A DNA stretch of 64,000 nt from Candidatus Krumholzibacteriota bacterium (GCA_963727455.1 CAVSGG010000012.1:32001-96000), one strand, 5' to 3'; positions 1 through 64,000 are shown, numbered from the stretch's first letter. The notes: generated by a model not told the origin, from the letters alone. Translations and numbers: made by a program.

Positions 1-1091
1 CCTTCCTGCTGGACAACATTGACCGTGGCGCGGCCAACCCCTGGGGCGCGGCCTGGAGCGAGGATGGCCGGACGCTCGTGGTGGCGCTCGCCGGGACACA
101 CGAGCTCAGCGTGACGGATTTTCCGGCGTTGCTGGCCAAGCTGGCCAAGCTGTCACCCGAGCCCACGGCGCCGATCAGCCCAGCGCTGCCCTACAGCAGC
201 TCCGGCACGCGTGCGCCGTCGGACGTGCCGAATGATCTGTCGTTCCTGGTGGGCGTGCGCGAGCGGCGGCAGTTGCCGGAAGGCGATCTGGGACCGCGCG
301 CGGTCGTAGTCGTGGGCCGGCGAGCCTACGTGGCGAACTATTTCTCGGACACGCTGACCGTGCTCGAGCTCGACGGCGCGTATCCGAAAGTGGAGTCCAT
401 CCCGCTTGGGCCGAAGCGGCAGATGACCGCCGCGCGCCGAAGCGAACTCTACTTCAATGACGCGCGGATCTGCTTCCAAGGCTGGCAAAGCTGCGCAAGC
501 TGCCATCCCGGGGAGGGGCGGGTGGATGGCCTGAACTGGGACTTGCTCAACGACGGCATCGGCAATCCCAAGAACGTCAAGAGCCTGCTGCTGGCATTCA
601 AGACGCCGCCCGCCATGAGCATCGGCGTGCGCGAAAGCGCCGAGGCGGCCGTGCGCGCGGGCATCCGGCACATTCTCTTCACCGTGCAACCGTCGGAGGT
701 GGGTGATTCGCTGGATGCCTACCTCAAGTCCCTTAAACCAGTGCCCAGCCCGCATCTGGAGAAGGGCAGGCTCTCGGCGGCAGCCAGGCGTGGGAAGAAA
801 GTCTTCGGCAGCAAGGAGGCTGGGTGTGCACAATGCCATCCCGGGCCACTGTTTACTGACTTGAAGAGCTACGACGTCGGGACGGTAGGAAGGTTCGACA
901 AGCCGTCGGACACGTTCGACACGCCAACGCTGATCGAGGTGTGGCGCACAGCACCGTATTTGCATGATGGTTCGGCAGCCACCATGCGGGACGTGCTGAC
1001 CACCGCCAATCCAAGCGACCAGCATGGCAAGACGTCCCAGTTGACGGCGGATGAGATCAACGACCTGATCGAGTATGTGCTGTCGTTGTGA
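1..1091 (+). CDS. YVTN-type beta-propeller + di-haem cytochrome c (CcP/MauG-like) protein, 5'-partial
   Basis: Frame is open from the window edge (FLLDNIDRGAANPWG...). Propeller-like strands (GPRAVVV..AYVANYFSDTL), two CxxCH motifs (CASCH, CAQCH) and a CcP-type tail (FDTPTL..VWRTAPYLHDGS). Confidence 0.85.
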   Translation, partial: FLLDNIDRGAANPWGAAWSEDGRTLVVALAGTHELSVTDFPALLAKLAKLSPEPTAPISPALPYSSSGTRAPSDVPNDLSFLVGVRERRQLPEGDLGPRAVVVVGRRAYVANYFSDTLTVLELDGAYPKVESIPLGPKRQMTAARRSELYFNDARICFQGWQSCASCHPGEGRVDGLNWDLLNDGIGNPKNVKSLLLAFKTPPAMSIGVRESAEAAVRAGIRHILFTVQPSEVGDSLDAYLKSLKPVPSPHLEKGRLSAAARRGKKVFGSKEAGCAQCHPGPLFTDLKSYDVGTVGRFDKPSDTFDTPTLIEVWRTAPYLHDGSAATMRDVLTTANPSDQHGKTSQLTADEINDLIEYVLSL

Positions 1092-1140
1092 TGGGATGCT
1101 GGTTGACCAGCAGAGAAACCAACACGGTGAGATTTGACCT

Positions 1141-2149
1141 ATGAAACAAAGACCGCTTGGCAATTCGGGCCTCTCAGCTTCCATCGTCGGTCTCGGCGCG
1201 TGGGTGCTGGGCGGCGGACAACTCTGGGGGCAAGACACCGACGACGCGGAGTCGGTGCGCACTATCCAGGCGGCGCTGGACCTGGGGATGAACCTCATTG
1301 ACACCGCGCCCGCTTACGGCTGGGGCCGCAGCGAGCGCGTGGTGGGCAAGGCCACTCAAGGGCCGGCGGGACAAGGCCATCCTCGCCACCAAGTGCGGCC
1401 TGTGGTGGGCGGACGCGCGCGGCAGCTTCTTCGCCGATTTCGACGGCAAGAAGATGAACCGCAGCCTCCGGCCCGACACGATCCAGATCGAGATCGAGGA
1501 CAGCCTGCGCCGGCTCGAGGTGGATTGCATTGACCTTTACCAGACGCATTGGCCGTCCATGCCGCCGGATCACACGCCGATCGCTGACACGATGGCGGTG
1601 CTGCTCAAGCTCAAGCAGCAGGGCAAAATCCGCGCCATCGGTGTAAGCAACGTGTCGCTGGACGAGTTGAAGGAGAACATGCGCTGTGGCGGCATCGTGA
1701 GCGACCAATTCCGCTACTCGATGCTGCATCGCGAGGCGGAGAAGGACATCCTGCCGTATTGCGCCGAGCACAGCATCGCCACGCTGACCTACATGTCGCT
1801 GGAGCAGGGTTTGCTGACGGGCAAGATCGGCATGGACCGCGTGTTCCAGCCGACCGAGTTCCGCAGCAACACCTACTGGAACGACTGGCTGATCCCGGCG
1901 AACCGCAAGCCGGGTGCTGGACCTGCTCGCGTAGTGGAAAGCGCTCACGGACAAATACGCCTGCACGCTGTCGCAACTGGTCATCGCCTGGACCGCTGCC
2001 CAGCATGGCGTCACTCACGTCCTGGCCGGCGGACGCAACTGGCGCAAGTGACGGAAAACGCAAAGGCGGGCGAACTGACCATGGAGGCCACAGACCTCGC
2101 GCGCATCCGCCAGGATGTGCTGGCGCTTGGGGAACCGGCAAAGGCGTAA
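1141..2149 (+). CDS. Aldo/keto reductase (split by indels)
   Basis: LGNSGL..S.VGLGAW, IDTAPAYGWGRSE, ILATKCG, SLRRL..D.IDLYQTHWP, GKIRAIGVSN motifs. Frame switches near 1355, 1910 and 2040, plus an in-frame TAG at 1932. Confidence 0.85.
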
Positions 2150-2162
2150 GGGGCCAAGTGTC

Positions 2163-3411
2163 GTGAACAGACTGTTGACCATTCTCTGCTTATGCGGCCT
2201 TAGCTTCGCTGCAGCGGGAGCGTTTGACCCGGTATCGTGGCAGAAGCGCATTGAGGTGGATTGGGTTTTAGCGGAAGAAGTGGCGTTGGTGGGCTCGGTG
2301 TCCGAGCCGGTCACCACGAAAGCTGACGCTGCGGGGGGCTGCGACGGCATCAAAAATGGCGAATGGGGCTTTCACACCGACCACTGCCAGGAGCCGTGGT
2401 GGCAGGTGGACCTGGGCGAGACGCAGACGATCGGGCGCGTTGTGATCTGGAATCGTCGCGACGGCAGCCGAGCGGGCAGCGCGGATCAGGGTCTTGCTCT
2501 CCGACGACGGCAAGGAGTTCCGGCAGGTCTACCAGCACGACGGGACTGTGTTTCACGGATTCGAGGACAAGAAGCCGCTGGTGGTTGCGCTGAAGAACGC
2601 GCGGGCACGTTACGTGCGGTTGGCCTTGCCCGGGAAGAGCTACCTCCATCTCGACGAGGTCGAAGTCTATCGGCAAAACCGAGCCGAAGAAGAATCTGGC
2701 GCTGAACTGCCCGGCGGACCAGGCGAGCGTCTCGCAATGGTCGGTGGGCCACAACGCGCGTCCTCCGCAGGTGGATTGGGCGCGCGCGCCAAGCAAACGC
2801 TGGCGGTGTGCGAACGGCTGGCCGGTGAAGTGGCGCAGGTTTCGGCGCTTACGAACGCTGTGGCCATTGCCCGGTCTCAAACAGCAACTCGCCCGCCTGG
2901 GCTCAGGCGAGTCCGCGAAACCGCTGCTTTCTCGAGGCCCGCTGGCTGCGAGCGTCGGTTGGCGTTGCGCAATCCGCTGCTCGGCGAGTTCGACACCCTG
3001 CTCTTCACGAAGCGCGTTCCCGGCAGCTTCAATCACATGTCCGACCAGTATTACGGCTGGTGGTCTAAGCCGGGCGGTGGGATATACCTGCTGCGCGGCT
3101 TCACGACGGACCACCGACCGAGCAGTGCCTGACGACCGCGTTCAAGGAGCCGGGCAGCTTCCTGCGCCCGACGCTTTCCTACGACGGCAAGCGAGTCCTG
3201 TTTGCCTGGTGCCGCTACTACGAGCACCTGGCCGCGGAAACCAACAAGCTCGACAAGGCGAACGTGCCCGAGGACGCCTTTTACCACCTGTTCGAGATGA
3301 ACCTTGACGGTTCGGGCCTGAAGCAGCTCACGCACGGCAAGTATGACGATTGCGACGGGCGCTACCTGCCGGACGGGCGGATCGTGTTCCTGTCCACGCG
3401 ACGCGGGCAAT
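2163..3411 (+). CDS. Exported F5/8-type C (discoidin) + TolB-like/HZS-alpha-like protein, frameshifted and 3'-truncated
   Basis: GTG start after AAGGGG, signal peptide, discoidin motifs (PWWQVDLG..IGRVVIWNR, ARYVRL..LHLDEVEV), then SYDGKRVLF, YHLFEMNLDGSGLKQLT and YLPDGRIVFLSTRRG. Pieces lie across three frames and family-like sequence stops at ~3411. Confidence 0.7.
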
Positions 3412-3682
3412 CCTTGCCGCCATCGGCACTGGTCCACTCCACACTGCCCTGCGAAGTGGAAGCGCTGTAGATGCCGCCCCCGGCCGAGACTCCGCCGAAG
3501 ACGGTGACGCCGAAAGGAAGCTTGTCCGCGTTTGCGCGCTCCGGCAGGACCAAGACAGCCACCATGACCAGGCTCACAAGGGTCGTCGGACCCATCAGAG
3601 CCGTCAGAGAAATCATCGCGCGTCCTCTCCCCCGTCTTCTGCAGGCAAGAGCTTCGCTAGGTGTCGTTGCATTCCAATTCAC
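3362..3682 (-). CDS. Exported protein (possible outer-membrane beta-barrel N-terminus), apparently truncated at ~3411
   Basis: GGAGGT RBS before the GTG, hydrophobic stretch and ANA|D signal-peptidase-like site, then strand-like FGVTVFGGVSAGG. The tail runs antisense into the preceding gene. Confidence 0.5.
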   Translation of the reverse strand: MNWNATTPSEALACRRRGRGRAMISLTALMGPTTLVSLVMVAVLVLPERANADKLPFGVTVFGGVSAGGGIYSASTSQGSVEWTSADGGKDCPRRVDRNTIRPSGR

Positions 3683-3717
3683 GAACCACCTCCACGGCTC
3701 ACGAAAAGAGCCTTCGA

Positions 3718-4479
3718 TCAGGACTCAGCCGAGCTTCTCTTCCGGAACGCCTCGAGCAGATCGATAGGCAGAGGGAACAGAGTCGTGCTGTTGTTCTCCG
3801 CCGCCACTTCGGTGAGCGCCTGCAGATAGCGCAGCTGCAAAGCCACCGGATGCGGCTCGATCTTGACTGCCGCCTCGGCCAGGCGCTGGCTGGCTTCGTA
3901 CTCCCCCTGGGCGTGGATGACCTTGGCCCGCCGCTCGCGTTCCGCTTCGGCCTGCTTGGCCATCGCGCGCTTCATCTCCACCGGCAGGTCGACGTCCTTC
4001 ACCTCCACCATGCTGACCTTGATGCCCCAGGGATCGGTCGCCTCGTCCAGGATGGTCTGGATCATCGCATTGAGTTTGTCGCGCTCGGAGAGCAGATGGT
4101 CGAGCTCATACTGGCCCACCACCGAGCGCACTGTGGTCTGGGCGAGTTGGCTGGTGGCGAAGAGATAGTCCTCCACCTCGATCACGGCCTGAAAGGGTTC
4201 GATGATCCGGAAGTAGAGAACCGCGTTCACTTTCACCGAGACGTTGTCCAGGGTGATGACATCCTGGGGCGGCACGTCCATGGCCACCGTGCGCAAGCTC
4301 GTCTTGACCATGCGCTCGATGAACGGAACGAGAATGATGAGTCCGGGTCCACGCGTGCCTGTGTAACGTCCCAGGCGAAACACCACGGCCCGCTCGTACT
4401 CGCGCAACACGCGAATCGAGTTACCCAGCACGAAAAGTGCGAGAAGGACGAAAATCCCACCGGAATAGGCGAACGGCAT
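3718..4479 (-). CDS. SPFH/stomatin (slipin) family protein
   Basis: [64 protein letters not shown] before ATG 4479. Confidence 0.95.
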
Positions 4480-4590
4480 GTCATTCCTCCTGGAAAGCCG
4501 CATCCCCTTCAGAATGCGGAACTGTGGTCCAGCCGCGCAAGGGTCCTCCCCACACGGTCCGGATTCCAACTTGGGCGCTCTTTGGCGGAC

Positions 4591-5949
4591 TCAGGCCCTC
4601 AAGGCGGGCTTGACGCGCGCCACACGGCCTTCGATTCCCACCACCTCGACCTGGTCCTGCTCGGGTACGGCGACCTCGGAGACCGCGTCCCAAATTTCTC
4701 CGTGAAACACCACTTTTCCCGGCGTGCTACCGCCGGGGATCGGCTCGACCACTCTCCCCTTCGCCCCGACGAGCGCCTCTCTACTCTGGACGGCCGGACG
4801 ACGATGGCTGCGCACCACCAGAGCCACACAGAGCATGAAGAAACCAGCGAAGACGACAAGCGCGGGAATCATCACTTTGAGACTCACGCGAGCCCATGAC
4901 TGCTGCGAGTCGAAGAGCATCAAGGATCCCAGCACCATGGAAGCAAGACCTCCGATGGTCAACGCGCCGTAGCTCGTGACCTTCACTTCCAATATGAGCA
5001 GAACCATGCCCAAGAGTAGTAGCGCAATCCCCGCGTAGTTGATGGGCAGGTTCTGGAAGGCGAAGAGCGCCAGCAACAGACAGATGCCACCGAGAATTCC
5101 CGGCGCGAGACTCCCTGGGTTGCTCAGCTCGAAGAAGAGCCCGTAGATCCCCAGGAGCATGAGAATGTAGGCCACGCTCGGATCGACCAACGCTTTCAGA
5201 AAGCGCTGACGGCCGCTCATGGGCAGCTCCCTTAGCTCCGCGCCCTTGGTATGCAGAGTGGTTTCCACTCCCTGAATCGTCACCACTTTGCCGTCTATGC
5301 TCTCCAAAAGTTCTTCCAGCGAACTCGCCATGATGTCGACCACGTTCTCCTGCAGGGCCTCCTTGGCCGGCAGGTTGTCCGCCGTCTCCACGAAGCGCTT
5401 CGCCAACTCCTGGTTGCGCCCCCTCTGCGCAGCGATGGAGACCAGATAGGCCACCGCATCGTGAGTGACCTTCTTGGTCATCGTACTGTCCATACCTCCG
5501 CCACCCAGATTCACCGGGCTGGCCGAGCCGATGTTCGTGCCGGGAGCCATTGCAGCAATGTTTGCCGCCATGGTGATGAACACGCCCGCGCTGGCGGCGC
5601 GACTGCCCGAGGGCGCAACGTAGACCACGACGGGAATCTTGGCCGCGAGTTCGGCCTTCACGATCTGGCGCATCGAGGTGTCGAGTCCGCCCGGAGTGTC
5701 CAGCTGGATGATGACGGCCTCGGCTCCCTTGAGCTCTGCGCGGTGGATTCCTTCGACCAGATACTCCGAGGCGATGGGAGTGATGGCGCCGTCGTAGGGC
5801 AAGAGATCGACCGTGGGCGTGGCGGAATCCGCGCGAGCTCCGGCAAGCCCAAGACACAGACAGAAAACAGCGAGAAGCGCGAGACCGTTCGAGCCGCGCC
5901 TTGCCGAGGACCAAAGATTTCCGCGAAAACGAGGAGTCATGCCGCGCAC
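4591..5949 (-). CDS. nfeD: NfeD family membrane-bound ClpP-class serine protease
   Basis: LDTPGG, RAASAG, AMAPGTNIGSA protease domain, TM block, C-terminal OB domain (GKV.FHGEIW.A). Canonical position next to stomatin. Confidence 0.93.
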   Translation of the reverse strand: MRGMTPRFRGNLWSSARRGSNGLALLAVFCLCLGLAGARADSATPTVDLLPYDGAITPIASEYLVEGIHRAELKGAEAVIIQLDTPGGLDTSMRQIVKAELAAKIPVVVYVAPSGSRAASAGVFITMAANIAAMAPGTNIGSASPVNLGGGGMDSTMTKKVTHDAVAYLVSIAAQRGRNQELAKRFVETADNLPAKEALQENVVDIMASSLEELLESIDGKVVTIQGVETTLHTKGAELRELPMSGRQRFLKALVDPSVAYILMLLGIYGLFFELSNPGSLAPGILGGICLLLALFAFQNLPINYAGIALLLLGMVLLILEVKVTSYGALTIGGLASMVLGSLMLFDSQQSWARVSLKVMIPALVVFAGFFMLCVALVVRSHRRPAVQSREALVGAKGRVVEPIPGGSTPGKVVFHGEIWDAVSEVAVPEQDQVEVVGIEGRVARVKPALRA

Positions 5950-6004
5950 TCCTTTCAGATGGACGCTCGTCCATCGCTGCTTCGGACTTCGCGGCCTTTT
6001 CAGT

Positions 6005-6925
6005 TCAAGAGAAAGCCGAAGCGTAGAGTTGCCCCTCTCCCACCACCACGGCCGGGCCGCCCACCCGGACCGACTCGATCAGTCCCCTGCGGGTCTCCAC
6101 TTCCACCAGCACGTGTCCCGGACGGTGGATCTCGATGCCCTGCTCGGTGAGGATTCTCGTGGTGGGTGTGACGTGAACCGCCCGGTGTTTCACCAGGTAG
6201 GCCCCCAGACTTCCGCTGGCGCTGCCGCTGGCGGGGTCCTCGGGGATCCCGAAAGAAGGCGCGAACATCCGGCAGTGTACTGTCGAGTCTTCGCTCTCCG
6301 TCTCGAAAGTGAAGACGAAGAGGTCGCTGAAGCCAAGCCCCTTCTGGATCTCGGCCAGCTTCTCGGGATGCAGGCTGATGCGGCGCACGGCATCCAAACT
6401 TCCCACGGGCACGATGTGGACCGGCAGCCCGGTGCTCACGACCTCGCAAGGAAGGCCAGTGATCGCCAGGTCCGCCGCACGCAGGCCCAGCGCCTCGGCC
6501 ACGCATTCCGGTCGGTGGAACTCCCCCAGAAATACCGGCCGCTGCTGGGTCATCACCGCGCTGCGCAATACGCCCCCTCGCTCCTCACGCATCAGCCGGA
6601 CCGGAACCGGCCCGGACTCGATGTCGAGCAGCACTTCGTCGCGTCCCCTCTCGAGCAGACCCTCGGCCTCGAGCGCGAAAACGGCCCCCACGATGGGATG
6701 TCCCGCGAAGGGGATCTCCGCCTCGGGAGTGAAGATGCGCAGACTGTGATTGGAGCCGGCATGCTCGGGAGGCAGCACAAAGGTGGTCTCGGGGAAGTTC
6801 AATTCCCGGGCAATCTTCTGCATCTGCCCCGCGGGGATGCCCTCGGCCTCGGGAAAGACGGCGAGTTGGTTTCCGCCGAAGGGCTTCTCGGTGAACACGT
6901 CCACCAAGATGTATCGCATGGCCAT
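6005..6925 (-). CDS. PhzF family isomerase/epimerase
   Basis: VDVFT..FGGNQLAV, MQKIARELN.PETTF, RIFTP..EIPFAGHP, EDPASGSA, EQG.EI.RP. Confidence 0.93.
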   Translation of the reverse strand: MAMRYILVDVFTEKPFGGNQLAVFPEAEGIPAGQMQKIARELNFPETTFVLPPEHAGSNHSLRIFTPEAEIPFAGHPIVGAVFALEAEGLLERGRDEVLLDIESGPVPVRLMREERGGVLRSAVMTQQRPVFLGEFHRPECVAEALGLRAADLAITGLPCEVVSTGLPVHIVPVGSLDAVRRISLHPEKLAEIQKGLGFSDLFVFTFETESEDSTVHCRMFAPSFGIPEDPASGSASGSLGAYLVKHRAVHVTPTTRILTEQGIEIHRPGHVLVEVETRRGLIESVRVGGPAVVVGEGQLYASAFS

Positions 6926-6963
6926 GAGCGGCTCCCTGACAAGAGCAAAGCGGGGACGGGATT

Positions 6964-6992
6964 ACCATACCCATGCCCCGCCTTTGCGTCCA
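6964..6992 (-). promoter_or_regulatory. Candidate sigma70 promoter for phzF-nfeD-stomatin
   Basis: Minus strand TGGACG-N17-TATGGT about 40 nt upstream of the start. Confidence 0.35.
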
Positions 6993-7042
6993 GTCCCCTC
7001 CGCCGTTCGCTCGCCAGGCGTCGATAGCTGCGGATTAGGCCG

Positions 7043-8365
7043 CTAGAAAGTGGCTAGGTAGCGCTCGTGCTCCCAGCCGTGCACGTGGCTGATGAAGTCG
7101 TGCCACTCGTCTTCCTTGGCGCTCAGATACTGCTCGAAGATGTGCTCGCCGAGGGCTTCGCGGACCACCTTGTCCTTCCGCAAAAAGCCCAACGCCTCGT
7201 GCAGATCGGCCGGCAGCTGATCGATTTTGAGGCGCCGTTTCTCCCTTTGGCTCATGGTGAAGATGTTGCGGTTCACCGGCTCCCCCGGATCGGTCTTGTT
7301 GGCGAGTCCGTCCATGCCCGAGGCCAGCATCACTGCGAAGGCCAGGTAGGGATTGCAGCTGGGATCGGGCATGCGTAGCTCCACTCGGGTCCCGATGCCG
7401 CGCCGGGCGGGCACGCGGCACAGCGGCGAGCGGTTGCGCTCCGACCATGCCACGTTCACCGGGGCTTCGTATCCGGGCACCAGACGCTTATAAGAATTCA
7501 CCAGCGGATTGGTGATGGAACAGATGGCACGCGCGTGCCGCAGCACCCCCCCGATGTAGTTGAGGGCCGTGTCACTCAGTTGATACTCCTTGCGGGCGCC
7601 GAAGAACGAGTTCTTGCCACCCTTGAAGAGACTCTGATGCACGTGCATCCCGTTCCCGTTGTGTCCGTAGATGGGCTTGGGCATGAAGGTGGCGTGAAGA
7701 TCGTGGTCGTTCGCGACCTTCTTCACCACGAGACGGAAGAGCATGGCGCGGTCGGCCGTGCTCACCGCATCCGCGTACTTGAAATCAATCTCGTGTTGTC
7801 CCGGGGCCACCTCGTGGTGCGCGGCCTCCACCTCGATTCCCATGCTCTCCAGGGCGTTGACGATGTCCCGGCGGGCGCCCTCACCGCGGTCCACCGGCGC
7901 CAGATCGAAATAGCCGCCACTGTCGTGAGTGGTGATGGTGGGCTTGCCGCCGGCATTGCGCTCGAAGAGGAAGAACTCGAGCTCGGGTCCGCACATCATC
8001 TCGTAGCCCTGCTTCTGCGCCAGGCCGACGTTGCGCTTCAGGGCCAGCCGCGGACAGCCCACGAAGGGAGTCTCGTCCGGATTGTGGACGTCGCAGATCA
8101 TGCCCGCGCGCTTGCCGCGCTCGTCGCTCCAGGGAAAGAGCACGAAGGAATCGAAATCGGGCTTGAGCAGCATGTCGCTCTCCTCGATCCGGCTGAATCC
8201 CTGGATCGAGGAACCGTCGAAGCAGATCTCGCCGTCGACCGCCTTGTCGAACTGGCTGCGCGGGACCTCGACGTTCTTGATGGAACCCATGATGTCCGTG
8301 AAGATGAGACGCATGAATCGGACATCGTGTTTCTTGAGTAGGGCGTGGATTTCTCGCTTCGTCAT
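7043..8365 (-). CDS. glnA: Glutamine synthetase type I (GSI-alpha size)
   Basis: FDGSSI.GF..IEESDM, GPELEFF, HHEVAPGQHEI, ATFMPKP, NGNGMHVH, NSYKRLVPGYEAP, RVELR.PDP.CNPYL. Confidence 0.95.
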   Translation of the reverse strand: MTKREIHALLKKHDVRFMRLIFTDIMGSIKNVEVPRSQFDKAVDGEICFDGSSIQGFSRIEESDMLLKPDFDSFVLFPWSDERGKRAGMICDVHNPDETPFVGCPRLALKRNVGLAQKQGYEMMCGPELEFFLFERNAGGKPTITTHDSGGYFDLAPVDRGEGARRDIVNALESMGIEVEAAHHEVAPGQHEIDFKYADAVSTADRAMLFRLVVKKVANDHDLHATFMPKPIYGHNGNGMHVHQSLFKGGKNSFFGARKEYQLSDTALNYIGGVLRHARAICSITNPLVNSYKRLVPGYEAPVNVAWSERNRSPLCRVPARRGIGTRVELRMPDPSCNPYLAFAVMLASGMDGLANKTDPGEPVNRNIFTMSQREKRRLKIDQLPADLHEALGFLRKDKVVREALGEHIFEQYLSAKEDEWHDFISHVHGWEHERYLATF

Positions 8366-8450
8366 GCCGGACTCCTAGGGAGTGGGGAAGGTGGGTTCAG
8401 TCTCGAACCGGGCCGGGAGTCACGCTTCCTCCGCGGCTCACCGTTCCAAG

Positions 8451-8495
8451 AGTGTAGCAACAGTTATGCAGAATCTGCAATCTATGAGTTACACT
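8451..8495. promoter_or_regulatory. Overlapping divergent promoter candidates / concentric dyad between glnA and phoH
   Basis: Minus strand TTGCAG-N18-TACACT with extended TGn; plus strand ATGCAG-N18-TACACT; central palindrome TGCAGA-A-TCTGCA at 8467-8479; AT-rich island. Confidence 0.55.
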
Positions 8496-8505
8496 TTATG
8501 AAAAT

Positions 8506-8545
8506 AATTCCAAGTTTTTCCAAAGTGATCCAAATATATCCACTC
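8506..8545. repeat. Four 10-bp-phased direct repeats (core WTCCA)
   Basis: aattccaagt|ttttccaaag|tgatccaaat|atatccactc, with TCCA at 8509, 8519, 8529 and 8539. Confidence 0.7.
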
Positions 8546-8702
8546 CTGCGCATTTTTTTATCGACGCTGTGCCGCCCGCTACCCTGCCCGAGAGTGCCCC
8601 GCCGGGGCGCGCACATTCCCCTTGTGCCCCATCCCTCCTCGACTTAGCTTCAGCTCATGCCGCTCGGGCACACAGCCCCACTACCGAGCTCCAAGAGACA
8701 CC

Positions 8703-10004
8703 ATGACCAAGACTTACGTGCTCGACACCAATGTTCTTCTCCATGACGAGCAAGCTCTGGAATCCTTCGGCGCGAACGACGTCGTGATCGCCCTGGACGT
8801 CCTGGAAGAGCTCGATCATTTCAAGACCCACCGCGACGAATTGGGCCGCGTGGCCCGCTACGTGGCGCGTCGGCTGGACCTCTTGCGGAAACGGGGAAAC
8901 CTCAACAGTGGAGTCCCTCTGGACAGCGGGGGGACCCTCATGGTCCGCTTTGGCGAAACGGGCGACAACCTCCCGCCCGCCATGGATCGCGCGATTCCGG
9001 ACAATCGCATCCTCGCCACCGCGCTGCGTCTGCGCGACGAAGAGAGCCGGGACGTAGTCTTCGTCTCCAAAGACATCAATGCCCGCCTCAAGAGCGACGC
9101 CCTGGGACTCTCCACCGAGGACTATGATCGCGAGCGCGTGGAGTTCGATGAACTCTGGGATGGATACCGCACCATTTCTTTGTCCGCGCAGGAAATCGAC
9201 GATTTCTATCGCGGGACTCCTCTCGCTTCGCCTGGGAACATGCTTCCCAACGAGCTCGCCCTCCTGCAGGACAACGGCAATCCCAAACACACCGCGCTCG
9301 CCCGCCACGATTGGGCCGAAAAGAGACTGACGCCGCTGCTCTTCGAGAACCGCGCTCCCTGGAAATTGCGGCCTCTGAACTTGCAGCAACACTTCGCGAT
9401 CGAGCTCTTGATGGATCCGCAAATCAAACTGGTCACTCTCATCGGCAAGGCGGGAACCGGTAAGACCCTGCTCGCCCTCGCGGCCGGTCTCGAGCAGGTG
9501 GCCGAACAGCAAGTCTACCGGCGTATTCTGGTGAGCCGCCCCATCATGCCCTTGGGCAAGGACATCGGTTACTTGCCTGGCAGCAAGGAGGAGAAACTCG
9601 AGAGCTGGATGGAACCGATCTTCGACAATTTGAAATTCCTGGTGGACCCCATGCTGGAGGGAACCGAGGGAAAGATCGACTACCTCTTCGAGAAGGAATG
9701 GATTGAGGTCGAAGCCGTCACCTACATCCGCGGACGGTCCCTGCCCAAACTCTTCATCATCGTGGACGAAGCGCAGAATCTCTCCCCCCATGAAGTCAAG
9801 ACCATCGTGAGCCGGGCCGGTCACGACACCAAGGTCGTGCTCACCGGCGATCCCTACCAGATCGACAATCCGTACCTGGACGCGAGCTCGAACGGTTTGA
9901 CTACTCTGGTCGAGCGCTTCAAGGACCAGGCCCTCTTCGGGCATATCACCCTCACCACCAGCGAGCGCAGCGAATTGGCGAGCCTCGCGGCGGAGCTGCT
10001 CTAG
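8703..10004 (+). CDS. phoH: PIN-domain PhoH family ATPase (PhoH2-type)
   Basis: N-terminal PIN (YVLDTNVLLHD, DNRIL, VSKDINAR), Walker A GKAGTGKT, IGYLPG.KEEK, IRGRS, IVDEAQN, LTGD..QID. Confidence 0.93.
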   Translation: MTKTYVLDTNVLLHDEQALESFGANDVVIALDVLEELDHFKTHRDELGRVARYVARRLDLLRKRGNLNSGVPLDSGGTLMVRFGETGDNLPPAMDRAIPDNRILATALRLRDEESRDVVFVSKDINARLKSDALGLSTEDYDRERVEFDELWDGYRTISLSAQEIDDFYRGTPLASPGNMLPNELALLQDNGNPKHTALARHDWAEKRLTPLLFENRAPWKLRPLNLQQHFAIELLMDPQIKLVTLIGKAGTGKTLLALAAGLEQVAEQQVYRRILVSRPIMPLGKDIGYLPGSKEEKLESWMEPIFDNLKFLVDPMLEGTEGKIDYLFEKEWIEVEAVTYIRGRSLPKLFIIVDEAQNLSPHEVKTIVSRAGHDTKVVLTGDPYQIDNPYLDASSNGLTTLVERFKDQALFGHITLTTSERSELASLAAELL

Positions 10005-10017
10005 GAGCGAGTCCCCC

Positions 10018-10782
10018 ATGTATCCGGTGCTCTTTCATCTCGGTCCCCTGAAGCTCTACAGTTTCGGGCTCATGGTGGTGCTGGCGTTTCTCAGCGGCGC
10101 ATGGATCACCGTCAAGGAACTGCGCCGGAAGCAGCTGAAGCCCGACAACATGGACACCTATCCCCTCTTGGCCCTCTTGGGCGGGATCCTGGGAGCACGG
10201 GTCTACTTCCTCGTCGCCCACTACCACGAGCTGCTGCGAGACCCCCTGCACGCCCTGATCTCTGGATCGGGACTCACCTGGTACGGAGGCGCCCTGGGCG
10301 GCGTCATCGCCACCCTGGGGTGGGCCAAACACAAGGGCCAAAACCTCTGGGCAATGTGCGACGCCTTCGCTCCCGGGCTCGCGGTCGCCTACGCGGTGGG
10401 GCGTATCGGTTGCCACCTTTCCGGAGACGGTGACTACGGCAAGCCGACGACTCTGCCCTGGGGCTATTCTTACGCCAAGGGAATCGTGCCGAGCCCGCCG
10501 GGAGTCCTCTGCCATCCCACCCCCATCTACGAAACCATTGCCATGCTGCTCGTGTTCGCGGTCCTGTGGAAGTTGCGCAGGCGGCTTTTGGGAAACGGGC
10601 AACTCTTCGGTGTCTACCTCATCCTGGCCGGCATCGAGCGCTTTTGGATCGAGTTTCTGCGCCTCAATCCACCGGTGGCGCTCAATCTCACCGTCGCCCA
10701 GTGGACCAGTCTCGGCGCCATCCTCTTGGGAGCAATTCTCTACCTCTGGCGGCGGCCGAACGCGGCCGCGACGGCGCGCTAG
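10018..10782 (+). CDS. lgt: Prolipoprotein diacylglyceryl transferase
   Basis: YSFGLM, GILGAR.YF, GLTWYGG, GRIGC..SGDGDYG, HPTPIYE, RF.IEF.R. Confidence 0.92.
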   Translation: MYPVLFHLGPLKLYSFGLMVVLAFLSGAWITVKELRRKQLKPDNMDTYPLLALLGGILGARVYFLVAHYHELLRDPLHALISGSGLTWYGGALGGVIATLGWAKHKGQNLWAMCDAFAPGLAVAYAVGRIGCHLSGDGDYGKPTTLPWGYSYAKGIVPSPPGVLCHPTPIYETIAMLLVFAVLWKLRRRLLGNGQLFGVYLILAGIERFWIEFLRLNPPVALNLTVAQWTSLGAILLGAILYLWRRPNAAATAR

Positions 10783-10784
10783 TC

Positions 10785-11717
10785 GTGGACCCCGGAGATT
10801 ACTCTCTGCTCGACTCCGGCGACGGAGCGAAACTGGAACGCTTCCAAGAGATCGTTCTGGAGCGTCCCGCTCCCCAGTGTCTGTGGTCGCGGCGCGATCC
10901 GCAGGTCTGGCAAAATGCCCATGCGCGCTACCTGCGCTCCAGTGAGGGAGGCGGCGAGTGGGAGGAGCGCAGCCCCTTGCCCCAAGAGTGGTGGATCGAT
11001 TGCGCGGGGATGCGGCTGCGTCTTTCGGCCACCGGCTTCGGCCACCTCGGGGTCTTTCCCGAGCAGTTCCCCTTCTGGGACTATCTGCGAGCCGAGTGCG
11101 CGGCTGTCGAGCCCCAGGCCCGCGTCCTGAACCTCTTCGCCTACACGGGCGGCGCCTCCATCGCCGCCGCCCAGGGCGGCGCTCGGGTAACGCACTGCGA
11201 CGGAAGCAAGGGCATCGTGCAGTGGGCCAGCGAGAATGCCAGCGCCAACGGCTTCACCGACCGGGAGACGCCCGCGGCGAGCGGAGGCAGCATCCGCTGG
11301 ATCATCGACGATGCGGACCGCTTCGTGGCTCGCGAGCTGCGCCGGAAGCGGCAGTACGAAGGTATCGTCTTGGATCCCCCCAGTTTCGGGCGCGGGCCCA
11401 AGGGGCAGGTCTGGAAACTCGAGCGCGATCTTCAGGGACACCTGACCCAGCTCGTGACCCTCCTCAGCGAGACTCCGCGCTTCCTTCTGGTCAGTGCACA
11501 CACGCCCGGCGTCGATCCCCTGAGCTTGCAAAACCTCCTCGAAACATCCTTCGTCGCGGCTCGGCGCGAGCCGCACTTGATGCGGGGGCATCTCGCCTGT
11601 GGCAGCATGACCATTCGCGAAGCGGACGGTCGCCGCCGGCTTCCCAGCGGAACCTGGGCCCTCTGGACGATGAGCGGCGCCCAGCCGGACGCCGCGATTC
11701 TGAAGGAACCGGAATGA
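10785..11717 (+). CDS. Class I SAM-dependent methyltransferase (RlmI/RlmK-like)
   Basis: YSLLDSGDG.KLERF, H.GVFPEQ, VLNLFAYTGG, I.LDPPSFGRGP. Confidence 0.88.
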   Translation: MDPGDYSLLDSGDGAKLERFQEIVLERPAPQCLWSRRDPQVWQNAHARYLRSSEGGGEWEERSPLPQEWWIDCAGMRLRLSATGFGHLGVFPEQFPFWDYLRAECAAVEPQARVLNLFAYTGGASIAAAQGGARVTHCDGSKGIVQWASENASANGFTDRETPAASGGSIRWIIDDADRFVARELRRKRQYEGIVLDPPSFGRGPKGQVWKLERDLQGHLTQLVTLLSETPRFLLVSAHTPGVDPLSLQNLLETSFVAARREPHLMRGHLACGSMTIREADGRRRLPSGTWALWTMSGAQPDAAILKEPE

Positions 11718-12520
11718 GTGCCACTCCCGAGATCATCACGAGCGCTCAGAATCCGCGGATCAAGGAGCTGGTCAAACTCCTCGATCGCCGTACACGCAAG
11801 CAGACCGGCCTCACCCGCATTGACGGGGCGCGCGAGTTGCTGCGCGCACTGGACGGCGGGGTGCTGCCGCGAATTCTCTACCTCTGCGAAGAGCTCGTTC
11901 GTTCAGAAGAGGGACGCGCGGCGCTGCGACGCTGCCGCGAAGCCGAGGTTCCCGTCCAGGCGGTGAGCGCACAGCTCAGCGAACACATCGCTTTTGGTGA
12001 CCGGCGCGAGGGTCTGTGCGCGGTGATCGCGTGGCAACCGCTCGCCTTGCGCGAACTCGAGCTTCCCTCGCTCCCCTTGGTGCTAGTGGTTCAGGGAATC
12101 GAGAAACCGGGAAATCTCGGCGCCCTGTTGCGCACCGCCGATGCCGCGGGAGTCGACGCCTTTCTCCTCTGCGATCGCGCGACCGATGTCACCAATCCCA
12201 ACACGATCCGCGCCAGCATGGGAACTCTCTTCACCCTCCCCGTCGCCGAGTCGAATTCCGCCGAGGCGGAGAGTTTCTTGCGCCAGCATGGCCTTCATGT
12301 CTTCACCGCCCGGCCCGAGTCCTCGCTGCCCTACTGGCGAGCCGCCTTCGATGCGCCCTGCGCGATCGTGGTGGGTTCGGAACACTCAGGACTGATGGAC
12401 TCCTGGTCCAGCGCGGGTTTGACCGCACTCTCCATTCCCATGCGCGGAAAGGCCGATTCACTCAACGTGAACGTCTCGGCCGCCATTCTGCTCTTCGAGG
12501 CGGTGCGCCAGCGGAGCTGA
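11714..12520 (+). CDS. TrmH/SpoU family RNA 2'-O-methyltransferase
   Basis: ITS.QNPRIK, EKPGNLGALLRTA, IRASMG, GSE..GL, IPM.G..DSLNV.VSAA. ATGA overlap with the upstream gene. Confidence 0.92.
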   Translation: MSATPEIITSAQNPRIKELVKLLDRRTRKQTGLTRIDGARELLRALDGGVLPRILYLCEELVRSEEGRAALRRCREAEVPVQAVSAQLSEHIAFGDRREGLCAVIAWQPLALRELELPSLPLVLVVQGIEKPGNLGALLRTADAAGVDAFLLCDRATDVTNPNTIRASMGTLFTLPVAESNSAEAESFLRQHGLHVFTARPESSLPYWRAAFDAPCAIVVGSEHSGLMDSWSSAGLTALSIPMRGKADSLNVNVSAAILLFEAVRQRS

Positions 12521-12533
12521 GGCCGCGGCCCTC

Positions 12534-14021
12534 TCAGGCGATCACGGTCTCGATGCGGGCAATTCCACTGCGAGTGAGAACGATGCGGTAGCGCTTGAGC
12601 GAGGGGCTTCCCTCGTGCACCATGCGGGCGACCATGTTGAGGTGGTACACGCGCGTGCCGTGGATCCGTTGATAGCCCTCGTCGTCCATGATGAAGAGTT
12701 CCTTCTTGGGATCATCCATCTTGCGCAGGAATTCCTGGATATTCAGGCGCATGATGTCGTTGATACCGGAGATTTGATGATCCGAGAAGATTTCGCGCAC
12801 CGGACGTGGCTCGAGTTGTACTCGCTTCCGGTACAGGAGAGTTTGTTCGCCGCCCCAACCGTTCTCGATTTCGGTGATGTGGTCCCGATCCCGTAGCGCG
12901 TGAATTTCAGCCGGGATCTTCCGCTCCGGAATGAACTCACAGCTCTCCTTGCAATAGCCCACGAACCCGCGCGAGGCGCTCTGGATCTTCGTCTTATGAT
13001 CGAAGAGAGAGCGCGTGACGCGCCGCGAGAAGTAGAGGCGAAGCGAATCCTTGATACGATCTTTGAAGATGTAGCTGATCACCAGAGCCAGAAAGAAGGG
13101 CGTGGTAAGCGTTCCGTACACGGATTGCGAGATGAACGCGGCACCGGTGGCAAAGACCATGGCGACTCCGGCCGCGATTCCGAAAAGAGTCTGCTCGAGC
13201 AACACCCCGCTGGGCCGGGTCTTGGTGTCCAAGAAGAGAATGCTGGCCATGTACTTTTTCAAAACGCTGCGACGGAATACCAGGGTTTCGTTGTCGCGCT
13301 CTTCCTCGGGAATGGAAGGGTAGCCGCGGCTTTCCCGGTACTGGACCTCGTTCTCGCTCACCGCCAGGAGCTTGTGCTTCAATTCTTGGCGGATGGAGTC
13401 CTTCGAAGCGTTCAGACCCTCCAAGAGATGAAAGGTGTAGTCTTCCACCAGCAGACTGATGTACTCGTCCCCGTAGGAATAGAGTTCGAGAGCGCGCTCC
13501 TGAATCCCCGGCATCTGCACGAATTTGCGCAGCTTGCGATACTCGGCGGTCAGGTCCGAGAGCGCCGCAACGTACTCCTCCACCAGGCGCTCTTTGTCCT
13601 CGCGCCCCGGCGTCCCCAGAATGTACTTCACGAAGTCGCGCGTTGCGCTCTTCAGGATGCAGCAGAAGATCTTGATTTCGTTTTCGTAGGAATCAGCGAG
13701 CTTTGCCGCATGCGGCTGCTGCACCCGCTCGACAGCGCTCTGCAAGAGCCCCAGCGGGCTCTGTGGTCCCTGCCCGATCAAGAGCAGCGGCACCAAGGGC
13801 GTCTTGAGTCGAATGTATGTCTGCAGATCGGAATAGAACTGCTGCTTGGAATAGGTCTCGGGGTTGATGCCCAGGCTCCTGGGAGCGTAGAGATAGAGAT
13901 CGAGCTCGTAGGAGGTGGTGCGCGCCTCCTCGGGCAGGGTATACCCCATTTTCAGTTCGACCTGATAGCGGTCATGGATGCCGATCGAAGCTTCCAGCAC
14001 TGTTCCCTTACTCCATTCCAC
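12534..14021 (-). CDS. Hypothetical membrane protein (large helical domain, two TM helices, soluble C-terminus)
   Basis: Long ORF with protein-like composition filling the gap; hydrophobic hairpin LFGIAAGVAMVFA...FFLALVISYIFKDRIK. Start may be GTG 14000. Confidence 0.8.
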   Translation of the reverse strand: MEWSKGTVLEASIGIHDRYQVELKMGYTLPEEARTTSYELDLYLYAPRSLGINPETYSKQQFYSDLQTYIRLKTPLVPLLLIGQGPQSPLGLLQSAVERVQQPHAAKLADSYENEIKIFCCILKSATRDFVKYILGTPGREDKERLVEEYVAALSDLTAEYRKLRKFVQMPGIQERALELYSYGDEYISLLVEDYTFHLLEGLNASKDSIRQELKHKLLAVSENEVQYRESRGYPSIPEEERDNETLVFRRSVLKKYMASILFLDTKTRPSGVLLEQTLFGIAAGVAMVFATGAAFISQSVYGTLTTPFFLALVISYIFKDRIKDSLRLYFSRRVTRSLFDHKTKIQSASRGFVGYCKESCEFIPERKIPAEIHALRDRDHITEIENGWGGEQTLLYRKRVQLEPRPVREIFSDHQISGINDIMRLNIQEFLRKMDDPKKELFIMDDEGYQRIHGTRVYHLNMVARMVHEGSPSLKRYRIVLTRSGIARIETVIA

Positions 14022-14032
14022 TTGAAGCAGCA

Positions 14033-14073
14033 GAAAAAGAAACGCGCCCCACCCTCGCGAAGGAGTGAGGCGC
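14033..14073 (-). terminator. Rho-independent terminator after the DUF1579 gene
   Basis: 11-bp stem GCGCCUCACUC/GGGUGGGGCGC followed by GUUUCUUUUUC. Confidence 0.65.
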
Positions 14074-14093
14074 TTCCTCTTCGGCGAGTACGA

Positions 14094-14696
14094 TCACTTC
14101 TTGCGGTGGTAGGTCATTTTCATGTTGGTCATCCAGGTCTTTCCCTGATCCATGGAAACCGACATCTCCCAATACACCTCGTCGTCGCTCTTCTGCTCGC
14201 CCCAGGCCTTCGTCAACTGGGGTTGGCCCATCATAAGGTCCTGGCCGCTCATCATGAGCTTTCCGTCCTTGAAGTCGCCGGTCATCTTGGACATGTGCGC
14301 GGACATCGTATCGATCCAGAACGACTCGTACTGACCCGTTTCGCGATTGAAGGTATCGAAACCGACACCCTTGAAGGGCATGCCCATGAACTCGCTGCTG
14401 AAGTCCATCCTCTGCATGCAGCCGTCGAGGGTGGGGGCCACTGTCGCCTCACCCTTGTAGGGCTGCCAATCGGCGGAAGGATCCGGTTTCACCTGCATGT
14501 CCACCGTCCACTCACCCTGCATGAAGGCGATCTCCTTCATCTGCGCGGGCGGTCCCGCGGGGGGCATGTCCCCCTCTGGCGTATCGTCCTGGGCCAGGAT
14601 CGGGGCAGGGGCCATGCTAAAGATCGCGAGGGTGACGACCGCGAAGATTCGAATCCACGTGGGGCGCGAATCGCGCGCGAAGGTTCGTAGTCGCAT
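14094..14696 (-). CDS. Exported DUF1579-like protein, methionine-rich
   Basis: Signal peptide; G.W, MGMPFKG.G..T.N..TG.YES.WIDTM pattern; 22 Met in 200 aa. Confidence 0.75.
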   Translation of the reverse strand: MRLRTFARDSRPTWIRIFAVVTLAIFSMAPAPILAQDDTPEGDMPPAGPPAQMKEIAFMQGEWTVDMQVKPDPSADWQPYKGEATVAPTLDGCMQRMDFSSEFMGMPFKGVGFDTFNRETGQYESFWIDTMSAHMSKMTGDFKDGKLMMSGQDLMMGQPQLTKAWGEQKSDDEVYWEMSVSMDQGKTWMTNMKMTYHRKK

Positions 14697-14740
14697 CGAA
14701 ATTACTCCATTCGGCTTGGGGAAACTCAGCCAACTGAACG

Positions 14741-14762
14741 AGTGAGCTTGATTCCGCTCACT
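14741..14762. promoter_or_regulatory. Inverted repeat AGTGAGC-N8-GCTCACT (operator or weak terminator)
   Basis: Perfect 7-bp arms in the metH-DUF1579 spacer. Confidence 0.35.
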
Positions 14763-14797
14763 TTACATTTCATCTCATACTTTGGCACCGGCTGCAA

Positions 14798-17700
14798 CTA
14801 GGCATTGAAGTAGCGCGCCGCCGGGTGATGAAATACCAGGGCTGAAACGCTGGCTTCCGGACTCATCATGCAGCCCTCGCTCAGCTCCACTCCGATCTCT
14901 TCGGGACGAAGCAAGTGGAACAACTCCCGCTGACCCTCCAAGTCGGGGCACGCGGGATAGCCGAAGCTGTAGCGCTTTCCCCGGTACTTGGCCTGCAGGC
15001 GCTGCGCCATGCTCAACTGCTCTGGATCGGCAAAGCCCCACGCAGCTCTCAACCTTTCGTGCAGCCATTCGGATGCTGCCTCCGCCGTCTCCAGGGCCAG
15101 GGCGGCCAGAACGTGGCTGCGCAGATATTCCCCCTCCTCTTTGAGTTCCGCGCTGCGCTGCAGGATTCCGTCACCCGCGGTGACCAGGAAGAGCGCCAGA
15201 TGATCGCGCTGGCCCTTCTGCGGGGGAACCACGAAATCAGCGAGGCACAGTCCTTCCTTCGTTCTCTGGCGCGGAAATTCCCATTGCGCCAGCGCTTCGC
15301 CTTCCCCGGCGCTTGCGCTCGAAAAGAGCTGAATCACATTGTCGTGAGCTTGCGCCGGAAAGAACTGCCATACCGCCTCCACCCGCATGATTCCCTCGCG
15401 ACACTCGTTCTTCACTTCCTCCACCACTTCTTTCAACATGCGAGCCTTGGGATCGTCCGCCGCCAGCTTCCGCGAGAAATTGCCTTTGAAGCCGAGGTGT
15501 TTGCCATAGAGCATCTGCGGATTGAGATAGGCCCAGATCTCGTCCAGCTTCTCGACCGTCTCCACGTGACGCTCTCCATCGGGGGGCTCGGGAATCGAAT
15601 CCAGAGAGAGGTCTTGCTTCTTGCTTGGTGAAACTTCCGTCTGTGCCGCACTCGTGGACGCCTTCTCGCTACCGCCTCGAGCCGCCAGCGATCTCCTGGT
15701 CCGCTCCTCCTGTTCGGCCACGACCGGTCCAGGACCCTCCCGACCCAAAACCCTCTGAAAGAGATCGAGCCCGCCCATGGCATCTTTTGCATAGAGCGTG
15801 GGTCCCGCGTACGCCGGCGCAATGCGTTCGTGGGTGAAGCGCGCGGAGAGCGCGGCTCCCCCCACGAAGAGCGGCAGCGAAATTTCCGCGGCCTTCAGGT
15901 CCTGCGCGGTCACCACCATCTGCTGCGCACTCTTTACCAAAAGCCCGGAGAGTCCGATGGCAGCCGGCTGCTCTTCCTTCACCGCTTTCACCAGGGCCTC
16001 AGGAGCGACTTTGATCCCCAGATTCACCACCTCGAAACCGTTGTTACTCAGGATGATGTCCACCAGGTTCTTTCCGATGTCGTGCACATCGCCCTTCACC
16101 GTCGCCAGGATCACTTTGCCCCGGCTCGAGCTGCTCGACTTCTCCATAAACTGCTCGAGATGCGTGACCGCCGCCTTCATCGCTTCCGCGCTCTGCAATA
16201 CCTCGGCAACGATGAGTTGGTTGTCGTTGAAGAGCCGGCCCACTTCGGCCATGCCGTCCATCAAGGGGCCATTGATGATGTCCAGGGGATCGCTCTCCTT
16301 GCGCTTTCGCTCCAGATCGTCGACGAGACCCTCTTTGCTGCCGTCGATGATGTAACGCTGCAGTCGCTCGTCGAGCGGCAGCTCGGCCGAAGGCGTGTGC
16401 GACTTGCTCTTGGCGCCGCGGAAGTGCGTGGCAAACGCGGCCACCGGGTCCTCGCTGCGGTTGAAAAGTAGGTCTTCGGCGAGTTTCAGTTCTTCCTCGG
16501 GGATCGAAGCGTATCTCTCGAGGCGCTGACTATTTACGATGGCCAGGTCGAGTCCCGCCTTCGTGCAGTGGTACAAGAAGACCGCGTTCAGGACTTCGCG
16601 TCCCGCCGTGGGCAGTCCGAAACTCACGTTGGAAATGCCAAGGATGGTGCGGCAGTTGGGGAACTCCTCTTTGATGAGGCGCAAGCCCTCGATCGTCTCG
16701 CGCGCACTGCCCACGTAGGCCGCATCCCCGGTTCCACAGGGAAAGGTCAGGGGGTCGAAGATGATGTCCTCGTCGCGCAAACCATACTTTTCGATGAGGA
16801 GCCCGTGACTGCGCCGGGCGATCTCCAGCTTCCTCTGGCGAGTGACCGCCATCCCCTGCTGGGGATCCTCGTCGATGCATCCCACGACCACTGCCGCTCC
16901 GAAGCGCCGTGCCAGTGGCAGAACCTGCTCGAAGCGACTCTCCCCGTCCTCCAGGTTGATCGAATTCAAAATGGACTTGCCCTGGCAGTAGGGCAGCGCG
17001 ATTTCGAATACCGCCTGGTCGGTGGTATCGATCATGAGAGGAAGCTTCACCTTCTTGATGACTTCCTCAAGAAAGGCGCTCATGTTGTGGCGTTCGTCGG
17101 CGTCAGGATCCGCCAGACAGATATCGAGAATCTGGGCGCCCGCTCTGGCCTGAGCCCGCGCGATTTCACTCGCGTCTTCGAATTTGCCGTCGGCGATGAG
17201 TCGCTTGAAACGCCGACTTCCGATGACGTTGGTCCTCTCTCCCACTAGCAGAGGCCGGTTGTCCGCAGTGGACTCCACCAATTCGATTCCTGAATACAGC
17301 GCGCGGGAGTGCTCGGGAATTCTGCGCGGGGCCTTGCCCTTGACCATCTTCGCGATGGCTGCAATGTGCTCAGGAGTCGTGCCACAGCACCCCCCCACCA
17401 AGTTCACCCAACCCTCGTCCACGAAGCGTTCCAGCTCCTTTGCCATCTGGCTCGGCGTTTCGGGATAGTTGCCGTCGGTATCGGGTAGGCCCGCGTTGGG
17501 ATGCACGCTCACTCGGGTTCGCGCGATCTCGCTCATCGAGCGCAACGAGTCGGCCATGAAGGCCGGGCCGGTGGCGCAATTGAGTCCGATGGCGAGAAGA
17601 TCGAAGTGAGCCATGGAGGCCACGAAAGCCTCCGCGCTCTGTCCGGCCAACATGGTGCCGCTGGCCTCGATGGTGCCCGAGAGGATGATCGGCAGCTCGG

Positions 17701-18289
17701 TCCCACTCTCGATGAAGGCGCGCTGACAGCCCAAAACGGCGGCCTTTGCGTTCCGCGAGTCCTGTTGGGTTTCCACCAAGAGCAGGTCGGCGCCGCCCTC
17801 GACGAGTCCCATCGCCTGCTCGAAGAAGTGATCGAGCAGCTCCGTGAAGCTCACGCCTCCGGTGACGCTGATGGCCTTGGTGGTGGGACCCATGCTGCCC
17901 GCGACGAAGCGCGGACTCGTTGCGGAGAACTCCTCGCAGGCCTTGCGCGCCAATTGCGCCGCCTTGCGATTGAGTTCGCGACAACGATCGGCCAGGCCGT
18001 ATTCGGCCAGCACCAGGGGGGTCCCGCCGAAGGTGTCGGTTTCGATGAGCTCCGCGCCCGCTTGGAGATAGCCGCGATGGATCTTTAGGATGAGGTCCGG
18101 CCGAGTCTCGACGAGAATCTCGGGACAGCCTTCCTGTTCCTCTCCGCCGTAGTCTTGTGCGCTCAGCTCGGCGTCTTGGATGGCGGTGCCCATGGCACCG
18201 TCCAAAACGAGGATTCGCTCGGCGAGCAGGTGTCTCAGGAGTGAGGAGGAATCACGGAACTTCACCACAACCTTCCGGACGAGATTCAA
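14798..18289 (-). CDS. metH: Cobalamin-dependent methionine synthase
   Basis: LDGAMGT, GLNCA.GP, GGCCGTTPEHI (Zn), VGERTN (pterin domain), ATVKGDVHDIGKN (B12), RYSFGYPACPDL. Confidence 0.97.
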   Translation of the reverse strand: MNLVRKVVVKFRDSSSLLRHLLAERILVLDGAMGTAIQDAELSAQDYGGEEQEGCPEILVETRPDLILKIHRGYLQAGAELIETDTFGGTPLVLAEYGLADRCRELNRKAAQLARKACEEFSATSPRFVAGSMGPTTKAISVTGGVSFTELLDHFFEQAMGLVEGGADLLLVETQQDSRNAKAAVLGCQRAFIESGTELPIILSGTIEASGTMLAGQSAEAFVASMAHFDLLAIGLNCATGPAFMADSLRSMSEIARTRVSVHPNAGLPDTDGNYPETPSQMAKELERFVDEGWVNLVGGCCGTTPEHIAAIAKMVKGKAPRRIPEHSRALYSGIELVESTADNRPLLVGERTNVIGSRRFKRLIADGKFEDASEIARAQARAGAQILDICLADPDADERHNMSAFLEEVIKKVKLPLMIDTTDQAVFEIALPYCQGKSILNSINLEDGESRFEQVLPLARRFGAAVVVGCIDEDPQQGMAVTRQRKLEIARRSHGLLIEKYGLRDEDIIFDPLTFPCGTGDAAYVGSARETIEGLRLIKEEFPNCRTILGISNVSFGLPTAGREVLNAVFLYHCTKAGLDLAIVNSQRLERYASIPEEELKLAEDLLFNRSEDPVAAFATHFRGAKSKSHTPSAELPLDERLQRYIIDGSKEGLVDDLERKRKESDPLDIINGPLMDGMAEVGRLFNDNQLIVAEVLQSAEAMKAAVTHLEQFMEKSSSSSRGKVILATVKGDVHDIGKNLVDIILSNNGFEVVNLGIKVAPEALVKAVKEEQPAAIGLSGLLVKSAQQMVVTAQDLKAAEISLPLFVGGAALSARFTHERIAPAYAGPTLYAKDAMGGLDLFQRVLGREGPGPVVAEQEERTRRSLAARGGSEKASTSAAQTEVSPSKKQDLSLDSIPEPPDGERHVETVEKLDEIWAYLNPQMLYGKHLGFKGNFSRKLAADDPKARMLKEVVEEVKNECREGIMRVEAVWQFFPAQAHDNVIQLFSSASAGEGEALAQWEFPRQRTKEGLCLADFVVPPQKGQRDHLALFLVTAGDGILQRSAELKEEGEYLRSHVLAALALETAEAASEWLHERLRAAWGFADPEQLSMAQRLQAKYRGKRYSFGYPACPDLEGQRELFHLLRPEEIGVELSEGCMMSPEASVSALVFHHPAARYFNA

Positions 18290-18296
18290 TCGGGGC

Positions 18297-19154
18297 TCAA
18301 AGCGAATCGGCGGGGGCCTGCTCCATCTGGGAGTCGGCCGGCGCCTGCTGCATCTGCGAATCAGGCGCTGCCTGCTCCATCCCCGAGTTGCTGGTCTTCA
18401 CCGAGCTGGTCTCCGAGAGCAAGAACTGATAGAGCTGACCCACTGCACACGCGTTGGCCCGCTTCAACGCCGCCGGCAGAAAGCGCTCCGCCAGCTTCTT
18501 GTCCTCACGCGCCGAGATGGAGATCGCGACATTTCGCTTCTCCGAACCGGTGCAGGTGGTGTTCCACACCACCTCGTTCGTCTGTCGATCGCGGAGTTCG
18601 AGGCGAAGCTCGACGACTCCTTCGGTCTCCGTCGGCAAGGGGATGAAGGTCCCCAGCAACACCCCCACCAAGCCAACCTTGATCCCGTGACCCACGTCGG
18701 CTCCCGCGGCGGCGGCAAAGCCCACTCCCAGACCAGCCAAGAGCGGAACCGCGAACTGCTTGCCGCTTCGCTTGAGCTTGGTCGTCATGCTCAAGACCTG
18801 CGTGTGCAGGAGATAGTCCGCGTTTTCCGGGTTCTGTACCAAGCGGGCCACGCGGGTGTTCAAGATATCTTGCATCAGCGCGCGCCGCACCACACTGGCG
18901 ACGGGAACGTCGAGCTTGTCGTCAGCCGGAAAGCGCAGGCTGACGAAGGCACCCTTCCCCTCGCGCTCCTTCTGCGAGCGCAGGTCCGCCGGTTGCGCCA
19001 CATAGAGCGAGGTTGCCGGCCGCTCGGTGAAGATGTTCGCCGACTCCTTGGGATAGCGGAGGACGACGCTGTAGTGCGAGCAAGCCGCCAGACCTACCAC
19101 GGCGAGCATGAGACCGAGCGAAGCTACGGTGGACTTCCAATTCAAAGGAATCAT
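18297..19154 (-). CDS. Hypothetical lipoprotein
   Basis: Lipobox LAA-C after a hydrophobic signal, internal Gly/Ala-rich hydrophobic hairpin, repetitive tail. Confidence 0.75.
   Translation of the reverse strand: MIPLNWKSTVASLGLMLAVVGLAACSHYSVVLRYPKESANIFTERPATSLYVAQPADLRSQKEREGKGAFVSLRFPADDKLDVPVASVVRRALMQDILNTRVARLVQNPENADYLLHTQVLSMTTKLKRSGKQFAVPLLAGLGVGFAAAAGADVGHGIKVGLVGVLLGTFIPLPTETEGVVELRLELRDRQTNEVVWNTTCTGSEKRNVAISISAREDKKLAERFLPAALKRANACAVGQLYQFLLSETSSVKTSNSGMEQAAPDSQMQQAPADSQMEQAPADSL
18304..18384 (-). repeat. 3 x 27-bp imperfect tandem repeat encoding M(E/Q)QAxxDS
   Basis: Plus-strand units GAATCGGCGGGGGCCTGCTCCATCTGG / GAGTCGGCCGGCGCCTGCTGCATCTGC / GAATCAGGCGCTGCCTGCTCCATCCCC. 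Confidence 0.85.
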
Positions 19155-19191
19155 CCCTTCGAAGGAGCGAATCGAAGTTTCCGTGCTTCTC

Positions 19192-19941
19192 TCAGAGCTC
19201 CAGCGCTAGGCCGTCCGAGCCCATGACGATTTCACCGTCGTAGTGATTCCGCACTTCTTGTTCGACAACTCCTGGATCCGTTCGTGGGTACAGGTGCGTG
19301 ATGACGAGTCTCTCCACCTCTGCCGCGCGAGCGATTTGTCCGAGTCGACTGGGCGCCATGTGGGCCGCCTGCGCCTGCGCGTCGGTGAACGAGCATTCGG
19401 AAATCAAGATATTGGCTCCCTTGGCCAGATTCAAGAGGCCCTCACCGCGCTCGGTATCCCCGGTGTAGACCACGCTCTTGCCTTCGGCGTCCACCCGGTA
19501 GCCCAAATTGGCCATGCTGCCGTGGTCCAGAAAGGCCGTTTTGATCTTCGCGCCCCCCTCTTCGAATTCGCATTCTTCCGCTTCCCTCAGGTGCAGGGGA
19601 TAGGGAGGTTCCAGCCATTTCCACCCGCGACGCAAGTTCTCCAGGAGGTTGGCGAGGCCCTCCGGCGCCGTGATGTGCAGGGGCTCACTGCGCGCAGGCT
19701 CCGGTGCATAGCGCAACGCGAATAGCAAGGGTACGATGTCGCAACAGTGATCCGGATGCAGGTGCGTCAGATGCAGGTACTTCAGGGTGAGGGGATCAAG
19801 TCCCGCCTCCGCGTAGCGATTGAGCACACCTCTTCCCATATCGAATCCCAGGATTTCTCCACCGGTTTCGACCACCAAACCCGCCGAGGCCTGTCCGGCC
19901 ACCGGGTGCAGAGTTCCGCTGCCAAGGATGCTTATCTTCAC
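19192..19941 (-). CDS. MBL-fold metallo-hydrolase (RNase Z/BN-like)
   Basis: ILGSG, D.G.G, THLHPDH, YTGDT, ECSF, ITHLYP. Confidence 0.9.
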   Translation of the reverse strand: MKISILGSGTLHPVAGQASAGLVVETGGEILGFDMGRGVLNRYAEAGLDPLTLKYLHLTHLHPDHCCDIVPLLFALRYAPEPARSEPLHITAPEGLANLLENLRRGWKWLEPPYPLHLREAEECEFEEGGAKIKTAFLDHGSMANLGYRVDAEGKSVVYTGDTERGEGLLNLAKGANILISECSFTDAQAQAAHMAPSRLGQIARAAEVERLVITHLYPRTDPGVVEQEVRNHYDGEIVMGSDGLALEL

Positions 19942-19958
19942 CTCGATGTTCCTTCCGT

Positions 19959-20726
19959 TTACGCGGAGCGGATTTTGATCTCCGCTCCTACTTGAATTCC
20001 CAGAGCTCTTGCCGCGCTATCGTTCCGCGCCGCCAGCTCTAGGGTTCCACTGCTTCCGATGTAGAGCAAACACTCTCCGGGATCGACTTCGTGGAAACTC
20101 CCACACAGACCCTGAAGAGTTCGATCCCCCAAAGTTACTTGGGGCACCGGAGCGAATCCGCGCAGGACCTCGGCCGGAACTCCGGTGATGAGGTTGCCGA
20201 AGATGTCGACCCAGAGAACGCGGGCGAGGATCGCGTCCGAGAGGCGGCGCCACCAGGGTTCACCGTCTCTCAACTCGCTGATGGGGCTCCCCAGCGCAGC
20301 GAGGGAGTCGCCCGTGGCGAGTCGAGCCGCTGCCACTGCGAAGATGTCCCGGCCATGAAAGGTACTGCTGGGATTGTCCACTGCCAGCTTTTCCACGTCC
20401 AGCTCGACCGCACTGAAGTCCTTATCCTTCAGGAAAGGCGCGAAGAGGCCGTTGTCCGGCCCTACCCAGAATTGGCCACGGGCGCGCAATGCCACCGCGC
20501 GCCGGGTCGAACCCACGCCCGGATCCACCACCGCAAGCTGCACGGTATCGGCCGCGAACAGGCCGGCATTGACGGCGAGCACGAAAGCCCCGCTGCTGAC
20601 CGCCCCGGCCGGGACCCCGTGGCACAGATCCAGTACCACCACCCGGGGCGCCCGCGCGGCCAAGACCGCCTTCACCGCGCCGACATACCAGTCCTTGGTT
20701 CCGAAATCGCTCGTGAATACGATCAT
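19959..20726 (-). CDS. SAM hydroxide adenosyltransferase (DUF62; SAM hydrolase/halogenase family)
   Basis: TSDFG..D.YVG, VVDPGVGS.RR, GPDNG, STFHGRDIF, D.FGNL. ATGA overlap with nhaC. Confidence 0.9.
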   Translation of the reverse strand: MIVFTSDFGTKDWYVGAVKAVLAARAPRVVVLDLCHGVPAGAVSSGAFVLAVNAGLFAADTVQLAVVDPGVGSTRRAVALRARGQFWVGPDNGLFAPFLKDKDFSAVELDVEKLAVDNPSSTFHGRDIFAVAAARLATGDSLAALGSPISELRDGEPWWRRLSDAILARVLWVDIFGNLITGVPAEVLRGFAPVPQVTLGDRTLQGLCGSFHEVDPGECLLYIGSSGTLELAARNDSAARALGIQVGAEIKIRSA

Positions 20727-22834
20727 CTTCGTTCCCCCACCGGCTTGCCCACGAAGCGCACGAGGAGACCCACCGCCAGAAGCGCCACCGGGAGTGAAAT
20801 CCACGGGCTGATGCTGAAACCGGCGGGGAGAGTTCCCAGAAGTACGGTGAGACCGCCCGCGCTGAGGGCATAGGGGATCTGCGTCCGGACATGATCGATG
20901 TGATCGCTCCCTGAGGCCATCGAGGACATGATCGTGGTGTCGCTGATGGGCGAGCAGTGGTCTCCCCAAACCGATCCGCTCAATACGGCGGCGATGCTTG
21001 CCACGAGAATTCCCTGAGCATGCGGCGCCGACAGATGCGCGAGTTCGGGCAATCGGTGTCCCAAGGGAATTACTATGGGCATCAAGATGGCCATGGAGGC
21101 CCAAGAAGTCCCGGTGGAAAATGCGATGAAGGCGGCCACCGCGAAGGTCACGCTCGGCAACAAGTGCGGCGGTAGATTTCCCGTCGTCCAATCCACCACC
21201 ACCGGCCCCGTGCCCAGTTCGGAGCAGACGTCCTTGATGGACCAGGCCAGCACCAGGATGATGAGCGCGGCCATCATCGCCTTGCATCCACCCACCCAGG
21301 CCTCGACCGCGCGGTTCAGGCTGAGGCTCCGGCCCGCTAGGGCCAGCACGATGGCGGAGAGGGATCCCGCGATCGCGGCCCAAAAGAGGGCGCGCGCCGG
21401 ATCGGCATGGGAGAAGAACTCGCGCAAGGGCAGTCCGGCCAAACCGGCGCTACCCAGCTGCGCCAACAACTGTTGACGACCGTCCCAGTAGAGTCCCACC
21501 AGGGAAGCCAAGAGCAGGACCACCACCGGTACCACGGCGCGGTGGGCTCGGGCGTCGGGCGCACCACTTTCGCTGAGCTGCTCCGCCACTTCGTCCATCA
21601 GCGGGCTCGCTCCTTCGCGCACTGCGAGACCCTCGTGCCGCGCGCGTCGCTCCGCTGTGAGCATGGGACCAAAGTCACGATCGAAAATCGCCACCATGAA
21701 CACGAACGCGATGGCCAGCCAGGAGTAGGTGGCGTAGGGAATGCTCTGAATGAAAATGGAGTAGGCGGACCCGCCATCGCTCCCAATCTCCTGCAGTCCT
21801 TCGCGAATGAGACTCACCTGGTAGCCGACCCAGGTGGAGATCAACGCCACCGTGGTTACCGGCGCGGCGGTCGAGTCCACGATGTAGGAGAGCTTCTCCC
21901 GGCTGATGCGCATACGATCGGTGATGGGTCGCATGGTGTTACCCACCACCAGCGTGTTCGTGTAGTCGTCGAAAAAGATGAGCAATCCCAAAAGCCAGGT
22001 CATGACCTGAGCGCTCTTCACCCCGCGGATGAGACGACCCACGAGATCGACCACGCCTTGGGTCCCGCCGCTGCGGGCCATCACTCCAACCATCCCTCCC
22101 ATGCTCGCGGTGAACATGATGATCGTGGCCTGGAAAGGATCCGCGAGCGCACCCACGATGTAGGTGTCCAGGGTGTGCAGGATTCCCAGGAAGGGATCGC
22201 CAACGCTGATCCACGCCCCCACCCAGACTCCCGCCGCCAGAGCGAGGACCACTTGCCGGAAGATGAGGGCAAGCAGGATGGCGAGAATGGGAGGTACGAT
22301 GACCATCCACTGGGGGACCGCGCGCAGGCTTCCCTCGACTTCCTCTCCATCGCTCAGACGAAGGGTGAAGCCCCCGTGTCCTGTCTCCACCAGCACCTCG
22401 TCCAGGACGACGACCCCGTTCTCGTCGCTGTGGACCGTCCAGTTCGAATCGGCCTGCGAGCCGGTCCAGGCTCCGTGCGGAATGATCTCGACGCGCTCAT
22501 CAGCGAGGGCCCGCGCGTGATCGTCGAAGAGCGTGAGCTTCGCCGTGCCCGGACGGCCGTGCAGGATTTTCTTTTCGCCCGAGACTTGCAGGTGCACTCC
22601 CGGACGGCTGATCTCATCGTCGGTGCCTGAAGAGTCGGCCCTAGCGCTCGCGGCATGGGCCGCGCTGAACGCGAAGCAGAGGACGAACACCCACCCCGCG
22701 CGAGTGCATGGGCCAAAGGGCCAAGGAAGGAGCTGCTGCTTCGGCACGTTGCTTTGAGACTCCGGCACTGGGAATGGGACGCAGCTTGAGGGAAGCGCTC
22801 CAAGTCCTTGAGAATTCGATAGCTGCCTGATCAA
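20723..22834 (-). CDS. Na+/H+ antiporter NhaC family transporter with extra N-terminal exported domain
   Basis: IFFDDY.N.L.VG, SREKL.YIVDSTAAP, FSTGTSW, GDHCSPISDTTI.SS, HVRTQ.PYA. True start uncertain. Confidence 0.9.
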   Translation of the reverse strand: MIRQLSNSQGLGALPSSCVPFPVPESQSNVPKQQLLPWPFGPCTRAGWVFVLCFAFSAAHAASARADSSGTDDEISRPGVHLQVSGEKKILHGRPGTAKLTLFDDHARALADERVEIIPHGAWTGSQADSNWTVHSDENGVVVLDEVLVETGHGGFTLRLSDGEEVEGSLRAVPQWMVIVPPILAILLALIFRQVVLALAAGVWVGAWISVGDPFLGILHTLDTYIVGALADPFQATIIMFTASMGGMVGVMARSGGTQGVVDLVGRLIRGVKSAQVMTWLLGLLIFFDDYTNTLVVGNTMRPITDRMRISREKLSYIVDSTAAPVTTVALISTWVGYQVSLIREGLQEIGSDGGSAYSIFIQSIPYATYSWLAIAFVFMVAIFDRDFGPMLTAERRARHEGLAVREGASPLMDEVAEQLSESGAPDARAHRAVVPVVVLLLASLVGLYWDGRQQLLAQLGSAGLAGLPLREFFSHADPARALFWAAIAGSLSAIVLALAGRSLSLNRAVEAWVGGCKAMMAALIILVLAWSIKDVCSELGTGPVVVDWTTGNLPPHLLPSVTFAVAAFIAFSTGTSWASMAILMPIVIPLGHRLPELAHLSAPHAQGILVASIAAVLSGSVWGDHCSPISDTTIMSSMASGSDHIDHVRTQIPYALSAGGLTVLLGTLPAGFSISPWISLPVALLAVGLLVRFVGKPVGERR

Positions 22835-22871
22835 TCCGGAAGTGTAACGGAGGATCCGAAGGGGTCAAGTC

Positions 22872-23786
22872 TCAGCTTCTTCCGCCCCGCTCTCCGTGCG
22901 CGTGGTCCTCTTGGGAGCTGGAAGGGTGCAGTGGGACCGGCCCCAAGTGCGGCTCGCCCAGGGGCCAGCGCTCGGGTTCTTGGTGGGCGTCGCGCAGCAT
23001 TCCCAAGAGCTGCGGGTGTAAGGCGGGACCCGCCGCCGCAATCCGTCCTCCCCAGAGAAAATCGTTCTCTCCCCGGTAGTCGCTGACGCGCGCTCCCGCC
23101 TCCTGGGCGATCAACGCGCCCGCCGCCACGTCCCAGGGCTTGAGGGTGGCTTCCCAAAAGCCGTCGAGACGGCCAGCCGCCAGGTAGCACAGGTCGAGAG
23201 CTGCGCTGCCGCCGCGCCGCACCCCCTGCGCCGTGGTCAAGGCCTCCGCCACGCATCGGAGGTTCATGCGGCAGGTGGAATCGCGGCGATAGGGAAATCC
23301 GGTCGCGAGCAGAGCGGTTTTCAACTCGTCGCAGGGACGCAATCGCAAGGGGTGAGGTTTGCGCCGCTTCCGTGGGTTTTCCAGACTGGCTCCCTCACCG
23401 CGGGTCGCCAGAAACAATTCGTCGAGTGCCGGGGCGTAGACCACACCGGCCACTGGAGTGCCCTTTCGCCAGCCTCCGATGGAGATGGCGTGGAACGGGT
23501 GGCCATGGACGAAGTTGGTAGTGCCGTCGAGGGGGTCCACGTACCAGCAGTCCTTTCCCTCCACCACATCGCGCGCACTCCCCTCCTCGCTGAAAACCGA
23601 CCAATCGGGAAAGCGCTGGCGCAAACTCTCCACCAGAATCTCTTCGATGCGCAAGTCGACTTCGGTAACCAAGTCCACCGGACCTTTGGTGGTTACATTC
23701 AGGTCTTTGCGCGCGTGCGTGACTTCGCGCCCCGCGAAGAGAACGAGTTCTCTCAAGAATGACCGGAACTCCGCGCCGCTCGTCAT
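22872..23786 (-). CDS. suhB: Inositol monophosphatase family protein
   Basis: DLVTE.D, EE, W.VDPLDGTTNF.HG, ATGFPY, RR.GSAALDL, WDVAAG. Confidence 0.9.
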   Translation of the reverse strand: MTSGAEFRSFLRELVLFAGREVTHARKDLNVTTKGPVDLVTEVDLRIEEILVESLRQRFPDWSVFSEEGSARDVVEGKDCWYVDPLDGTTNFVHGHPFHAISIGGWRKGTPVAGVVYAPALDELFLATRGEGASLENPRKRRKPHPLRLRPCDELKTALLATGFPYRRDSTCRMNLRCVAEALTTAQGVRRGGSAALDLCYLAAGRLDGFWEATLKPWDVAAGALIAQEAGARVSDYRGENDFLWGGRIAAAGPALHPQLLGMLRDAHQEPERWPLGEPHLGPVPLHPSSSQEDHAHGERGGRS

Positions 23787-23805
23787 CGATCTTCCAACCC
23801 CTTCC

Positions 23806-24378
23806 TCATTCTTCTTCGCACAATGCCAAGAGAGCCCCCTTCGCCAACTGGGCTTCGAAGACTTCGAGCGTGCAGTCCTCTCGCTCCCACGCGCGCGGCG
23901 GCAGACCGGCCTTCCGCGTCAGTGCATGCAAGAAGCCCTCACGATCCAGTCGGTGCTCGATCGCAACCTGCGGCAGAAGGAGTCCGCGACGCCCCTTGCA
24001 ACTGAGGATGAGCCCGTGCCGCCCCAGCTTGATGTCCTTCGGAGCGATCGGCTGGCTGTCGCTGAGAACGGAGAGCTCGATGGCGATCTCGCCGAGAGCG
24101 TCGGCGGGAATCCTCTCGAAACGGGAATCGTCGAGCGCCGCTGCCCGCGCCGCCTCCCCCACCGTCAGCCAAAGCGACATGGGAGACTCGACATAACCGA
24201 TGCAACCGGCGAGTGCGCCCCCGCGTGTGAGGGTTACGAACGCTCCGCCCTTCGCTTCCATCTCTTCCTCCGGACAGCTCTCCTGAGGCAGTTCTTCTCC
24301 GCGTAGACACGCAGCACAAACGCGCGCCGCGCGCCGCAAGAGAATTCGCAAGTGATACTCGCTCAAAAGCGCAGACAA
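23806..24378 (-). CDS. AMMECR1-domain protein (AmmeMemoRadiSam system protein A-like)
   Basis: GAFVTL...G.L.GCIG, AA..D.RF, IELSVLS, G.HGL, GLLLPQVA, KAGL. Confidence 0.88.
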   Translation of the reverse strand: MSALLSEYHLRILLRRAARVCAACLRGEELPQESCPEEEMEAKGGAFVTLTRGGALAGCIGYVESPMSLWLTVGEAARAAALDDSRFERIPADALGEIAIELSVLSDSQPIAPKDIKLGRHGLILSCKGRRGLLLPQVAIEHRLDREGFLHALTRKAGLPPRAWEREDCTLEVFEAQLAKGALLALCEEE

Positions 24379-24414
24379 GGTCCTACTCCCAACTCACATT
24401 TCCTCGCGGCGGGT

Positions 24415-26043
24415 TTAGTGGAGGCGCCAGAGTTCGAGCTGCTCCCCTCTCCAAAGAGGAGTGCCCCAGCCCTCCAGTGAACTCGCCATTCCGCGCGTCA
24501 CGACGACTTCGTTTACTCCGTCTCGTTTCAGATCGGCCACGCAGTATTCGTTCACCCCCCGGCAGCAAGATCGTCGCAGTCGCCGCACTTCCATGGGAAC
24601 AAAGCCGCTGCTGCCGCCGGCTACCGGGCGCCCACTGAGTGCCGACCAGAGCATGCACCTCGCATCCAGAGTCGTCTCCTCCTCTTCGTTGCAAGGGGCG
24701 GGCATCGCGATCCAAGCTCCTCTGTCCGTATCACCCGCGAGAGCGGAGAGCAAGGCCTGCTCTTCGCGATCGGGCTGGGCCCGCACCCTCTGCAAAGTTC
24801 CTGGCAGAAGATCCAGGAGCGCGAGAACCAGAAAGGACATCAGAAGCAGACGCAGCGGGCGAGGCATCGAAAGCGTGCGCCACTGCATGGCGGCGTAGCT
24901 GCCCGCGAGCGCAAGGAACAGAGTTCCCGGCAGGAAGAGCCGCGTGGGCGCCCGCAGCGATTGCAGGGCCCAAAACCGATCCTGGAGCCAGGCCAAAGGC
25001 AGTGGGACCTCGCCCAAGCCCGGCAGGGGCATGCTGCGGCCGAACGCGAGCACGAGGCCACAGATCGTCGCCACGGCCATGCCCCACCACAATGCGCGAG
25101 ATCCGGCCCCATTCGGCCCCCGCAGCGCCTTGAAAAAGCCCCAAAGCGCCACAAAGGGCCATAGCACTCCGGCGTAGAGCACGGGGCGGCCGGCCAGGGC
25201 CTTGGGCCAGGGTAGAAGGTGGACGGCCGGCGGGTGCAAGAGGTCGAAGGGACGCCCGGCGAAAGGTCCCACCGATTCCGGTCCGCGTACGAATCCCGCT
25301 ACCGCATCGGCCGCGTGCTCGTAGGGAACGCCGTTGTATCGCGCCCACAGGAGCCCGCCCGCCAAAAGAAAGCCCAGGCCCAGAGCCGCTTTGCTGCGCA
25401 GCGTGGGCAAAAGGAACAGCACCCCGATGAGCACGGTCATCCATAGCGAGGCTAGATTGTAGAAACCCCACAGAGCTTGCATCACTACCGCGAGCCCGAA
25501 CACGGGCAGTCCGTCCCAGCGACCCTTGGCCACGCGCAAGAGTCCGAAGAGCGCGGCGGGCAGCCATGGGGTCGGCAATTGGTTGAGATGGTGATAGTGG
25601 CCGGCCACCTGGGGACCCACGGTGTAGACGAAAGCGGCGAGAAGGGCGGCCGCGCGGTCCAAGCCCAACTCGCGGCCCAAACGGACCGCGGCCAGAAAGG
25701 CCAGCAAAAGCGTGCCGCACAGACAGAGATTGTAGGCGAGCGCCGGCAGCGCTTTCATTCCCGGCAAGAGCCGGATCAAGAGTGACTGACCGAAGAGGGT
25801 GTCCATGTAGGCCAGGCTAAAGGGGGCCGGCCAGAAGAACGGGGCCTGCCAGGCGCTCTCGTGCAAGGGAGAATGGCGCAACACCCACTGCAGAATTCCG
25901 CACTGCAGCAGCGGATCGAGTCCGCCCGCCAGCGAAGGCAGATCGCGCAGCGGGTTGGCGCGGGCGAGCAGGAGCGGAAGAACCGCCACCAGAACCCCTC
26001 CGGCGATCTGCAGCAGAAGCCATGTCCGATCTTGTCGTTTCAT
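24415..26043 (-). CDS. Multi-pass membrane protein, GT-C glycosyltransferase/YfhO-like
   Basis: N-terminal TM then loop LDP...W.APFFWP...LAY.D, about 12 TM segments, R.P.R motif, periplasmic C-terminal domain (P..GG.SGF.P). Confidence 0.65.
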   Translation of the reverse strand: MKRQDRTWLLLQIAGGVLVAVLPLLLARANPLRDLPSLAGGLDPLLQCGILQWVLRHSPLHESAWQAPFFWPAPFSLAYMDTLFGQSLLIRLLPGMKALPALAYNLCLCGTLLLAFLAAVRLGRELGLDRAAALLAAFVYTVGPQVAGHYHHLNQLPTPWLPAALFGLLRVAKGRWDGLPVFGLAVVMQALWGFYNLASLWMTVLIGVLFLLPTLRSKAALGLGFLLAGGLLWARYNGVPYEHAADAVAGFVRGPESVGPFAGRPFDLLHPPAVHLLPWPKALAGRPVLYAGVLWPFVALWGFFKALRGPNGAGSRALWWGMAVATICGLVLAFGRSMPLPGLGEVPLPLAWLQDRFWALQSLRAPTRLFLPGTLFLALAGSYAAMQWRTLSMPRPLRLLLMSFLVLALLDLLPGTLQRVRAQPDREEQALLSALAGDTDRGAWIAMPAPCNEEEETTLDARCMLWSALSGRPVAGGSSGFVPMEVRRLRRSCCRGVNEYCVADLKRDGVNEVVVTRGMASSLEGWGTPLWRGEQLELWRLH

Positions 26044-26061
26044 GCTCGAGCGTACCGATCT

Positions 26062-28077
26062 CTAGTTGACGTAGCCCAAGGAACGCAGGCGCGCGCGCAG
26101 TGCGGGATCGTGGATGGCCTCGTGGGGAATCTTGTCGACCTCGTGCCTCCAGCGGTCCAGGGCATCCAGGAGGGCGCGCTCGCGCGGGTTCAAGTCCTTG
26201 GCGGCGATCGTCGAATCCGTTTCGGCGTCGGGACCGCAAGCGTCGATCCGAGAGTACTCCAGCGATTCGTCATCCCGCAGCAGTCCTTCCCCGCCCGCAA
26301 AGATGAAGCGGGTACGCGGTGGACCGTACAGCAGGTCCTCCGCCAAGAGCCGCGGTGGCGCGCACTCACTCGGCCCCGAATCTCCCCGATCGGCATCGGG
26401 CTCGGCCTCGCGCAACTCTTGGCTGCGGCTTCGTCCAAAGACGTAGGGAGCGAGAGTCGAGTCCACCGAACGAATCGCCATGCCGTGCAGAGGCATCGGC
26501 GGCAGCTTGCAGAGCGCGAGCACCGTGGGACCGACATCCGAGAGCTTCATGCCGGCCACGCTTGCGTGCTCTGGCAGATCGAGTCCGCCGAAGGCCAGAG
26601 GAACCCGCAGAAGCTCGCCATAGAGAGTGTGGCCGTGTTCGAAGCCTCCGTGTTCGAAGAACTCCTCCCCGTGATCACTCGCCAACACCCACAAGAGTGG
26701 TCGATCGACCGAGGCCTTCTGTGCCGCTTGCAAAAGTGGTAAAACCTGGTGGTCCAGAAACGCGACCTCGCGCCGATAAAGTTCGTGCAGGGCCGACTTC
26801 TGCGTCTCGCTCAGAGTGTCGATGGCGCTGCGAACCGGGCCGAGATCACGTATTGCGCCATGCGAGAGGAAGGGAGCCAGGGAACTCAACCAGGGCCCGG
26901 GATGCGCATCGTGTAGCTCCCCCTTCGGTCCTCGCACGTGATACGGCAAGTGCGGGTCGATCACGTGGACCCACAGAAGCCACGGCCCCTTTTGCGGGTC
27001 GGGCTGCCGTAGCCACTTCACGGCCTTGCCGATGATTCGATCCCCCCGTTCCAGTCTCTCCTGCAGATGCCGGTGCAGAGTGCGAACCCAGATCATCTGC
27101 TCCACCGACTCCAGGCGTTCCAGACGCCCCGCGTGATCGAAGAAGTCGAAGCCGCGCGCGAAGCCCAATCCCGCTTCCAGGTGCGGGTTGCTGACGTAGG
27201 CCCGCGTGTGCCAACCGTGTCTCTCGAGAATCTCGGGCCACCACGATACTTCGGGGGAAACCCCGCGTTCGTGGTTGGCCCCGTGTCCGGTGGGAGCGAC
27301 GGCCGAAAACAGCGAGGCAAAGCTGGGTCTGGTCCACGGCGCGCAACTGAAGCCCTCGCAACGCACCCCCTGCGCGATCCAGGCGTCAAAACCGGGAGTT
27401 TTGGGCCCGCCGTAGGCCCCCAGGGCATCCTCGCGCAGGGTATCGACGGTGAAGAGCAGGAGATTCGGCGCGTTCGCGCCCGCCGTGGCGCGGCTTTGCT
27501 TCGGGGCAGGAACGCGCAAAGAAAAAAGAGCGGCGCCCATGAGCACGACGAGCGCCACCGACACACCACGAATCCACAGAACTTCGCTCGCCCCCGCTTC
27601 CGTCCAGCGCAACCAGAGCCGGCTGAGGGATGCCGCGAGAAACGCCGCGGCCAGCGTGGCCACGAGCGCGATCAGAAAACCCTCCCAGGCGAAGAGCGTC
27701 GGATGGTGGTAGCTCAGCAGCGGCCAGTGGGAGAAGCGAGCCAGGTAGTCGAGGTCCACCCATAGGGTGGGAAAGAGCGCCGCCAGCCAGACTGCGAACA
27801 GCGCGCCCCGGCCTGCCCCCGACGAGCGGCGCCCGGCCGCCCCGCGCAGCACCCTCCGCAAAAGCAGCATCAGCCCCGCGGGCAGCAAAAAGAGCAGAGC
27901 TTGCAAGCCCGTGATTCCCAGCCACGATGCGCCGTTATGGCGTAGATGGCCGATGGGAGGCGGACCGGTGTGGTGATAGAGACATTCCGCCGCGCCGAGC
28001 AGCGCCCCGCACAGACCAATCAGAGGAAGCACCCGAAGAAGCGAGACGACCCCGCCGCGATCGGAAGAAAGACGCAA
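26062..28077 (-). CDS. Membrane-anchored sulfatase-like (alkaline phosphatase superfamily) hydrolase/transferase
   Basis: About 5 N-terminal TM helices; PN.LL.TVDTLR.D, PWTRPS.ASL, H..DPH.PY, SDHGEEF.EHG..EHG, C-terminal LRSLGY. Confidence 0.88.
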   Translation of the reverse strand: MRLSSDRGGVVSLLRVLPLIGLCGALLGAAECLYHHTGPPPIGHLRHNGASWLGITGLQALLFLLPAGLMLLLRRVLRGAAGRRSSGAGRGALFAVWLAALFPTLWVDLDYLARFSHWPLLSYHHPTLFAWEGFLIALVATLAAAFLAASLSRLWLRWTEAGASEVLWIRGVSVALVVLMGAALFSLRVPAPKQSRATAGANAPNLLLFTVDTLREDALGAYGGPKTPGFDAWIAQGVRCEGFSCAPWTRPSFASLFSAVAPTGHGANHERGVSPEVSWWPEILERHGWHTRAYVSNPHLEAGLGFARGFDFFDHAGRLERLESVEQMIWVRTLHRHLQERLERGDRIIGKAVKWLRQPDPQKGPWLLWVHVIDPHLPYHVRGPKGELHDAHPGPWLSSLAPFLSHGAIRDLGPVRSAIDTLSETQKSALHELYRREVAFLDHQVLPLLQAAQKASVDRPLLWVLASDHGEEFFEHGGFEHGHTLYGELLRVPLAFGGLDLPEHASVAGMKLSDVGPTVLALCKLPPMPLHGMAIRSVDSTLAPYVFGRSRSQELREAEPDADRGDSGPSECAPPRLLAEDLLYGPPRTRFIFAGGEGLLRDDESLEYSRIDACGPDAETDSTIAAKDLNPRERALLDALDRWRHEVDKIPHEAIHDPALRARLRSLGYVN

Positions 28078-28122
28078 GGTGATTGCCCCTTAGAGAGTCC
28101 GCACCAGCACCATCGCCGACCC

Positions 28123-29589
28123 TCAGAAAGTCCGCGCCAGCGCCGCAGCTCCGAGGCGAGCCAGGTTGGCCACCGACGAGGGGAACAATCCGATCCAGAG
28201 AAGCAGCACGGCCGCGACGCCCATCGCGGCTGCGGCCTGCACGTCATCCCCGATGTAGGCCTCGTCCTCCGGAGACTTCATGTACAGGTAGACGACGACC
28301 CGCAGGTAGTAGAAGGCCGCCACCGCGCTGTTCAAGAGCGCCACGATGGCCAGACCGATCATCCCCTTGGAAATGACCGCCCCGAACACGTAGAACTTGC
28401 CCCAGAATCCCGCGGTGGGGGGAACCCCGGCCAGGCTTAGCATGCAGATGGTCAGATACAGGCTCACCCAGGGATGACGCTTGGCCAGACCGGCGAAGCC
28501 GCGCAGGTACATGCGCTCGCCCCGGCTCCTGCTCACGAAGGTGATGGCGCCGAAGGCCCCGATGTTCATGAGAGCGTAGACCGCGAGATAGAAGAGAATC
28601 CCACTGGTGGCGGCGTCATGTGTCTCCGGTCCCACCGCCAAAACACCCAGAAGCAAGTAGCCGGCGTGAGCAATGGCGCTGTAGGCCAGCATCCGCTTGA
28701 GGTTGCTCTGAGCCAGGGCGACGATGTTCCCGAAGCTCATGGTGAGGATCGCGAAGGCGATGAGCAGAGGACCCAGCTTCGCGCTCACCACGGGCATCCC
28801 GGTCCACATCACGCGCAGGAGTACGGCGAAGGCGGCTGCCTTGACTCCGGCCGCCATGTATCCGGAAACCGGCGCCGGCGCGCCGGCATAGACGTCCGGC
28901 GTCCACTGATGGAAGGGAACCATGGCGATCTTGAATCCGAGGCCCACGACCAAGAGCCCCCAACCGGCCCAGAACACGGGGTTGGAGCGCAATGCGACGT
29001 TGCCGCCCATGCGCGCGCCCAAAACCTCGAGCTGCGTCGTACCGGTGGTCCCGTAGATCAAGCCGATCCCATAGAGCAAGAAGGCCGAAGCGAAAGCCCC
29101 CAGAATGAGGTACTTGAAACCCGCTTCCTGACTGTGGATGGAGTCGCGCTGCAGAGCGGCCAGGACGTAGACCCCGATCGACATCAATTCGAGCGAGAGA
29201 AAGATCGCCACCAGATCGGTCGAGGACGCCAGCAACATCATGCCCGCGGTGGCGAACAGGATGAGGGGATAGAATTCAGGCATGGGGCGCGTTTGACGGC
29301 GCAGATACACCGCGCCCAGACTCACCGTTAGCAGGCCGGTCAGAACGAAGACGAGATCGAAGAACGAAGAGTACGCGTCGGCGCGGATGAGCCCGTGAAA
29401 GAGAGTGCTTCCCGTGTGCACGATCGAGGAGTTCGCGGCGAGTCCGGCCAGTACAAGAAACATCGCCGACAAAATCGAGAGATGGTCACTCTCGCGCCGG
29501 GGCCAGAATGCCTCGACCATGAGGACCACCACGCCACCGACGACCAGCCACAGAATGGGAGTGATCTGCATCAGCTCGGACCAGCTCAT
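28123..29589 (-). CDS. nuoN: NADH-quinone oxidoreductase subunit N
   Basis: LELMS...Y.L, EAGFKY.ILG, FK...VPFHQWTPDVY.GAP, KRMLAYS.IAH. ATGA overlap with nuoM. Confidence 0.96.
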   Translation of the reverse strand: MSWSELMQITPILWLVVGGVVVLMVEAFWPRRESDHLSILSAMFLVLAGLAANSSIVHTGSTLFHGLIRADAYSSFFDLVFVLTGLLTVSLGAVYLRRQTRPMPEFYPLILFATAGMMLLASSTDLVAIFLSLELMSIGVYVLAALQRDSIHSQEAGFKYLILGAFASAFLLYGIGLIYGTTGTTQLEVLGARMGGNVALRSNPVFWAGWGLLVVGLGFKIAMVPFHQWTPDVYAGAPAPVSGYMAAGVKAAAFAVLLRVMWTGMPVVSAKLGPLLIAFAILTMSFGNIVALAQSNLKRMLAYSAIAHAGYLLLGVLAVGPETHDAATSGILFYLAVYALMNIGAFGAITFVSRSRGERMYLRGFAGLAKRHPWVSLYLTICMLSLAGVPPTAGFWGKFYVFGAVISKGMIGLAIVALLNSAVAAFYYLRVVVYLYMKSPEDEAYIGDDVQAAAAMGVAAVLLLWIGLFPSSVANLARLGAAALARTF

Positions 29590-31166
29590 CGTCCCACCTC
29601 CTGCCCTTCCGCGGATCCCGGGGCCCGCTGGTTCAGCTCGACCCACTTCAGCTTCCCGTTCGCGTTCGCCCGCGCCACCTCTCGCTGCTGATACTGGATG
29701 ACGGCGCGCAGGTCGGGTTCCATCTTCTTCAGCCAGGGAGCGGGCTGTACGCCCATCCAGAGGATGAAGAAGAACAGCGGCAGCATCACGAGAGCTTCGC
29801 GCCAGCTGAGGTCCTTCAATCCCTTGTTCGAAGAGTTGGTGCAATCGCCGAGGAACACGCGCTGGTACATCCACAGCATGTAGAGCGCTCCGAGAATGAC
29901 TCCCAGGGCGGCGATCACCGCAAAGCCCATGGCCCAGTTCAAGCTCAGGCTCTTGAAGGCGCCCACGAGTACCAGGAATTCGCCCACGAAACCCGAAAGT
30001 CCGGGAAGGCCCACGCTGGCCAGCATCGCGATCATGAATGCCGTCGCGTACAGAGGCATCACCCGTGCGATGCCGCCGAATTCGCTGATCTCGCGCGTGT
30101 GTCTTCGTTCATAGATGAAGCCCACGAGAAGGAAGAGACTGCCCGTGGCGAGACCGTGGCTCAACATCACGAAGACGGCGCCGGACATCGACTCGACCGT
30201 GAGGGCGAAGAGCCCCAGGACCACGAAGCCCAGATGACTCACCGACGAATACGCCACCAGACGCTTGACGTCTTTTTGCACCATGGCCACCAGGGCCCCG
30301 TACACGATCCCGATGACCGCGAGGACACAGAGGAAAGGAGCAAAACGCGCCACGGCCAAGGGGAAGAAGGGAATGGCGAAGCGCACCAGCCCGTAGGTCC
30401 CCATCTTCAGCAGCACTCCGGCAAGCACCACCGAGCCCACGGTGGGCGCTTCGACGTGCGCGTCGGGCAACCAGGTATGCAGCGGAAAGACGGGCACCTT
30501 GATGGCGAAGGCCACCGTGAACGCACCGAAGAGCCAGGCCTGCTGCGTCGCGCTCAAGGGCATGTTCCTGAAGGCGAACCAAGAGAACGAACCAGCACCC
30601 GCCTTGTACATGTACAGAATTGCGGCGAGCATCAGCACGCTGCCCGCAAAGGTGTACAGGAAGAACTTCACCGAGGCGTAGATTCGGCGCTTGCCGCCCC
30701 AGATTCCGATGATCAGCGCCATCGGGATGAGCATGGCCTCCCAGAACACGTAGAAGAGCACCATGTCGGTGGCGCAGAAGGTTCCGAGCATCGCGGTCTG
30801 AAGCAAAAGCAGGAACACCATGAACTCGCGCACTCGCTCGTGCACCGCGTTCCAGGTGGATACGACCAGGATCGGTCCCAAGAAGGTGGTGAGCAGGAGC
30901 AGCCAGAGGCTAATGCCGTCCAGACCCAGAGCGTAGTGAATCCCCAGGCGCGGGATCCAGTTGGTGTTTTCCACGAAGCGAAATCCGACTCCGGATTCGA
31001 AACCACTCAGGAGCCTCAAACTCAGAAGGAAGTCCAAGAGCAAGACGAGGGCGGCAACCAGCTTGGCGCTCTTGTCGCAGCCACGCGGCAGTACGAGGAG
31101 TGGAATGACTCCGAGCAAGGGCAGGAAGATCACCCAACTGAGGAGATGATTTACAATCACTTCCAT
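29586..31166 (-). CDS. nuoM: NADH-quinone oxidoreductase subunit M
   Basis: LDGIS, FYVFWE..LIPM, KFFLYT, FAIK.P.FPLHTWLPDAHVEAP, LLKMG.YG. Confidence 0.97.
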   Translation of the reverse strand: MEVIVNHLLSWVIFLPLLGVIPLLVLPRGCDKSAKLVAALVLLLDFLLSLRLLSGFESGVGFRFVENTNWIPRLGIHYALGLDGISLWLLLLTTFLGPILVVSTWNAVHERVREFMVFLLLLQTAMLGTFCATDMVLFYVFWEAMLIPMALIIGIWGGKRRIYASVKFFLYTFAGSVLMLAAILYMYKAGAGSFSWFAFRNMPLSATQQAWLFGAFTVAFAIKVPVFPLHTWLPDAHVEAPTVGSVVLAGVLLKMGTYGLVRFAIPFFPLAVARFAPFLCVLAVIGIVYGALVAMVQKDVKRLVAYSSVSHLGFVVLGLFALTVESMSGAVFVMLSHGLATGSLFLLVGFIYERRHTREISEFGGIARVMPLYATAFMIAMLASVGLPGLSGFVGEFLVLVGAFKSLSLNWAMGFAVIAALGVILGALYMLWMYQRVFLGDCTNSSNKGLKDLSWREALVMLPLFFFILWMGVQPAPWLKKMEPDLRAVIQYQQREVARANANGKLKWVELNQRAPGSAEGQEVGR

Positions 31167-31175
31167 CTTCCCTTC

Positions 31176-33188
31176 CTAGAGGTGACGAATCAGGTAGAAG
31201 AGGATCACCAACGCACCGAAGGTGAACGAGTAGGCGTACCAGCGAAGCATCCCGTTTTGCAGAAGTCGCAGCACCGAACCCACGATCCCGAGTAAGCGCG
31301 CCGGGCCGTTGACCAGCACCCCATCGATCAGGGAGGCGTCCGTGATCTTGTAGAAGACCGTGTCGCTGATCCAATAACCCGGCTTGACGATGAGCGCCTC
31401 GTAGATCTCGTCCACGAAGTACTTGCCTTTCAGAAGCCAGTAGAGCCGGCCGCCGGCGAAGTTCTTCGCTGCCTGCGCGAGATCGAGACGTCGCGTGTAG
31501 ATGAGTTGGCCCACGACGATTCCCAGCACCGCCAGGGCCAAGGAAGCCAGAGCCAGTGTCCATTCAGTGGCCGCGGATGCGTGGGAGACCGCCGCATGCG
31601 CCGTCTCCATTCCGCCTGCTGCGGCCGCATGTCCGAGTTTTTCCACCAGCGCCGCTTCATCTCCGCCGATCCCCCGTGCAAAGACTGGCTCGAGCCACGC
31701 TTCGAATCGATTGCCTCCACCCAGGAAATGCGGCCAACCGATCCAGCCCCCCACCAGGCTCCCCAGGCCGAGCACCATCAGGGGAACCGTCATCACCAAG
31801 GGGCTCTCCTGCACCTGGTGCGCGTGCTCCTCGTCCACGCGACTCTTGCCGAAGAAGGTGAGGGCCATGAGCCGCATCATGTAAAATGCCGTCAAGCCCG
31901 CCACCGCGAAGCCGATGAACCAGAGCACTTTGCTATCCAGAAAGGTCTTGTACAGGATCTCGTCTTTGGAGAAAAAGCCCGCGAAGGGAAACACCCCCGC
32001 GATGGCCAGAGTCGCCATGCCCATGGTGATGAACGTGATCGGCATCTTGCCCTTCAGGCCGCCCATGTGACGCATGTCCTGCTGGTGATGCAAGGCGGTA
32101 ATCACCGAGCCTGCGCCAAGGAAGAGCAGCGCCTTGAAAAAGGCGTGGGTCATCACGTGGAAGATGCCAGATGCGTAAGCACCCACCCCGCAGGCCAGGA
32201 ACATGTAGCCCAGCTGGGAAACGGTGGAATACGCCAGCACCTTTTTGATGTCGTTCTGGGTGAGGGCGATCGTCGCCGCCACGAGAGCGGTCAAGGCGCC
32301 GATGACCGCCACCACTCCCATCGCAACCGAGGAAAGAGCGAACAGGAAGTTGAGCCGCGCCACCATGTACACACCGGCCGTAACCATGGTGGCCGCGTGG
32401 ATCAGAGCCGAGACCGGAGTGGGACCGGCCATGGCGTCGGGCAGCCAGACGAAGAGCGGGATCTGCGCACTCTTGCCGGTGGCACCCATGAAGAGCAGCA
32501 AGCCCACCGCGGTGGCCACCGGCGCGAGCAAGGCAGTGTGCTGCGCCAGAACCGTGAACGAAAAGAGGTTGGCCCCTCCGACATGTCCCCCCAGAGTGCG
32601 CGCGATGAGCAGCATCCCCAACAGGAACCCGAAATCGCCCACGCGATTCACGAGGAAGGCCTTCTTTCCCGCGGCGCTGTTCATGAGATCCTCGAACCAG
32701 AATCCGATGAGGAGATAGGAACAGAGCCCCACTCCTTCCCAACCCACGAACAAGAGCGGCAGATTGTCGGCCAGAACCAATATCAGCATCATCCCCACGA
32801 AGAGATTCAGGTAGGAGAAGTACCGCTGAACGCCACGATCTCCCTTCATGTAACCGATGCTGTAGATGTGAATGAGGAAGGCTACTCCGGTGACGAAGAG
32901 GATCATGACCACCGTGAGTTCATCCACCATGAACGAGACGTCGATCCGCAGATCGCCCACCGGAATCCACGCGTACACGAAATCGCTCAGCAGCCTCTCT
33001 CCGACGGGCAGGGCTCTGAGGTCGAAGAAAGCCTTGAGCGAGAGCAGGAAAGAACCCAGCACGGTCAGAGAGGCGATGCTGCCCGCGAAGACCCGCGGCA
33101 GTCGCCGGTTCAAGACACCGTTGATCGCCGCACCCGCTAGGGGCAGGAGCACGATGAAGCGCAAATACTCGGCCATGGTGGCGTGCAT
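31176..33188 (-). CDS. nuoL: NADH-quinone oxidoreductase subunit L
   Basis: HIYSIGYM, GWEGVGLCSYLLIGFW, NRVGDFG, GKSAQ.PL.VWLPDAM.GPTPVSALIHAATMV. Confidence 0.97.
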   Translation of the reverse strand: MHATMAEYLRFIVLLPLAGAAINGVLNRRLPRVFAGSIASLTVLGSFLLSLKAFFDLRALPVGERLLSDFVYAWIPVGDLRIDVSFMVDELTVVMILFVTGVAFLIHIYSIGYMKGDRGVQRYFSYLNLFVGMMLILVLADNLPLLFVGWEGVGLCSYLLIGFWFEDLMNSAAGKKAFLVNRVGDFGFLLGMLLIARTLGGHVGGANLFSFTVLAQHTALLAPVATAVGLLLFMGATGKSAQIPLFVWLPDAMAGPTPVSALIHAATMVTAGVYMVARLNFLFALSSVAMGVVAVIGALTALVAATIALTQNDIKKVLAYSTVSQLGYMFLACGVGAYASGIFHVMTHAFFKALLFLGAGSVITALHHQQDMRHMGGLKGKMPITFITMGMATLAIAGVFPFAGFFSKDEILYKTFLDSKVLWFIGFAVAGLTAFYMMRLMALTFFGKSRVDEEHAHQVQESPLVMTVPLMVLGLGSLVGGWIGWPHFLGGGNRFEAWLEPVFARGIGGDEAALVEKLGHAAAAGGMETAHAAVSHASAATEWTLALASLALAVLGIVVGQLIYTRRLDLAQAAKNFAGGRLYWLLKGKYFVDEIYEALIVKPGYWISDTVFYKITDASLIDGVLVNGPARLLGIVGSVLRLLQNGMLRWYAYSFTFGALVILFYLIRHL

Positions 33189-33191
33189 GCT

Positions 33192-33497
33192 CTACTCCAT
33201 CAGTTGGCGGAAGTGATCGACGTCCACCGTGTCACGTTTGCGGAAGATCTCGACGAGGATCGCCAGTCCCACCGCTGCTTCGGCCGCCGCGACGGCAAGA
33301 ACGAAGAGCACCAGCACGTGCCCAGTGTGATCGCCCAGATAACGGCTAAAAGCCAGAATGCTGATGTTGGCCCCGGTGAGCATCAACTCGATCGACAGGA
33401 ACATCACCAGTGCGTTGCGCCGGAAGATCACCCCGGCCACGCCGATCGCGAACAAGAGTGCGGAGAGGATCAGGTAGTGATTCAGTCCGATCTGCAT
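33192..33497 (-). CDS. nuoK: NADH-quinone oxidoreductase subunit K
   Basis: RRN..MF.SIELML, VAAAEAAVGLAI. Confidence 0.95.
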   Translation of the reverse strand: MQIGLNHYLILSALLFAIGVAGVIFRRNALVMFLSIELMLTGANISILAFSRYLGDHTGHVLVLFVLAVAAAEAAVGLAILVEIFRKRDTVDVDHFRQLME

Positions 33498-33498
33498 C

Positions 33499-34029
33499 TC
33501 AGGACTCCCCTCCCTTTCGCTGAGCTTTACCGGCCTTCGGATTCGACCCCTTGCGCGCGATGTAGACCGCACCAACGACCGCCACCAGGAGAAGTAAACC
33601 CGTCACCTCGAAGAGAAAGAGGTAGTCGACGAGTAGCTTTTGGCTGACCGCGTTCACTGTGCCATAGCTGGCCGCGACCGTGCCCATCTGCCGAGGGTCC
33701 CCCCCCACCAACTTCGCGAGAAGCGCGGTGAAGGCGAGCACTGTGACCACTGCCAAGATCGGCACCAGCTTACCGCGCGAGACCTTGATGCGACTGGAGT
33801 CTCCCAGGAACATGGTGACGAAGAGAAAGAACACCATGATCGCCCCGGCGTAGATCAGAACCTGGAGCACCGCGAGGAAGTGAGCCGTGAGGGTGGCAAA
33901 GATTCCGGCCACGTTCAAAAAGCACGCGATGAGCCAAAACACCGAGCTTACGGCGTCGCGCCGGGTAACCATGGCCAGAGCGCAGATCACTGACAGCGTG
34001 GCGAAAATGTAGAACATGACGGCATGCAT
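33499..34029 (-). CDS. nuoJ: NADH-quinone oxidoreductase subunit J
   Basis: A.FLA.LQVLIYAGAIMV.FLFV.M; operon position. Confidence 0.95.
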   Translation of the reverse strand: MHAVMFYIFATLSVICALAMVTRRDAVSSVFWLIACFLNVAGIFATLTAHFLAVLQVLIYAGAIMVFFLFVTMFLGDSSRIKVSRGKLVPILAVVTVLAFTALLAKLVGGDPRQMGTVAASYGTVNAVSQKLLVDYLFLFEVTGLLLLVAVVGAVYIARKGSNPKAGKAQRKGGES

Positions 34030-34550
34030 CAGGACTTCACCCCATCAGTGGTGTTGTTGAGCAGGAAGTCCAAATCGACCACGAACTTCTCGCGCGAGTC
34101 GGCGGCAATTTCGAAGATTCCGGTATCCATTCGAATCGCGTCGCATGGACACGCCTCCACGCACATGGCGCAGTAGACGCAGCGAAGGAGATCGATGTCA
34201 AAGGACTTGGGCCGTTTCTCCACGTCGTTGCGGTCGTCGGCCATGGCCACGATGTCGATGCAGTCGGCGGGGCACACCGTGGAACACATCTGGCAGGCCA
34301 CGCAACGCGGCGAACCATCTTCCCTCTTCATCAAGCGGTGCCGGCTGCGCAGCCACGGACCGTAGTTGGGTTTCTCATCGGGGTACTGCAGCGTGGGCAT
34401 CTCGCTCATGTGGAAAATGTTCGTCACGAGATGCCGTGCGGTGATGTACATCCCCTTCAGGATTTCCTTCAGGTACCAGATTTCCGCGCCGCGCATCTTC
34501 GCGCCGCGCCCTCCGGTCTTCGCTTCTGGTCCGTGGATCGAGTACGGCAT
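34029..34550 (-). CDS. nuoI: NADH-quinone oxidoreductase subunit I
   Basis: T.QYP.E, CVACQMCSTVCP and CVYCAMCVEACP (two 4Fe-4S). Confidence 0.96.
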   Translation of the reverse strand: MPYSIHGPEAKTGGRGAKMRGAEIWYLKEILKGMYITARHLVTNIFHMSEMPTLQYPDEKPNYGPWLRSRHRLMKREDGSPRCVACQMCSTVCPADCIDIVAMADDRNDVEKRPKSFDIDLLRCVYCAMCVEACPCDAIRMDTGIFEIAADSREKFVVDLDFLLNNTTDGVKS

Positions 34551-34562
34551 TGAGTCGGCCCC

Positions 34563-35846
34563 CTAAGAGTGACTCAGCAGCACGACGGCCGCGGTCACGA
34601 AGAAGTTCAAGAGGCCCAAAGGAAGCATGATCTTCCAACCGAGTTTCATGAGCTGATCGTAGCGGAAGCGGGGAAGCGTCCAGCGAACCCAGATGAAAAG
34701 CCAGGAGAAGAAGAGGGTCTTCACGATGAAGCTCCCCACCTGGACCACGGTGGCGAAGTTCGCCGCACCTTGGGCGCCCAGTTGCCAGGGAGAGGCCAAA
34801 AGCAAAAAGCCCAGGCACAACAGCCCCAGAAGGAAGAAGATCACTCCCAGAATCAGAGGCTCCAGCTCACGGCGATCCCCCAAGAGACCGCGCTCTCTCT
34901 CGAAGCGGCGCCACAAGAGAGCCGCGAAGAGAAAATTGAACGCGACTCCGAGGGAGAGAATCACCGTGAGCAGAATTCCCGCGTGTTCCCGCAGGGTGGC
35001 AGTACCCATCCAGGGAATCTGCCAACCTCCGAAATAGAGGCTCGCGATGAATCCAGCGGCGATGATCATGCTCGCGTATTCCGCCATGTAGAAGAGCGCG
35101 AACTTGAGGCTGCTATACTCCAGATGATAGCCCGCCACAAGCTCGCTCTCCCCCTCGGCCAAATCGAAGGGAGTGCGGTTCGCCTCGGCAAAGATCGAGA
35201 CCAAGAAGATGATGAAACCCAAAGGCTGCAGGACCACTCCCCAGCGAGGCAAGAAACCCCAGAGAAGTTGCCCCTGCTCCACGACCATGGCATCGACGCG
35301 GGTGGAGCCGTAGACCAGGAACAGGGCCAAAACGGCCAGCCCCATGTTGAGCTCGTAGGAAATCATCTGCGCGGTCGCGCGAATCCCGCCCAGGAAGGTG
35401 TACTTGTTGTTGGATGCCCAGCCGGCCAGCACGATGCCGTAGACCGACAAACTCGTGATGGCGAGTAGGTAGAGAATTCCCACGTCGAGATTCGCGATGC
35501 GCAGGGGAATCACCTTGTCGCCCAGATATAGAGCATCCCCAAAGGGAAGAATGGCGAAGGTGCACAGCGGAATCACCATCACCAAAAATGGAGCCAGGGC
35601 GAAGAAGAAACGATTCACTCCGGCCGGAATCAGATCTTCCTTGAAGATCAGCTTCAAGACGTCGGCCAGAGGATGGATGAGGCCCCCCAAGCGGATGACA
35701 CCGCCCAGACTCGCGCGGTTGGGTCCGATACGATCCTGGATGAAGGCCGACCCCTTGCGTTCGCCCCAGATCATGACCCCCAGAAGGCCCATGACAAAGG
35801 CCAGCATGAATCCAATCTTGGCCAGAGTCCAACCCAGATCAGCCAC
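34563..35846 (-). CDS. nuoH: NADH-quinone oxidoreductase subunit H (with C-terminal insertion)
   Basis: ERK...IQDR.GPNR, AD.LKL.FKE, GWASNNKY, QMISYE, E.NR.PFDL.E.ESELV.G, W.R.TLPRFRYDQ. Confidence 0.96.
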   Translation of the reverse strand: MADLGWTLAKIGFMLAFVMGLLGVMIWGERKGSAFIQDRIGPNRASLGGVIRLGGLIHPLADVLKLIFKEDLIPAGVNRFFFALAPFLVMVIPLCTFAILPFGDALYLGDKVIPLRIANLDVGILYLLAITSLSVYGIVLAGWASNNKYTFLGGIRATAQMISYELNMGLAVLALFLVYGSTRVDAMVVEQGQLLWGFLPRWGVVLQPLGFIIFLVSIFAEANRTPFDLAEGESELVAGYHLEYSSLKFALFYMAEYASMIIAAGFIASLYFGGWQIPWMGTATLREHAGILLTVILSLGVAFNFLFAALLWRRFERERGLLGDRRELEPLILGVIFFLLGLLCLGFLLLASPWQLGAQGAANFATVVQVGSFIVKTLFFSWLFIWVRWTLPRFRYDQLMKLGWKIMLPLGLLNFFVTAAVVLLSHS

Positions 35847-37431
35847 GCTCCACCTCCTCTACTCCGGCACCTTCGGTGAGCGAGACACCCTCTGGGGGAA
35901 TTCCCCCCGCGATCGCGGCGAACTCGGCCAATCGCGCCGACAGTTCGCTCAGCAGATCGTGTTGTGCGCGCCAGGTGGGAGCATGCCCAAAGACCTCAGC
36001 CATCCGCGCGATCAAGAGCCAGTCTTCCTCGGACTGTGGGGGACCGTCGATGGCCTTGTGCAGAGACTGCGCGCGCCGGTCCTTGTTGACGATCGTCCCC
36101 TCCTTCTCCGCGTAGGATCTGCCCGCCAGAACGAAGTCGGCAAGTTCGGAGGTGAGATTCTCGCGGCAACCCAGGTAGACCACCAGGCCGAAGTTCTGAA
36201 GAGCTTCCACAGCCGCCGGATCGAGAGCGACCAGGTCGTTCTCCAGGACGACGAGCAGGGTCTCCTTCGACGCAGCCTGAGCCAGATCCTGTGCGCTGAA
36301 ATCCGAATAGCCCAAGAGGCGCGCGCCGGCGTCGTTGGGGGTACGGTCGGCCGAGAGCAGGAACTCGTCGCCTCTGTCCATCTCGCTGCCCACCAGGCGA
36401 TGTCCCAGGATGGTCCCCCCCACCGCGTCCTGGAGCAGGGACTTTAGCGCATGAAGTTCCTCCAGGGTCGCGTGTGGACTTCCCACCAACACCAGTTTCT
36501 TGCCTTCACCCAGCGCCTCGGCGCGCCCCTTCAACTGATTCCACAGATGGTCCCAGCCCACCGGCAGCTGCTGATCCCCATCCTTGAGCTTCGGTTCGAG
36601 CAAACGGTCTTCGCCCTGAACGCTGCGATAGAGGAGCCGGCCGTGGTCACACATCCAGTAGTCGTTGACTTCAAGGTTCTCGCGCGGCTGCTGCCGGTAG
36701 AGACGGCCCTCGGCGTGACCGATGATCATGTTGCAACCAGTCGCGCAACCGGGGCAGACACTCTCGGTGTTCTTCAGCCAGTACACGCGCTTTTCGAAAC
36801 GGAAATCGCGGCTGGTCAAAGCACCCACGGGACAGATGTCGACGACGTTCAAACTGTAGTCGTTGTCCAGGGTCAGACCGGGCGCAAGACCGATCTCGCT
36901 GTGATCGCCCCGGTTGAAGATTCCCATTTCGTCGGTCTTGGTGAGATGATGGGTAAACCTGGTACAGCGCGCGCAGAGTACGCAACGCTCCGCGTCCAGC
37001 ATCACCAAGGGACCGATGGGCTGCACCTTGCGCTTGGCCAGCTTGTCCCCCACCTCGATGTCCGCCTCGTAGAGGCCGTACTTCATGTACTGATTCTGCA
37101 GCGCGCACTCGCCAACCTGATCGCAGATGGGACAGTCGACGGGATGGTGTAAGAGGTGGAAACCCAGGATCTGGCGTACGGTGTTCTGTACGCGTTCGGT
37201 GCGTGTGTTCACCACCATGCCGTCGCGCACGGTGGAGTTGCAGGCGATCTGCAATTTGGGCACGCCCTCGATTTCCACCTGGCACATGCGGCAGACTCCG
37301 ACCACGGGGAGTCCGGGGTGGTAACAGAAATGAGGCAGCTTCTCTCCGCCCCGGGCGATGGTGCAGGCTTCGAAGAGGTTCATCCCCTCCTCGAATTCCC
37401 ATTCCTTGCCGTCGATGGTGATCTTCGCCAC
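35839..37431 (-). CDS. nuoG: NADH-quinone oxidoreductase subunit G (short form)
   Basis: FCYH..CRMC..C, HPVDCPICDQ.GEC, CVLCARC..CPVGAL, CPGCATGC..C. Confidence 0.93.
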   Translation of the reverse strand: MAKITIDGKEWEFEEGMNLFEACTIARGGEKLPHFCYHPGLPVVGVCRMCQVEIEGVPKLQIACNSTVRDGMVVNTRTERVQNTVRQILGFHLLHHPVDCPICDQVGECALQNQYMKYGLYEADIEVGDKLAKRKVQPIGPLVMLDAERCVLCARCTRFTHHLTKTDEMGIFNRGDHSEIGLAPGLTLDNDYSLNVVDICPVGALTSRDFRFEKRVYWLKNTESVCPGCATGCNMIIGHAEGRLYRQQPRENLEVNDYWMCDHGRLLYRSVQGEDRLLEPKLKDGDQQLPVGWDHLWNQLKGRAEALGEGKKLVLVGSPHATLEELHALKSLLQDAVGGTILGHRLVGSEMDRGDEFLLSADRTPNDAGARLLGYSDFSAQDLAQAASKETLLVVLENDLVALDPAAVEALQNFGLVVYLGCRENLTSELADFVLAGRSYAEKEGTIVNKDRRAQSLHKAIDGPPQSEEDWLLIARMAEVFGHAPTWRAQHDLLSELSARLAEFAAIAGGIPPEGVSLTEGAGVEEVERG

Positions 37432-37440
37432 GTGCTTCTC

Positions 37441-38757
37441 CTAGCCCCGGTCCTCTGCGGCCCGAGCGGTGGGCACGAAATCCTCCGGCTCCTCCCCCTT
37501 GGGGAGAAGCGCCTCGAATTCGTCGCGGAACTTGCTGATGAAACTGCGCGCGGGCATGACCGCGGCATCCGAGAGAACGCAGATCGTCGTGCCCATCATG
37601 TTTCCACAGAGTCTCTCGATGAGCTCGAGATCCTTGGGCCGACCCTGACCTTCGAGCATTCGCTTTAGAATCATGTCGAGCCAGCCAGTTCCCTCCCGGC
37701 AGGGTGTGCACTGCCCACAGCTTTCGTGGTGGTAGAACTGGAGCACGACTTTCAAAATTTCGGGCATCTTGGCGTCATCGCCGATCACGATGCACCCTCC
37801 GGAACCGAGCATGGTACCCAACTGTGAGAGCGACTCGTAGTCGAGCATCGCCGCCATCGTCTCTTCTGCATTGAGTATGGGGACCGAGGAACCACCAGGG
37901 ATGCAGGCCTTCAGTTCGACGCCGGGCAACATTCCCTGGCCGAAGTCCTGCCCGAAAATGAGCTCGCGCAAGGGCAGACCCAAGGGAACTTCGTAGACCC
38001 CGGGACGTTTCACCGGCCCACTCAAGCTGAACAACTTGGTTCCGGGACTCTTTTCGGTCCCGATGGCTCGGTAAGCGTCCGCGCCGTTCTGGAGGATCCA
38101 CGGAACCGAGGCCAGGGTTTCCACGTTGTTCACCACGGTCGGTGAATCCAGAAATCCCACCACGGCCGGGAAGGGTGGCTTGATGCGCGGTTGCCCCTTC
38201 TTCCCTTCGAGACTGTTGATGAGACCGGTTTCCTCACCGCAAATGTAGGCGCCCGCGCCCTTGTGCACGATGACTTCCAGCTTGTAGCCGGTACCGAGAA
38301 TGTCCTCACCCAAAAGATTCGCCTCGTAGGCCTCGTCCACTGCCTTCTGCACGCGATCGACGAGCCAGCCATACTCGCCACGAATGTAGATGAAGGCATC
38401 GTGGCAATTCACCGCGTAAGACGAGATGATGATGCCTTCGATCATCTTGTGAGGATCGTAGTCGAGAATGTCGCGGTCCTTGAAAGTCCCGGGCTCGGAT
38501 TCGTCCGCGTTGACCAGCAGATAGACCGGCTTCTTGGAGTCCTTGGGAACGAATCCCCACTTGACGCCGGTGGGAAATCCCGCCCCGCCCCTCCCGCGCA
38601 GTCCGCTGTCCTTCACCACGCTCACGACTTCTTCGGCCTTCATCGTCTTGAGCGCCTTCTCGGCCGCCGCATAACCGCCACGAGAACGGTAGACCGAAAG
38701 GGTATGACTGTCCGGCACTCCCATGTTGTCCAGCAGGATTTTCGGGTAGTCACTCAC
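37441..38757 (-). CDS. nuoF: NADH-quinone oxidoreductase subunit F
   Basis: SGLRGRGGAGFPTG.KW, NADESEPGTFKDR, GAGAYICGEET, ESCGQCTPCREG. Confidence 0.97.
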   Translation of the reverse strand: MSDYPKILLDNMGVPDSHTLSVYRSRGGYAAAEKALKTMKAEEVVSVVKDSGLRGRGGAGFPTGVKWGFVPKDSKKPVYLLVNADESEPGTFKDRDILDYDPHKMIEGIIISSYAVNCHDAFIYIRGEYGWLVDRVQKAVDEAYEANLLGEDILGTGYKLEVIVHKGAGAYICGEETGLINSLEGKKGQPRIKPPFPAVVGFLDSPTVVNNVETLASVPWILQNGADAYRAIGTEKSPGTKLFSLSGPVKRPGVYEVPLGLPLRELIFGQDFGQGMLPGVELKACIPGGSSVPILNAEETMAAMLDYESLSQLGTMLGSGGCIVIGDDAKMPEILKVVLQFYHHESCGQCTPCREGTGWLDMILKRMLEGQGRPKDLELIERLCGNMMGTTICVLSDAAVMPARSFISKFRDEFEALLPKGEEPEDFVPTARAAEDRG

Positions 38758-39310
38758 TCTGATCCCACTCCTCGATGAGCGCGTCCACTTTCTCCACCGT
38801 GAGATTTTCGTAGAAATGATCTCCGACCTGCATCATGGGCCCGTAGCCGCACGCGCCGAGACACTCGACCTCTTCCATACGCCACTTTCCGTCCGCCGAA
38901 GTTTCGTTCGCCTCGACTCCCAGCCGGTCCTTGATGTGGTCGATGATCTTGCGCGCTCCCATGAGATGGCAGCTGATGTTACGGCAGACCTGGAGGTTGT
39001 GCCGACCCGGGTCCTCGGTGTAGTACATCGTGTAGAAGCTGATGAGCTCGTACACACGGGTCACCGGAACCTCCAGGCGCTGCGCCACCCACTCCGGGAT
39101 TCCCGGTCTCAGCCATCCCCACTCCGCCTGGCACAGCCAGAGCGTGGGCATGATCGCGCTGTAGGGAGTGGGATAGCGCCGCACGAGTTCCTGGAACTTC
39201 TCTTCCCGCTCCGCACTGAAGGCGAAGGGGCTCTCGCTCTGCGGCGCTTCGGGGCTCTCGAGCTCAGCCGCGCCCTCGACGCCCTCGCTCGCTTGCTGGT
39301 TCTCGTTCAT
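38750..39310 (-). CDS. nuoE: NADH-quinone oxidoreductase subunit E
   Basis: SFYTMY, VCRNISC, ECLGAC (2Fe-2S). ATG 39310 overlaps the nuoD stop. Confidence 0.95.
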   Translation of the reverse strand: MNENQQASEGVEGAAELESPEAPQSESPFAFSAEREEKFQELVRRYPTPYSAIMPTLWLCQAEWGWLRPGIPEWVAQRLEVPVTRVYELISFYTMYYTEDPGRHNLQVCRNISCHLMGARKIIDHIKDRLGVEANETSADGKWRMEEVECLGACGYGPMMQVGDHFYENLTVEKVDALIEEWDQSE

Positions 39311-41059
39311 CGATCCAACTCTCCGGCGACGATATTCAATCCGCCCAGGATGGCGATGGCGTCGGGCACCATCAGGCCCTGGACGAGGGTGGGAAAGGAC
39401 GAAAAGATGGGAAAGCACGGCGGCCGGACCTTGATCCGGTAGGGATGCCCCGAACCATCACTCACGCAATAGAATCCGAGTTCGCCGTTGGCCGCCTCGG
39501 TGAAACCGTAGCCCTCGCCTGCGGGAACCTGGATACCCTCGAAGATGATCTTGAAGTGATTCATCATCCCCTCGATCGAGTTGTACACCTCGTCCTTGGG
39601 GGGCAGCACACAGCGGCGGTCATCGGCTTGAACCGGACCCTGCGGTAGCTTTTCCAAAGCCTGGCGGATGATGGAGATCGACTGGTAGATCTCCTCGACG
39701 CGCACCATGATACGGTCGTAGGCGTCGCCGTTCTCACCAATGGGGATGTCGAAATCGTAGTTCTCGTAGCCGGAATAGGGGAAGGCTTTGCGCACGTCGT
39801 AGGCCACTCCGGTGGCACGCAGACACGGTCCGGTGTAGCCCCAACTCAGAGCATCCTTCTCGCTGATCGCACCGATGCCGACAGTACGATCCATGAGAAT
39901 CCGGTTGCGCTGCACCAGACCCATCATGTCGGAGACGCCCTTCTCGACCTTGGGCAGGGCATTCAGGAGATCGTTTTCGAATCCCTCGTAGAGATCGCGG
40001 TAGAGCCCGCCGATGCGGGTGTAGCTCGTCGTGAGTCTCTCGCCGCACAGGCGCTCCACGATGTTGTTGAAGTACTCGCGCGCATTCCAGGTGTACCAGT
40101 AGTTGGTCAGTGCTCCGATGTCCACCAGGTTGGTGCCGGTGGCCACGAGATGATCCATGATGCGACCCATCTCGCTGACGATGACGCGGATGGCCTGTGC
40201 GCGCGGGGGAATCTCCACCCCCAGGAGCTTTTCCACCGCCAAGACGTAGCCCACGTTGTTCGTGAGGGCGCTCACGTAATTCAAACGATCGGTATAGGGG
40301 ATCACCTGGTGCCAGGTGTGATCTTCGGCCTCTTTCTCGAAGCAGCGGTGCAGATAGCCAATCTCCGCCTTCCCGTGCACGATCGTCTCGCCGTCCAGTA
40401 CCGCCTCGATGCGCAGAGCGCCGTGCGTGGCGGGATGACTGGGTCCGATGTTCACCGGGAGGTAGTCGGAGTGCATTTCGTCGCTGAATTCCCCTCCGAG
40501 CGTGCCTTCCCATCCTCCTTCGGTGCCCCACTGTCCTTTGTGGGAGGACTCACGGCCGGGAAGTATCTCCTCGTCGGAAAGGAGCTTCTCGACCGTGTAG
40601 CACATTTGCCCCTTTCCGATGGGGTAGTCCTTACGCAGCGCATTGCCTTTGAACTCGTGGTGGCAGAGGATGCGCCGCAAATCGGGATGATCGGAAAACT
40701 TCACCCCGTACATGTCGAAGACTTCACGCTCGTGCCAGTTGGCCGAATTGTAGAGACCGGTGGCACTGGGAACGGTTCTCGTCCTCGTTCACGCGGGTCC
40801 GCACGCGAATGCGGTGGCCCTTCTCGATACTGCGCAGGTTGTAGATCACCTCGAAGCGCTTCTCGCGCTGCGGAAAATCTACCCCGACGACATCCAGAAG
40901 GAGATTGCAGTCGCACTGTGAATCGTCACGCAAGAAGCGCAAAACTTCGGGGAGGTCCTGGGGAGCGACATCGACGCTGCTGTCTCCGAGAGCTTCGCTT
41001 TGGCCCAAGATCTTCTCGCCAAACTGCTCCTGGACGCGCTCAGACAGTCTTCTGGACAC
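39307..41059 (-). CDS. nuoCD: Fused NADH-quinone oxidoreductase subunit C/D (one extra base near 40777)
   Basis: NuoC part (GVDF..R.RFEV.YNL.S, ANWHERE.FDMYG..F..HPDLRRIL, LRKDYP) continues in frame into NuoD (NIGPSHPATHG.L, IGYLHR..EK, DRLNY, GELDR). Removing one A joins the 40724-41059 ORF to it. Confidence 0.9.
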
Positions 41060-41546
41060 GGTGACGCTCCTTGGCGGCCTTTACACCTTCGCGTTCGATC
41101 TTCTTTTGGAGTTGCACCAGAGCACCCAGCAAATTCTCTGGAGTGGGCGGACATCCCGCAACGTAGAGATCGGTGGGAATCACGCGGTCGATTCCCTGCA
41201 GCGTGCCGTAATTGTTATAGAAGCCCCCCGAGCTAGCACACACCCCCATGGCGATTACCCACTTGGGTTCGGCCATCTGCTCGTAGATGCGCTTGAGAAT
41301 CGGCGCCTGCTTGTAGGAAATCGTTCCCGCCACCAGCAGGAGATCACTCTGCCTGGGACTGAAACGAATGGCTTCGGCACCGAAGCGCGACACGTCGCTC
41401 ATCGATCCCACGACACCCATGAACTCGATGGCGCAACACGCCGTGCCGAAGGGCATGGGCCACAGACTGTACTTTCTGCCCCAATTCAGCGCGTGACGAA
41501 GACTCGTGGTGATGTAGTTCGAAGGATGGTCGAGACTCACTCCCAT
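41040..41546 (-). CDS. nuoB: NADH-quinone oxidoreductase subunit B
   Basis: FGTACCAIE, SPRQ.D, YEQM.EPKWVIAMG.CA.SGG, GCPP.PE. Confidence 0.96.
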   Translation of the reverse strand: MGVSLDHPSNYITTSLRHALNWGRKYSLWPMPFGTACCAIEFMGVVGSMSDVSRFGAEAIRFSPRQSDLLLVAGTISYKQAPILKRIYEQMAEPKWVIAMGVCASSGGFYNNYGTLQGIDRVIPTDLYVAGCPPTPENLLGALVQLQKKIEREGVKAAKERHRVQKTV

Positions 41547-41905
41547 TCCAAAGCCCCCTTCTTCCATTCGTAGAGAAGTCCCACCACTAGGAGTACGAAA
41601 AACGCACTCATCGCAAGAAAGAGCTTCAGGCCCACGCCCATCGCGACGAAAGAGCGAAAGTTGAGCGCCCACGGCACGAGAAATACCGTTTCCAGGTCGA
41701 AGAGCAAGAAGAGGAGGGCCACCACGTAGAAGCGCACGAAGAAGCGGACTTTGGTGGTGCCCCGGCTGGGAACCCCGCACTCGTAGGTCGTCTGTTTCCC
41801 GGGCGTGGGGTTGCTCGGGCCCAGGAGCCTGGAGAGCAAAAGGAACAACAGACTGAATCCGGTCGCGATGATCACTACCAAGAGAATCGGAAAGTAGTCG
41901 TTCAT
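41537..41905 (-). CDS. nuoA: NADH-quinone oxidoreductase subunit A
   Basis: K...YECG, RFY.VALLFLLFDLE..FL.PWA, YEWKKGALEW. Confidence 0.96.
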   Translation of the reverse strand: MNDYFPILLVVIIATGFSLLFLLLSRLLGPSNPTPGKQTTYECGVPSRGTTKVRFFVRFYVVALLFLLFDLETVFLVPWALNFRSFVAMGVGLKLFLAMSAFFVLLVVGLLYEWKKGALEWE

Positions 41906-42015
41906 CGAGAACACACTCCGTCAGCCGTGGGGAGGGGAGCCGGTTGCAGGGGCGCGCCCAAGCCCTTCCCCCGGCCAAAATCTACCGATGCAGCGCTAGG
42001 TGCTTGCGGGGCGCA

Positions 42016-42044
42016 AAGCTATACATCATACAGAAGGAAGTCAA
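42016..42044 (-). promoter_or_regulatory. Candidate sigma70 promoter of the nuo operon
   Basis: Minus strand TTGACT-N17-TAGCTT in a locally AT-richer spacer, about 110 nt above nuoA. Confidence 0.55.
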
Positions 42045-42077
42045 CCGAAGCCCCCCGCCCCCAAAGAGCCCCCGCGC

Positions 42078-43541
42078 ATGCCCACGACCTCGTTGAACAT
42101 TCCTGTCGCGCTGGATCCTCTGCAGGTGGCGAGCGGGCTGGCCGAGCGTCCCGGCACGCTGCTCTTGCATACACAGCGGCCCTGGGGGCGCTACCGGCGT
42201 TCCGCGCTTCTCTTCGACCCACGCTGGGTGCTACGCCAACGCGCCTCAGAGACGCCGCAGTGGAGCGGAGAAGTGCCGGCAGGGGAACCCCCGGCCGAGG
42301 ACGCCGACCGCTTGATGGGAAAACTGGCAGATCTTTGGCCACTTGACCCAGCCCCTCGAGCCCACTTCACCGGGCTCGCCGGTTGCCTGAGCTTCGAACT
42401 GGGCAGCGCCCGCTATGGTCTGAGGGCAGCCCAAGCTCCCCCTTTCGACCTACCAGATGCCTGGATCGGCGCCTTCGATCTGGCGCTGGTCTTCGGCACG
42501 GACGAGCCGACCCGTCTCATCGTTTCCGATCTGTATCCACTCGTGCCGCGCCGCGGGCACACCGGAAGCGGAGACGCCACCGCGCTGCTCCACGCGCGGG
42601 TGGAACATGCACTGACGCTCATGGAAGAGGCGAATGCGCGCGCGCTCCGAAGAAACGAGGCGATGCGAGGCCGCCCACGCGCCATCAGGGGCGTGCGCGA
42701 AGCAAGCTTCTTCGACGAGCGTTGGCACGCGCGCGCGGTGGAAAGCGTGAAGCACCACTTGCGAGCGGGGGATGTCTACCAGGTCAACCTCACGGGAATG
42801 GCGACCGCACGCTCGGACATCTCGCCCTTCGATGCCTTCCTGGATCAGGCCGCGCGCAACCCGGTGCCCTTTGCCGCCTTCTTGAACACCGGTGAAGCCA
42901 CGATCTGTTCCCACTCCCCCGAGCTTCTGCTCGGCCTATCCGGCGAGCGCGCCGAAACCGCTCCCATCAAGGGCACGGCCCTCGAGGCGTTTGGAGACTG
43001 GAAGGGCCTGAGAGAGAGCGCAAAGGAGTGCGCCGAGCACCTCATGATCGTCGATCTCTGTCGCAATGATCTCGGTGCCGCGGCCCGCTATGGCACGGTG
43101 AAGGTCAAGGAGTTCATGGCGCCTCTGCGCCTCCACCATCTCGTCCATTTGGTGAGCCGAATCGAGGCGAGAGTTCCCACGGCCAACCGCCCCCGGCTGC
43201 TCAGCGATCTCTTCCCCGGCGGCAGCGTAACCGGCGCCCCCAAGCGGCGGGCGATCGAGATCATCACGCGCCTGGAGACCGGCGCGCGCGGCCCCTACAC
43301 CGGCAGTCTGGGATTCTTCGACAGAAGCGGCCGCGGCGTGTGGAACATCGCCATCCGAACGGCGGTATGGCAGGAGGGCACGGTGGCCTTCGGCTGCGGC
43401 GGAGGGATCGTGCTCGATAGCGATCCTGCAGCTGAGTACAAGGAGGCCGTGTTGAAGGCGCGCTCGTTCTTTGATACCCTGAATACCCTGAGCGCGCACG
43501 ACCGTGACGCGCGCCCCGCGGCCCAGCAAGGAGCACCATGA
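42078..43541 (+). CDS. pabB: Aminodeoxychorismate synthase component I (chorismate-binding family)
   Basis: GDVYQVNL, SPE, PIKGT (Lys form typical of PabB, versus PIAGT in TrpE), AEHLMIVDL.RNDLG, FPGGSVTGAPK, NIAIRT. Confidence 0.8.
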   Translation: MPTTSLNIPVALDPLQVASGLAERPGTLLLHTQRPWGRYRRSALLFDPRWVLRQRASETPQWSGEVPAGEPPAEDADRLMGKLADLWPLDPAPRAHFTGLAGCLSFELGSARYGLRAAQAPPFDLPDAWIGAFDLALVFGTDEPTRLIVSDLYPLVPRRGHTGSGDATALLHARVEHALTLMEEANARALRRNEAMRGRPRAIRGVREASFFDERWHARAVESVKHHLRAGDVYQVNLTGMATARSDISPFDAFLDQAARNPVPFAAFLNTGEATICSHSPELLLGLSGERAETAPIKGTALEAFGDWKGLRESAKECAEHLMIVDLCRNDLGAAARYGTVKVKEFMAPLRLHHLVHLVSRIEARVPTANRPRLLSDLFPGGSVTGAPKRRAIEIITRLETGARGPYTGSLGFFDRSGRGVWNIAIRTAVWQEGTVAFGCGGGIVLDSDPAAEYKEAVLKARSFFDTLNTLSAHDRDARPAAQQGAP

Positions 43542-44422
43542 AGGTTCACCTGAACGGCGAACTCGTCGCTGCCGATGAGGCTCGGGTCTCGCCCTTTGAT
43601 GCCGGATATCTCTATGGCGACGGGCTCTTCGACACACTGAGGAGCTATCGTGGATTCAACTACTTGCTCGCCGAACACGTACAGCGTCTGGCCCGCGAAG
43701 CGGAACTCCTGCAGATCCCCTTCGATTCCTCCCCCGGAACTTGGGACCACCTCATCGGCGAGGTTTTGCAAGCGAACGATCTTCAGGACAAGGACGCCCG
43801 CGTGCGCATCCAAATCAGCCGCGGCGGAGGACCCCGCACCGATCAAGTCAGTGTCGATCCCGAGCAGATGCAGCCGGTGGTTTTCATCGTCGCCACCGAG
43901 GTGTCGGAGGAGGTGTCGTCGCTGCAGGAGCGCGGCGCGCGCATTCTTTCCATGCAGAGCGCATTCGCGCGCGGGAACTTCCCTCAGATCAAATCTCTCA
44001 ACTACTTGCCCAGCATCATGGCACTGCGTTTCGCGCGCGCCAGAGGATTTGACGAAGCCTGTCTGCTGAACCGTCAGAACAAAGTGCTCGAGTGTGCCAC
44101 CTCGAACATCTTCCTCTTGAAGGGGAAAGTCCTGCGAACCCCCTCCCGCCGCCTGGGAATTCTTCCCGGTATCACGCGCGGTAGAATCATGCAACTGGCG
44201 GAGCAGCAGGGGCTGAAAGTCGAGGAGGCCGCCAGTGAACTGCGCGATCTGGTGACGGCGGACGAGGTCTTCCTCACCGGTTCGGTAAAGGAGATCACCC
44301 CGGTGGTGGGCTTGGACGAGGGGCCCGTCGCGGGCGGGCGGGCCGGCGAGTGGACGAGGCGCCTGCAGGACGCCTATCGCGAGGACATCGAGTTGACCCG
44401 CGGCGCTCAAGCCGCGGGCTGA
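43538..44422 (+). CDS. Class IV PLP aminotransferase (probable ADC lyase PabC, or IlvE/Dat-like)
   Basis: D.G.LYGDGLF.T.R, H..RL, KSLNY, E..TSNIF, LPGITR, ADEVFLTGS. ATGA overlap with pabB. Confidence 0.88.
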   Translation: MKVHLNGELVAADEARVSPFDAGYLYGDGLFDTLRSYRGFNYLLAEHVQRLAREAELLQIPFDSSPGTWDHLIGEVLQANDLQDKDARVRIQISRGGGPRTDQVSVDPEQMQPVVFIVATEVSEEVSSLQERGARILSMQSAFARGNFPQIKSLNYLPSIMALRFARARGFDEACLLNRQNKVLECATSNIFLLKGKVLRTPSRRLGILPGITRGRIMQLAEQQGLKVEEAASELRDLVTADEVFLTGSVKEITPVVGLDEGPVAGGRAGEWTRRLQDAYREDIELTRGAQAAG

Positions 44423-44427
44423 GAAAT

Positions 44428-44462
44428 GCCCCGGCCGCGCGCGGCGCGACCGGGGCTTCTTT
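44428..44462. terminator. Probable bidirectional terminator between convergent genes
   Basis: GCCCCGG-C-CGCGC-gcg-GCGCG-A-CCGGGGC followed by TTCTTT; AAAT on the other side. Confidence 0.6.
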
Positions 44463-44503
44463 GGAACGAGGCTCCTCTTCCCGGCACGTTCCGCCGGGAA
44501 TTT

Positions 44504-45323
44504 CTACTTATAGCGTTTGATGATGTGGAACCCGAAAGGCGTTTCCACAATTCCACTTACCTCGCCAACCTTCAGCTTGAAAGCCGCGTCCTCGAAGGGG
44601 CCAACCATCATCCCGCGTCCGAAGGCGCCCAGGTCGCCGCCCCGCATCTTGGTCGGGCCGTCGCTGTACTCCTCCGCCACCTTCGCGAAGTCCTCCCCCG
44701 CCTTGATCTTGGCCAGCGCGGAGTCGGCGCGCGCCATGGCCTCCTCACGCGTCCGCGTGATGTTCGGCGGTTTGCGAACCGAACCGTCGTACATGACGAG
44801 GATGTGACGGCAGGAGATCTTCTCGACCTTCTTGCGCAGGATCACGTGGTAGCCGAAGGGAGTTTCCACTGGGTCGCTAATGCCGCCAATGGGCAGTTTC
44901 TCGATCGCCGCGTCGAATTGGGGAATCATGCGCCCCTTCTGCCAAATCCCCAAGTTCCCGCCGCGCTCGGCGGAGGGTCCGTCGGAGTATTCCTTCGCGA
45001 GCTCAGCGAAGTCCTCGCCCTTACGGGCGCGCTCGGCGATCTGCTTGGCCAGTGCGAGTGCCTCTTCCTTGGTCCGAGTGATTGGTGGAGTCGGCTCTCT
45101 GACTTCCCTTGTACTGGATCAAAATATGCGCGCCCGCGAACTCGACGGGCTGCGCAGGGGTCGCGTTCATGCTGTCGCCCGTTGCAGTCTGAGCCGTGGC
45201 CTCTTCCGTGCTAGTGTTCGCGCTAGCATTTTCCTCCGCCTCGGTCTTCTTGCCGGTGCAAGCGCTGAGTGCGATGAGGAGGATCGCCAGGGCGACCATG
45301 ATGTGACGGTGCTTCATTCTCAT
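44504..45323 (-). CDS. Lipoprotein parvulin-type peptidyl-prolyl isomerase, two domains (indel near 45083)
   Basis: Lipobox LSA-C; HIL..Y.GS, GEDF..A.EYSDGP...GG.LG and VETPFG.H.I each occur twice. Confidence 0.88.
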
Positions 45324-45342
45324 TCCTTAGAGGGTAATGTAA

Positions 45343-46338
45343 TCAGCCGGCCATCTTGCCCAGCAAATCCACGACCCGGTTCGAGTAGCCCCATTCGTTG
45401 TCGTACCAGCTCACGACACGCGCCATTCCCACGGGATGGCTCTGTGTGCTGGGTGCATCGAAGATGCTCGAATGGGAATTGCCGATGATGTCGCTGGATA
45501 CCAGCGCCTCCTCGGAGTACAGAAGGACGGAGGCCATGGGTCCGGCTGCCGCCTCTTTCATCGCTCGATTGATGTCCTCGACGCTGGCTGGCCGTTGCAG
45601 TACGACCGTCAGGTCCACGATCGAACCGTCGGGTACGGGCACCCTCATGGCCATCCCATCGAGCTTACCATCCAGAGCAGGCAACACTTTGCCGACCGCC
45701 CGTGCTGCGCCGGTGGTGGTGGGAATGATGTTCTCCGCCGCCGCCCGGCTCCGGCGAAGATCCTTGTGAGGCACGTCGGCCAGCCTCTGGTCGTTGGTGT
45801 AGGCGTGAACCGTGGTGACCAGGCCCTTCTCGATGCCGAAGCTCTCGTGCAGGACCTTGGCCACCGGCGCCAGACAGTTGGTGGTACAGGAGGCGTTGGA
45901 AACGATGCGGTGTTCTGGTTTGAGCGTTTCATCGTTCACTCCCAGAACGATCGTCGCGTCGATCGCATCCTTGGCGGGTACCGTCAGCAAGACTTTGCCC
46001 GCCCCCGCCTTGAGGTGCGGTTCGAGGGTCTCGCGGGTACGAAAGCGCCCGGTGGATTCGATCACGAGATCCACGCCGAGTTCCTTCCAGGGCAACTCCA
46101 GGACCTCTCCGATCGCGGTCATGCGCGGACTCTGCGTTCCCGCTTTGAGTACGCTCTCCGAGAGCTCGACTTTCCCCTCGTAGGTGCCCATCACCGTGTC
46201 GTACTTGAAGAGATAGGCCAGGGCTTCGTTGGAGGCGATGTCGTTGATCGCGACGACCTTGACGTCCTCGCGCCGTGAGAGGATACGAAACACGCTGCGT
46301 CCGATGCGTCCAAATCCATTGATGGCTACCGTGATCAT
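45343..46338 (-). CDS. gap: Glyceraldehyde-3-phosphate dehydrogenase type I
   Basis: INGFGRIGR, SNASCTTNCLAP, HAYT, NIIPTTTGAA, MAMRVP, WYDNEWGYS. Confidence 0.97.
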   Translation of the reverse strand: MITVAINGFGRIGRSVFRILSRREDVKVVAINDIASNEALAYLFKYDTVMGTYEGKVELSESVLKAGTQSPRMTAIGEVLELPWKELGVDLVIESTGRFRTRETLEPHLKAGAGKVLLTVPAKDAIDATIVLGVNDETLKPEHRIVSNASCTTNCLAPVAKVLHESFGIEKGLVTTVHAYTNDQRLADVPHKDLRRSRAAAENIIPTTTGAARAVGKVLPALDGKLDGMAMRVPVPDGSIVDLTVVLQRPASVEDINRAMKEAAAGPMASVLLYSEEALVSSDIIGNSHSSIFDAPSTQSHPVGMARVVSWYDNEWGYSNRVVDLLGKMAG

Positions 46339-47384
46339 CGTCTACCTCCCTCCCTTCGGCGCGGTGCGCCGCCTCGCGCAGTCCCAGGATTCTCGTAATC
46401 AACTCGACCACCCGGTTGGCGTAGCCCCAACCGTTGTCGTACCAGATCACCGACTTGGCCAGGTTTCCTCCGATGACGAGAGTGCAGAGACTGTCGAAGA
46501 TCGCCGAGTGCGAATTCCCGATAATGTCGCTGCTCACCACCGCATCCTCGCTGTACTCGACGATCGAGGCGTAAGTGGTCTTGGCCGCCGATCGAATCAC
46601 CTCGTTGATCTCCTCGCGTTTCACGTCACGCTCTAGTAGGCAGGTGAGATCGATGTTCGATCCGTCGGGCACCGGCACGTTGAGCGCCATGCCATCCAGC
46701 TTGCCTTCGAGCTCCGGAAGCACGCGCCCGATCCCCGCGGGAGAGTAGGTCGAGGTGGGAATGATGTTCTCCGCCGCGGCGCGACTTCTCCTCAGATCGG
46801 CTCCGGGGACGTCGGCCAGGCGAAGGGCATTGGTGTAGGCGTGCACGGAGGTCATGACCGCGTGCGCCACTCCGAAGTTGTCGTCCAAGTAGGCGCAGGA
46901 TCGGCGCCAAGCGTTGATGGTGCAGGAGCCGTTGCTCACGATACGATGCGAAGCGTCGAGGGCATCGTCGTTCACCCCGGTCACGATCAGGGCATCCACG
47001 TCCTCGGGCGTCTTGGGCGGGTAGCACAGAATGACCGCGTGGGCGCCCCGGTCCAGATGCCGGGTGAGCATCTCGCGCGTGCGGTATTTGCCCGGTGGCC
47101 TCGATGACCACGTCCACCCCCAGCGCGCCCCAGTCCACCTCACCCGGCTCTCTGGCCGTGATCATCTGAATCTGCCGGCCCTTCACGTACATCGCGCTCC
47201 CCACGACCGAAACCGGGTCGCGGAAGCGCCCGTGGACGGTGTCGAATTTCAGCAGATATTCCAGACCCTTGGGATCGGCCACGTCGACGATGGCTCGGAC
47301 TTCGATATCGTCGCGAGGATAGACGATGCGGAAGATGTTCCGGCCGATGCGCCCGAAACCCATGATTCCGATTCGTACGTTCAT
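46335..47384 (-). CDS. Divergent GAPDH paralogue (indels near 47092, 46911, 46893 and probably the C-terminus)
   Basis: IMGFGRIGR, FDTVHG, SNGSCTIN, HAYT, NIIPTSTYSP, MALNVPVPDGS, WYDNGWGYA. Exact stop uncertain. Confidence 0.85.
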
Positions 47385-47519
47385 ATCCGCTCTCACTTCC
47401 GATTGTAGAAGACGCGGGCGAGAGTTGGTCCCCCGCGCCGTCCCGATGCGAGGCATCAAGCTAGCGCCGTTGCGCCAGATTATCCAGTCCCGCGTGCCGG
47501 CGGCCCTCTCGACGCCATC

Positions 47520-47548
47520 TTGCCGCCCCACCCCACAAGTGCTAGTGT
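47520..47548 (+). promoter_or_regulatory. Candidate sigma70 promoter for the dehydrogenase-symporter operon
   Basis: TTGCCG-N17-TAGTGT with extended TGn. Confidence 0.5.
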
Positions 47549-47676
47549 GCCTTGCCGCCTCCGGGAAGACCCTGGAGGCCACAATTCCGGATCGGATCGC
47601 TCCCCCGCGGGCGGGGGACGAGAGCGGCGAGACCCGCACTTTCGGATTGCGGATCGCATTCTCCAAGGAGGACGAA

Positions 47677-48796
47677 GTGGCGAAATATCGCATCGCATGG
47701 ATGCCCGGCGACGGCGTGGGCAAGGAAGTCATGCAGGCTGCGCGAATCTGTTTGGATGCTTTGAACTTCGACGCCGAATACGCCGGACGCGGAAATTGGC
47801 TGGGAGCTGTGGATGAAGGAGGGCAATCCCCTGCCCGATCGCACCCTGGAAATTTTGCGCGGCACCGATGCCTGCCTCTTCGGCGCCATCACCTCCAAGC
47901 CCAAGGCCGAGGCCGAGGCGAGTCTGCCCGAAAATCTCAGAGGCAAGGGACACGAGTACTTCAGTCCCATCGTGCGGCTCCGCCAGGAATTCGACCTGCA
48001 CACCAATCTCAGACCCTGCAAGGCCTACCCGGGGAATCCCCTCAACTACCGGGACACCATCGATCTCGTGGTGTTCCGCGAGAACACCGAGGGACTCTAC
48101 GTCGGAATCGAGTGGAGCCCGGTGCCCGAGGAGTTGTGGAAATCGGTCCGGGCCAATCACAAGAAAGCGGCCCGCTTCGATTCCACGCCACTTGACGAAA
48201 TGGCGATGAGCGTCAGGATCATCACCGAGAAGGGAGCGCGGCGCATCGTGACCCAGGCTTTCGAATATGCCAAGAAGCACGGACGCAAGAGCGTGACCTT
48301 GGTGGAAAAGCCCAACGTTCTGCGTGAAACCAGCGGTCTCATGACGCGCGTCGCGCGTGAAGTCGCGGCTGGCTATCCGGGAATCGAGCTCTGGGAGACC
48401 AACATCGATGCCATGATGATGTGGCTGGTGAAGAACCCCGAGAGCTACGAGGTCATCGTCACTTCGAACATGTTCGGCGACATCACTAGCGACCTCTGCG
48501 CGCAGTTGGTCGGCGGTCTCGGATTCGCGTGCAGCGGTAACATTGGCGACGAGTACGCCGTCTTCGAGCCCACTCACGGCAGTGCGCCAAAATACGAGGG
48601 CCAGAACAAGGTCAATCCCATCGCGGAGATCCTCACCGCGAAAATGATGCTCGAGTGGCTCGGGGAAGGGCAGTTGGCACGACGCTTGGAAGGCGCCGTG
48701 GCCGAGGTCATCGCGGAGGCCAAGGTGCGTACCTACGACATGGGAGGCAACAGCACGACTCTGGAACTCGCTGAGGCCGTGGCTGCCAAACTCTAG
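47677..48796 (+). CDS. Isocitrate/isopropylmalate (beta-decarboxylating) dehydrogenase family (indel near 47784)
   Basis: AAGGAGG RBS; [53 protein letters not shown]. Confidence 0.9.
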
Positions 48797-48804
48797 GAGA
48801 GCGC

Positions 48805-50378
48805 GTGCTGCTTTCTCCACTCGATCTGCTCGTCGTCGCCCTCTACGCCGGGGCCGTTCTCGGCCTCGGCGTTCTCGCTTCCTTCCGGCAGAAAGGAAGC
48901 AGTGAGTTCTTCCTCGCGGGACGCTCGCTTCCCTGGCCGCTGGTCGGCGTTTCCATTCTCGCAACCGCATTTTCGGCCGCATCACTCTCTGGGAGGACCG
49001 GGCGAGGCCTTTCGAACACGGCTTGCTCTGGCTGCAACTCCAGCTCGGCGACCTGCCGCCATCCTGGTCGTGTGTTGGCTCTTCCTGCCCTTCTACCAGT
49101 CGCTGAACGCCACCACCGCCTACGAATATCTGGAGCGGCGTTTCGGTCCGCGGGCGCGCCTTCTCGCCGCGCTGCTCTTCCAACTTCAGGTGGTCTTTCG
49201 GCTGGGAGTCCTACTCTACGGCCCCGCGCTTGGCGCTCTCCGCACTCAGCGGAATCGATCTGCGCATGTCCATCGTGGCAGTTGGGCTCGTGGCGACCGC
49301 CTACACTCTGATGGGAGGGCTGGCCGCTGTGGTCTGGACCGACTTCTTGCAGTTCGTCGTCGTGATCGCGGGAGTCGTCCTCTGCGCCGCGCATCGCCGT
49401 CGGCGGCATACCGGGAGGACTCAGAGCGCCCTTCACCTCGCGCGCGAGCACGGCCGTCTGAAGTTGGTGGATCTTTCGTTCCGCTCGAGCTCCGTGCGTT
49501 CGGTAGCCGGCGCCGTACTGGGTTACGGAATCCTCTCGCTCTCGGTGGCGGGGACCAATCAACAGCCGGTGCAGCGCTATCTCGCCTGCAAGTCCACCGC
49601 GGACGCACGCCGAGCCGCTTTGACGGGCTGGGCGGTGGGACTCTTCGTCACCCTCATCACTCTGCTCTTGGGGGTGCTCTTCTTCGCCTTCTACCAAGCT
49701 CCACGCGCACGAGCTCTCCCCGGACTGGCCCCCGACGCCATCTTCCCCCGCTTCGCGGCGGACCATCTCCCGGCGGGGATTCTGGGGCTCGCAGTGGCTG
49801 CGATCTTCGCCGCCGCGATGTCCAGCCTCGACTCCGCTCTGCACTCTCTCTCCACCTCGAGCGTGGTCGATCTGTACCGCCGCTTCTTCAGCAGCAATCG
49901 AAGCGACATGCACTACTTGAAGGTCGCGCGCGGAGCCACCTTGAGCCTGGGGTCTTTTGGGAATCGCCGCCGCGCTCTACGTGGCGGGCCGCGGCTCGCT
50001 CTTGGCGATGGCGGTACGCTACGTGGGTTATTTCGCGGGACCCGTCCTCGGGCTCTTCCTTTTGGGGCTCCTGATTCGACGCAGCAACGAAACCGGCGCG
50101 GTGAGTGGAGTGTGCCTGGCCTTCCTCGCGGTTGTCCTCAGCGTCAACGCCGAGACCTTCTTCGGCCGTCCGAGCCCCGTGCACGGAATCTGGATCGCAG
50201 CCCTGGGCTGCGCGGTGACTCTGGCCGCCGGGACCCTCTCAGCCTGCTCGCGCCGGCCCCGGCGCGCGGCAGCTGCAGGGACTCGTGCGGGGAGAGGCCG
50301 CGGGCACACAGCCCCTCGGCGCGCGGCAGAGCTGGACGGGTGGGCGGGATTCTCAGCGCATGCCGCGCTGGCTCTTGA
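48805..50378 (+). CDS. Sodium:solute symporter (several indels)
   Basis: [58 protein letters not shown] spread across frames. Confidence 0.85.
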
Positions 50379-51092
50379 TTTCCTCGTAGGCCTCTTGGAT
50401 TTCCTTGAAGCGGGTCTCCGCGAGTTCGACGAATTCCTGCGGCAGTCCCTTTCCGATGATCTTGTCGGGATGATACTCGGCCACGAGATGACGGTAGCGC
50501 GACTTGATTTCCTCGGGACTGGCCGAAGGAGAGACTCCCAGAACTGCGTAGTAAGCGCTTCGGGTCGCCACCTCGGCCCGACAGCAGTCCATCCACCGCT
50601 CCCTCTCCCATCTGGAAGATCCGCGCCGCTGCACGCAGCATCTTCTCCTCATTGGGATGCACCGTGCCGTCGGCCGCGGCCAAGCCGCACCAAGAGGTCC
50701 AGCATGACTTCGCGCATGCGCGGCTCGGCCGCGAAGATGCTCGCGAACTGATGGGCGTAGTCCTCGAAGCTGTCCGGACTGTCCTTGGCCTTACGAAAGA
50801 TCTCGATGGCGTAGTTCTGGTCCTGGGCAGAGAGCCGTAATTGGTTGCGCATGAAATCGCGCACCAGAGCGATCTCCTCGTCGCTCACGTGACCGTCCGC
50901 TTTGGCCAGCTTCGCCAGCATGGAGAAGGTGGTGACGAAGAATGCCGCCTGCGCCTGTTGTCGGGCGTCGGCGATCCGGCCACTGGCACCCTCGCCCAAC
51001 TTGTGACCCACCACGGCTCCCAGGATGCCCCCGATGGGTCCTCCCAGAGAGAAGCCGATGGCACCGCCGAAAATGCTGCCGATGAGACCCAC
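50353..51092 (-). CDS. djlA: DjlA-type co-chaperone (TM + TerB-like + J domain; indels near 50683 and 50560)
   Basis: Gly-rich TM, KLAKADG.VS..EI, A.ADG, Y.VLG..EIK..YR.L..EYHPDK...FKEIQ.AYE. Confidence 0.85.
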
Positions 51093-51153
51093 GGAGCTTC
51101 CTCTCAGTCCTGCAGAATCTGCGCGGAGCGGCGAAGCCGTCGGAAGGGCCAGC

Positions 51154-54100
51154 TCAACCGCGACCTGCGCCCGCCACGGTGTCTTCGACCAGAGTCGCCG
51201 TGGTCGGGAGCAATACCGAGGTGAGGAAGGTGCTGACCAGGAGTCCGCCCATGATCACCAACGCGATCGAGTAGTAGTAGACTCCGCCGATCGTAGGTTT
51301 CTGTACCACGATGGGGACCAGTCCGATGAGAGTGGTCAGTGCGGTCATCAAGATGGGCCGCAGCCTCTCTCGTCCACCCTTCAGCATCGCCTCCTCGCGC
51401 GGCATGCCCGCCCTGCGGTAGGAGTTGATGTGCTCGAGCATCACGATTCCGTTGTTCACCACGATTCCGATGAGCAGGAGCAAGCCCACCGCGGCCGGTT
51501 GATCGAAATCGGTTCCGGTGAGATAGAGAGTCCACATCGCTCCCGCGAGCGCGAAGGGCAAGGCGACCATCAGGGCAATGGCCTGACGCACCGATTCGAA
51601 GAGGCCCGCCATGACCGCGAAAACCAATAGCAGCGCCAGACAGAGATTGACCAGGAACTCGCGTGACTTCTCCTTGTTGCGCTCCTGCCAGCGTCCGAAT
51701 GTCCAGCGGTAGCCATAAGGGAAATGCATAGAGTTCATGGCCGCCGCCACCTGCGGCATGTAATCCTGGCCGCGGCCTTCGCGGTAGCTTGCGCCGACCC
51801 AGAGGCTCGTGAGCCGATTGTCGCGCTGGATGCGCTGCGCTCCCGGAACTTCCTGCAGAGCCGCCATGGAGGCCAGGGGAATCCGCGCCCCGCTTTCGGT
51901 CCAAATGGGCAAATTCTTGAGCTGCGCGAAGGTCTCGACTTTCTGCTCGTCCAGGGTGAGACGCATTTCGCGTTCCCCCTCGGGCGTGCGGTAGCGCGGC
52001 AGACGACGCCCGCGGTAAGTCAGTCCCACGATCTGCGCGGTCTGAGTGGGCGAGACTCCGTAGCGCGACAAGAGTTCGCGGTCGAGCTGGACATGAATCT
52101 CCTCGCTCCCCTCGTCCATGCTGGAGAAGGGCTCGCTCAGACCGTCGATTTGCATCAGCCGCGCCTTGGCCTCCTCCGCGAGACGAGCCAACACCTCGGA
52201 GTCCTCGCCCACGATCTGGAATGCCACTCTCTTGCCCCGATCCATCCGCCACTGTTGGCGGTTCTCCTGCACCTCCACCTTCACTCCGGCGATGGGAGGA
52301 ATGATCTTGGGCAAGAGCGTTCTCACCTTGGCGAAGTTCTCGTTGGTGGCCTCACCCTTCTTCAGGTAGATGCGGGTGAGCGTGAAACGATCGCTCCAGA
52401 AAGAATAGATCGAGCGCGCGTTCATTTCCTTCTTGTGCTTTTCGAGCGCGGTTTCTACCTGGCTCACGATTTTCTCTTTGCGCGCGAGGCTCATGTCCTC
52501 GCTGAAGTCGTAGCGCATGCCCACGAAGAGCTCGGACTGCGTGGTATCGAAGTTCTTGTCAACTCTCATGAAAGGGATATAAGCGGATGCTAATATTGCA
52601 ATTCCAATGACAGGCGCCAGCCAGCGATGGCGCAAATTGAAGGCCAGAAGCGACTGGTAATGATCCTCCAGGCCCACCATCAAACGCCCTTTGGGCCCGG
52701 GGCGGCGCCGCACGAACCAGGAGGTCGCCATCGGGATGAGGGTCTGGCTCACGAAGAGCGAGGCCAGGAGCGAGATACACACCGTGATGCCCAACTCGCG
52801 CAGGTAGATGTTCATCTCGCTGGGCTTGTTGAAGATGAGCGGCAAAAAGACGATGACGGAGGTCAGAGTCGCCGCCACCACCGCGGTGGAGACCTCCTTC
52901 GCGCCCAGGAGCGAAGCCTTCTTCTGGTCCTCGCCCATCTCGCGGTGTCGGAAGATGTTCTCCATCACCACCACCGCATTGTCCACCAGCATGCCCACCC
53001 CCACGATCAACCCCAAGAGGGTGAGGGTGTTCAGGGTGTGACCCTGACTCCAGAGAACCCCGCAGGTCACCACCAGGGAGAAGGGAATGCACATCACCGC
53101 GATGAGGGTGATCCCCACCCGCCGCAAGAAGAGAAGGAGCACCAGCCCGGCCAAGATGGTGCCGAACACTCCGCTGAACGCCAAGTCGCGCAGGGTATGT
53201 TCGATTTCCTCTCCCTGGTCGAACCAGACCAGAAAGTTGACACCCTCCAGCTCGGGATCGGAGTTCATCTCCGCGATGCGTTTCTTGAGCGCGCGGCCGA
53301 CCTCCACGGTATTCGCCTTGGCCTCCTGGGTGACTTCGATACCCACCGCGAAGCGCCCGTCCAGATGGCGCCCGTATTCCAGTGGAGGCTCCGCGTACTG
53401 CACGTCGGCCACGTCGGAGAGTTTCAAACCGTCTTCGCGCAGCGGCAGATCTTTGATTTCTTCCACGCTGCCCAGGGTGGAGAGAGTGCGCACCGAGTAA
53501 CGCCGTTCGCCCTCTTCGATCTTGCCCAGACTCATGTCGAAGTTCGACCCCTGCAGCACGCGCAGCACCTGGCGCACGTCCATGTCGTAGAACTGCAGAG
53601 CGTCGACTTTCAGATTGACCCTGACTTCCTTGGGCGCCACTCCGTCCATCCGCACTTGCGCCACTCCGGGAATCCGCTCCAAGGGCCGCACGATGCGGCG
53701 GTCCAAGAGGTCGTAGCTCGCGCTGAGATCGCGCTCGCTGGAGAGCCGTCCCTCGAGAATCGGCGCGTCGGCGTCGCGATCGTCCCAGTTGTTCGAAACG
53801 CGAATGTCACCCAGATCTTCGGGAAGATCGCGGCGCACGCGGTCCACTTTTTCCCAGATCTCCGTACGCGCCACGTTGAGATCGGTGCTCCAGGAGAAAC
53901 CCAGGCGAATTCTGCCCCCGTCGCTGCTGCACATGGACCACATGTTGTTCAGACCCTTGACCGAGCCCACTGCGTCCTCGACCGGGCGCACCACCATCCG
54001 CTCCACCTGTTCGGGAGAAGCGTTCGCGTAGGGAAGCGTGATGAAGAGCTGGGGACGCTCGAACTCGGGCATGAAGGCCAAAGGAAGCCGCACCAGGGCG

Positions 54101-54180
54101 ACGAGCCCCAACACCAAGAGACTCACCAGAACCATCAGAGTCGTGACGTGACGGCGAATGGCGATCTCGGGAAGGGTCAT
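51154..54180 (-). CDS. RND efflux permease subunit
   Basis: 1008 aa; GMLVDNAVVV.EN, GIVVNNGIV, RLRPILMT.LTT. Confidence 0.95.
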   Translation of the reverse strand: MTLPEIAIRRHVTTLMVLVSLLVLGLVALVRLPLAFMPEFERPQLFITLPYANASPEQVERMVVRPVEDAVGSVKGLNNMWSMCSSDGGRIRLGFSWSTDLNVARTEIWEKVDRVRRDLPEDLGDIRVSNNWDDRDADAPILEGRLSSERDLSASYDLLDRRIVRPLERIPGVAQVRMDGVAPKEVRVNLKVDALQFYDMDVRQVLRVLQGSNFDMSLGKIEEGERRYSVRTLSTLGSVEEIKDLPLREDGLKLSDVADVQYAEPPLEYGRHLDGRFAVGIEVTQEAKANTVEVGRALKKRIAEMNSDPELEGVNFLVWFDQGEEIEHTLRDLAFSGVFGTILAGLVLLLFLRRVGITLIAVMCIPFSLVVTCGVLWSQGHTLNTLTLLGLIVGVGMLVDNAVVVMENIFRHREMGEDQKKASLLGAKEVSTAVVAATLTSVIVFLPLIFNKPSEMNIYLRELGITVCISLLASLFVSQTLIPMATSWFVRRRPGPKGRLMVGLEDHYQSLLAFNLRHRWLAPVIGIAILASAYIPFMRVDKNFDTTQSELFVGMRYDFSEDMSLARKEKIVSQVETALEKHKKEMNARSIYSFWSDRFTLTRIYLKKGEATNENFAKVRTLLPKIIPPIAGVKVEVQENRQQWRMDRGKRVAFQIVGEDSEVLARLAEEAKARLMQIDGLSEPFSSMDEGSEEIHVQLDRELLSRYGVSPTQTAQIVGLTYRGRRLPRYRTPEGEREMRLTLDEQKVETFAQLKNLPIWTESGARIPLASMAALQEVPGAQRIQRDNRLTSLWVGASYREGRGQDYMPQVAAAMNSMHFPYGYRWTFGRWQERNKEKSREFLVNLCLALLLVFAVMAGLFESVRQAIALMVALPFALAGAMWTLYLTGTDFDQPAAVGLLLLIGIVVNNGIVMLEHINSYRRAGMPREEAMLKGGRERLRPILMTALTTLIGLVPIVVQKPTIGGVYYYSIALVIMGGLLVSTFLTSVLLPTTATLVEDTVAGAGRG

Positions 54181-57100
54181 TCCGAGACCTCCGTGCTCTC
54201 GCTCGCCTTGACCCGCGAAGGAACGATGACATAGGCGGCAGGGATCACGACCAGAGTCAGCAGTGTGCTCAATGCCAGACCCGAAGCCACCGTGATCGCC
54301 AGCGGCGCGCGCAGTTCCGAGCCTTCTCCGAAAGCGAGTGCCATGGGCAGAAGGCCCAAAACGGTGGTGATCGTGGTCATGAGAATGGGCCGCAGGCGCA
54401 GGTGTGCGGCCTCGATCACGGCCGCCCGCTTCTCGACTCCGGCCCGGCGGCGGCGGTTGATGGCATCGATGAGAACGATGGCGTTGTTCACCACGATGCC
54501 GACCAGCATGATGACTCCGATCAACACGATCACGCTCACGTCCGTGTGGGTCGCGAAGAGACCGGCCACCACTCCGACCAGAGCCAAAGGAATGGTGAAG
54601 AGCACCAGGAAGGGATGCAGGAAACTCTCGAAGGTCGCGGCCATGACGATGTAGACCAAGAACACGGCCAAGAGCAGTGCGAAGCGCAGACTCGAGAAGC
54701 TGCGCGCCATCTCCTCCTCCTGCCCGCCCATGTCCACCGTCGTGCCTGCCGGGGAGGGCACTTTCGCCAGCACTCGCTTCACGGATTTCACCGCGTCACC
54801 CAGGCTGTGCCCCTTCAGGCCAGCGCTGATGACGGCCGCGCGCTGTTGTTGTACGCGGTGAATTTCGGAGGGTCCCGTTCCCAAACGAACCTGCGCCACG
54901 GTGAGAAGGCGGATGGGTTCGCCGTCGGGCCCGGGCAACACGAGATTCCGCACGTCCTTCACCGAGTGGCGCTCCTGCTCGAGATTGCGAACGCGGATAT
55001 CGATCTGCCGGTCCCCTTCCTTGAAGCGCGTGGGCACGGTGCCCTGGATTCGGTCGCGCAGAGTCTGCGAGAGTTGTCCGAGGTCCAGCCCCAAGGACGC
55101 GACGCGGTCCCGGTCGAAGATGACTTCGACCTCCGGGCTCCCCGCTTCCAGGGAAGAGCGGACGTCGACCAGCCCGTCGATCTGAGAGAGAGCGCTCGCG
55201 ACCCGCAGCGACCAGTCGCGCAGCTCATCCAGGTCCTCGCCGAAGAGATAGACCTCGATCGGCGTCTGCAGACTGAAGTAGGTGGGCCTCCCGCTGTGGA
55301 TCTCCACGCCGGGTGCACTCTCGTACTCCTGCCGCAAGGTGGACATGACCCGCGCCTCGGCCTTGTCGTCCCCGCGATTCTTGAGCACCACGTTGAGCTG
55401 GGCGAGGTTCTCCGCTTTGGTGTTCAGGCTCATCCCCCCTGCCACCAGGCGGCTGCCCACCGTGGAGTAGATGGTTCCCACCTCTTCCTGCGCGGCAGCC
55501 TCGGCCTCCATCTTCTTCATCTGGCGGTCCGTCGCGGCCAGCGAGGTCCCTTCCGGCATCTTCAACTCGAAGAAGAACTCGCCCTCGGTGAGGGAAGGCA
55601 GAAGCTGCGTGCCCAGCCGGTTCACGGACGCAATCGAAACTCCAAAAAGAACCAGCGCGATCAACAGAGTCATCGCGGGGCGTCGGGTCGCGCCACGCAG
55701 GAGACGGTCGTAGTAGCGCTCGAAGGCACCCAGTTGCATTCCGGCCGGCGCGATTTCCGATGCCGTCGCCGATGCCGATGTCTTGTCCTCGCCCAACCCG
55801 CTCAGCATGGGGATGACGGTGAGCGCCACCGCCAGAGAGGCCAAGAGACTGAAGGTTACGGTGAGGGCCTGATCGCGGAAGAGCTGGCCCGAAATTCCCT
55901 GCACGAAAACCAGGGGCAAGAAGACTGCGACGGTGGTGAGCGTGGAAGCGGTGACCGCCGCCGCCACCTCGAGGGTTCCCTCGATGGCGGCCTTGCTCCG
56001 CGACATACCGAGCTGGCGCTGCCGATCGATCGATTCCAACACCACGATCGAATTGTCCACCAGCATGCCGATCCCCAGGGTGAGCCCCCCCAGGGACATC
56101 ACGTTGAGCGTAATGTTCGCCCGGTACATGAGCAGGAACGCCGCGACCACCGACAGCGGAATCGAGGTGGCGATGACCAGGGTCGCACGCCAGTCTCTGA
56201 GAAAGGCCAGGAGCACGAGTACGGCCAGAATTCCGCCGATCACCGCGGCGGAACGTACTTCGTCGACGGCCTGCTTGATGAATTCGGATTGATCGAAGAG
56301 CCCGGTGAGCTTGTAGTTCTTGGGCAGTTTTGTCGCGTTCCATTCGTCGATGCGTTTGTGAAGGCGTCGCGCCAGCTCCACCGTATTGGCATCGCCCTCC
56401 TTGAAGATGTCGATTTCGACCGATTCCTTGCCATTGACGCGGGTGATCTCCTCGCGTTCCTTGGTGCCGCGCTTCACCTCGGCGACGTCACCGAGCCGCA
56501 CCACCCCACTCTCTCCGCGGAAGACGATGAGGTTGGCGATCTCGTCGACGCTGTCGAACTCGTTGATGGTGCGAATGAGATAGTGATTCTGCGCGCCGCG
56601 AAGCGATCCCCCAGGCAGGTTGACGTTCGAGACGCCGACTGTCTGCGCGACTCGGCTCAGCGGAATGCCCAGCGCGGCGAGCCGCTCCTGGTCCACGTTG
56701 ATCTGGATCTCGTCCTCGAGACCGCCCTTGACCGCCGCCGAGGCGACGCCAGGGATGGACTCCAGGTCCTGCTTGAGCTGCTTGTCGGCGAGCCGCCTCA
56801 GAGCGGCCAGATCATCGCTGCCGGAGAGGGCCAGGCGCACGATCGGATCGAGCGAGGGATCGTAGCGGAGCACGATGGGGTCCTCGGCTTCCTCCGGGAG
56901 CACGATGCGATCCAGTTTCTCGCGCACGTCCATGGACAGCATGTCCATATCCGTGTTCCAGTCGAAGTTCAGGGTGACTTCGCTCACCCCCGAGCGGCTG
57001 ACGGAGTGAATTTCGCGCAGACCGCGCAGGACCCCAACCGCCTCCTCCACGGGACGGGTCACCAGGGTCTCGACCTCTTCGGGAGCGGTATCGGGGAACT

Positions 57101-57251
57101 CCGTCTGCACGGTGAGGCTGGGATAGGAAATGTTGGGAAAGAGCTCCAATGCGAGCCGTTGGTAGCCGACGAGGCCGAAGGCGGTGATGGCCAAGGCCAC
57201 CATCACCACGGTGACCCGCCGACGCACAGCCGTGGCGACGAGGGCGCGCAT
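54177..57251 (-). CDS. RND efflux permease subunit
   Basis: 1024 aa; APEEVE..VTRPVEE, GMLVDNSIVV.E, GIVVNNAIV, RLRPILMT. Confidence 0.95.
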   Translation of the reverse strand: MRALVATAVRRRVTVVMVALAITAFGLVGYQRLALELFPNISYPSLTVQTEFPDTAPEEVETLVTRPVEEAVGVLRGLREIHSVSRSGVSEVTLNFDWNTDMDMLSMDVREKLDRIVLPEEAEDPIVLRYDPSLDPIVRLALSGSDDLAALRRLADKQLKQDLESIPGVASAAVKGGLEDEIQINVDQERLAALGIPLSRVAQTVGVSNVNLPGGSLRGAQNHYLIRTINEFDSVDEIANLIVFRGESGVVRLGDVAEVKRGTKEREEITRVNGKESVEIDIFKEGDANTVELARRLHKRIDEWNATKLPKNYKLTGLFDQSEFIKQAVDEVRSAAVIGGILAVLVLLAFLRDWRATLVIATSIPLSVVAAFLLMYRANITLNVMSLGGLTLGIGMLVDNSIVVLESIDRQRQLGMSRSKAAIEGTLEVAAAVTASTLTTVAVFLPLVFVQGISGQLFRDQALTVTFSLLASLAVALTVIPMLSGLGEDKTSASATASEIAPAGMQLGAFERYYDRLLRGATRRPAMTLLIALVLFGVSIASVNRLGTQLLPSLTEGEFFFELKMPEGTSLAATDRQMKKMEAEAAAQEEVGTIYSTVGSRLVAGGMSLNTKAENLAQLNVVLKNRGDDKAEARVMSTLRQEYESAPGVEIHSGRPTYFSLQTPIEVYLFGEDLDELRDWSLRVASALSQIDGLVDVRSSLEAGSPEVEVIFDRDRVASLGLDLGQLSQTLRDRIQGTVPTRFKEGDRQIDIRVRNLEQERHSVKDVRNLVLPGPDGEPIRLLTVAQVRLGTGPSEIHRVQQQRAAVISAGLKGHSLGDAVKSVKRVLAKVPSPAGTTVDMGGQEEEMARSFSSLRFALLLAVFLVYIVMAATFESFLHPFLVLFTIPLALVGVVAGLFATHTDVSVIVLIGVIMLVGIVVNNAIVLIDAINRRRRAGVEKRAAVIEAAHLRLRPILMTTITTVLGLLPMALAFGEGSELRAPLAITVASGLALSTLLTLVVIPAAYVIVPSRVKASESTEVSE

Positions 57252-58426
57252 CAGGAGGAGGACCGCTTCTGAGACCGGCCGCTCTCGTTTTGCGGCACAA
57301 GCGTGACCCCGTCGTCCTCGATGATGTGCAGGGGCTGCGCCGGTTTCAGATTGCCCTGCCCCTTCACCACGACTTTCTCACCGTCCTGAACACCGCTGAG
57401 GATCTCGGCCGAATCGTCGTCCTCGAACCCGACTTCTACCACTCGCCTCTCGGCCAAGGAATCCACCGCGACGTAGACCACGTCTTCGCCCTTCTCGTTC
57501 ACTACTGCGGCCCGCGCTACCAGCACGTTTCCCTCGCGCCGTTGCGTCTGGACTCTCACCTGGGCGAAATCACCGGGCCGCACCTGGCGGGGGAACTTGT
57601 CGATCTCGATCGTCACTTTGATGGTACCGGTTGTGGCGTCGATGACCGGACTGATCAGGGTGATGTGCCCCTGTAGCTTCAGACCATCGCTGTCGAGGGT
57701 GAGTTCCACCGGTTGCTGGACACTCAGGTTCCGAAACTCCCGCGCGGGCACGTGCAATTTGGCCAGCATGGGATGGAAGTCGGCGATGGTGAAGAGCGGG
57801 GTCCCCACGTTCACCGTCTGTCCCAACTCGATGGAGCGCTGGATCACGTCGCCCGCGAAGGGTGCCCGGACCTTGGTGTAGGACAGATTCAGACGCGCGA
57901 GATCCTCCTGGGCCTTCGCGCTGGCGAGATCGCTCTTCGCCGTCTCGAATTCTTCGACCGAAACCAGATGCTGGTCGACCATATTCTTCAAACGGTCGAA
58001 GTTCGATTCCAGTTTAGCTCGATTCGCTTCCGCTTCGCGCAAGCGATACAGGTACTCGTTGTTGTCGATCTCCATCAACACCTGGTCGGCCTTTACCCTG
58101 TCGCCCTCCTCGCACTTCAGGGACTCCACCACGCCCTGCACCCTCGCGAGGATCTGAGCCTGTTTTTGCGCCTCGAGAGTGGCGGTGGCGGAATAGTAGC
58201 TGGCGATCGATCCGCGGTGGGCCGACTCGACCGCGACGTTCGCGGCCGGTAGGGTTGGAGCGCCGGCTCCCTTGGACTGGGGCGGAGTTTTTCCCTGCGG
58301 TGGTCCCTCAGAGTTCTTGGCACCCTGGCACGACAGGAGCACCGTCGCGGCGAGAGTGACGAGTCCGAGCATGAGCGTCCGTCGAGTCCGAAGAGACGCC
58401 GTAGAATGGTGCGAACGGGAAGGCAT
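57251..58426 (-). CDS. RND periplasmic adaptor (membrane fusion protein), lipoprotein
   Basis: LLS-C lipobox, lipoyl halves (G.V.....EGD.V; APF.G), ISPVID..TGT, V.VG..EI.SG...GE.VV. Confidence 0.93.
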   Translation of the reverse strand: MPSRSHHSTASLRTRRTLMLGLVTLAATVLLSCQGAKNSEGPPQGKTPPQSKGAGAPTLPAANVAVESAHRGSIASYYSATATLEAQKQAQILARVQGVVESLKCEEGDRVKADQVLMEIDNNEYLYRLREAEANRAKLESNFDRLKNMVDQHLVSVEEFETAKSDLASAKAQEDLARLNLSYTKVRAPFAGDVIQRSIELGQTVNVGTPLFTIADFHPMLAKLHVPAREFRNLSVQQPVELTLDSDGLKLQGHITLISPVIDATTGTIKVTIEIDKFPRQVRPGDFAQVRVQTQRREGNVLVARAAVVNEKGEDVVYVAVDSLAERRVVEVGFEDDDSAEILSGVQDGEKVVVKGQGNLKPAQPLHIIEDDGVTLVPQNESGRSQKRSSS

Positions 58427-58677
58427 TGAGTGTCCTCTTGAGGGGGGTCTGAGGGGTGGTAACTCGCCGAAGCATCGCTATCTCACCAGATTGTAGCCAA
58501 AACTAAGCACGGCGGAGCAGCCTGCCACTCTACGTCGGTCCTTGGCGGAAGGTTGCTCCCCAATCCGGATCGGGACAGGTATAGTACGCTCATTGTCGCC
58601 AAGATGCGATAGGGAGAAGGCCCACGGTCGTCTCGCGGCCGGGGACGGGGTCCCATCCACCCCAAGCGAGCGTGGCC

Positions 58678-59925
58678 ATGTTCGTCAAATTCTGCCTCTA
58701 TTCGGTATTCAAGAACCTGCGCTTCTTCGAGCCCTTCTTCGTGCTGTATCTTCTCGCTCCCATGGACCGGGGCGGGGCTCAGCTCAGCTACCTGGCGATC
58801 GGCACCCTGGTCGGCTACCAGAAGCTGCTCACGGGAATTCTCGAGATCCCCCTCGGCGTGGCCACCGATCGTTTCGGGCGGCGCAGCGCCCTGATTTTAT
58901 GCTTCAGCCTCTACACTCTGGCCTTCCCCTGCTTCGCATTCGCGAGCCAGCTGCACGGCGGCGCCCTGCACGGCATGCTCTATCTTGCGCAGACTCTCTT
59001 CGGCATCGGTGAAGCCGTGCGCACCGGCAGTCACAAGGCCATCATGCTCGATTGGGTGACCCGCGAGGGAGAGATGAGCGAGGTCACGAGACTCATCGCT
59101 CGCACGCGATTTTTCTCCAAGCTCTCCTCGGGTCTGGCAGCGCTCGTGGGTGGCTTGGTGGTCTGGCGCATGGCGTCCTTCACCCCCCTCTTTCTCGCGA
59201 CCACCGTTCCCGCCTTTTGCGGGATTCTCCTCATGTTGAGTTATCCGAGCTGGCTCGAGGGAGAGCAGCGGCGAGACGGACAGCGCCGCGTTTCTCTGCG
59301 GCAGGGGCTGAGCCGTCTCTTGGCCCGCAAGGGCCTCTGGCCCGTCTTCGTCGCCTCCCTCCTCTTCGAGAGCCAAGTGAAGCTGGCGCAACATTATCTG
59401 CAGCCTTTCCTCGCGGCAGATCTGAAGGCGCGCGAACTCGCTCTGGTGGGAGGAATCGGAGCCGTGCTCGTGGGTGCCTTCTACCTGGTGCAAGGAGCGG
59501 TGGGAGCCGTCGCCGCGCGCCTCTCTGCCCACGCGGAGGAGACGCTTGGAGGAGTAACGAGCGGTCTGTCCGGCATCTACTTCAGCTTGCTTCTGGCCAG
59601 CGGATTCATGGCGCTGTGCTTCAGCCTGGGCTGGCTCTCCTTGGGCTTGCTCGGCTTCTTCGTGGTGGCAGCTCTGCAGAATTTGCGTCGCCCCATTTTC
59701 GTCTCGGGACTGAACCAGGTCATGGACCCCGCGCAACGAGCGACCACCCTTTCTCTGGAAAGCCAGGCGCGCTCGTGGTCCGTCGCCCTGCTCTCACCTC
59801 CGGTGGGCTATCTGGCCGACCGCATGGGGATCGCGGCCGCGTTCGCCGCCATCACCCTTCTTCTGGCCGTGGGCTTGCCGCTGCACTTGCGGCGCTTCAA
59901 CCCGAAGCTGGACGCCACGAGTTGA
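58678..59925 (+). CDS. MFS transporter
   Basis: LEIP.G..TDRFGRR (motif A), GE..RTG, RAT.LS, G.LADR.G; about 12 TM. Confidence 0.9.
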   Translation: MFVKFCLYSVFKNLRFFEPFFVLYLLAPMDRGGAQLSYLAIGTLVGYQKLLTGILEIPLGVATDRFGRRSALILCFSLYTLAFPCFAFASQLHGGALHGMLYLAQTLFGIGEAVRTGSHKAIMLDWVTREGEMSEVTRLIARTRFFSKLSSGLAALVGGLVVWRMASFTPLFLATTVPAFCGILLMLSYPSWLEGEQRRDGQRRVSLRQGLSRLLARKGLWPVFVASLLFESQVKLAQHYLQPFLAADLKARELALVGGIGAVLVGAFYLVQGAVGAVAARLSAHAEETLGGVTSGLSGIYFSLLLASGFMALCFSLGWLSLGLLGFFVVAALQNLRRPIFVSGLNQVMDPAQRATTLSLESQARSWSVALLSPPVGYLADRMGIAAAFAAITLLLAVGLPLHLRRFNPKLDATS

Positions 59926-59934
59926 GCTCTCCCT

Positions 59935-60813
59935 TTACTGAGACGCCGGGAGCTTGGGCAGGATGACTCCGTCACCACCATAGACGGCTTCGTCCTTGTC
60001 GCTGTAGGCCGATTCGATCCAGCTCGATCGTTTGGCGACCTCCTCCAGAATCGCCTTCACTTGCGTGGCCGCGAAAGCCGCCACCAACTCGTCGGGGATC
60101 CATCCTCCCACCGAGGTCGCGACGGTCCAGGCCAAAAGCGTTCGCTTGTCGTCGAGTTTGCAACAAACATAGGCCCCGTAGTTGGTCGGAACCCAGACTG
60201 CCTCCTGCATCATCTTTTTCGTCACCTCGGGATGCTTGCCGGAGTCCACGAGTTCGGCCGCGATGCGTTTCTCGTTCGGCGCGATGTCCCAGGTCTGGGT
60301 CCAGATGTATCCCTCCGAGGCCTTGGCCAACGCCAGCTCGTTGCGAGCCGTCACTACGGTCTGCCGATCCTTTACTGGCCAGGGGGCATGGATGTACACG
60401 TAGTCGGTGCTGCCCCCCTTCCCATCCTCCGCGTAACGCTGCAGGGTGTAGGTGTCGTTGTGCGCATAGTCCGGATCGATCCCCGCGAGCCACACCGAAC
60501 GCATCGGCATCGCCACGATCTTGTAACCGAACACCCGGTGGTTCACCTGGTCCCTGTCGCCCTGTCTCCCCTCCTTGCGCCGGATCACCACCACCTCCCC
60601 TGCCAGCAGCTGCTGCATCTGATCAGGACTCAAGCCCACCAGCGAGTCCTTGGCGTGCGAGCTGTAGAATTCGATGGCACCCGCCACGGTGCGCGCCAGC
60701 AGGGAATCCGCGCTGGCCGAGGTCTCGGCCGAAGAGGCCTCTGCCTTCGCGCGGGCACCAGGCAGCGCGGCGAGCGCGAGCAGGAGGATCGCAAACGGGC
60801 GAGAGAGGCGCAT
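59935..60813 (-). CDS. Exported START/SRPBCC-like lipid-binding protein
   Basis: Signal peptide (AKA|E); Y....APWPVKDR.V and C-terminal GGWIP..V helix typical of START folds. Confidence 0.65.
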   Translation of the reverse strand: MRLSRPFAILLLALAALPGARAKAEASSAETSASADSLLARTVAGAIEFYSSHAKDSLVGLSPDQMQQLLAGEVVVIRRKEGRQGDRDQVNHRVFGYKIVAMPMRSVWLAGIDPDYAHNDTYTLQRYAEDGKGGSTDYVYIHAPWPVKDRQTVVTARNELALAKASEGYIWTQTWDIAPNEKRIAAELVDSGKHPEVTKKMMQEAVWVPTNYGAYVCCKLDDKRTLLAWTVATSVGGWIPDELVAAFAATQVKAILEEVAKRSSWIESAYSDKDEAVYGGDGVILPKLPASQ

Positions 60814-61004
60814 GGTGCTCACTTGATCGGGTGCTCTTGGAAACGATACCCAGGCAGTGGGAAAAGAGTAGCCAGAAGGCACCAGGGCCGAAAGGGCGCC
60901 GCCTGCTCTTGATCCAAGCTGGCGCGAGGATCTAGCTTGGCGGCGTTCCTGTAGCGATCGCGACGCGATCTTTTGCCCGCCCTTCTTGGAAAGGACCTGC
61001 CGGC

Positions 61005-62207
61005 ATGAAGCTGGTCGAACACCTCGGCAAGCGCCTCCTTGCCCGATCTGGAATTTCGACGCCGAAGAGTGAGCTCGCGAGCTCTTCCGCCGACGCGCTG
61101 CGCGCTGCGGAGAAAGCTCGAGGGGCCCGTGGTCGTCAAGGCTCAGATCTTGGCTCCCGGCCGTGGGAAGCACGGCGGAATTCTCTTCGCTGAAAACGCC
61201 AAGGAGGCGGCCGAAGCGGCCGAGCTCCCTACTGAACAAGAACTTCGGTCCGGAGTTGTGCAGTAGCGTCCTGATCGAGGAACGCTTGAACATCGCCGAG
61301 GAACTCTACCTGGCGTTCACGGTGGACGCTCCGAGTCGCCGACTGAATCTGATCCTCACCCGACACGGCGGCGGAGATGTCGAGAAGATCTTCCGCGAGC
61401 AACCGCAAGATGTGATCGTGGAGCCCATCGGCGCTTTCGAAACCTTCCATCCCTTCAAGGGAAGAGAGCTCGCGCTGAGAATGGGGCTGCGCGGCAAGGC
61501 GGTGTTGAAAGTCGGCGATGCCATCACCAAACTCGTCGCCTGCGGACGCGCGAACGATTGTCGTCTCGCCGAAATCAACCCGCTGGTTCTCACCGAGGAC
61601 GGGCAGGTCGTCGCGGCCGACGCAGTGATGAACGTGGACGAGGACGCCCACTTTCGTCTGCGCTGGATGAACGAGTTCGGATTGTCCATGGAGGAGGAAC
61701 GCCCCCGGCAAGCCACACCGCGCGAGCTCTTGGCGGCGGAGATCGACCGGGTGGATTACCGCGGTTCGGTCCATTATCAGGACATCAACGAGAACGGCGA
61801 CGTGGGAACGGTAACGGTGGGAAGCGGATTCTCCATCACCATGCTCGACGTCCTGGGCAATTACGGACTGAAGCCGGCCAACTTCTGCGACTGCTCGGGA
61901 AGCCCGCCCGCCGAAAAGGTCCGCAAGAGTTGCGAGATCGTTCTGAGCATCCCCAAGATCAAGGCCTTCCTGTTTCTGAGCGGGATCATGACCCAGGACC
62001 TCACCGTCACCGCCCAGGGGATCATCGAAGCCTACCGGGAACTGTCGCCCACCATTCCCTTCATGGTGAAGTTGGCGGGCAATCGCGATCGCGAGGCCTA
62101 CCAGATGATGGTCGATGCCGGTCTGCCCCACGTGTACCAGACGGGAGGATCCGGTGGAGTCGATCGTCGAAGACTGCGTCCGTCTTCTGGAAGAGGGGAA
62201 GAGCTGA
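61005..62207 (+). CDS. ADP-forming acyl-CoA synthetase beta subunit (citryl-CoA synthetase large subunit/SucC-like); indels near 61115, 61228 and 62140
   Basis: MKL.E..GK.LL, VVVKAQI...GRGK.GGI, LIEE, ELYL, LAEINPL, PANF.D..G.PPAEK. Likely true C-terminus REDPVESIVEDCVRLLEEGKS-TGA overlaps the next ATG. Confidence 0.85.
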
Positions 62208-63121
62208 TGGCCATCCTCGTGAATCAAGACACGCGCTGCGTCATCCAGGGAGCCACCGGTCAGGGCGGCAAGCGCTTCATCCAACGCATGATCGACTTCG
62301 GCTCGCCACCGGTGGCGGGCGTCACCCCGGGCAAGGGCGGGGAAGAAGTGGCGGGGGTGCCCGTCTTCGACACCGTCAAGGAAGCGGTGGCCGCAACTAG
62401 CTGTGACTTTTCCTCCATCAACGTGCCTCCCGCGCTGGTGAAGGACGCTGCCTTCGAGGCCTTCGACGCCGGCATCCGCAAGATCTTCATGTACGCCGAG
62501 CGAGTTCCCTTGCACGACGCGATGCAGATCATGGCCTACGGCGACGAAGTCGGCGCCACCATGGTCGGCCCCAACAGCCCCGGCATCGTCAGCCCGGGCA
62601 AGTACCGCCTGGGAGGACTCGGCGGTGACAGAGAGTACGTGGCCGAGATCTTCAAGAAAGGTGAAGTGGGGCTGTGCAGCCGCAGCGGAGGCATGACCTC
62701 GACTTTGGGCTACACCATCAGTCAGGGCGGCCTGGGCCTCACTACCGCGGTGGGCTTGGGCGGGGACGCGATCATCGGCTCGCCCTTCACCAAAGTGCTG
62801 CCGCTCTTCGAAGCCGATCCCGAGACCAAGGCCATCTGCATGTTCTGCGAGATTGGCGGTAGCATGGAAGAGGAAGCGGCCGAGCTCATCAGGAGCGGAG
62901 CCATCAAGAAGCCGATCGTCGCCTTCATCGCCGGCCGCGAGGCGCGCGCCGGCTTCCGTTTCGGACACGCCGGCGCGCTGGTGGAGCGTGGTCGCGGTAC
63001 CTACGAGAGCAAGGTCGAAGCTCTGTCTTCGGCAAAGGTGGCCATCGCCAAGAATCTCAGAGACATTCCGGTTCTCTTGCGCGAAGCCCTGGGCATGCCC
63101 TCGGGCAAGGAGCAGTCATGA
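62207..63121 (+). CDS. ADP-forming acyl-CoA synthetase alpha subunit (citryl-CoA synthetase small subunit/SucD-like)
   Basis: IQGATG..G, GVTPGKGG, GPNSPG, SRSGG, G.GGD, EIGG..EE, phospho-His motif FGHAGA. Confidence 0.92.
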   Translation: MAILVNQDTRCVIQGATGQGGKRFIQRMIDFGSPPVAGVTPGKGGEEVAGVPVFDTVKEAVAATSCDFSSINVPPALVKDAAFEAFDAGIRKIFMYAERVPLHDAMQIMAYGDEVGATMVGPNSPGIVSPGKYRLGGLGGDREYVAEIFKKGEVGLCSRSGGMTSTLGYTISQGGLGLTTAVGLGGDAIIGSPFTKVLPLFEADPETKAICMFCEIGGSMEEEAAELIRSGAIKKPIVAFIAGREARAGFRFGHAGALVERGRGTYESKVEALSSAKVAIAKNLRDIPVLLREALGMPSGKEQS

Positions 63122-63900
63122 CCGACTACAGCTGGAAGACGAGTCTGAGCAAAGTCCTGCCCAACCTCATCCGAGTGCGGGGTTACGACATCAACGAGCT
63201 CATGGAGAAGCTGAGCTTTCCCGGCGCGCTCTACCTCTTGTGGACGGGCAAGGTGCCGGAGAAACCAACCGAGAAACTCATCTCTGCCATCATGGTCTCG
63301 AGCATGGATCACGGGGCTTCTCCCCCTTCGGTGAACGCGGCGCGAATCGTGGCCTCCACCGGAGGAACCCACAACGCGGCCATCGCGGCCGGCGTGCTGG
63401 CTCTGAACAGGTACCACGGCGCCGCGGTCGAAGACTGTATGCAGATGCTCGTGGACTTTTGCCAAGAGAAAGAGGAGAACGGCCAGGAAAACGCGCAAGT
63501 CGCCCATGCCATCCTCGCCCGCCTGAAGGAACGTGGCGAACGCGCCTGGGGCATCGGGCACCGCCTGCACACCGCGGACCCACGGCGCGAGACTCTCTTT
63601 CGCCTGTGCCGCAAATGCGGAGTAGACGGCAAGTACATCGAGGCGGTCGAGGCCATCGCCGCCGCGGTGACCGAGAAGGCCGGCCGGCCCATGCCGGTGA
63701 ACATCGACGGCTGCGTCGCGGCCTGCCTGTGCGAGATCGGATTTCCCAAGACCATGGCAAATGCGCTGTTCATTCTCTCGCGTTCGGCCGGGATCGCGAT
63801 TCAAGCGCGCGAAGAGATGGACACCCAAAAACCCATGCGCAAGATTCACCCTGCGGGTTTCATTTACGATGGACCGGAAGACCGCAAGCTCGAGCTGTAG
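63118..63900 (+). CDS. Citryl-CoA lyase-like protein (citrate-synthase fold, short form)
   Basis: 260 aa; RGY...LM, DHG..PS..AAR..ASTG, HGAA, G.GHR.H..DPR, NIDG, SR..G. ATGA overlap with the alpha subunit. Confidence 0.88.
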   Translation: MTDYSWKTSLSKVLPNLIRVRGYDINELMEKLSFPGALYLLWTGKVPEKPTEKLISAIMVSSMDHGASPPSVNAARIVASTGGTHNAAIAAGVLALNRYHGAAVEDCMQMLVDFCQEKEENGQENAQVAHAILARLKERGERAWGIGHRLHTADPRRETLFRLCRKCGVDGKYIEAVEAIAAAVTEKAGRPMPVNIDGCVAACLCEIGFPKTMANALFILSRSAGIAIQAREEMDTQKPMRKIHPAGFIYDGPEDRKLEL

Positions 63901-64000
63901 TAGACTGGGGCGGAGGTTTCCAGCTCCCCGAACCCCTTGGGTGAATCCGATGCACATGCTCCAATCTGCCGGCCAATCGCCCAAGCGGCGCGCCGCCTTT

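Follow-up and report, generated by a model that had tools for sequence, protein, structure and literature searches.

Three overlapping genes in the 64,000-nt stretch of a Candidatus Krumholzibacteriota genome analyzed here (the window) encode a two-subunit ligase resembling succinyl-CoA synthetase (SCS) and citryl-CoA synthetase (CCS), together with a short protein of the citrate-synthase fold. Judged from its sequence, this third protein is a citryl-CoA-lyase (CCL)-type enzyme, and homology and gene order place the trio in a widespread operon family of uncultured anaerobes. We propose, at about even chances, that the trio would form a two-enzyme ATP/ADP-coupled system that converts citrate, with CoA and ATP, reversibly to acetyl-CoA and oxaloacetate, with ADP and Pi, via free citryl-CoA.

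Organization of the Locus

The three genes noticed in the sequence-only reading follow one another in the same orientation on the + strand and encode an SCS-beta-like protein, an SCS-alpha-like protein and a citrate-synthase-fold protein of 260 aa (Pfam, ORF listing). The alpha ATG overlaps the beta stop in TGATG (62205–62209) and the lyase ATG overlaps the alpha stop in ATGA (63118–63121). Chance matches are ruled out by the Pfam E-values of the trio, which range from 1.8e-21 to 2.4e-38. The features discussed below are:

61005–62207, + strand: large ATP-grasp subunit (beta) of the SCS/CCS-like ligase (reading frames; ATP-grasp_2; alignment to the intact gene of congener G001)
61005–61115, 61117–61221, 61226–62140 and 62142–62204, plus TGA at 62205–62207, + strand: in-frame segments of beta (frame reading)
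61116, + strand: extra base 1 in beta, +1 frameshift (G001 alignment column 123; metagenome contigs)
61223–61225, + strand: extra base 2 in beta, +1 frameshift, the exact base being ambiguous among the three positions (G001 alignment column 236; contigs)
62140–62142, + strand: extra base 3 in beta, +1 frameshift (G001 alignment column 1152; contigs)
62207–63121, + strand: small CoA-binding subunit with the phosphohistidine (alpha), intact at 304 aa (CoA_binding, Ligase_CoA)
63118–63900, + strand: CCL-type short citrate-synthase-fold protein, 260 aa, intact (Citrate_synt; 6hxp)
47677–48796, + strand: IDH/LeuB-family dehydrogenase with a +1 insertion near 47783 and a probable GTG start at ~47677 (identity to trio-linked dehydrogenases)

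Around the trio, the window has genes for an MFS transporter, a secreted protein in which Pfam matched nothing, an M14 peptidase and a protein of 892 aa that likewise had no match; these neighbors gave no functional hint.

Frame Breaks in the Beta Gene

Three single extra bases, which the sequence-only reading did not mention, break the frame of beta in the window. The frame from the ATG at 61005 hits a stop about 60 codons in, and +1 shifts near 61116, 61223–61225 and 62140–62142 are needed to reach the TGA of TGATG. Extra base 3 also causes a false 652-aa beta-alpha fusion (61163..63121) in the ORF listing. Alignment with the intact 399-aa orthologue of G001 revealed exactly three one-base insertions in the window gene. 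At the first site one base was left out at 61116 by metagenome contigs of runs X1 and X2, and loose contig ends of runs X3 and X4 at 61115 ran on as insertion-free sequence. At the second, the X1 contig omitted one base at 61223 and the X2 contig one at 61224; at the third, the omission fell at 62140 in the X1 and X2 contigs and at 62142 in the X4 contig. All bridging metagenome contigs (2, 2 and 3 at the three sites, from runs X1, X2 and X4) were without the extra base. An intact protein (P0004) was identical to the window beta at 395 of 398 aligned residues, and the beta frames of congeners G001, G002 and G004 were open (423–447 aa); genome comparison found no trio-type beta in congener G003.

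A window-wide screen, combining gap analysis against G001 with targeted tblastn, verified six frame breaks, all of them +1 relative to G001. Four fell in module genes (three in beta, one in the IDH-like gene), the sites outside beta being 47783, 47091 and 45083–45093, and the density in beta, three in 1.2 kb, was far above that in the rest of the window. A candidate break at ~40777, against a 725-aa G001 ORF, was rejected, being 64 nt upstream of the ATG of the window ORF (40713) and probably intergenic.

The GAPDH, PpiC-like and IDH-like genes of the window show +1 breaks of the same type when set against G001, which makes assembly error the most likely explanation, and the three beta frameshifts probably arose in this way. 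Because of the density of breaks in beta, with three +1 insertions inside 1.2 kb, and the concentration of breaks in module genes, we still allow a small chance that beta, and the module with it, is truly a very recent pseudogene whose extra bases, that of the IDH-like gene included, exist in the DNA. The insertions sit outside long homopolymers, and loss does occur in the genus, as G003 has no trio-type beta. A genuine inactivation is, however, hard to square with GAPDH and PpiC-like lipoprotein genes broken in the same manner, with six breaks all in the +1 direction, with an intact allele that differs from the broken gene at 3 of 398 residues, with intact alpha and lyase genes and with the lack of the insertions in all contigs from three other runs that span the sites. 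The genome itself (88.85% complete, 6.68% contaminated, 18 contigs) fits an assembly with split genes. With single-base insertions in beta and in several further genes of the window, annotation of this assembly needs care.

The Lyase

Among solved structures, the lyase was closest to the CCL of Hydrogenobacter (6hxp, 3.2e-38), followed by the best citrate synthase (1.2e-14) and the modules of ATP-citrate lyase (ACL; 1.6e-10 and weaker). With 260 residues, it spans no more of the citrate-synthase fold than the C-terminal part (Pfam Citrate_synt positions 163–355 of 357, 2.4e-38). The best NCBIfam model was that of citryl-CoA lyase (NF004869; 210.5 bits, cut-off 212), and the Aminicenantes lyase of locus L039 passed at 271.7 bits. 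The available part of one source (PMC13147460) gives H229, H264, H305, R314, D362, F383, R387 and R407 as active-site residues of E. coli citrate synthase (CS). All eight of the residues given there are kept in the lyase, as H65, H100, H148, R156, D197, F218, R222 and R241, with the numbering mapped by motif and by the offsets of the structure-match alignment. These eight were invariant in 16 diverse family members, and the DH, HG, GHR, DPR, N-x-D and F-x3-R motifs of the lyase align with the genome's own CS.

The Ligase Subunits

The FGHAGA phosphohistidine loop reported earlier for alpha is present in the window translation. With CoA_binding (1.1e-19) and Ligase_CoA (3.8e-18) matches in Pfam, alpha has the domains and the GHAGA feature of a CCS small subunit. 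SucD is nevertheless its nearer relative (3.5e-83, compared with 3.9e-54 for the CCS small subunit), and its best solved match was the archaeal 2yv1.

Beta (Pfam ATP-grasp_2, 1.8e-21) also matched Citrate_bind (33 and 30.9 bits; cut-off 26.8). HMMER comparison with Thermus and E. coli SucC, together with the translation, confirmed the unusual motifs that had been noticed in the sequence: VGSGF stands in place of NGAGL, NFCDCSGSPPAEK in place of NFLD(V/I)GGG and SGIMTQD in place of GGI(V/T)R(C/A)D. Over its full length, beta matched Thermus SucC (3ufx, 1.3e-52) better than the CCS large subunit (6hxq_B, 9.4e-39), whereas its C-terminal domain favored 6hxq_B (2.7e-17 against 4.2e-15 for the best SucC) and has the GxPPAEK stretch in common with the CCS large subunit. 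Foldseek on an AF2 model of beta did not tell SCS and CCS apart: the lowest E-value belonged to Thermus SCS (3ufx), and the highest TM-score, 0.72, was that of 6hxq_B. The citrate-binding residues of CCS named in the accessible part of a preprint (bioRxiv 10.1101/2022.10.25.513756) are F270, G296, G297, A327, N328, N329, T330 and R363 of 6hxq chain B. One of these eight listed residues is kept in beta, where the counterparts in the HMMER alignment to 6hxq_B are V, S, G, M, T, Q, a gap and L. The CCS N-N-T and R363 were absent from the other trio-linked beta clades too, and all trio-linked clades carry motifs of their own in place of the CCS ones (SG-[SN]-P, SG-x-x-[ST]-Q and [RK]-L-x-G-N). Malate thiokinase (MtkAB) was not indicated, as the NCBIfam malate-CoA ligase beta model gave 195.3 bits against a cut-off of 604.

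The beta of this genome is short (399 aa), has no cysteine-rich tail and bears the motifs CDCSGSPPA and SG[IV][MV]TQD. It belongs to a separate and rare clade: 26 protein clusters were found with its C-terminal domain, and 12 rows grouped with 99% support in the beta tree. In this tree, which used the first 400 residues of any beta above 430 aa and in which rows L006_rel and L010_rel (wrong-frame extractions with end branches of 5.8–5.9) were disregarded, the trio-linked betas lay outside the canonical SucC group (100% support) in two groups of their own (81% and 95% support). Neither the tree's base nor the branching among canonical SucC and the two trio-linked groups was resolved, and, with no CcsA, AclB or MtkA reference among its rows, the tree does not show where the trio stands with respect to these.

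The ligase could be an ordinary second SCS that lies by chance beside a truncated citrate synthase to which it has no functional tie, a reading that we consider very improbable. It has its fold, subunit pair and phosphohistidine mechanism in common with SucCD, SCS is the best solved relative of alpha and of full-length beta, and several homologues are named succinyl-CoA synthetase beta subunit by JGI. Both subunits, however, miss the NCBIfam SucC and SucD cut-offs (255 against 370 bits for the intact G001 beta; 298 against 336 and 353 for alpha), the SCS motifs of beta are replaced and the trio-linked betas group apart from SucC. Nor is the ligase the only SCS-type copy in the genome, a case that the sequence-only reading had raised: a canonical sucC-sucD pair is located at C5:424755-425943. 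A chance neighborhood also disagrees with the beta-alpha-lyase order, which was found in 60 of the best 80 lyase loci, across many phyla.

Comparison With Known Systems

CcsAB and Ccl of Hydrogenobacter thermophilus (6hxq, 6hxp), reportedly described by Aoshima et al. in 2004 and Verschueren et al. in 2019, likewise comprise three individual polypeptides (a large subunit of the ATP-grasp type, a GHAGA-bearing CoA-binding small subunit and a lyase of ~260 aa). The nearest solved lyase relative, the PPAEK stretch in the beta C-terminal domain and the Citrate_bind match are further points of likeness. The parallel with CCS and CCL drawn earlier thus stands for the lyase and in part for the ligase, in which the beta C-terminal domain prefers CCS but alpha and full-length beta are nearer to SCS and one in eight of the citrate-binding positions available to us is retained. 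The host differs too, being a mesophilic wetland-type MAG, with a Krumholzibacteriia MAG as its nearest named relative, and no Aquificae autotroph, as does the linkage of the trio family to LeuCD-type and IDH-type genes.

ACL (Chlorobium AclAB, 6hxj; Methanothrix, 6hxi; human ACLY) has the same three modules and the same presumed overall reaction, and the SG-x-P loop of beta presumably resembles the ACLY loop. In contrast to ACL, in which alpha and lyase are fused, the trio has no AclAB-like alpha-lyase fusion but separate ORFs with the ATGA overlap, and its PDB matches to ACL were much weaker (beta 2.9e-28, lyase 1.6e-10 to 1.3e-09).

Distribution and Partner Genes

At least 561 lyase loci were found. 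A LeuC-type gene lay inside the flanks of 56 of the best 80, and 44 of these 80 had an IDH-type gene; in Aminicenantes the operon reads beta-alpha-lyase-HD-LeuC-LeuD-IDH. The trio operon of Aminicenantes, Anaerolineae and others has lyases 43–50% and alphas 44–50% identical to those described here in the same beta-alpha-lyase order, with IDH-type and LeuC-type partners, and the CCS N-N-T and R are missing in both. Its own beta is longer (~520 aa) and ends in a two-cluster cysteine motif, unlike the tailless 399-aa beta in this genome; two Cys4 motifs were visible in the 518-aa Aminicenantes beta, in which Pfam called no ferredoxin domain. The partners, which form one operon with the trio there, are dispersed here, with orthologues 13 kb upstream and 6 kb downstream of the trio on the same contig.

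The IDH-like gene of the window encodes a protein with 65–74% identity to the trio-linked dehydrogenases of loci L022, L067 and L039, compared with 35–37% to the genome's LeuB and 28–32% to its ICDH-like protein. The linked dehydrogenase scored best with the homoisocitrate dehydrogenase model AksF2 (301.6 bits against a cut-off of 540), followed closely by the isocitrate dehydrogenase model PRK08997 (263 bits), and reached no NCBIfam equivalog cut-off. The linked hydro-lyase passed the hacA_fam and IPMI_arch models, which assigns it to the homoaconitase/IPMI subfamily. The sequence-only reading had allowed that the arrangement might be widespread and already characterized. It is widespread, but literature searches found no biochemical characterization outside Aquificae and Leptospirillum.

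Proposed Function

In the proposed citrate system, the ATP-grasp beta subunit would phosphorylate the histidine of the alpha FGHAGA loop, as in SCS, CCS and ACL, and the phosphate would move on to the acid bound in the beta C-terminal domain, where it would be displaced by alpha-bound CoA to give the thioester. The 260-aa lyase would then perform the retro-Claisen step of citrate synthase. A functional link between ligase and lyase is supported by the overlapping stop and start codons and the conserved gene order. As family members mostly occur together with a hydro-lyase of the LeuCD type and a dehydrogenase of the IDH type, the whole module would connect acetyl-CoA and oxaloacetate with 2-oxoglutarate. 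The genome also holds an ordinary citrate synthase, and for this reason we lean slightly towards citrate cleavage as the direction here. The ACL of Desulfobacter postgatei is said to run in the citrate-forming, ATP-yielding direction (Moeller et al., in 1987), which provides a precedent for the reverse reaction, although as a fused ACL and not as a trio. Citrate cleavage is near equilibrium, at -8.0 kJ/mol in the available part of the source (PMC13147460).

A related hydroxy-acid may instead be the substrate, since the CCS match is partial for the ligase and beta carries one of the eight listed CCS citrate residues. With the same architecture and chemistry, the acid could be a hydroxy-tricarboxylate such as homocitrate (from 2-oxoglutarate and acetyl-CoA) or 2-methylcitrate, and the LeuCD- and IDH-type partners would then serve 2-oxoacid chain extension or shortening; we regard this as possible, if somewhat unlikely. 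It would suit a beta in which seven of those eight positions differ and the SCS motifs are missing too, and trio-linked clades that share their own motifs and not those of CCS. The preference of the linked dehydrogenase for homoisocitrate dehydrogenase models and the subfamily of the hydro-lyase point the same way. So does the remainder of the genome, in which a second citrate route looks redundant because CS, AcnA, an ICDH-like gene and SucCD are already present. The lyase tells against another acid, as it retains, with unchanged spacing, every CS residue that holds oxaloacetate and catalyzes the reaction, and the dehydrogenase is an uncertain guide, falling under every equivalog cut-off with PRK08997 scoring nearly as well as AksF2. 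In two Chloroflexota MAGs that carry the trio, no full-length citrate synthase was seen, which fits a citrate role there.

A further, tentative and rather doubtful reading is that the trio family and its LeuCD- and IDH-type partners take the place of the hydrolytic synthase step in 2-oxoacid extension and conserve its energy. The lyase would condense acetyl-CoA with oxaloacetate (or 2-oxoglutarate) and the SCS-derived ligase would harvest the thioester as ATP, which would otherwise be lost. The short-beta clade would differ in having its acid pocket re-modelled and, given that pocket, possibly in its substrate.

Significance

In Aquificae and Leptospirillum, CCS and CCL are treated as markers of the reductive TCA cycle. 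Many phyla of uncultured anaerobes that look heterotrophic, however, commonly carry a ligase-lyase set that is related to these enzymes yet distinct, and automatic pipelines would count it as carbon fixation. The earlier caution that the window does not demonstrate carbon fixation was right, though genes for PFOR, a KorAB-like oxidoreductase and an Sdh/Frd-like flavoprotein occur elsewhere in the genome. With neither the motifs of SCS nor the citrate-binding residues of CCS retained in the ligase, more than one substrate and either direction are conceivable. If the trio runs towards citrate, ATP would be gained from the citrate-synthase step, and uncultured anaerobes would, should the energy-conserving role prove true, gain an ATP-yielding route to 2-oxoglutarate (or 2-oxoadipate).

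Gene Organization and Frame Breaks in Beta

The three genes lie head-to-tail on the + strand in the order beta, alpha and lyase. Both overlaps described in the sequence-only reading of the trio (TGATG and ATGA) were recovered; its beta gene was not one open frame, the frame from ATG 61005 reaching a stop after ~60 codons.

62205-62209, +, TGATG overlap of TGA with the alpha ATG
62207-63121, +, alpha, 304 aa, with FGHAGA phosphohistidine loop
63118-63121, +, ATGA overlap of alpha stop and lyase start
63118-63900, +, lyase, uninterrupted ORF of 260 aa

SucC-like beta sequence resumes in the +1 frame at ~61117 and in the next frame at ~61226, which is stop-free into alpha and creates a false 652-aa ORF (61163..63121), and the true beta C-terminus (ending DPVESIVEDCVRLLEEGKS, then the stop) lies in the original frame from ~62142. 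In the congener genome G001 beta is intact (399 aa), followed by alpha and lyase, and in an alignment of the two beta genes the window copy has exactly three extra single bases, with no gap elsewhere. Read in four in-frame segments, the window beta was identical to an intact public protein (P0004, 399 aa) at 395 of 398 residues. Logan contigs from four wetland-metagenome runs (X1-X4), not necessarily independent because the best-matching run may be the source sample, were compared over 60990-62215. Bridging contigs of X1 and X2 lacked the extra base at 61116 and 61223/61224, those of X1, X2 and X4 lacked it at 62140/62142, and no insertion-carrying bridging contig was found in the four runs over this interval. 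A 4410-nt X1 contig spanning 60990-62190 had 16 mismatches, with gaps at exactly the three extra bases; X3 and X4 contigs ended at 61115 and 62139, and their loose ends run on as insertion-free sequence.

The window is syntenic with G001 from 3676 to 63911 (79-80% DNA identity), and further genes were broken relative to it:

46367-47399, -, GAPDH, +1 insertion, break near 47091 (two tblastn pieces, frames -3 and -1; 94% and 92% identity)
44507-45326, -, PpiC-type rotamase lipoprotein gene, +1 insertion, break near 45083-45093 (tblastn against G001)
break near 47783, IDH-like gene, +1 insertion

A second GAPDH paralogue (51% identical) is located directly downstream of the split one, at 45346-46335. 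All six verified breaks were +1 in the window, and all were confined to its last 19 kb (about 45000-62200), with none verified in the first 40 kb; coverage or strain mixture are candidate causes of such a local cluster. The genome assembly of 18 contigs has a completeness of 88.85% and a contamination of 6.68%. A real, recent inactivation of beta would be in keeping with three breaks packed into 1.2 kb of the gene and with four of the six breaks striking genes of a single module, and we consider it improbable; consensus errors are the probable origin of the breaks.

Divergent from the trio, a secreted protein of ~270 aa with no Pfam match (59935-60747, -) occupies the same place in G001. An MFS transporter gene is found at 58672-59925, and the stretch 51154-58426 (-) carries a tandem pair of RND-size pump genes, 1008 and 1024 aa long (of which the second alone was read), followed by a 391-aa lipoprotein-like gene. 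An 892-aa ORF with no Pfam match (C12:97863-100541 on the window's own contig; L001:7864-10542) is located downstream of an M14 peptidase gene.

Family Assignment and Active Sites

The citryl-CoA synthetase/citryl-CoA lyase (CCS/CCL) system was characterised in Hydrogenobacter. The likeness to it proposed by the sequence-only reading applies to the lyase and only in part to the ligase. The lyase matched Pfam Citrate_synt (profile positions 163-355 of 357) and six NCBIfam citryl-CoA lyase models (top score 210.5 bits, cut-off 212), and many lyases of the family carry the NCBI name citryl-CoA lyase. Its closest solved relative was Hydrogenobacter CCL (6hxp; 3.2e-38), far ahead of a citrate synthase (1.2e-14) and ATP-citrate lyase modules (~1e-10). 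The E. coli citrate synthase residues H229, H264, H305, R314, D362, F383, R387 and R407, as listed in a 2026 survey (PMC13147460), have as counterparts H65, H100, H148, R156, D197, F218, R222 and R241, invariant among 16 aligned family members (44-81% identity), and the active-site motifs align with those of the genome's own citrate synthase. Retention of these residues predicts that the lyase should bind oxaloacetate and catalyse a Claisen or retro-Claisen step.

Alpha contains CoA_binding and Ligase_CoA domains, scored 298 bits in NCBIfam (under the SucD cut-offs of 336 and 353), and was nearer to archaeal SucD (2yv1; 3.5e-83) than to the CCS small subunit (3.9e-54). Beta matched Citrate_bind (33 bits, cut-off 26.8) and, over its 305-aa main segment, ATP-grasp_2 (1.8e-21), and the intact G001 beta fell under the cut-offs for both SucC (255; 370) and malate-CoA ligase (195; 604). 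Full-length beta was also nearer to succinyl-CoA synthetase (SCS; Thermus SucC 3ufx, 1.3e-52) than to the CCS large subunit (6hxq_B, 9.4e-39) or Chlorobium AclB (2.9e-28), whereas its C-terminal domain alone ranked 6hxq_B first (2.7e-17; best SucC 4.2e-15). In a Foldseek search with the AlphaFold model of G001 beta (pLDDT 91.6), Thermus SCS had the best E-value and 6hxq_B the best TM-score (0.72).

The SCS motifs are missing from the window beta: VGSGF, NFCDCSGSPPAEK and SGIMTQD, singled out in the sequence-only reading, were all found in the translation and stand opposite the Thermus and E. coli SucC motifs NGAGL, NFLD(I/V)GGG and GGI(T/V)R. At the CCS citrate-binding residues reported in a 2022 preprint (6hxq chain B F270, G296, G297, A327, N328, N329, T330 and R363; bioRxiv 10.1101/2022.10.25.513756), the HMMER alignment gave V, S, G, M, T, Q, a gap and L for beta, one of eight identical; the adjacent stretch G(N/S)PPAEK is common to beta and CCS. 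The predicted acid pocket of beta is unlike those of both characterised enzymes, SCS and CCS.

Distribution and Phylogeny

Among 30 relatives searched, a trio-type beta (81-88% identical) was present in three of four congeners and in none of five other genomes of the same family; an ordinary SucC-like match was found in all 31 genomes, in the window's own at C5:424755-425570. A word-based protein search with beta returned seven clusters at 72-100% identity, a further set at ~40-56% (Elusimicrobia, Acidoferrales) and more distant groups at 33-39%, and the C-terminal domain as query only 26 protein clusters. The lyase was far commoner than window-type beta, with 436 protein clusters (E <= 1e-10). 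When single genomes per species were scanned, at least 600 stretches matched, at least 561 of them encoding lyase relatives, and the closest named record among the matches listed was from a Candidatus Krumholzibacteriia MAG. The order beta-alpha-lyase was found at 60 of the best 80 of these loci; 10 were cut off upstream, 4 had alpha only and 6 the lyase alone. Sources of the best 80 were Aminicenantes, Anaerolineae and other Chloroflexota, Elusimicrobiota, Eiseniibacteriota, WOR-3, Calditrichia, Methanosarcinales, Desulfovirgula and others.

A quick IQ-TREE of beta (50 rows, two of them faulty) set trio-linked betas outside canonical SucC, which formed one group (100% support). They formed two further groups, the window's (81%, including a 12-row clade at 99%) and an Aminicenantes/Chloroflexota/delta-type group (95%). 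The tree gave no order among the three groups. SG-[SN]-P, SG-x-x-[ST]-Q and [RK]-L-x-G-N are common to all trio-linked betas, replacing the SCS/CCS motifs. The common beta form (~520 aa) has a C-terminal tail of ~120 aa with two four-cysteine motifs, absent from the window's clade. This tail is ferredoxin-like and has no Pfam call (L039:1527-3080, also loci L038, L044, L060 and L099). The window trio is a short-beta clade within a widespread CCS/CCL-like module.

Genome surveys assigned CCS/CCL to Aquificaceae and Leptospirillum (PMC13147460; PMC9802188, which counted ten 'rTCA2' MAGs), and the 2022 preprint assigns homologues of CCS to Acidobacteria, Deltaproteobacteria, Calditrichales and DPANN by phylogeny only (bioRxiv 10.1101/2022.10.25.513756). 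The sequence-only reading had allowed that the arrangement might be widespread and already characterised; it is widespread, but no characterisation outside Aquificae and Leptospirillum was found in the full-text searches. These gave neither an enzyme assay of the family nor a mention of it in Krumholzibacteriota, although Supplemental Table 1 of the preprint may add taxa.

Linked Genes and a Predicted Five-Enzyme Module

Within 4-kb flanks, 56 of the best 80 lyase loci contained a LeuC-type aconitase-family gene and 44 an IDH/LeuB-family gene. An Aminicenantes chromosome has the order beta-alpha-lyase-HD protein-LeuC-LeuD-IDH; the HD-domain protein there has 177 aa (L039:4778-5311). In the window's beta clade two Elusimicrobiota loci carry an IDH-type gene immediately upstream of beta, and at L067 a LeuC-type gene is found downstream too.

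Trio-linked dehydrogenases had their best match in the window's own genome at 47789-48793 of the window (65-74% identity, compared to 35-37% for LeuB and 28-32% for an ICDH-like gene), and trio-linked LeuC at C12:101663-102901 (44-63%, other paralogues 28-40%). The latter gene lies ~6 kb past the lyase on the opposite strand, beside a LeuD-like and a class II aldolase gene:

C12:100338-102901 (L001:10339-12902, past the window end), -, LeuC-like, LeuD-like and class II aldolase genes in a row

In congener locus L020 a class II aldolase gene adjoins the LeuC-like gene, and L021 has an Aconitase_C-domain ORF in the matching place. The own dehydrogenase fell under every NCBIfam equivalog cut-off (top, homoisocitrate dehydrogenase AksF2, 301.6, cut-off 540; an isocitrate dehydrogenase model, 263, cut-off 510), and the own hydro-lyase belongs to homoaconitase/IPMI subfamilies. 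The flank linkage, together with the own-genome orthologues, places the trio in a predicted five-enzyme module with acetyl-CoA and a 2-oxo-dicarboxylate at one end and the next longer 2-oxoacid at the other.

Substrate and Direction

The separate enzymes that the sequence-only reading proposed looking for were all found in the genome: canonical sucCD apart from the trio, one full-length citrate synthase, a NifJ-type PFOR (1773 bits), a two-subunit KorAB-like 2-oxoacid:acceptor oxidoreductase and an Sdh/Frd-type flavoprotein. A VorB-like 2-oxoacid:ferredoxin oxidoreductase, an AcnA-size aconitase and a third IDH-family gene were also present. Formally, the set of parts for a reductive TCA cycle is complete; it equally fits the TCA cycle of an anaerobic heterotroph. 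Carbon fixation is thus neither demonstrated nor excluded, and the earlier caution on this point holds.

The trio would form a CCS/CCL-like, near-equilibrium system (citrate <-> acetyl-CoA + oxaloacetate); in a table of PMC13147460 the standard-type free energy of citrate cleavage is -8.0 kJ/mol. Citrate, with about an even chance, is our favoured substrate because the lyase evidence is strong. That evidence weighs against an acid related to citrate, for which the ligase pocket like that of no characterised enzyme, the partner genes resembling homoaconitase and homoisocitrate dehydrogenase, and the redundancy of a citrate module beside the genome's own citrate enzymes would speak; such an acid is a tentative, distinctly less probable substrate. 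The original observation was thus confirmed in part and its interpretation, two-step cleavage of citrate or a related hydroxy acid, supported in part.

Of five other trio-bearing genomes compared, three (one Krumholzibacteriia MAG and two Aminicenantes chromosomes) also had a full citrate synthase; none was found in two Chloroflexota MAGs, which may be incomplete and had the lyase only. The window's genome also encodes a hydrolytic citrate synthase, for which reason we lean towards cleavage there; where no citrate synthase was found the ATP-yielding synthetic direction is plausible.
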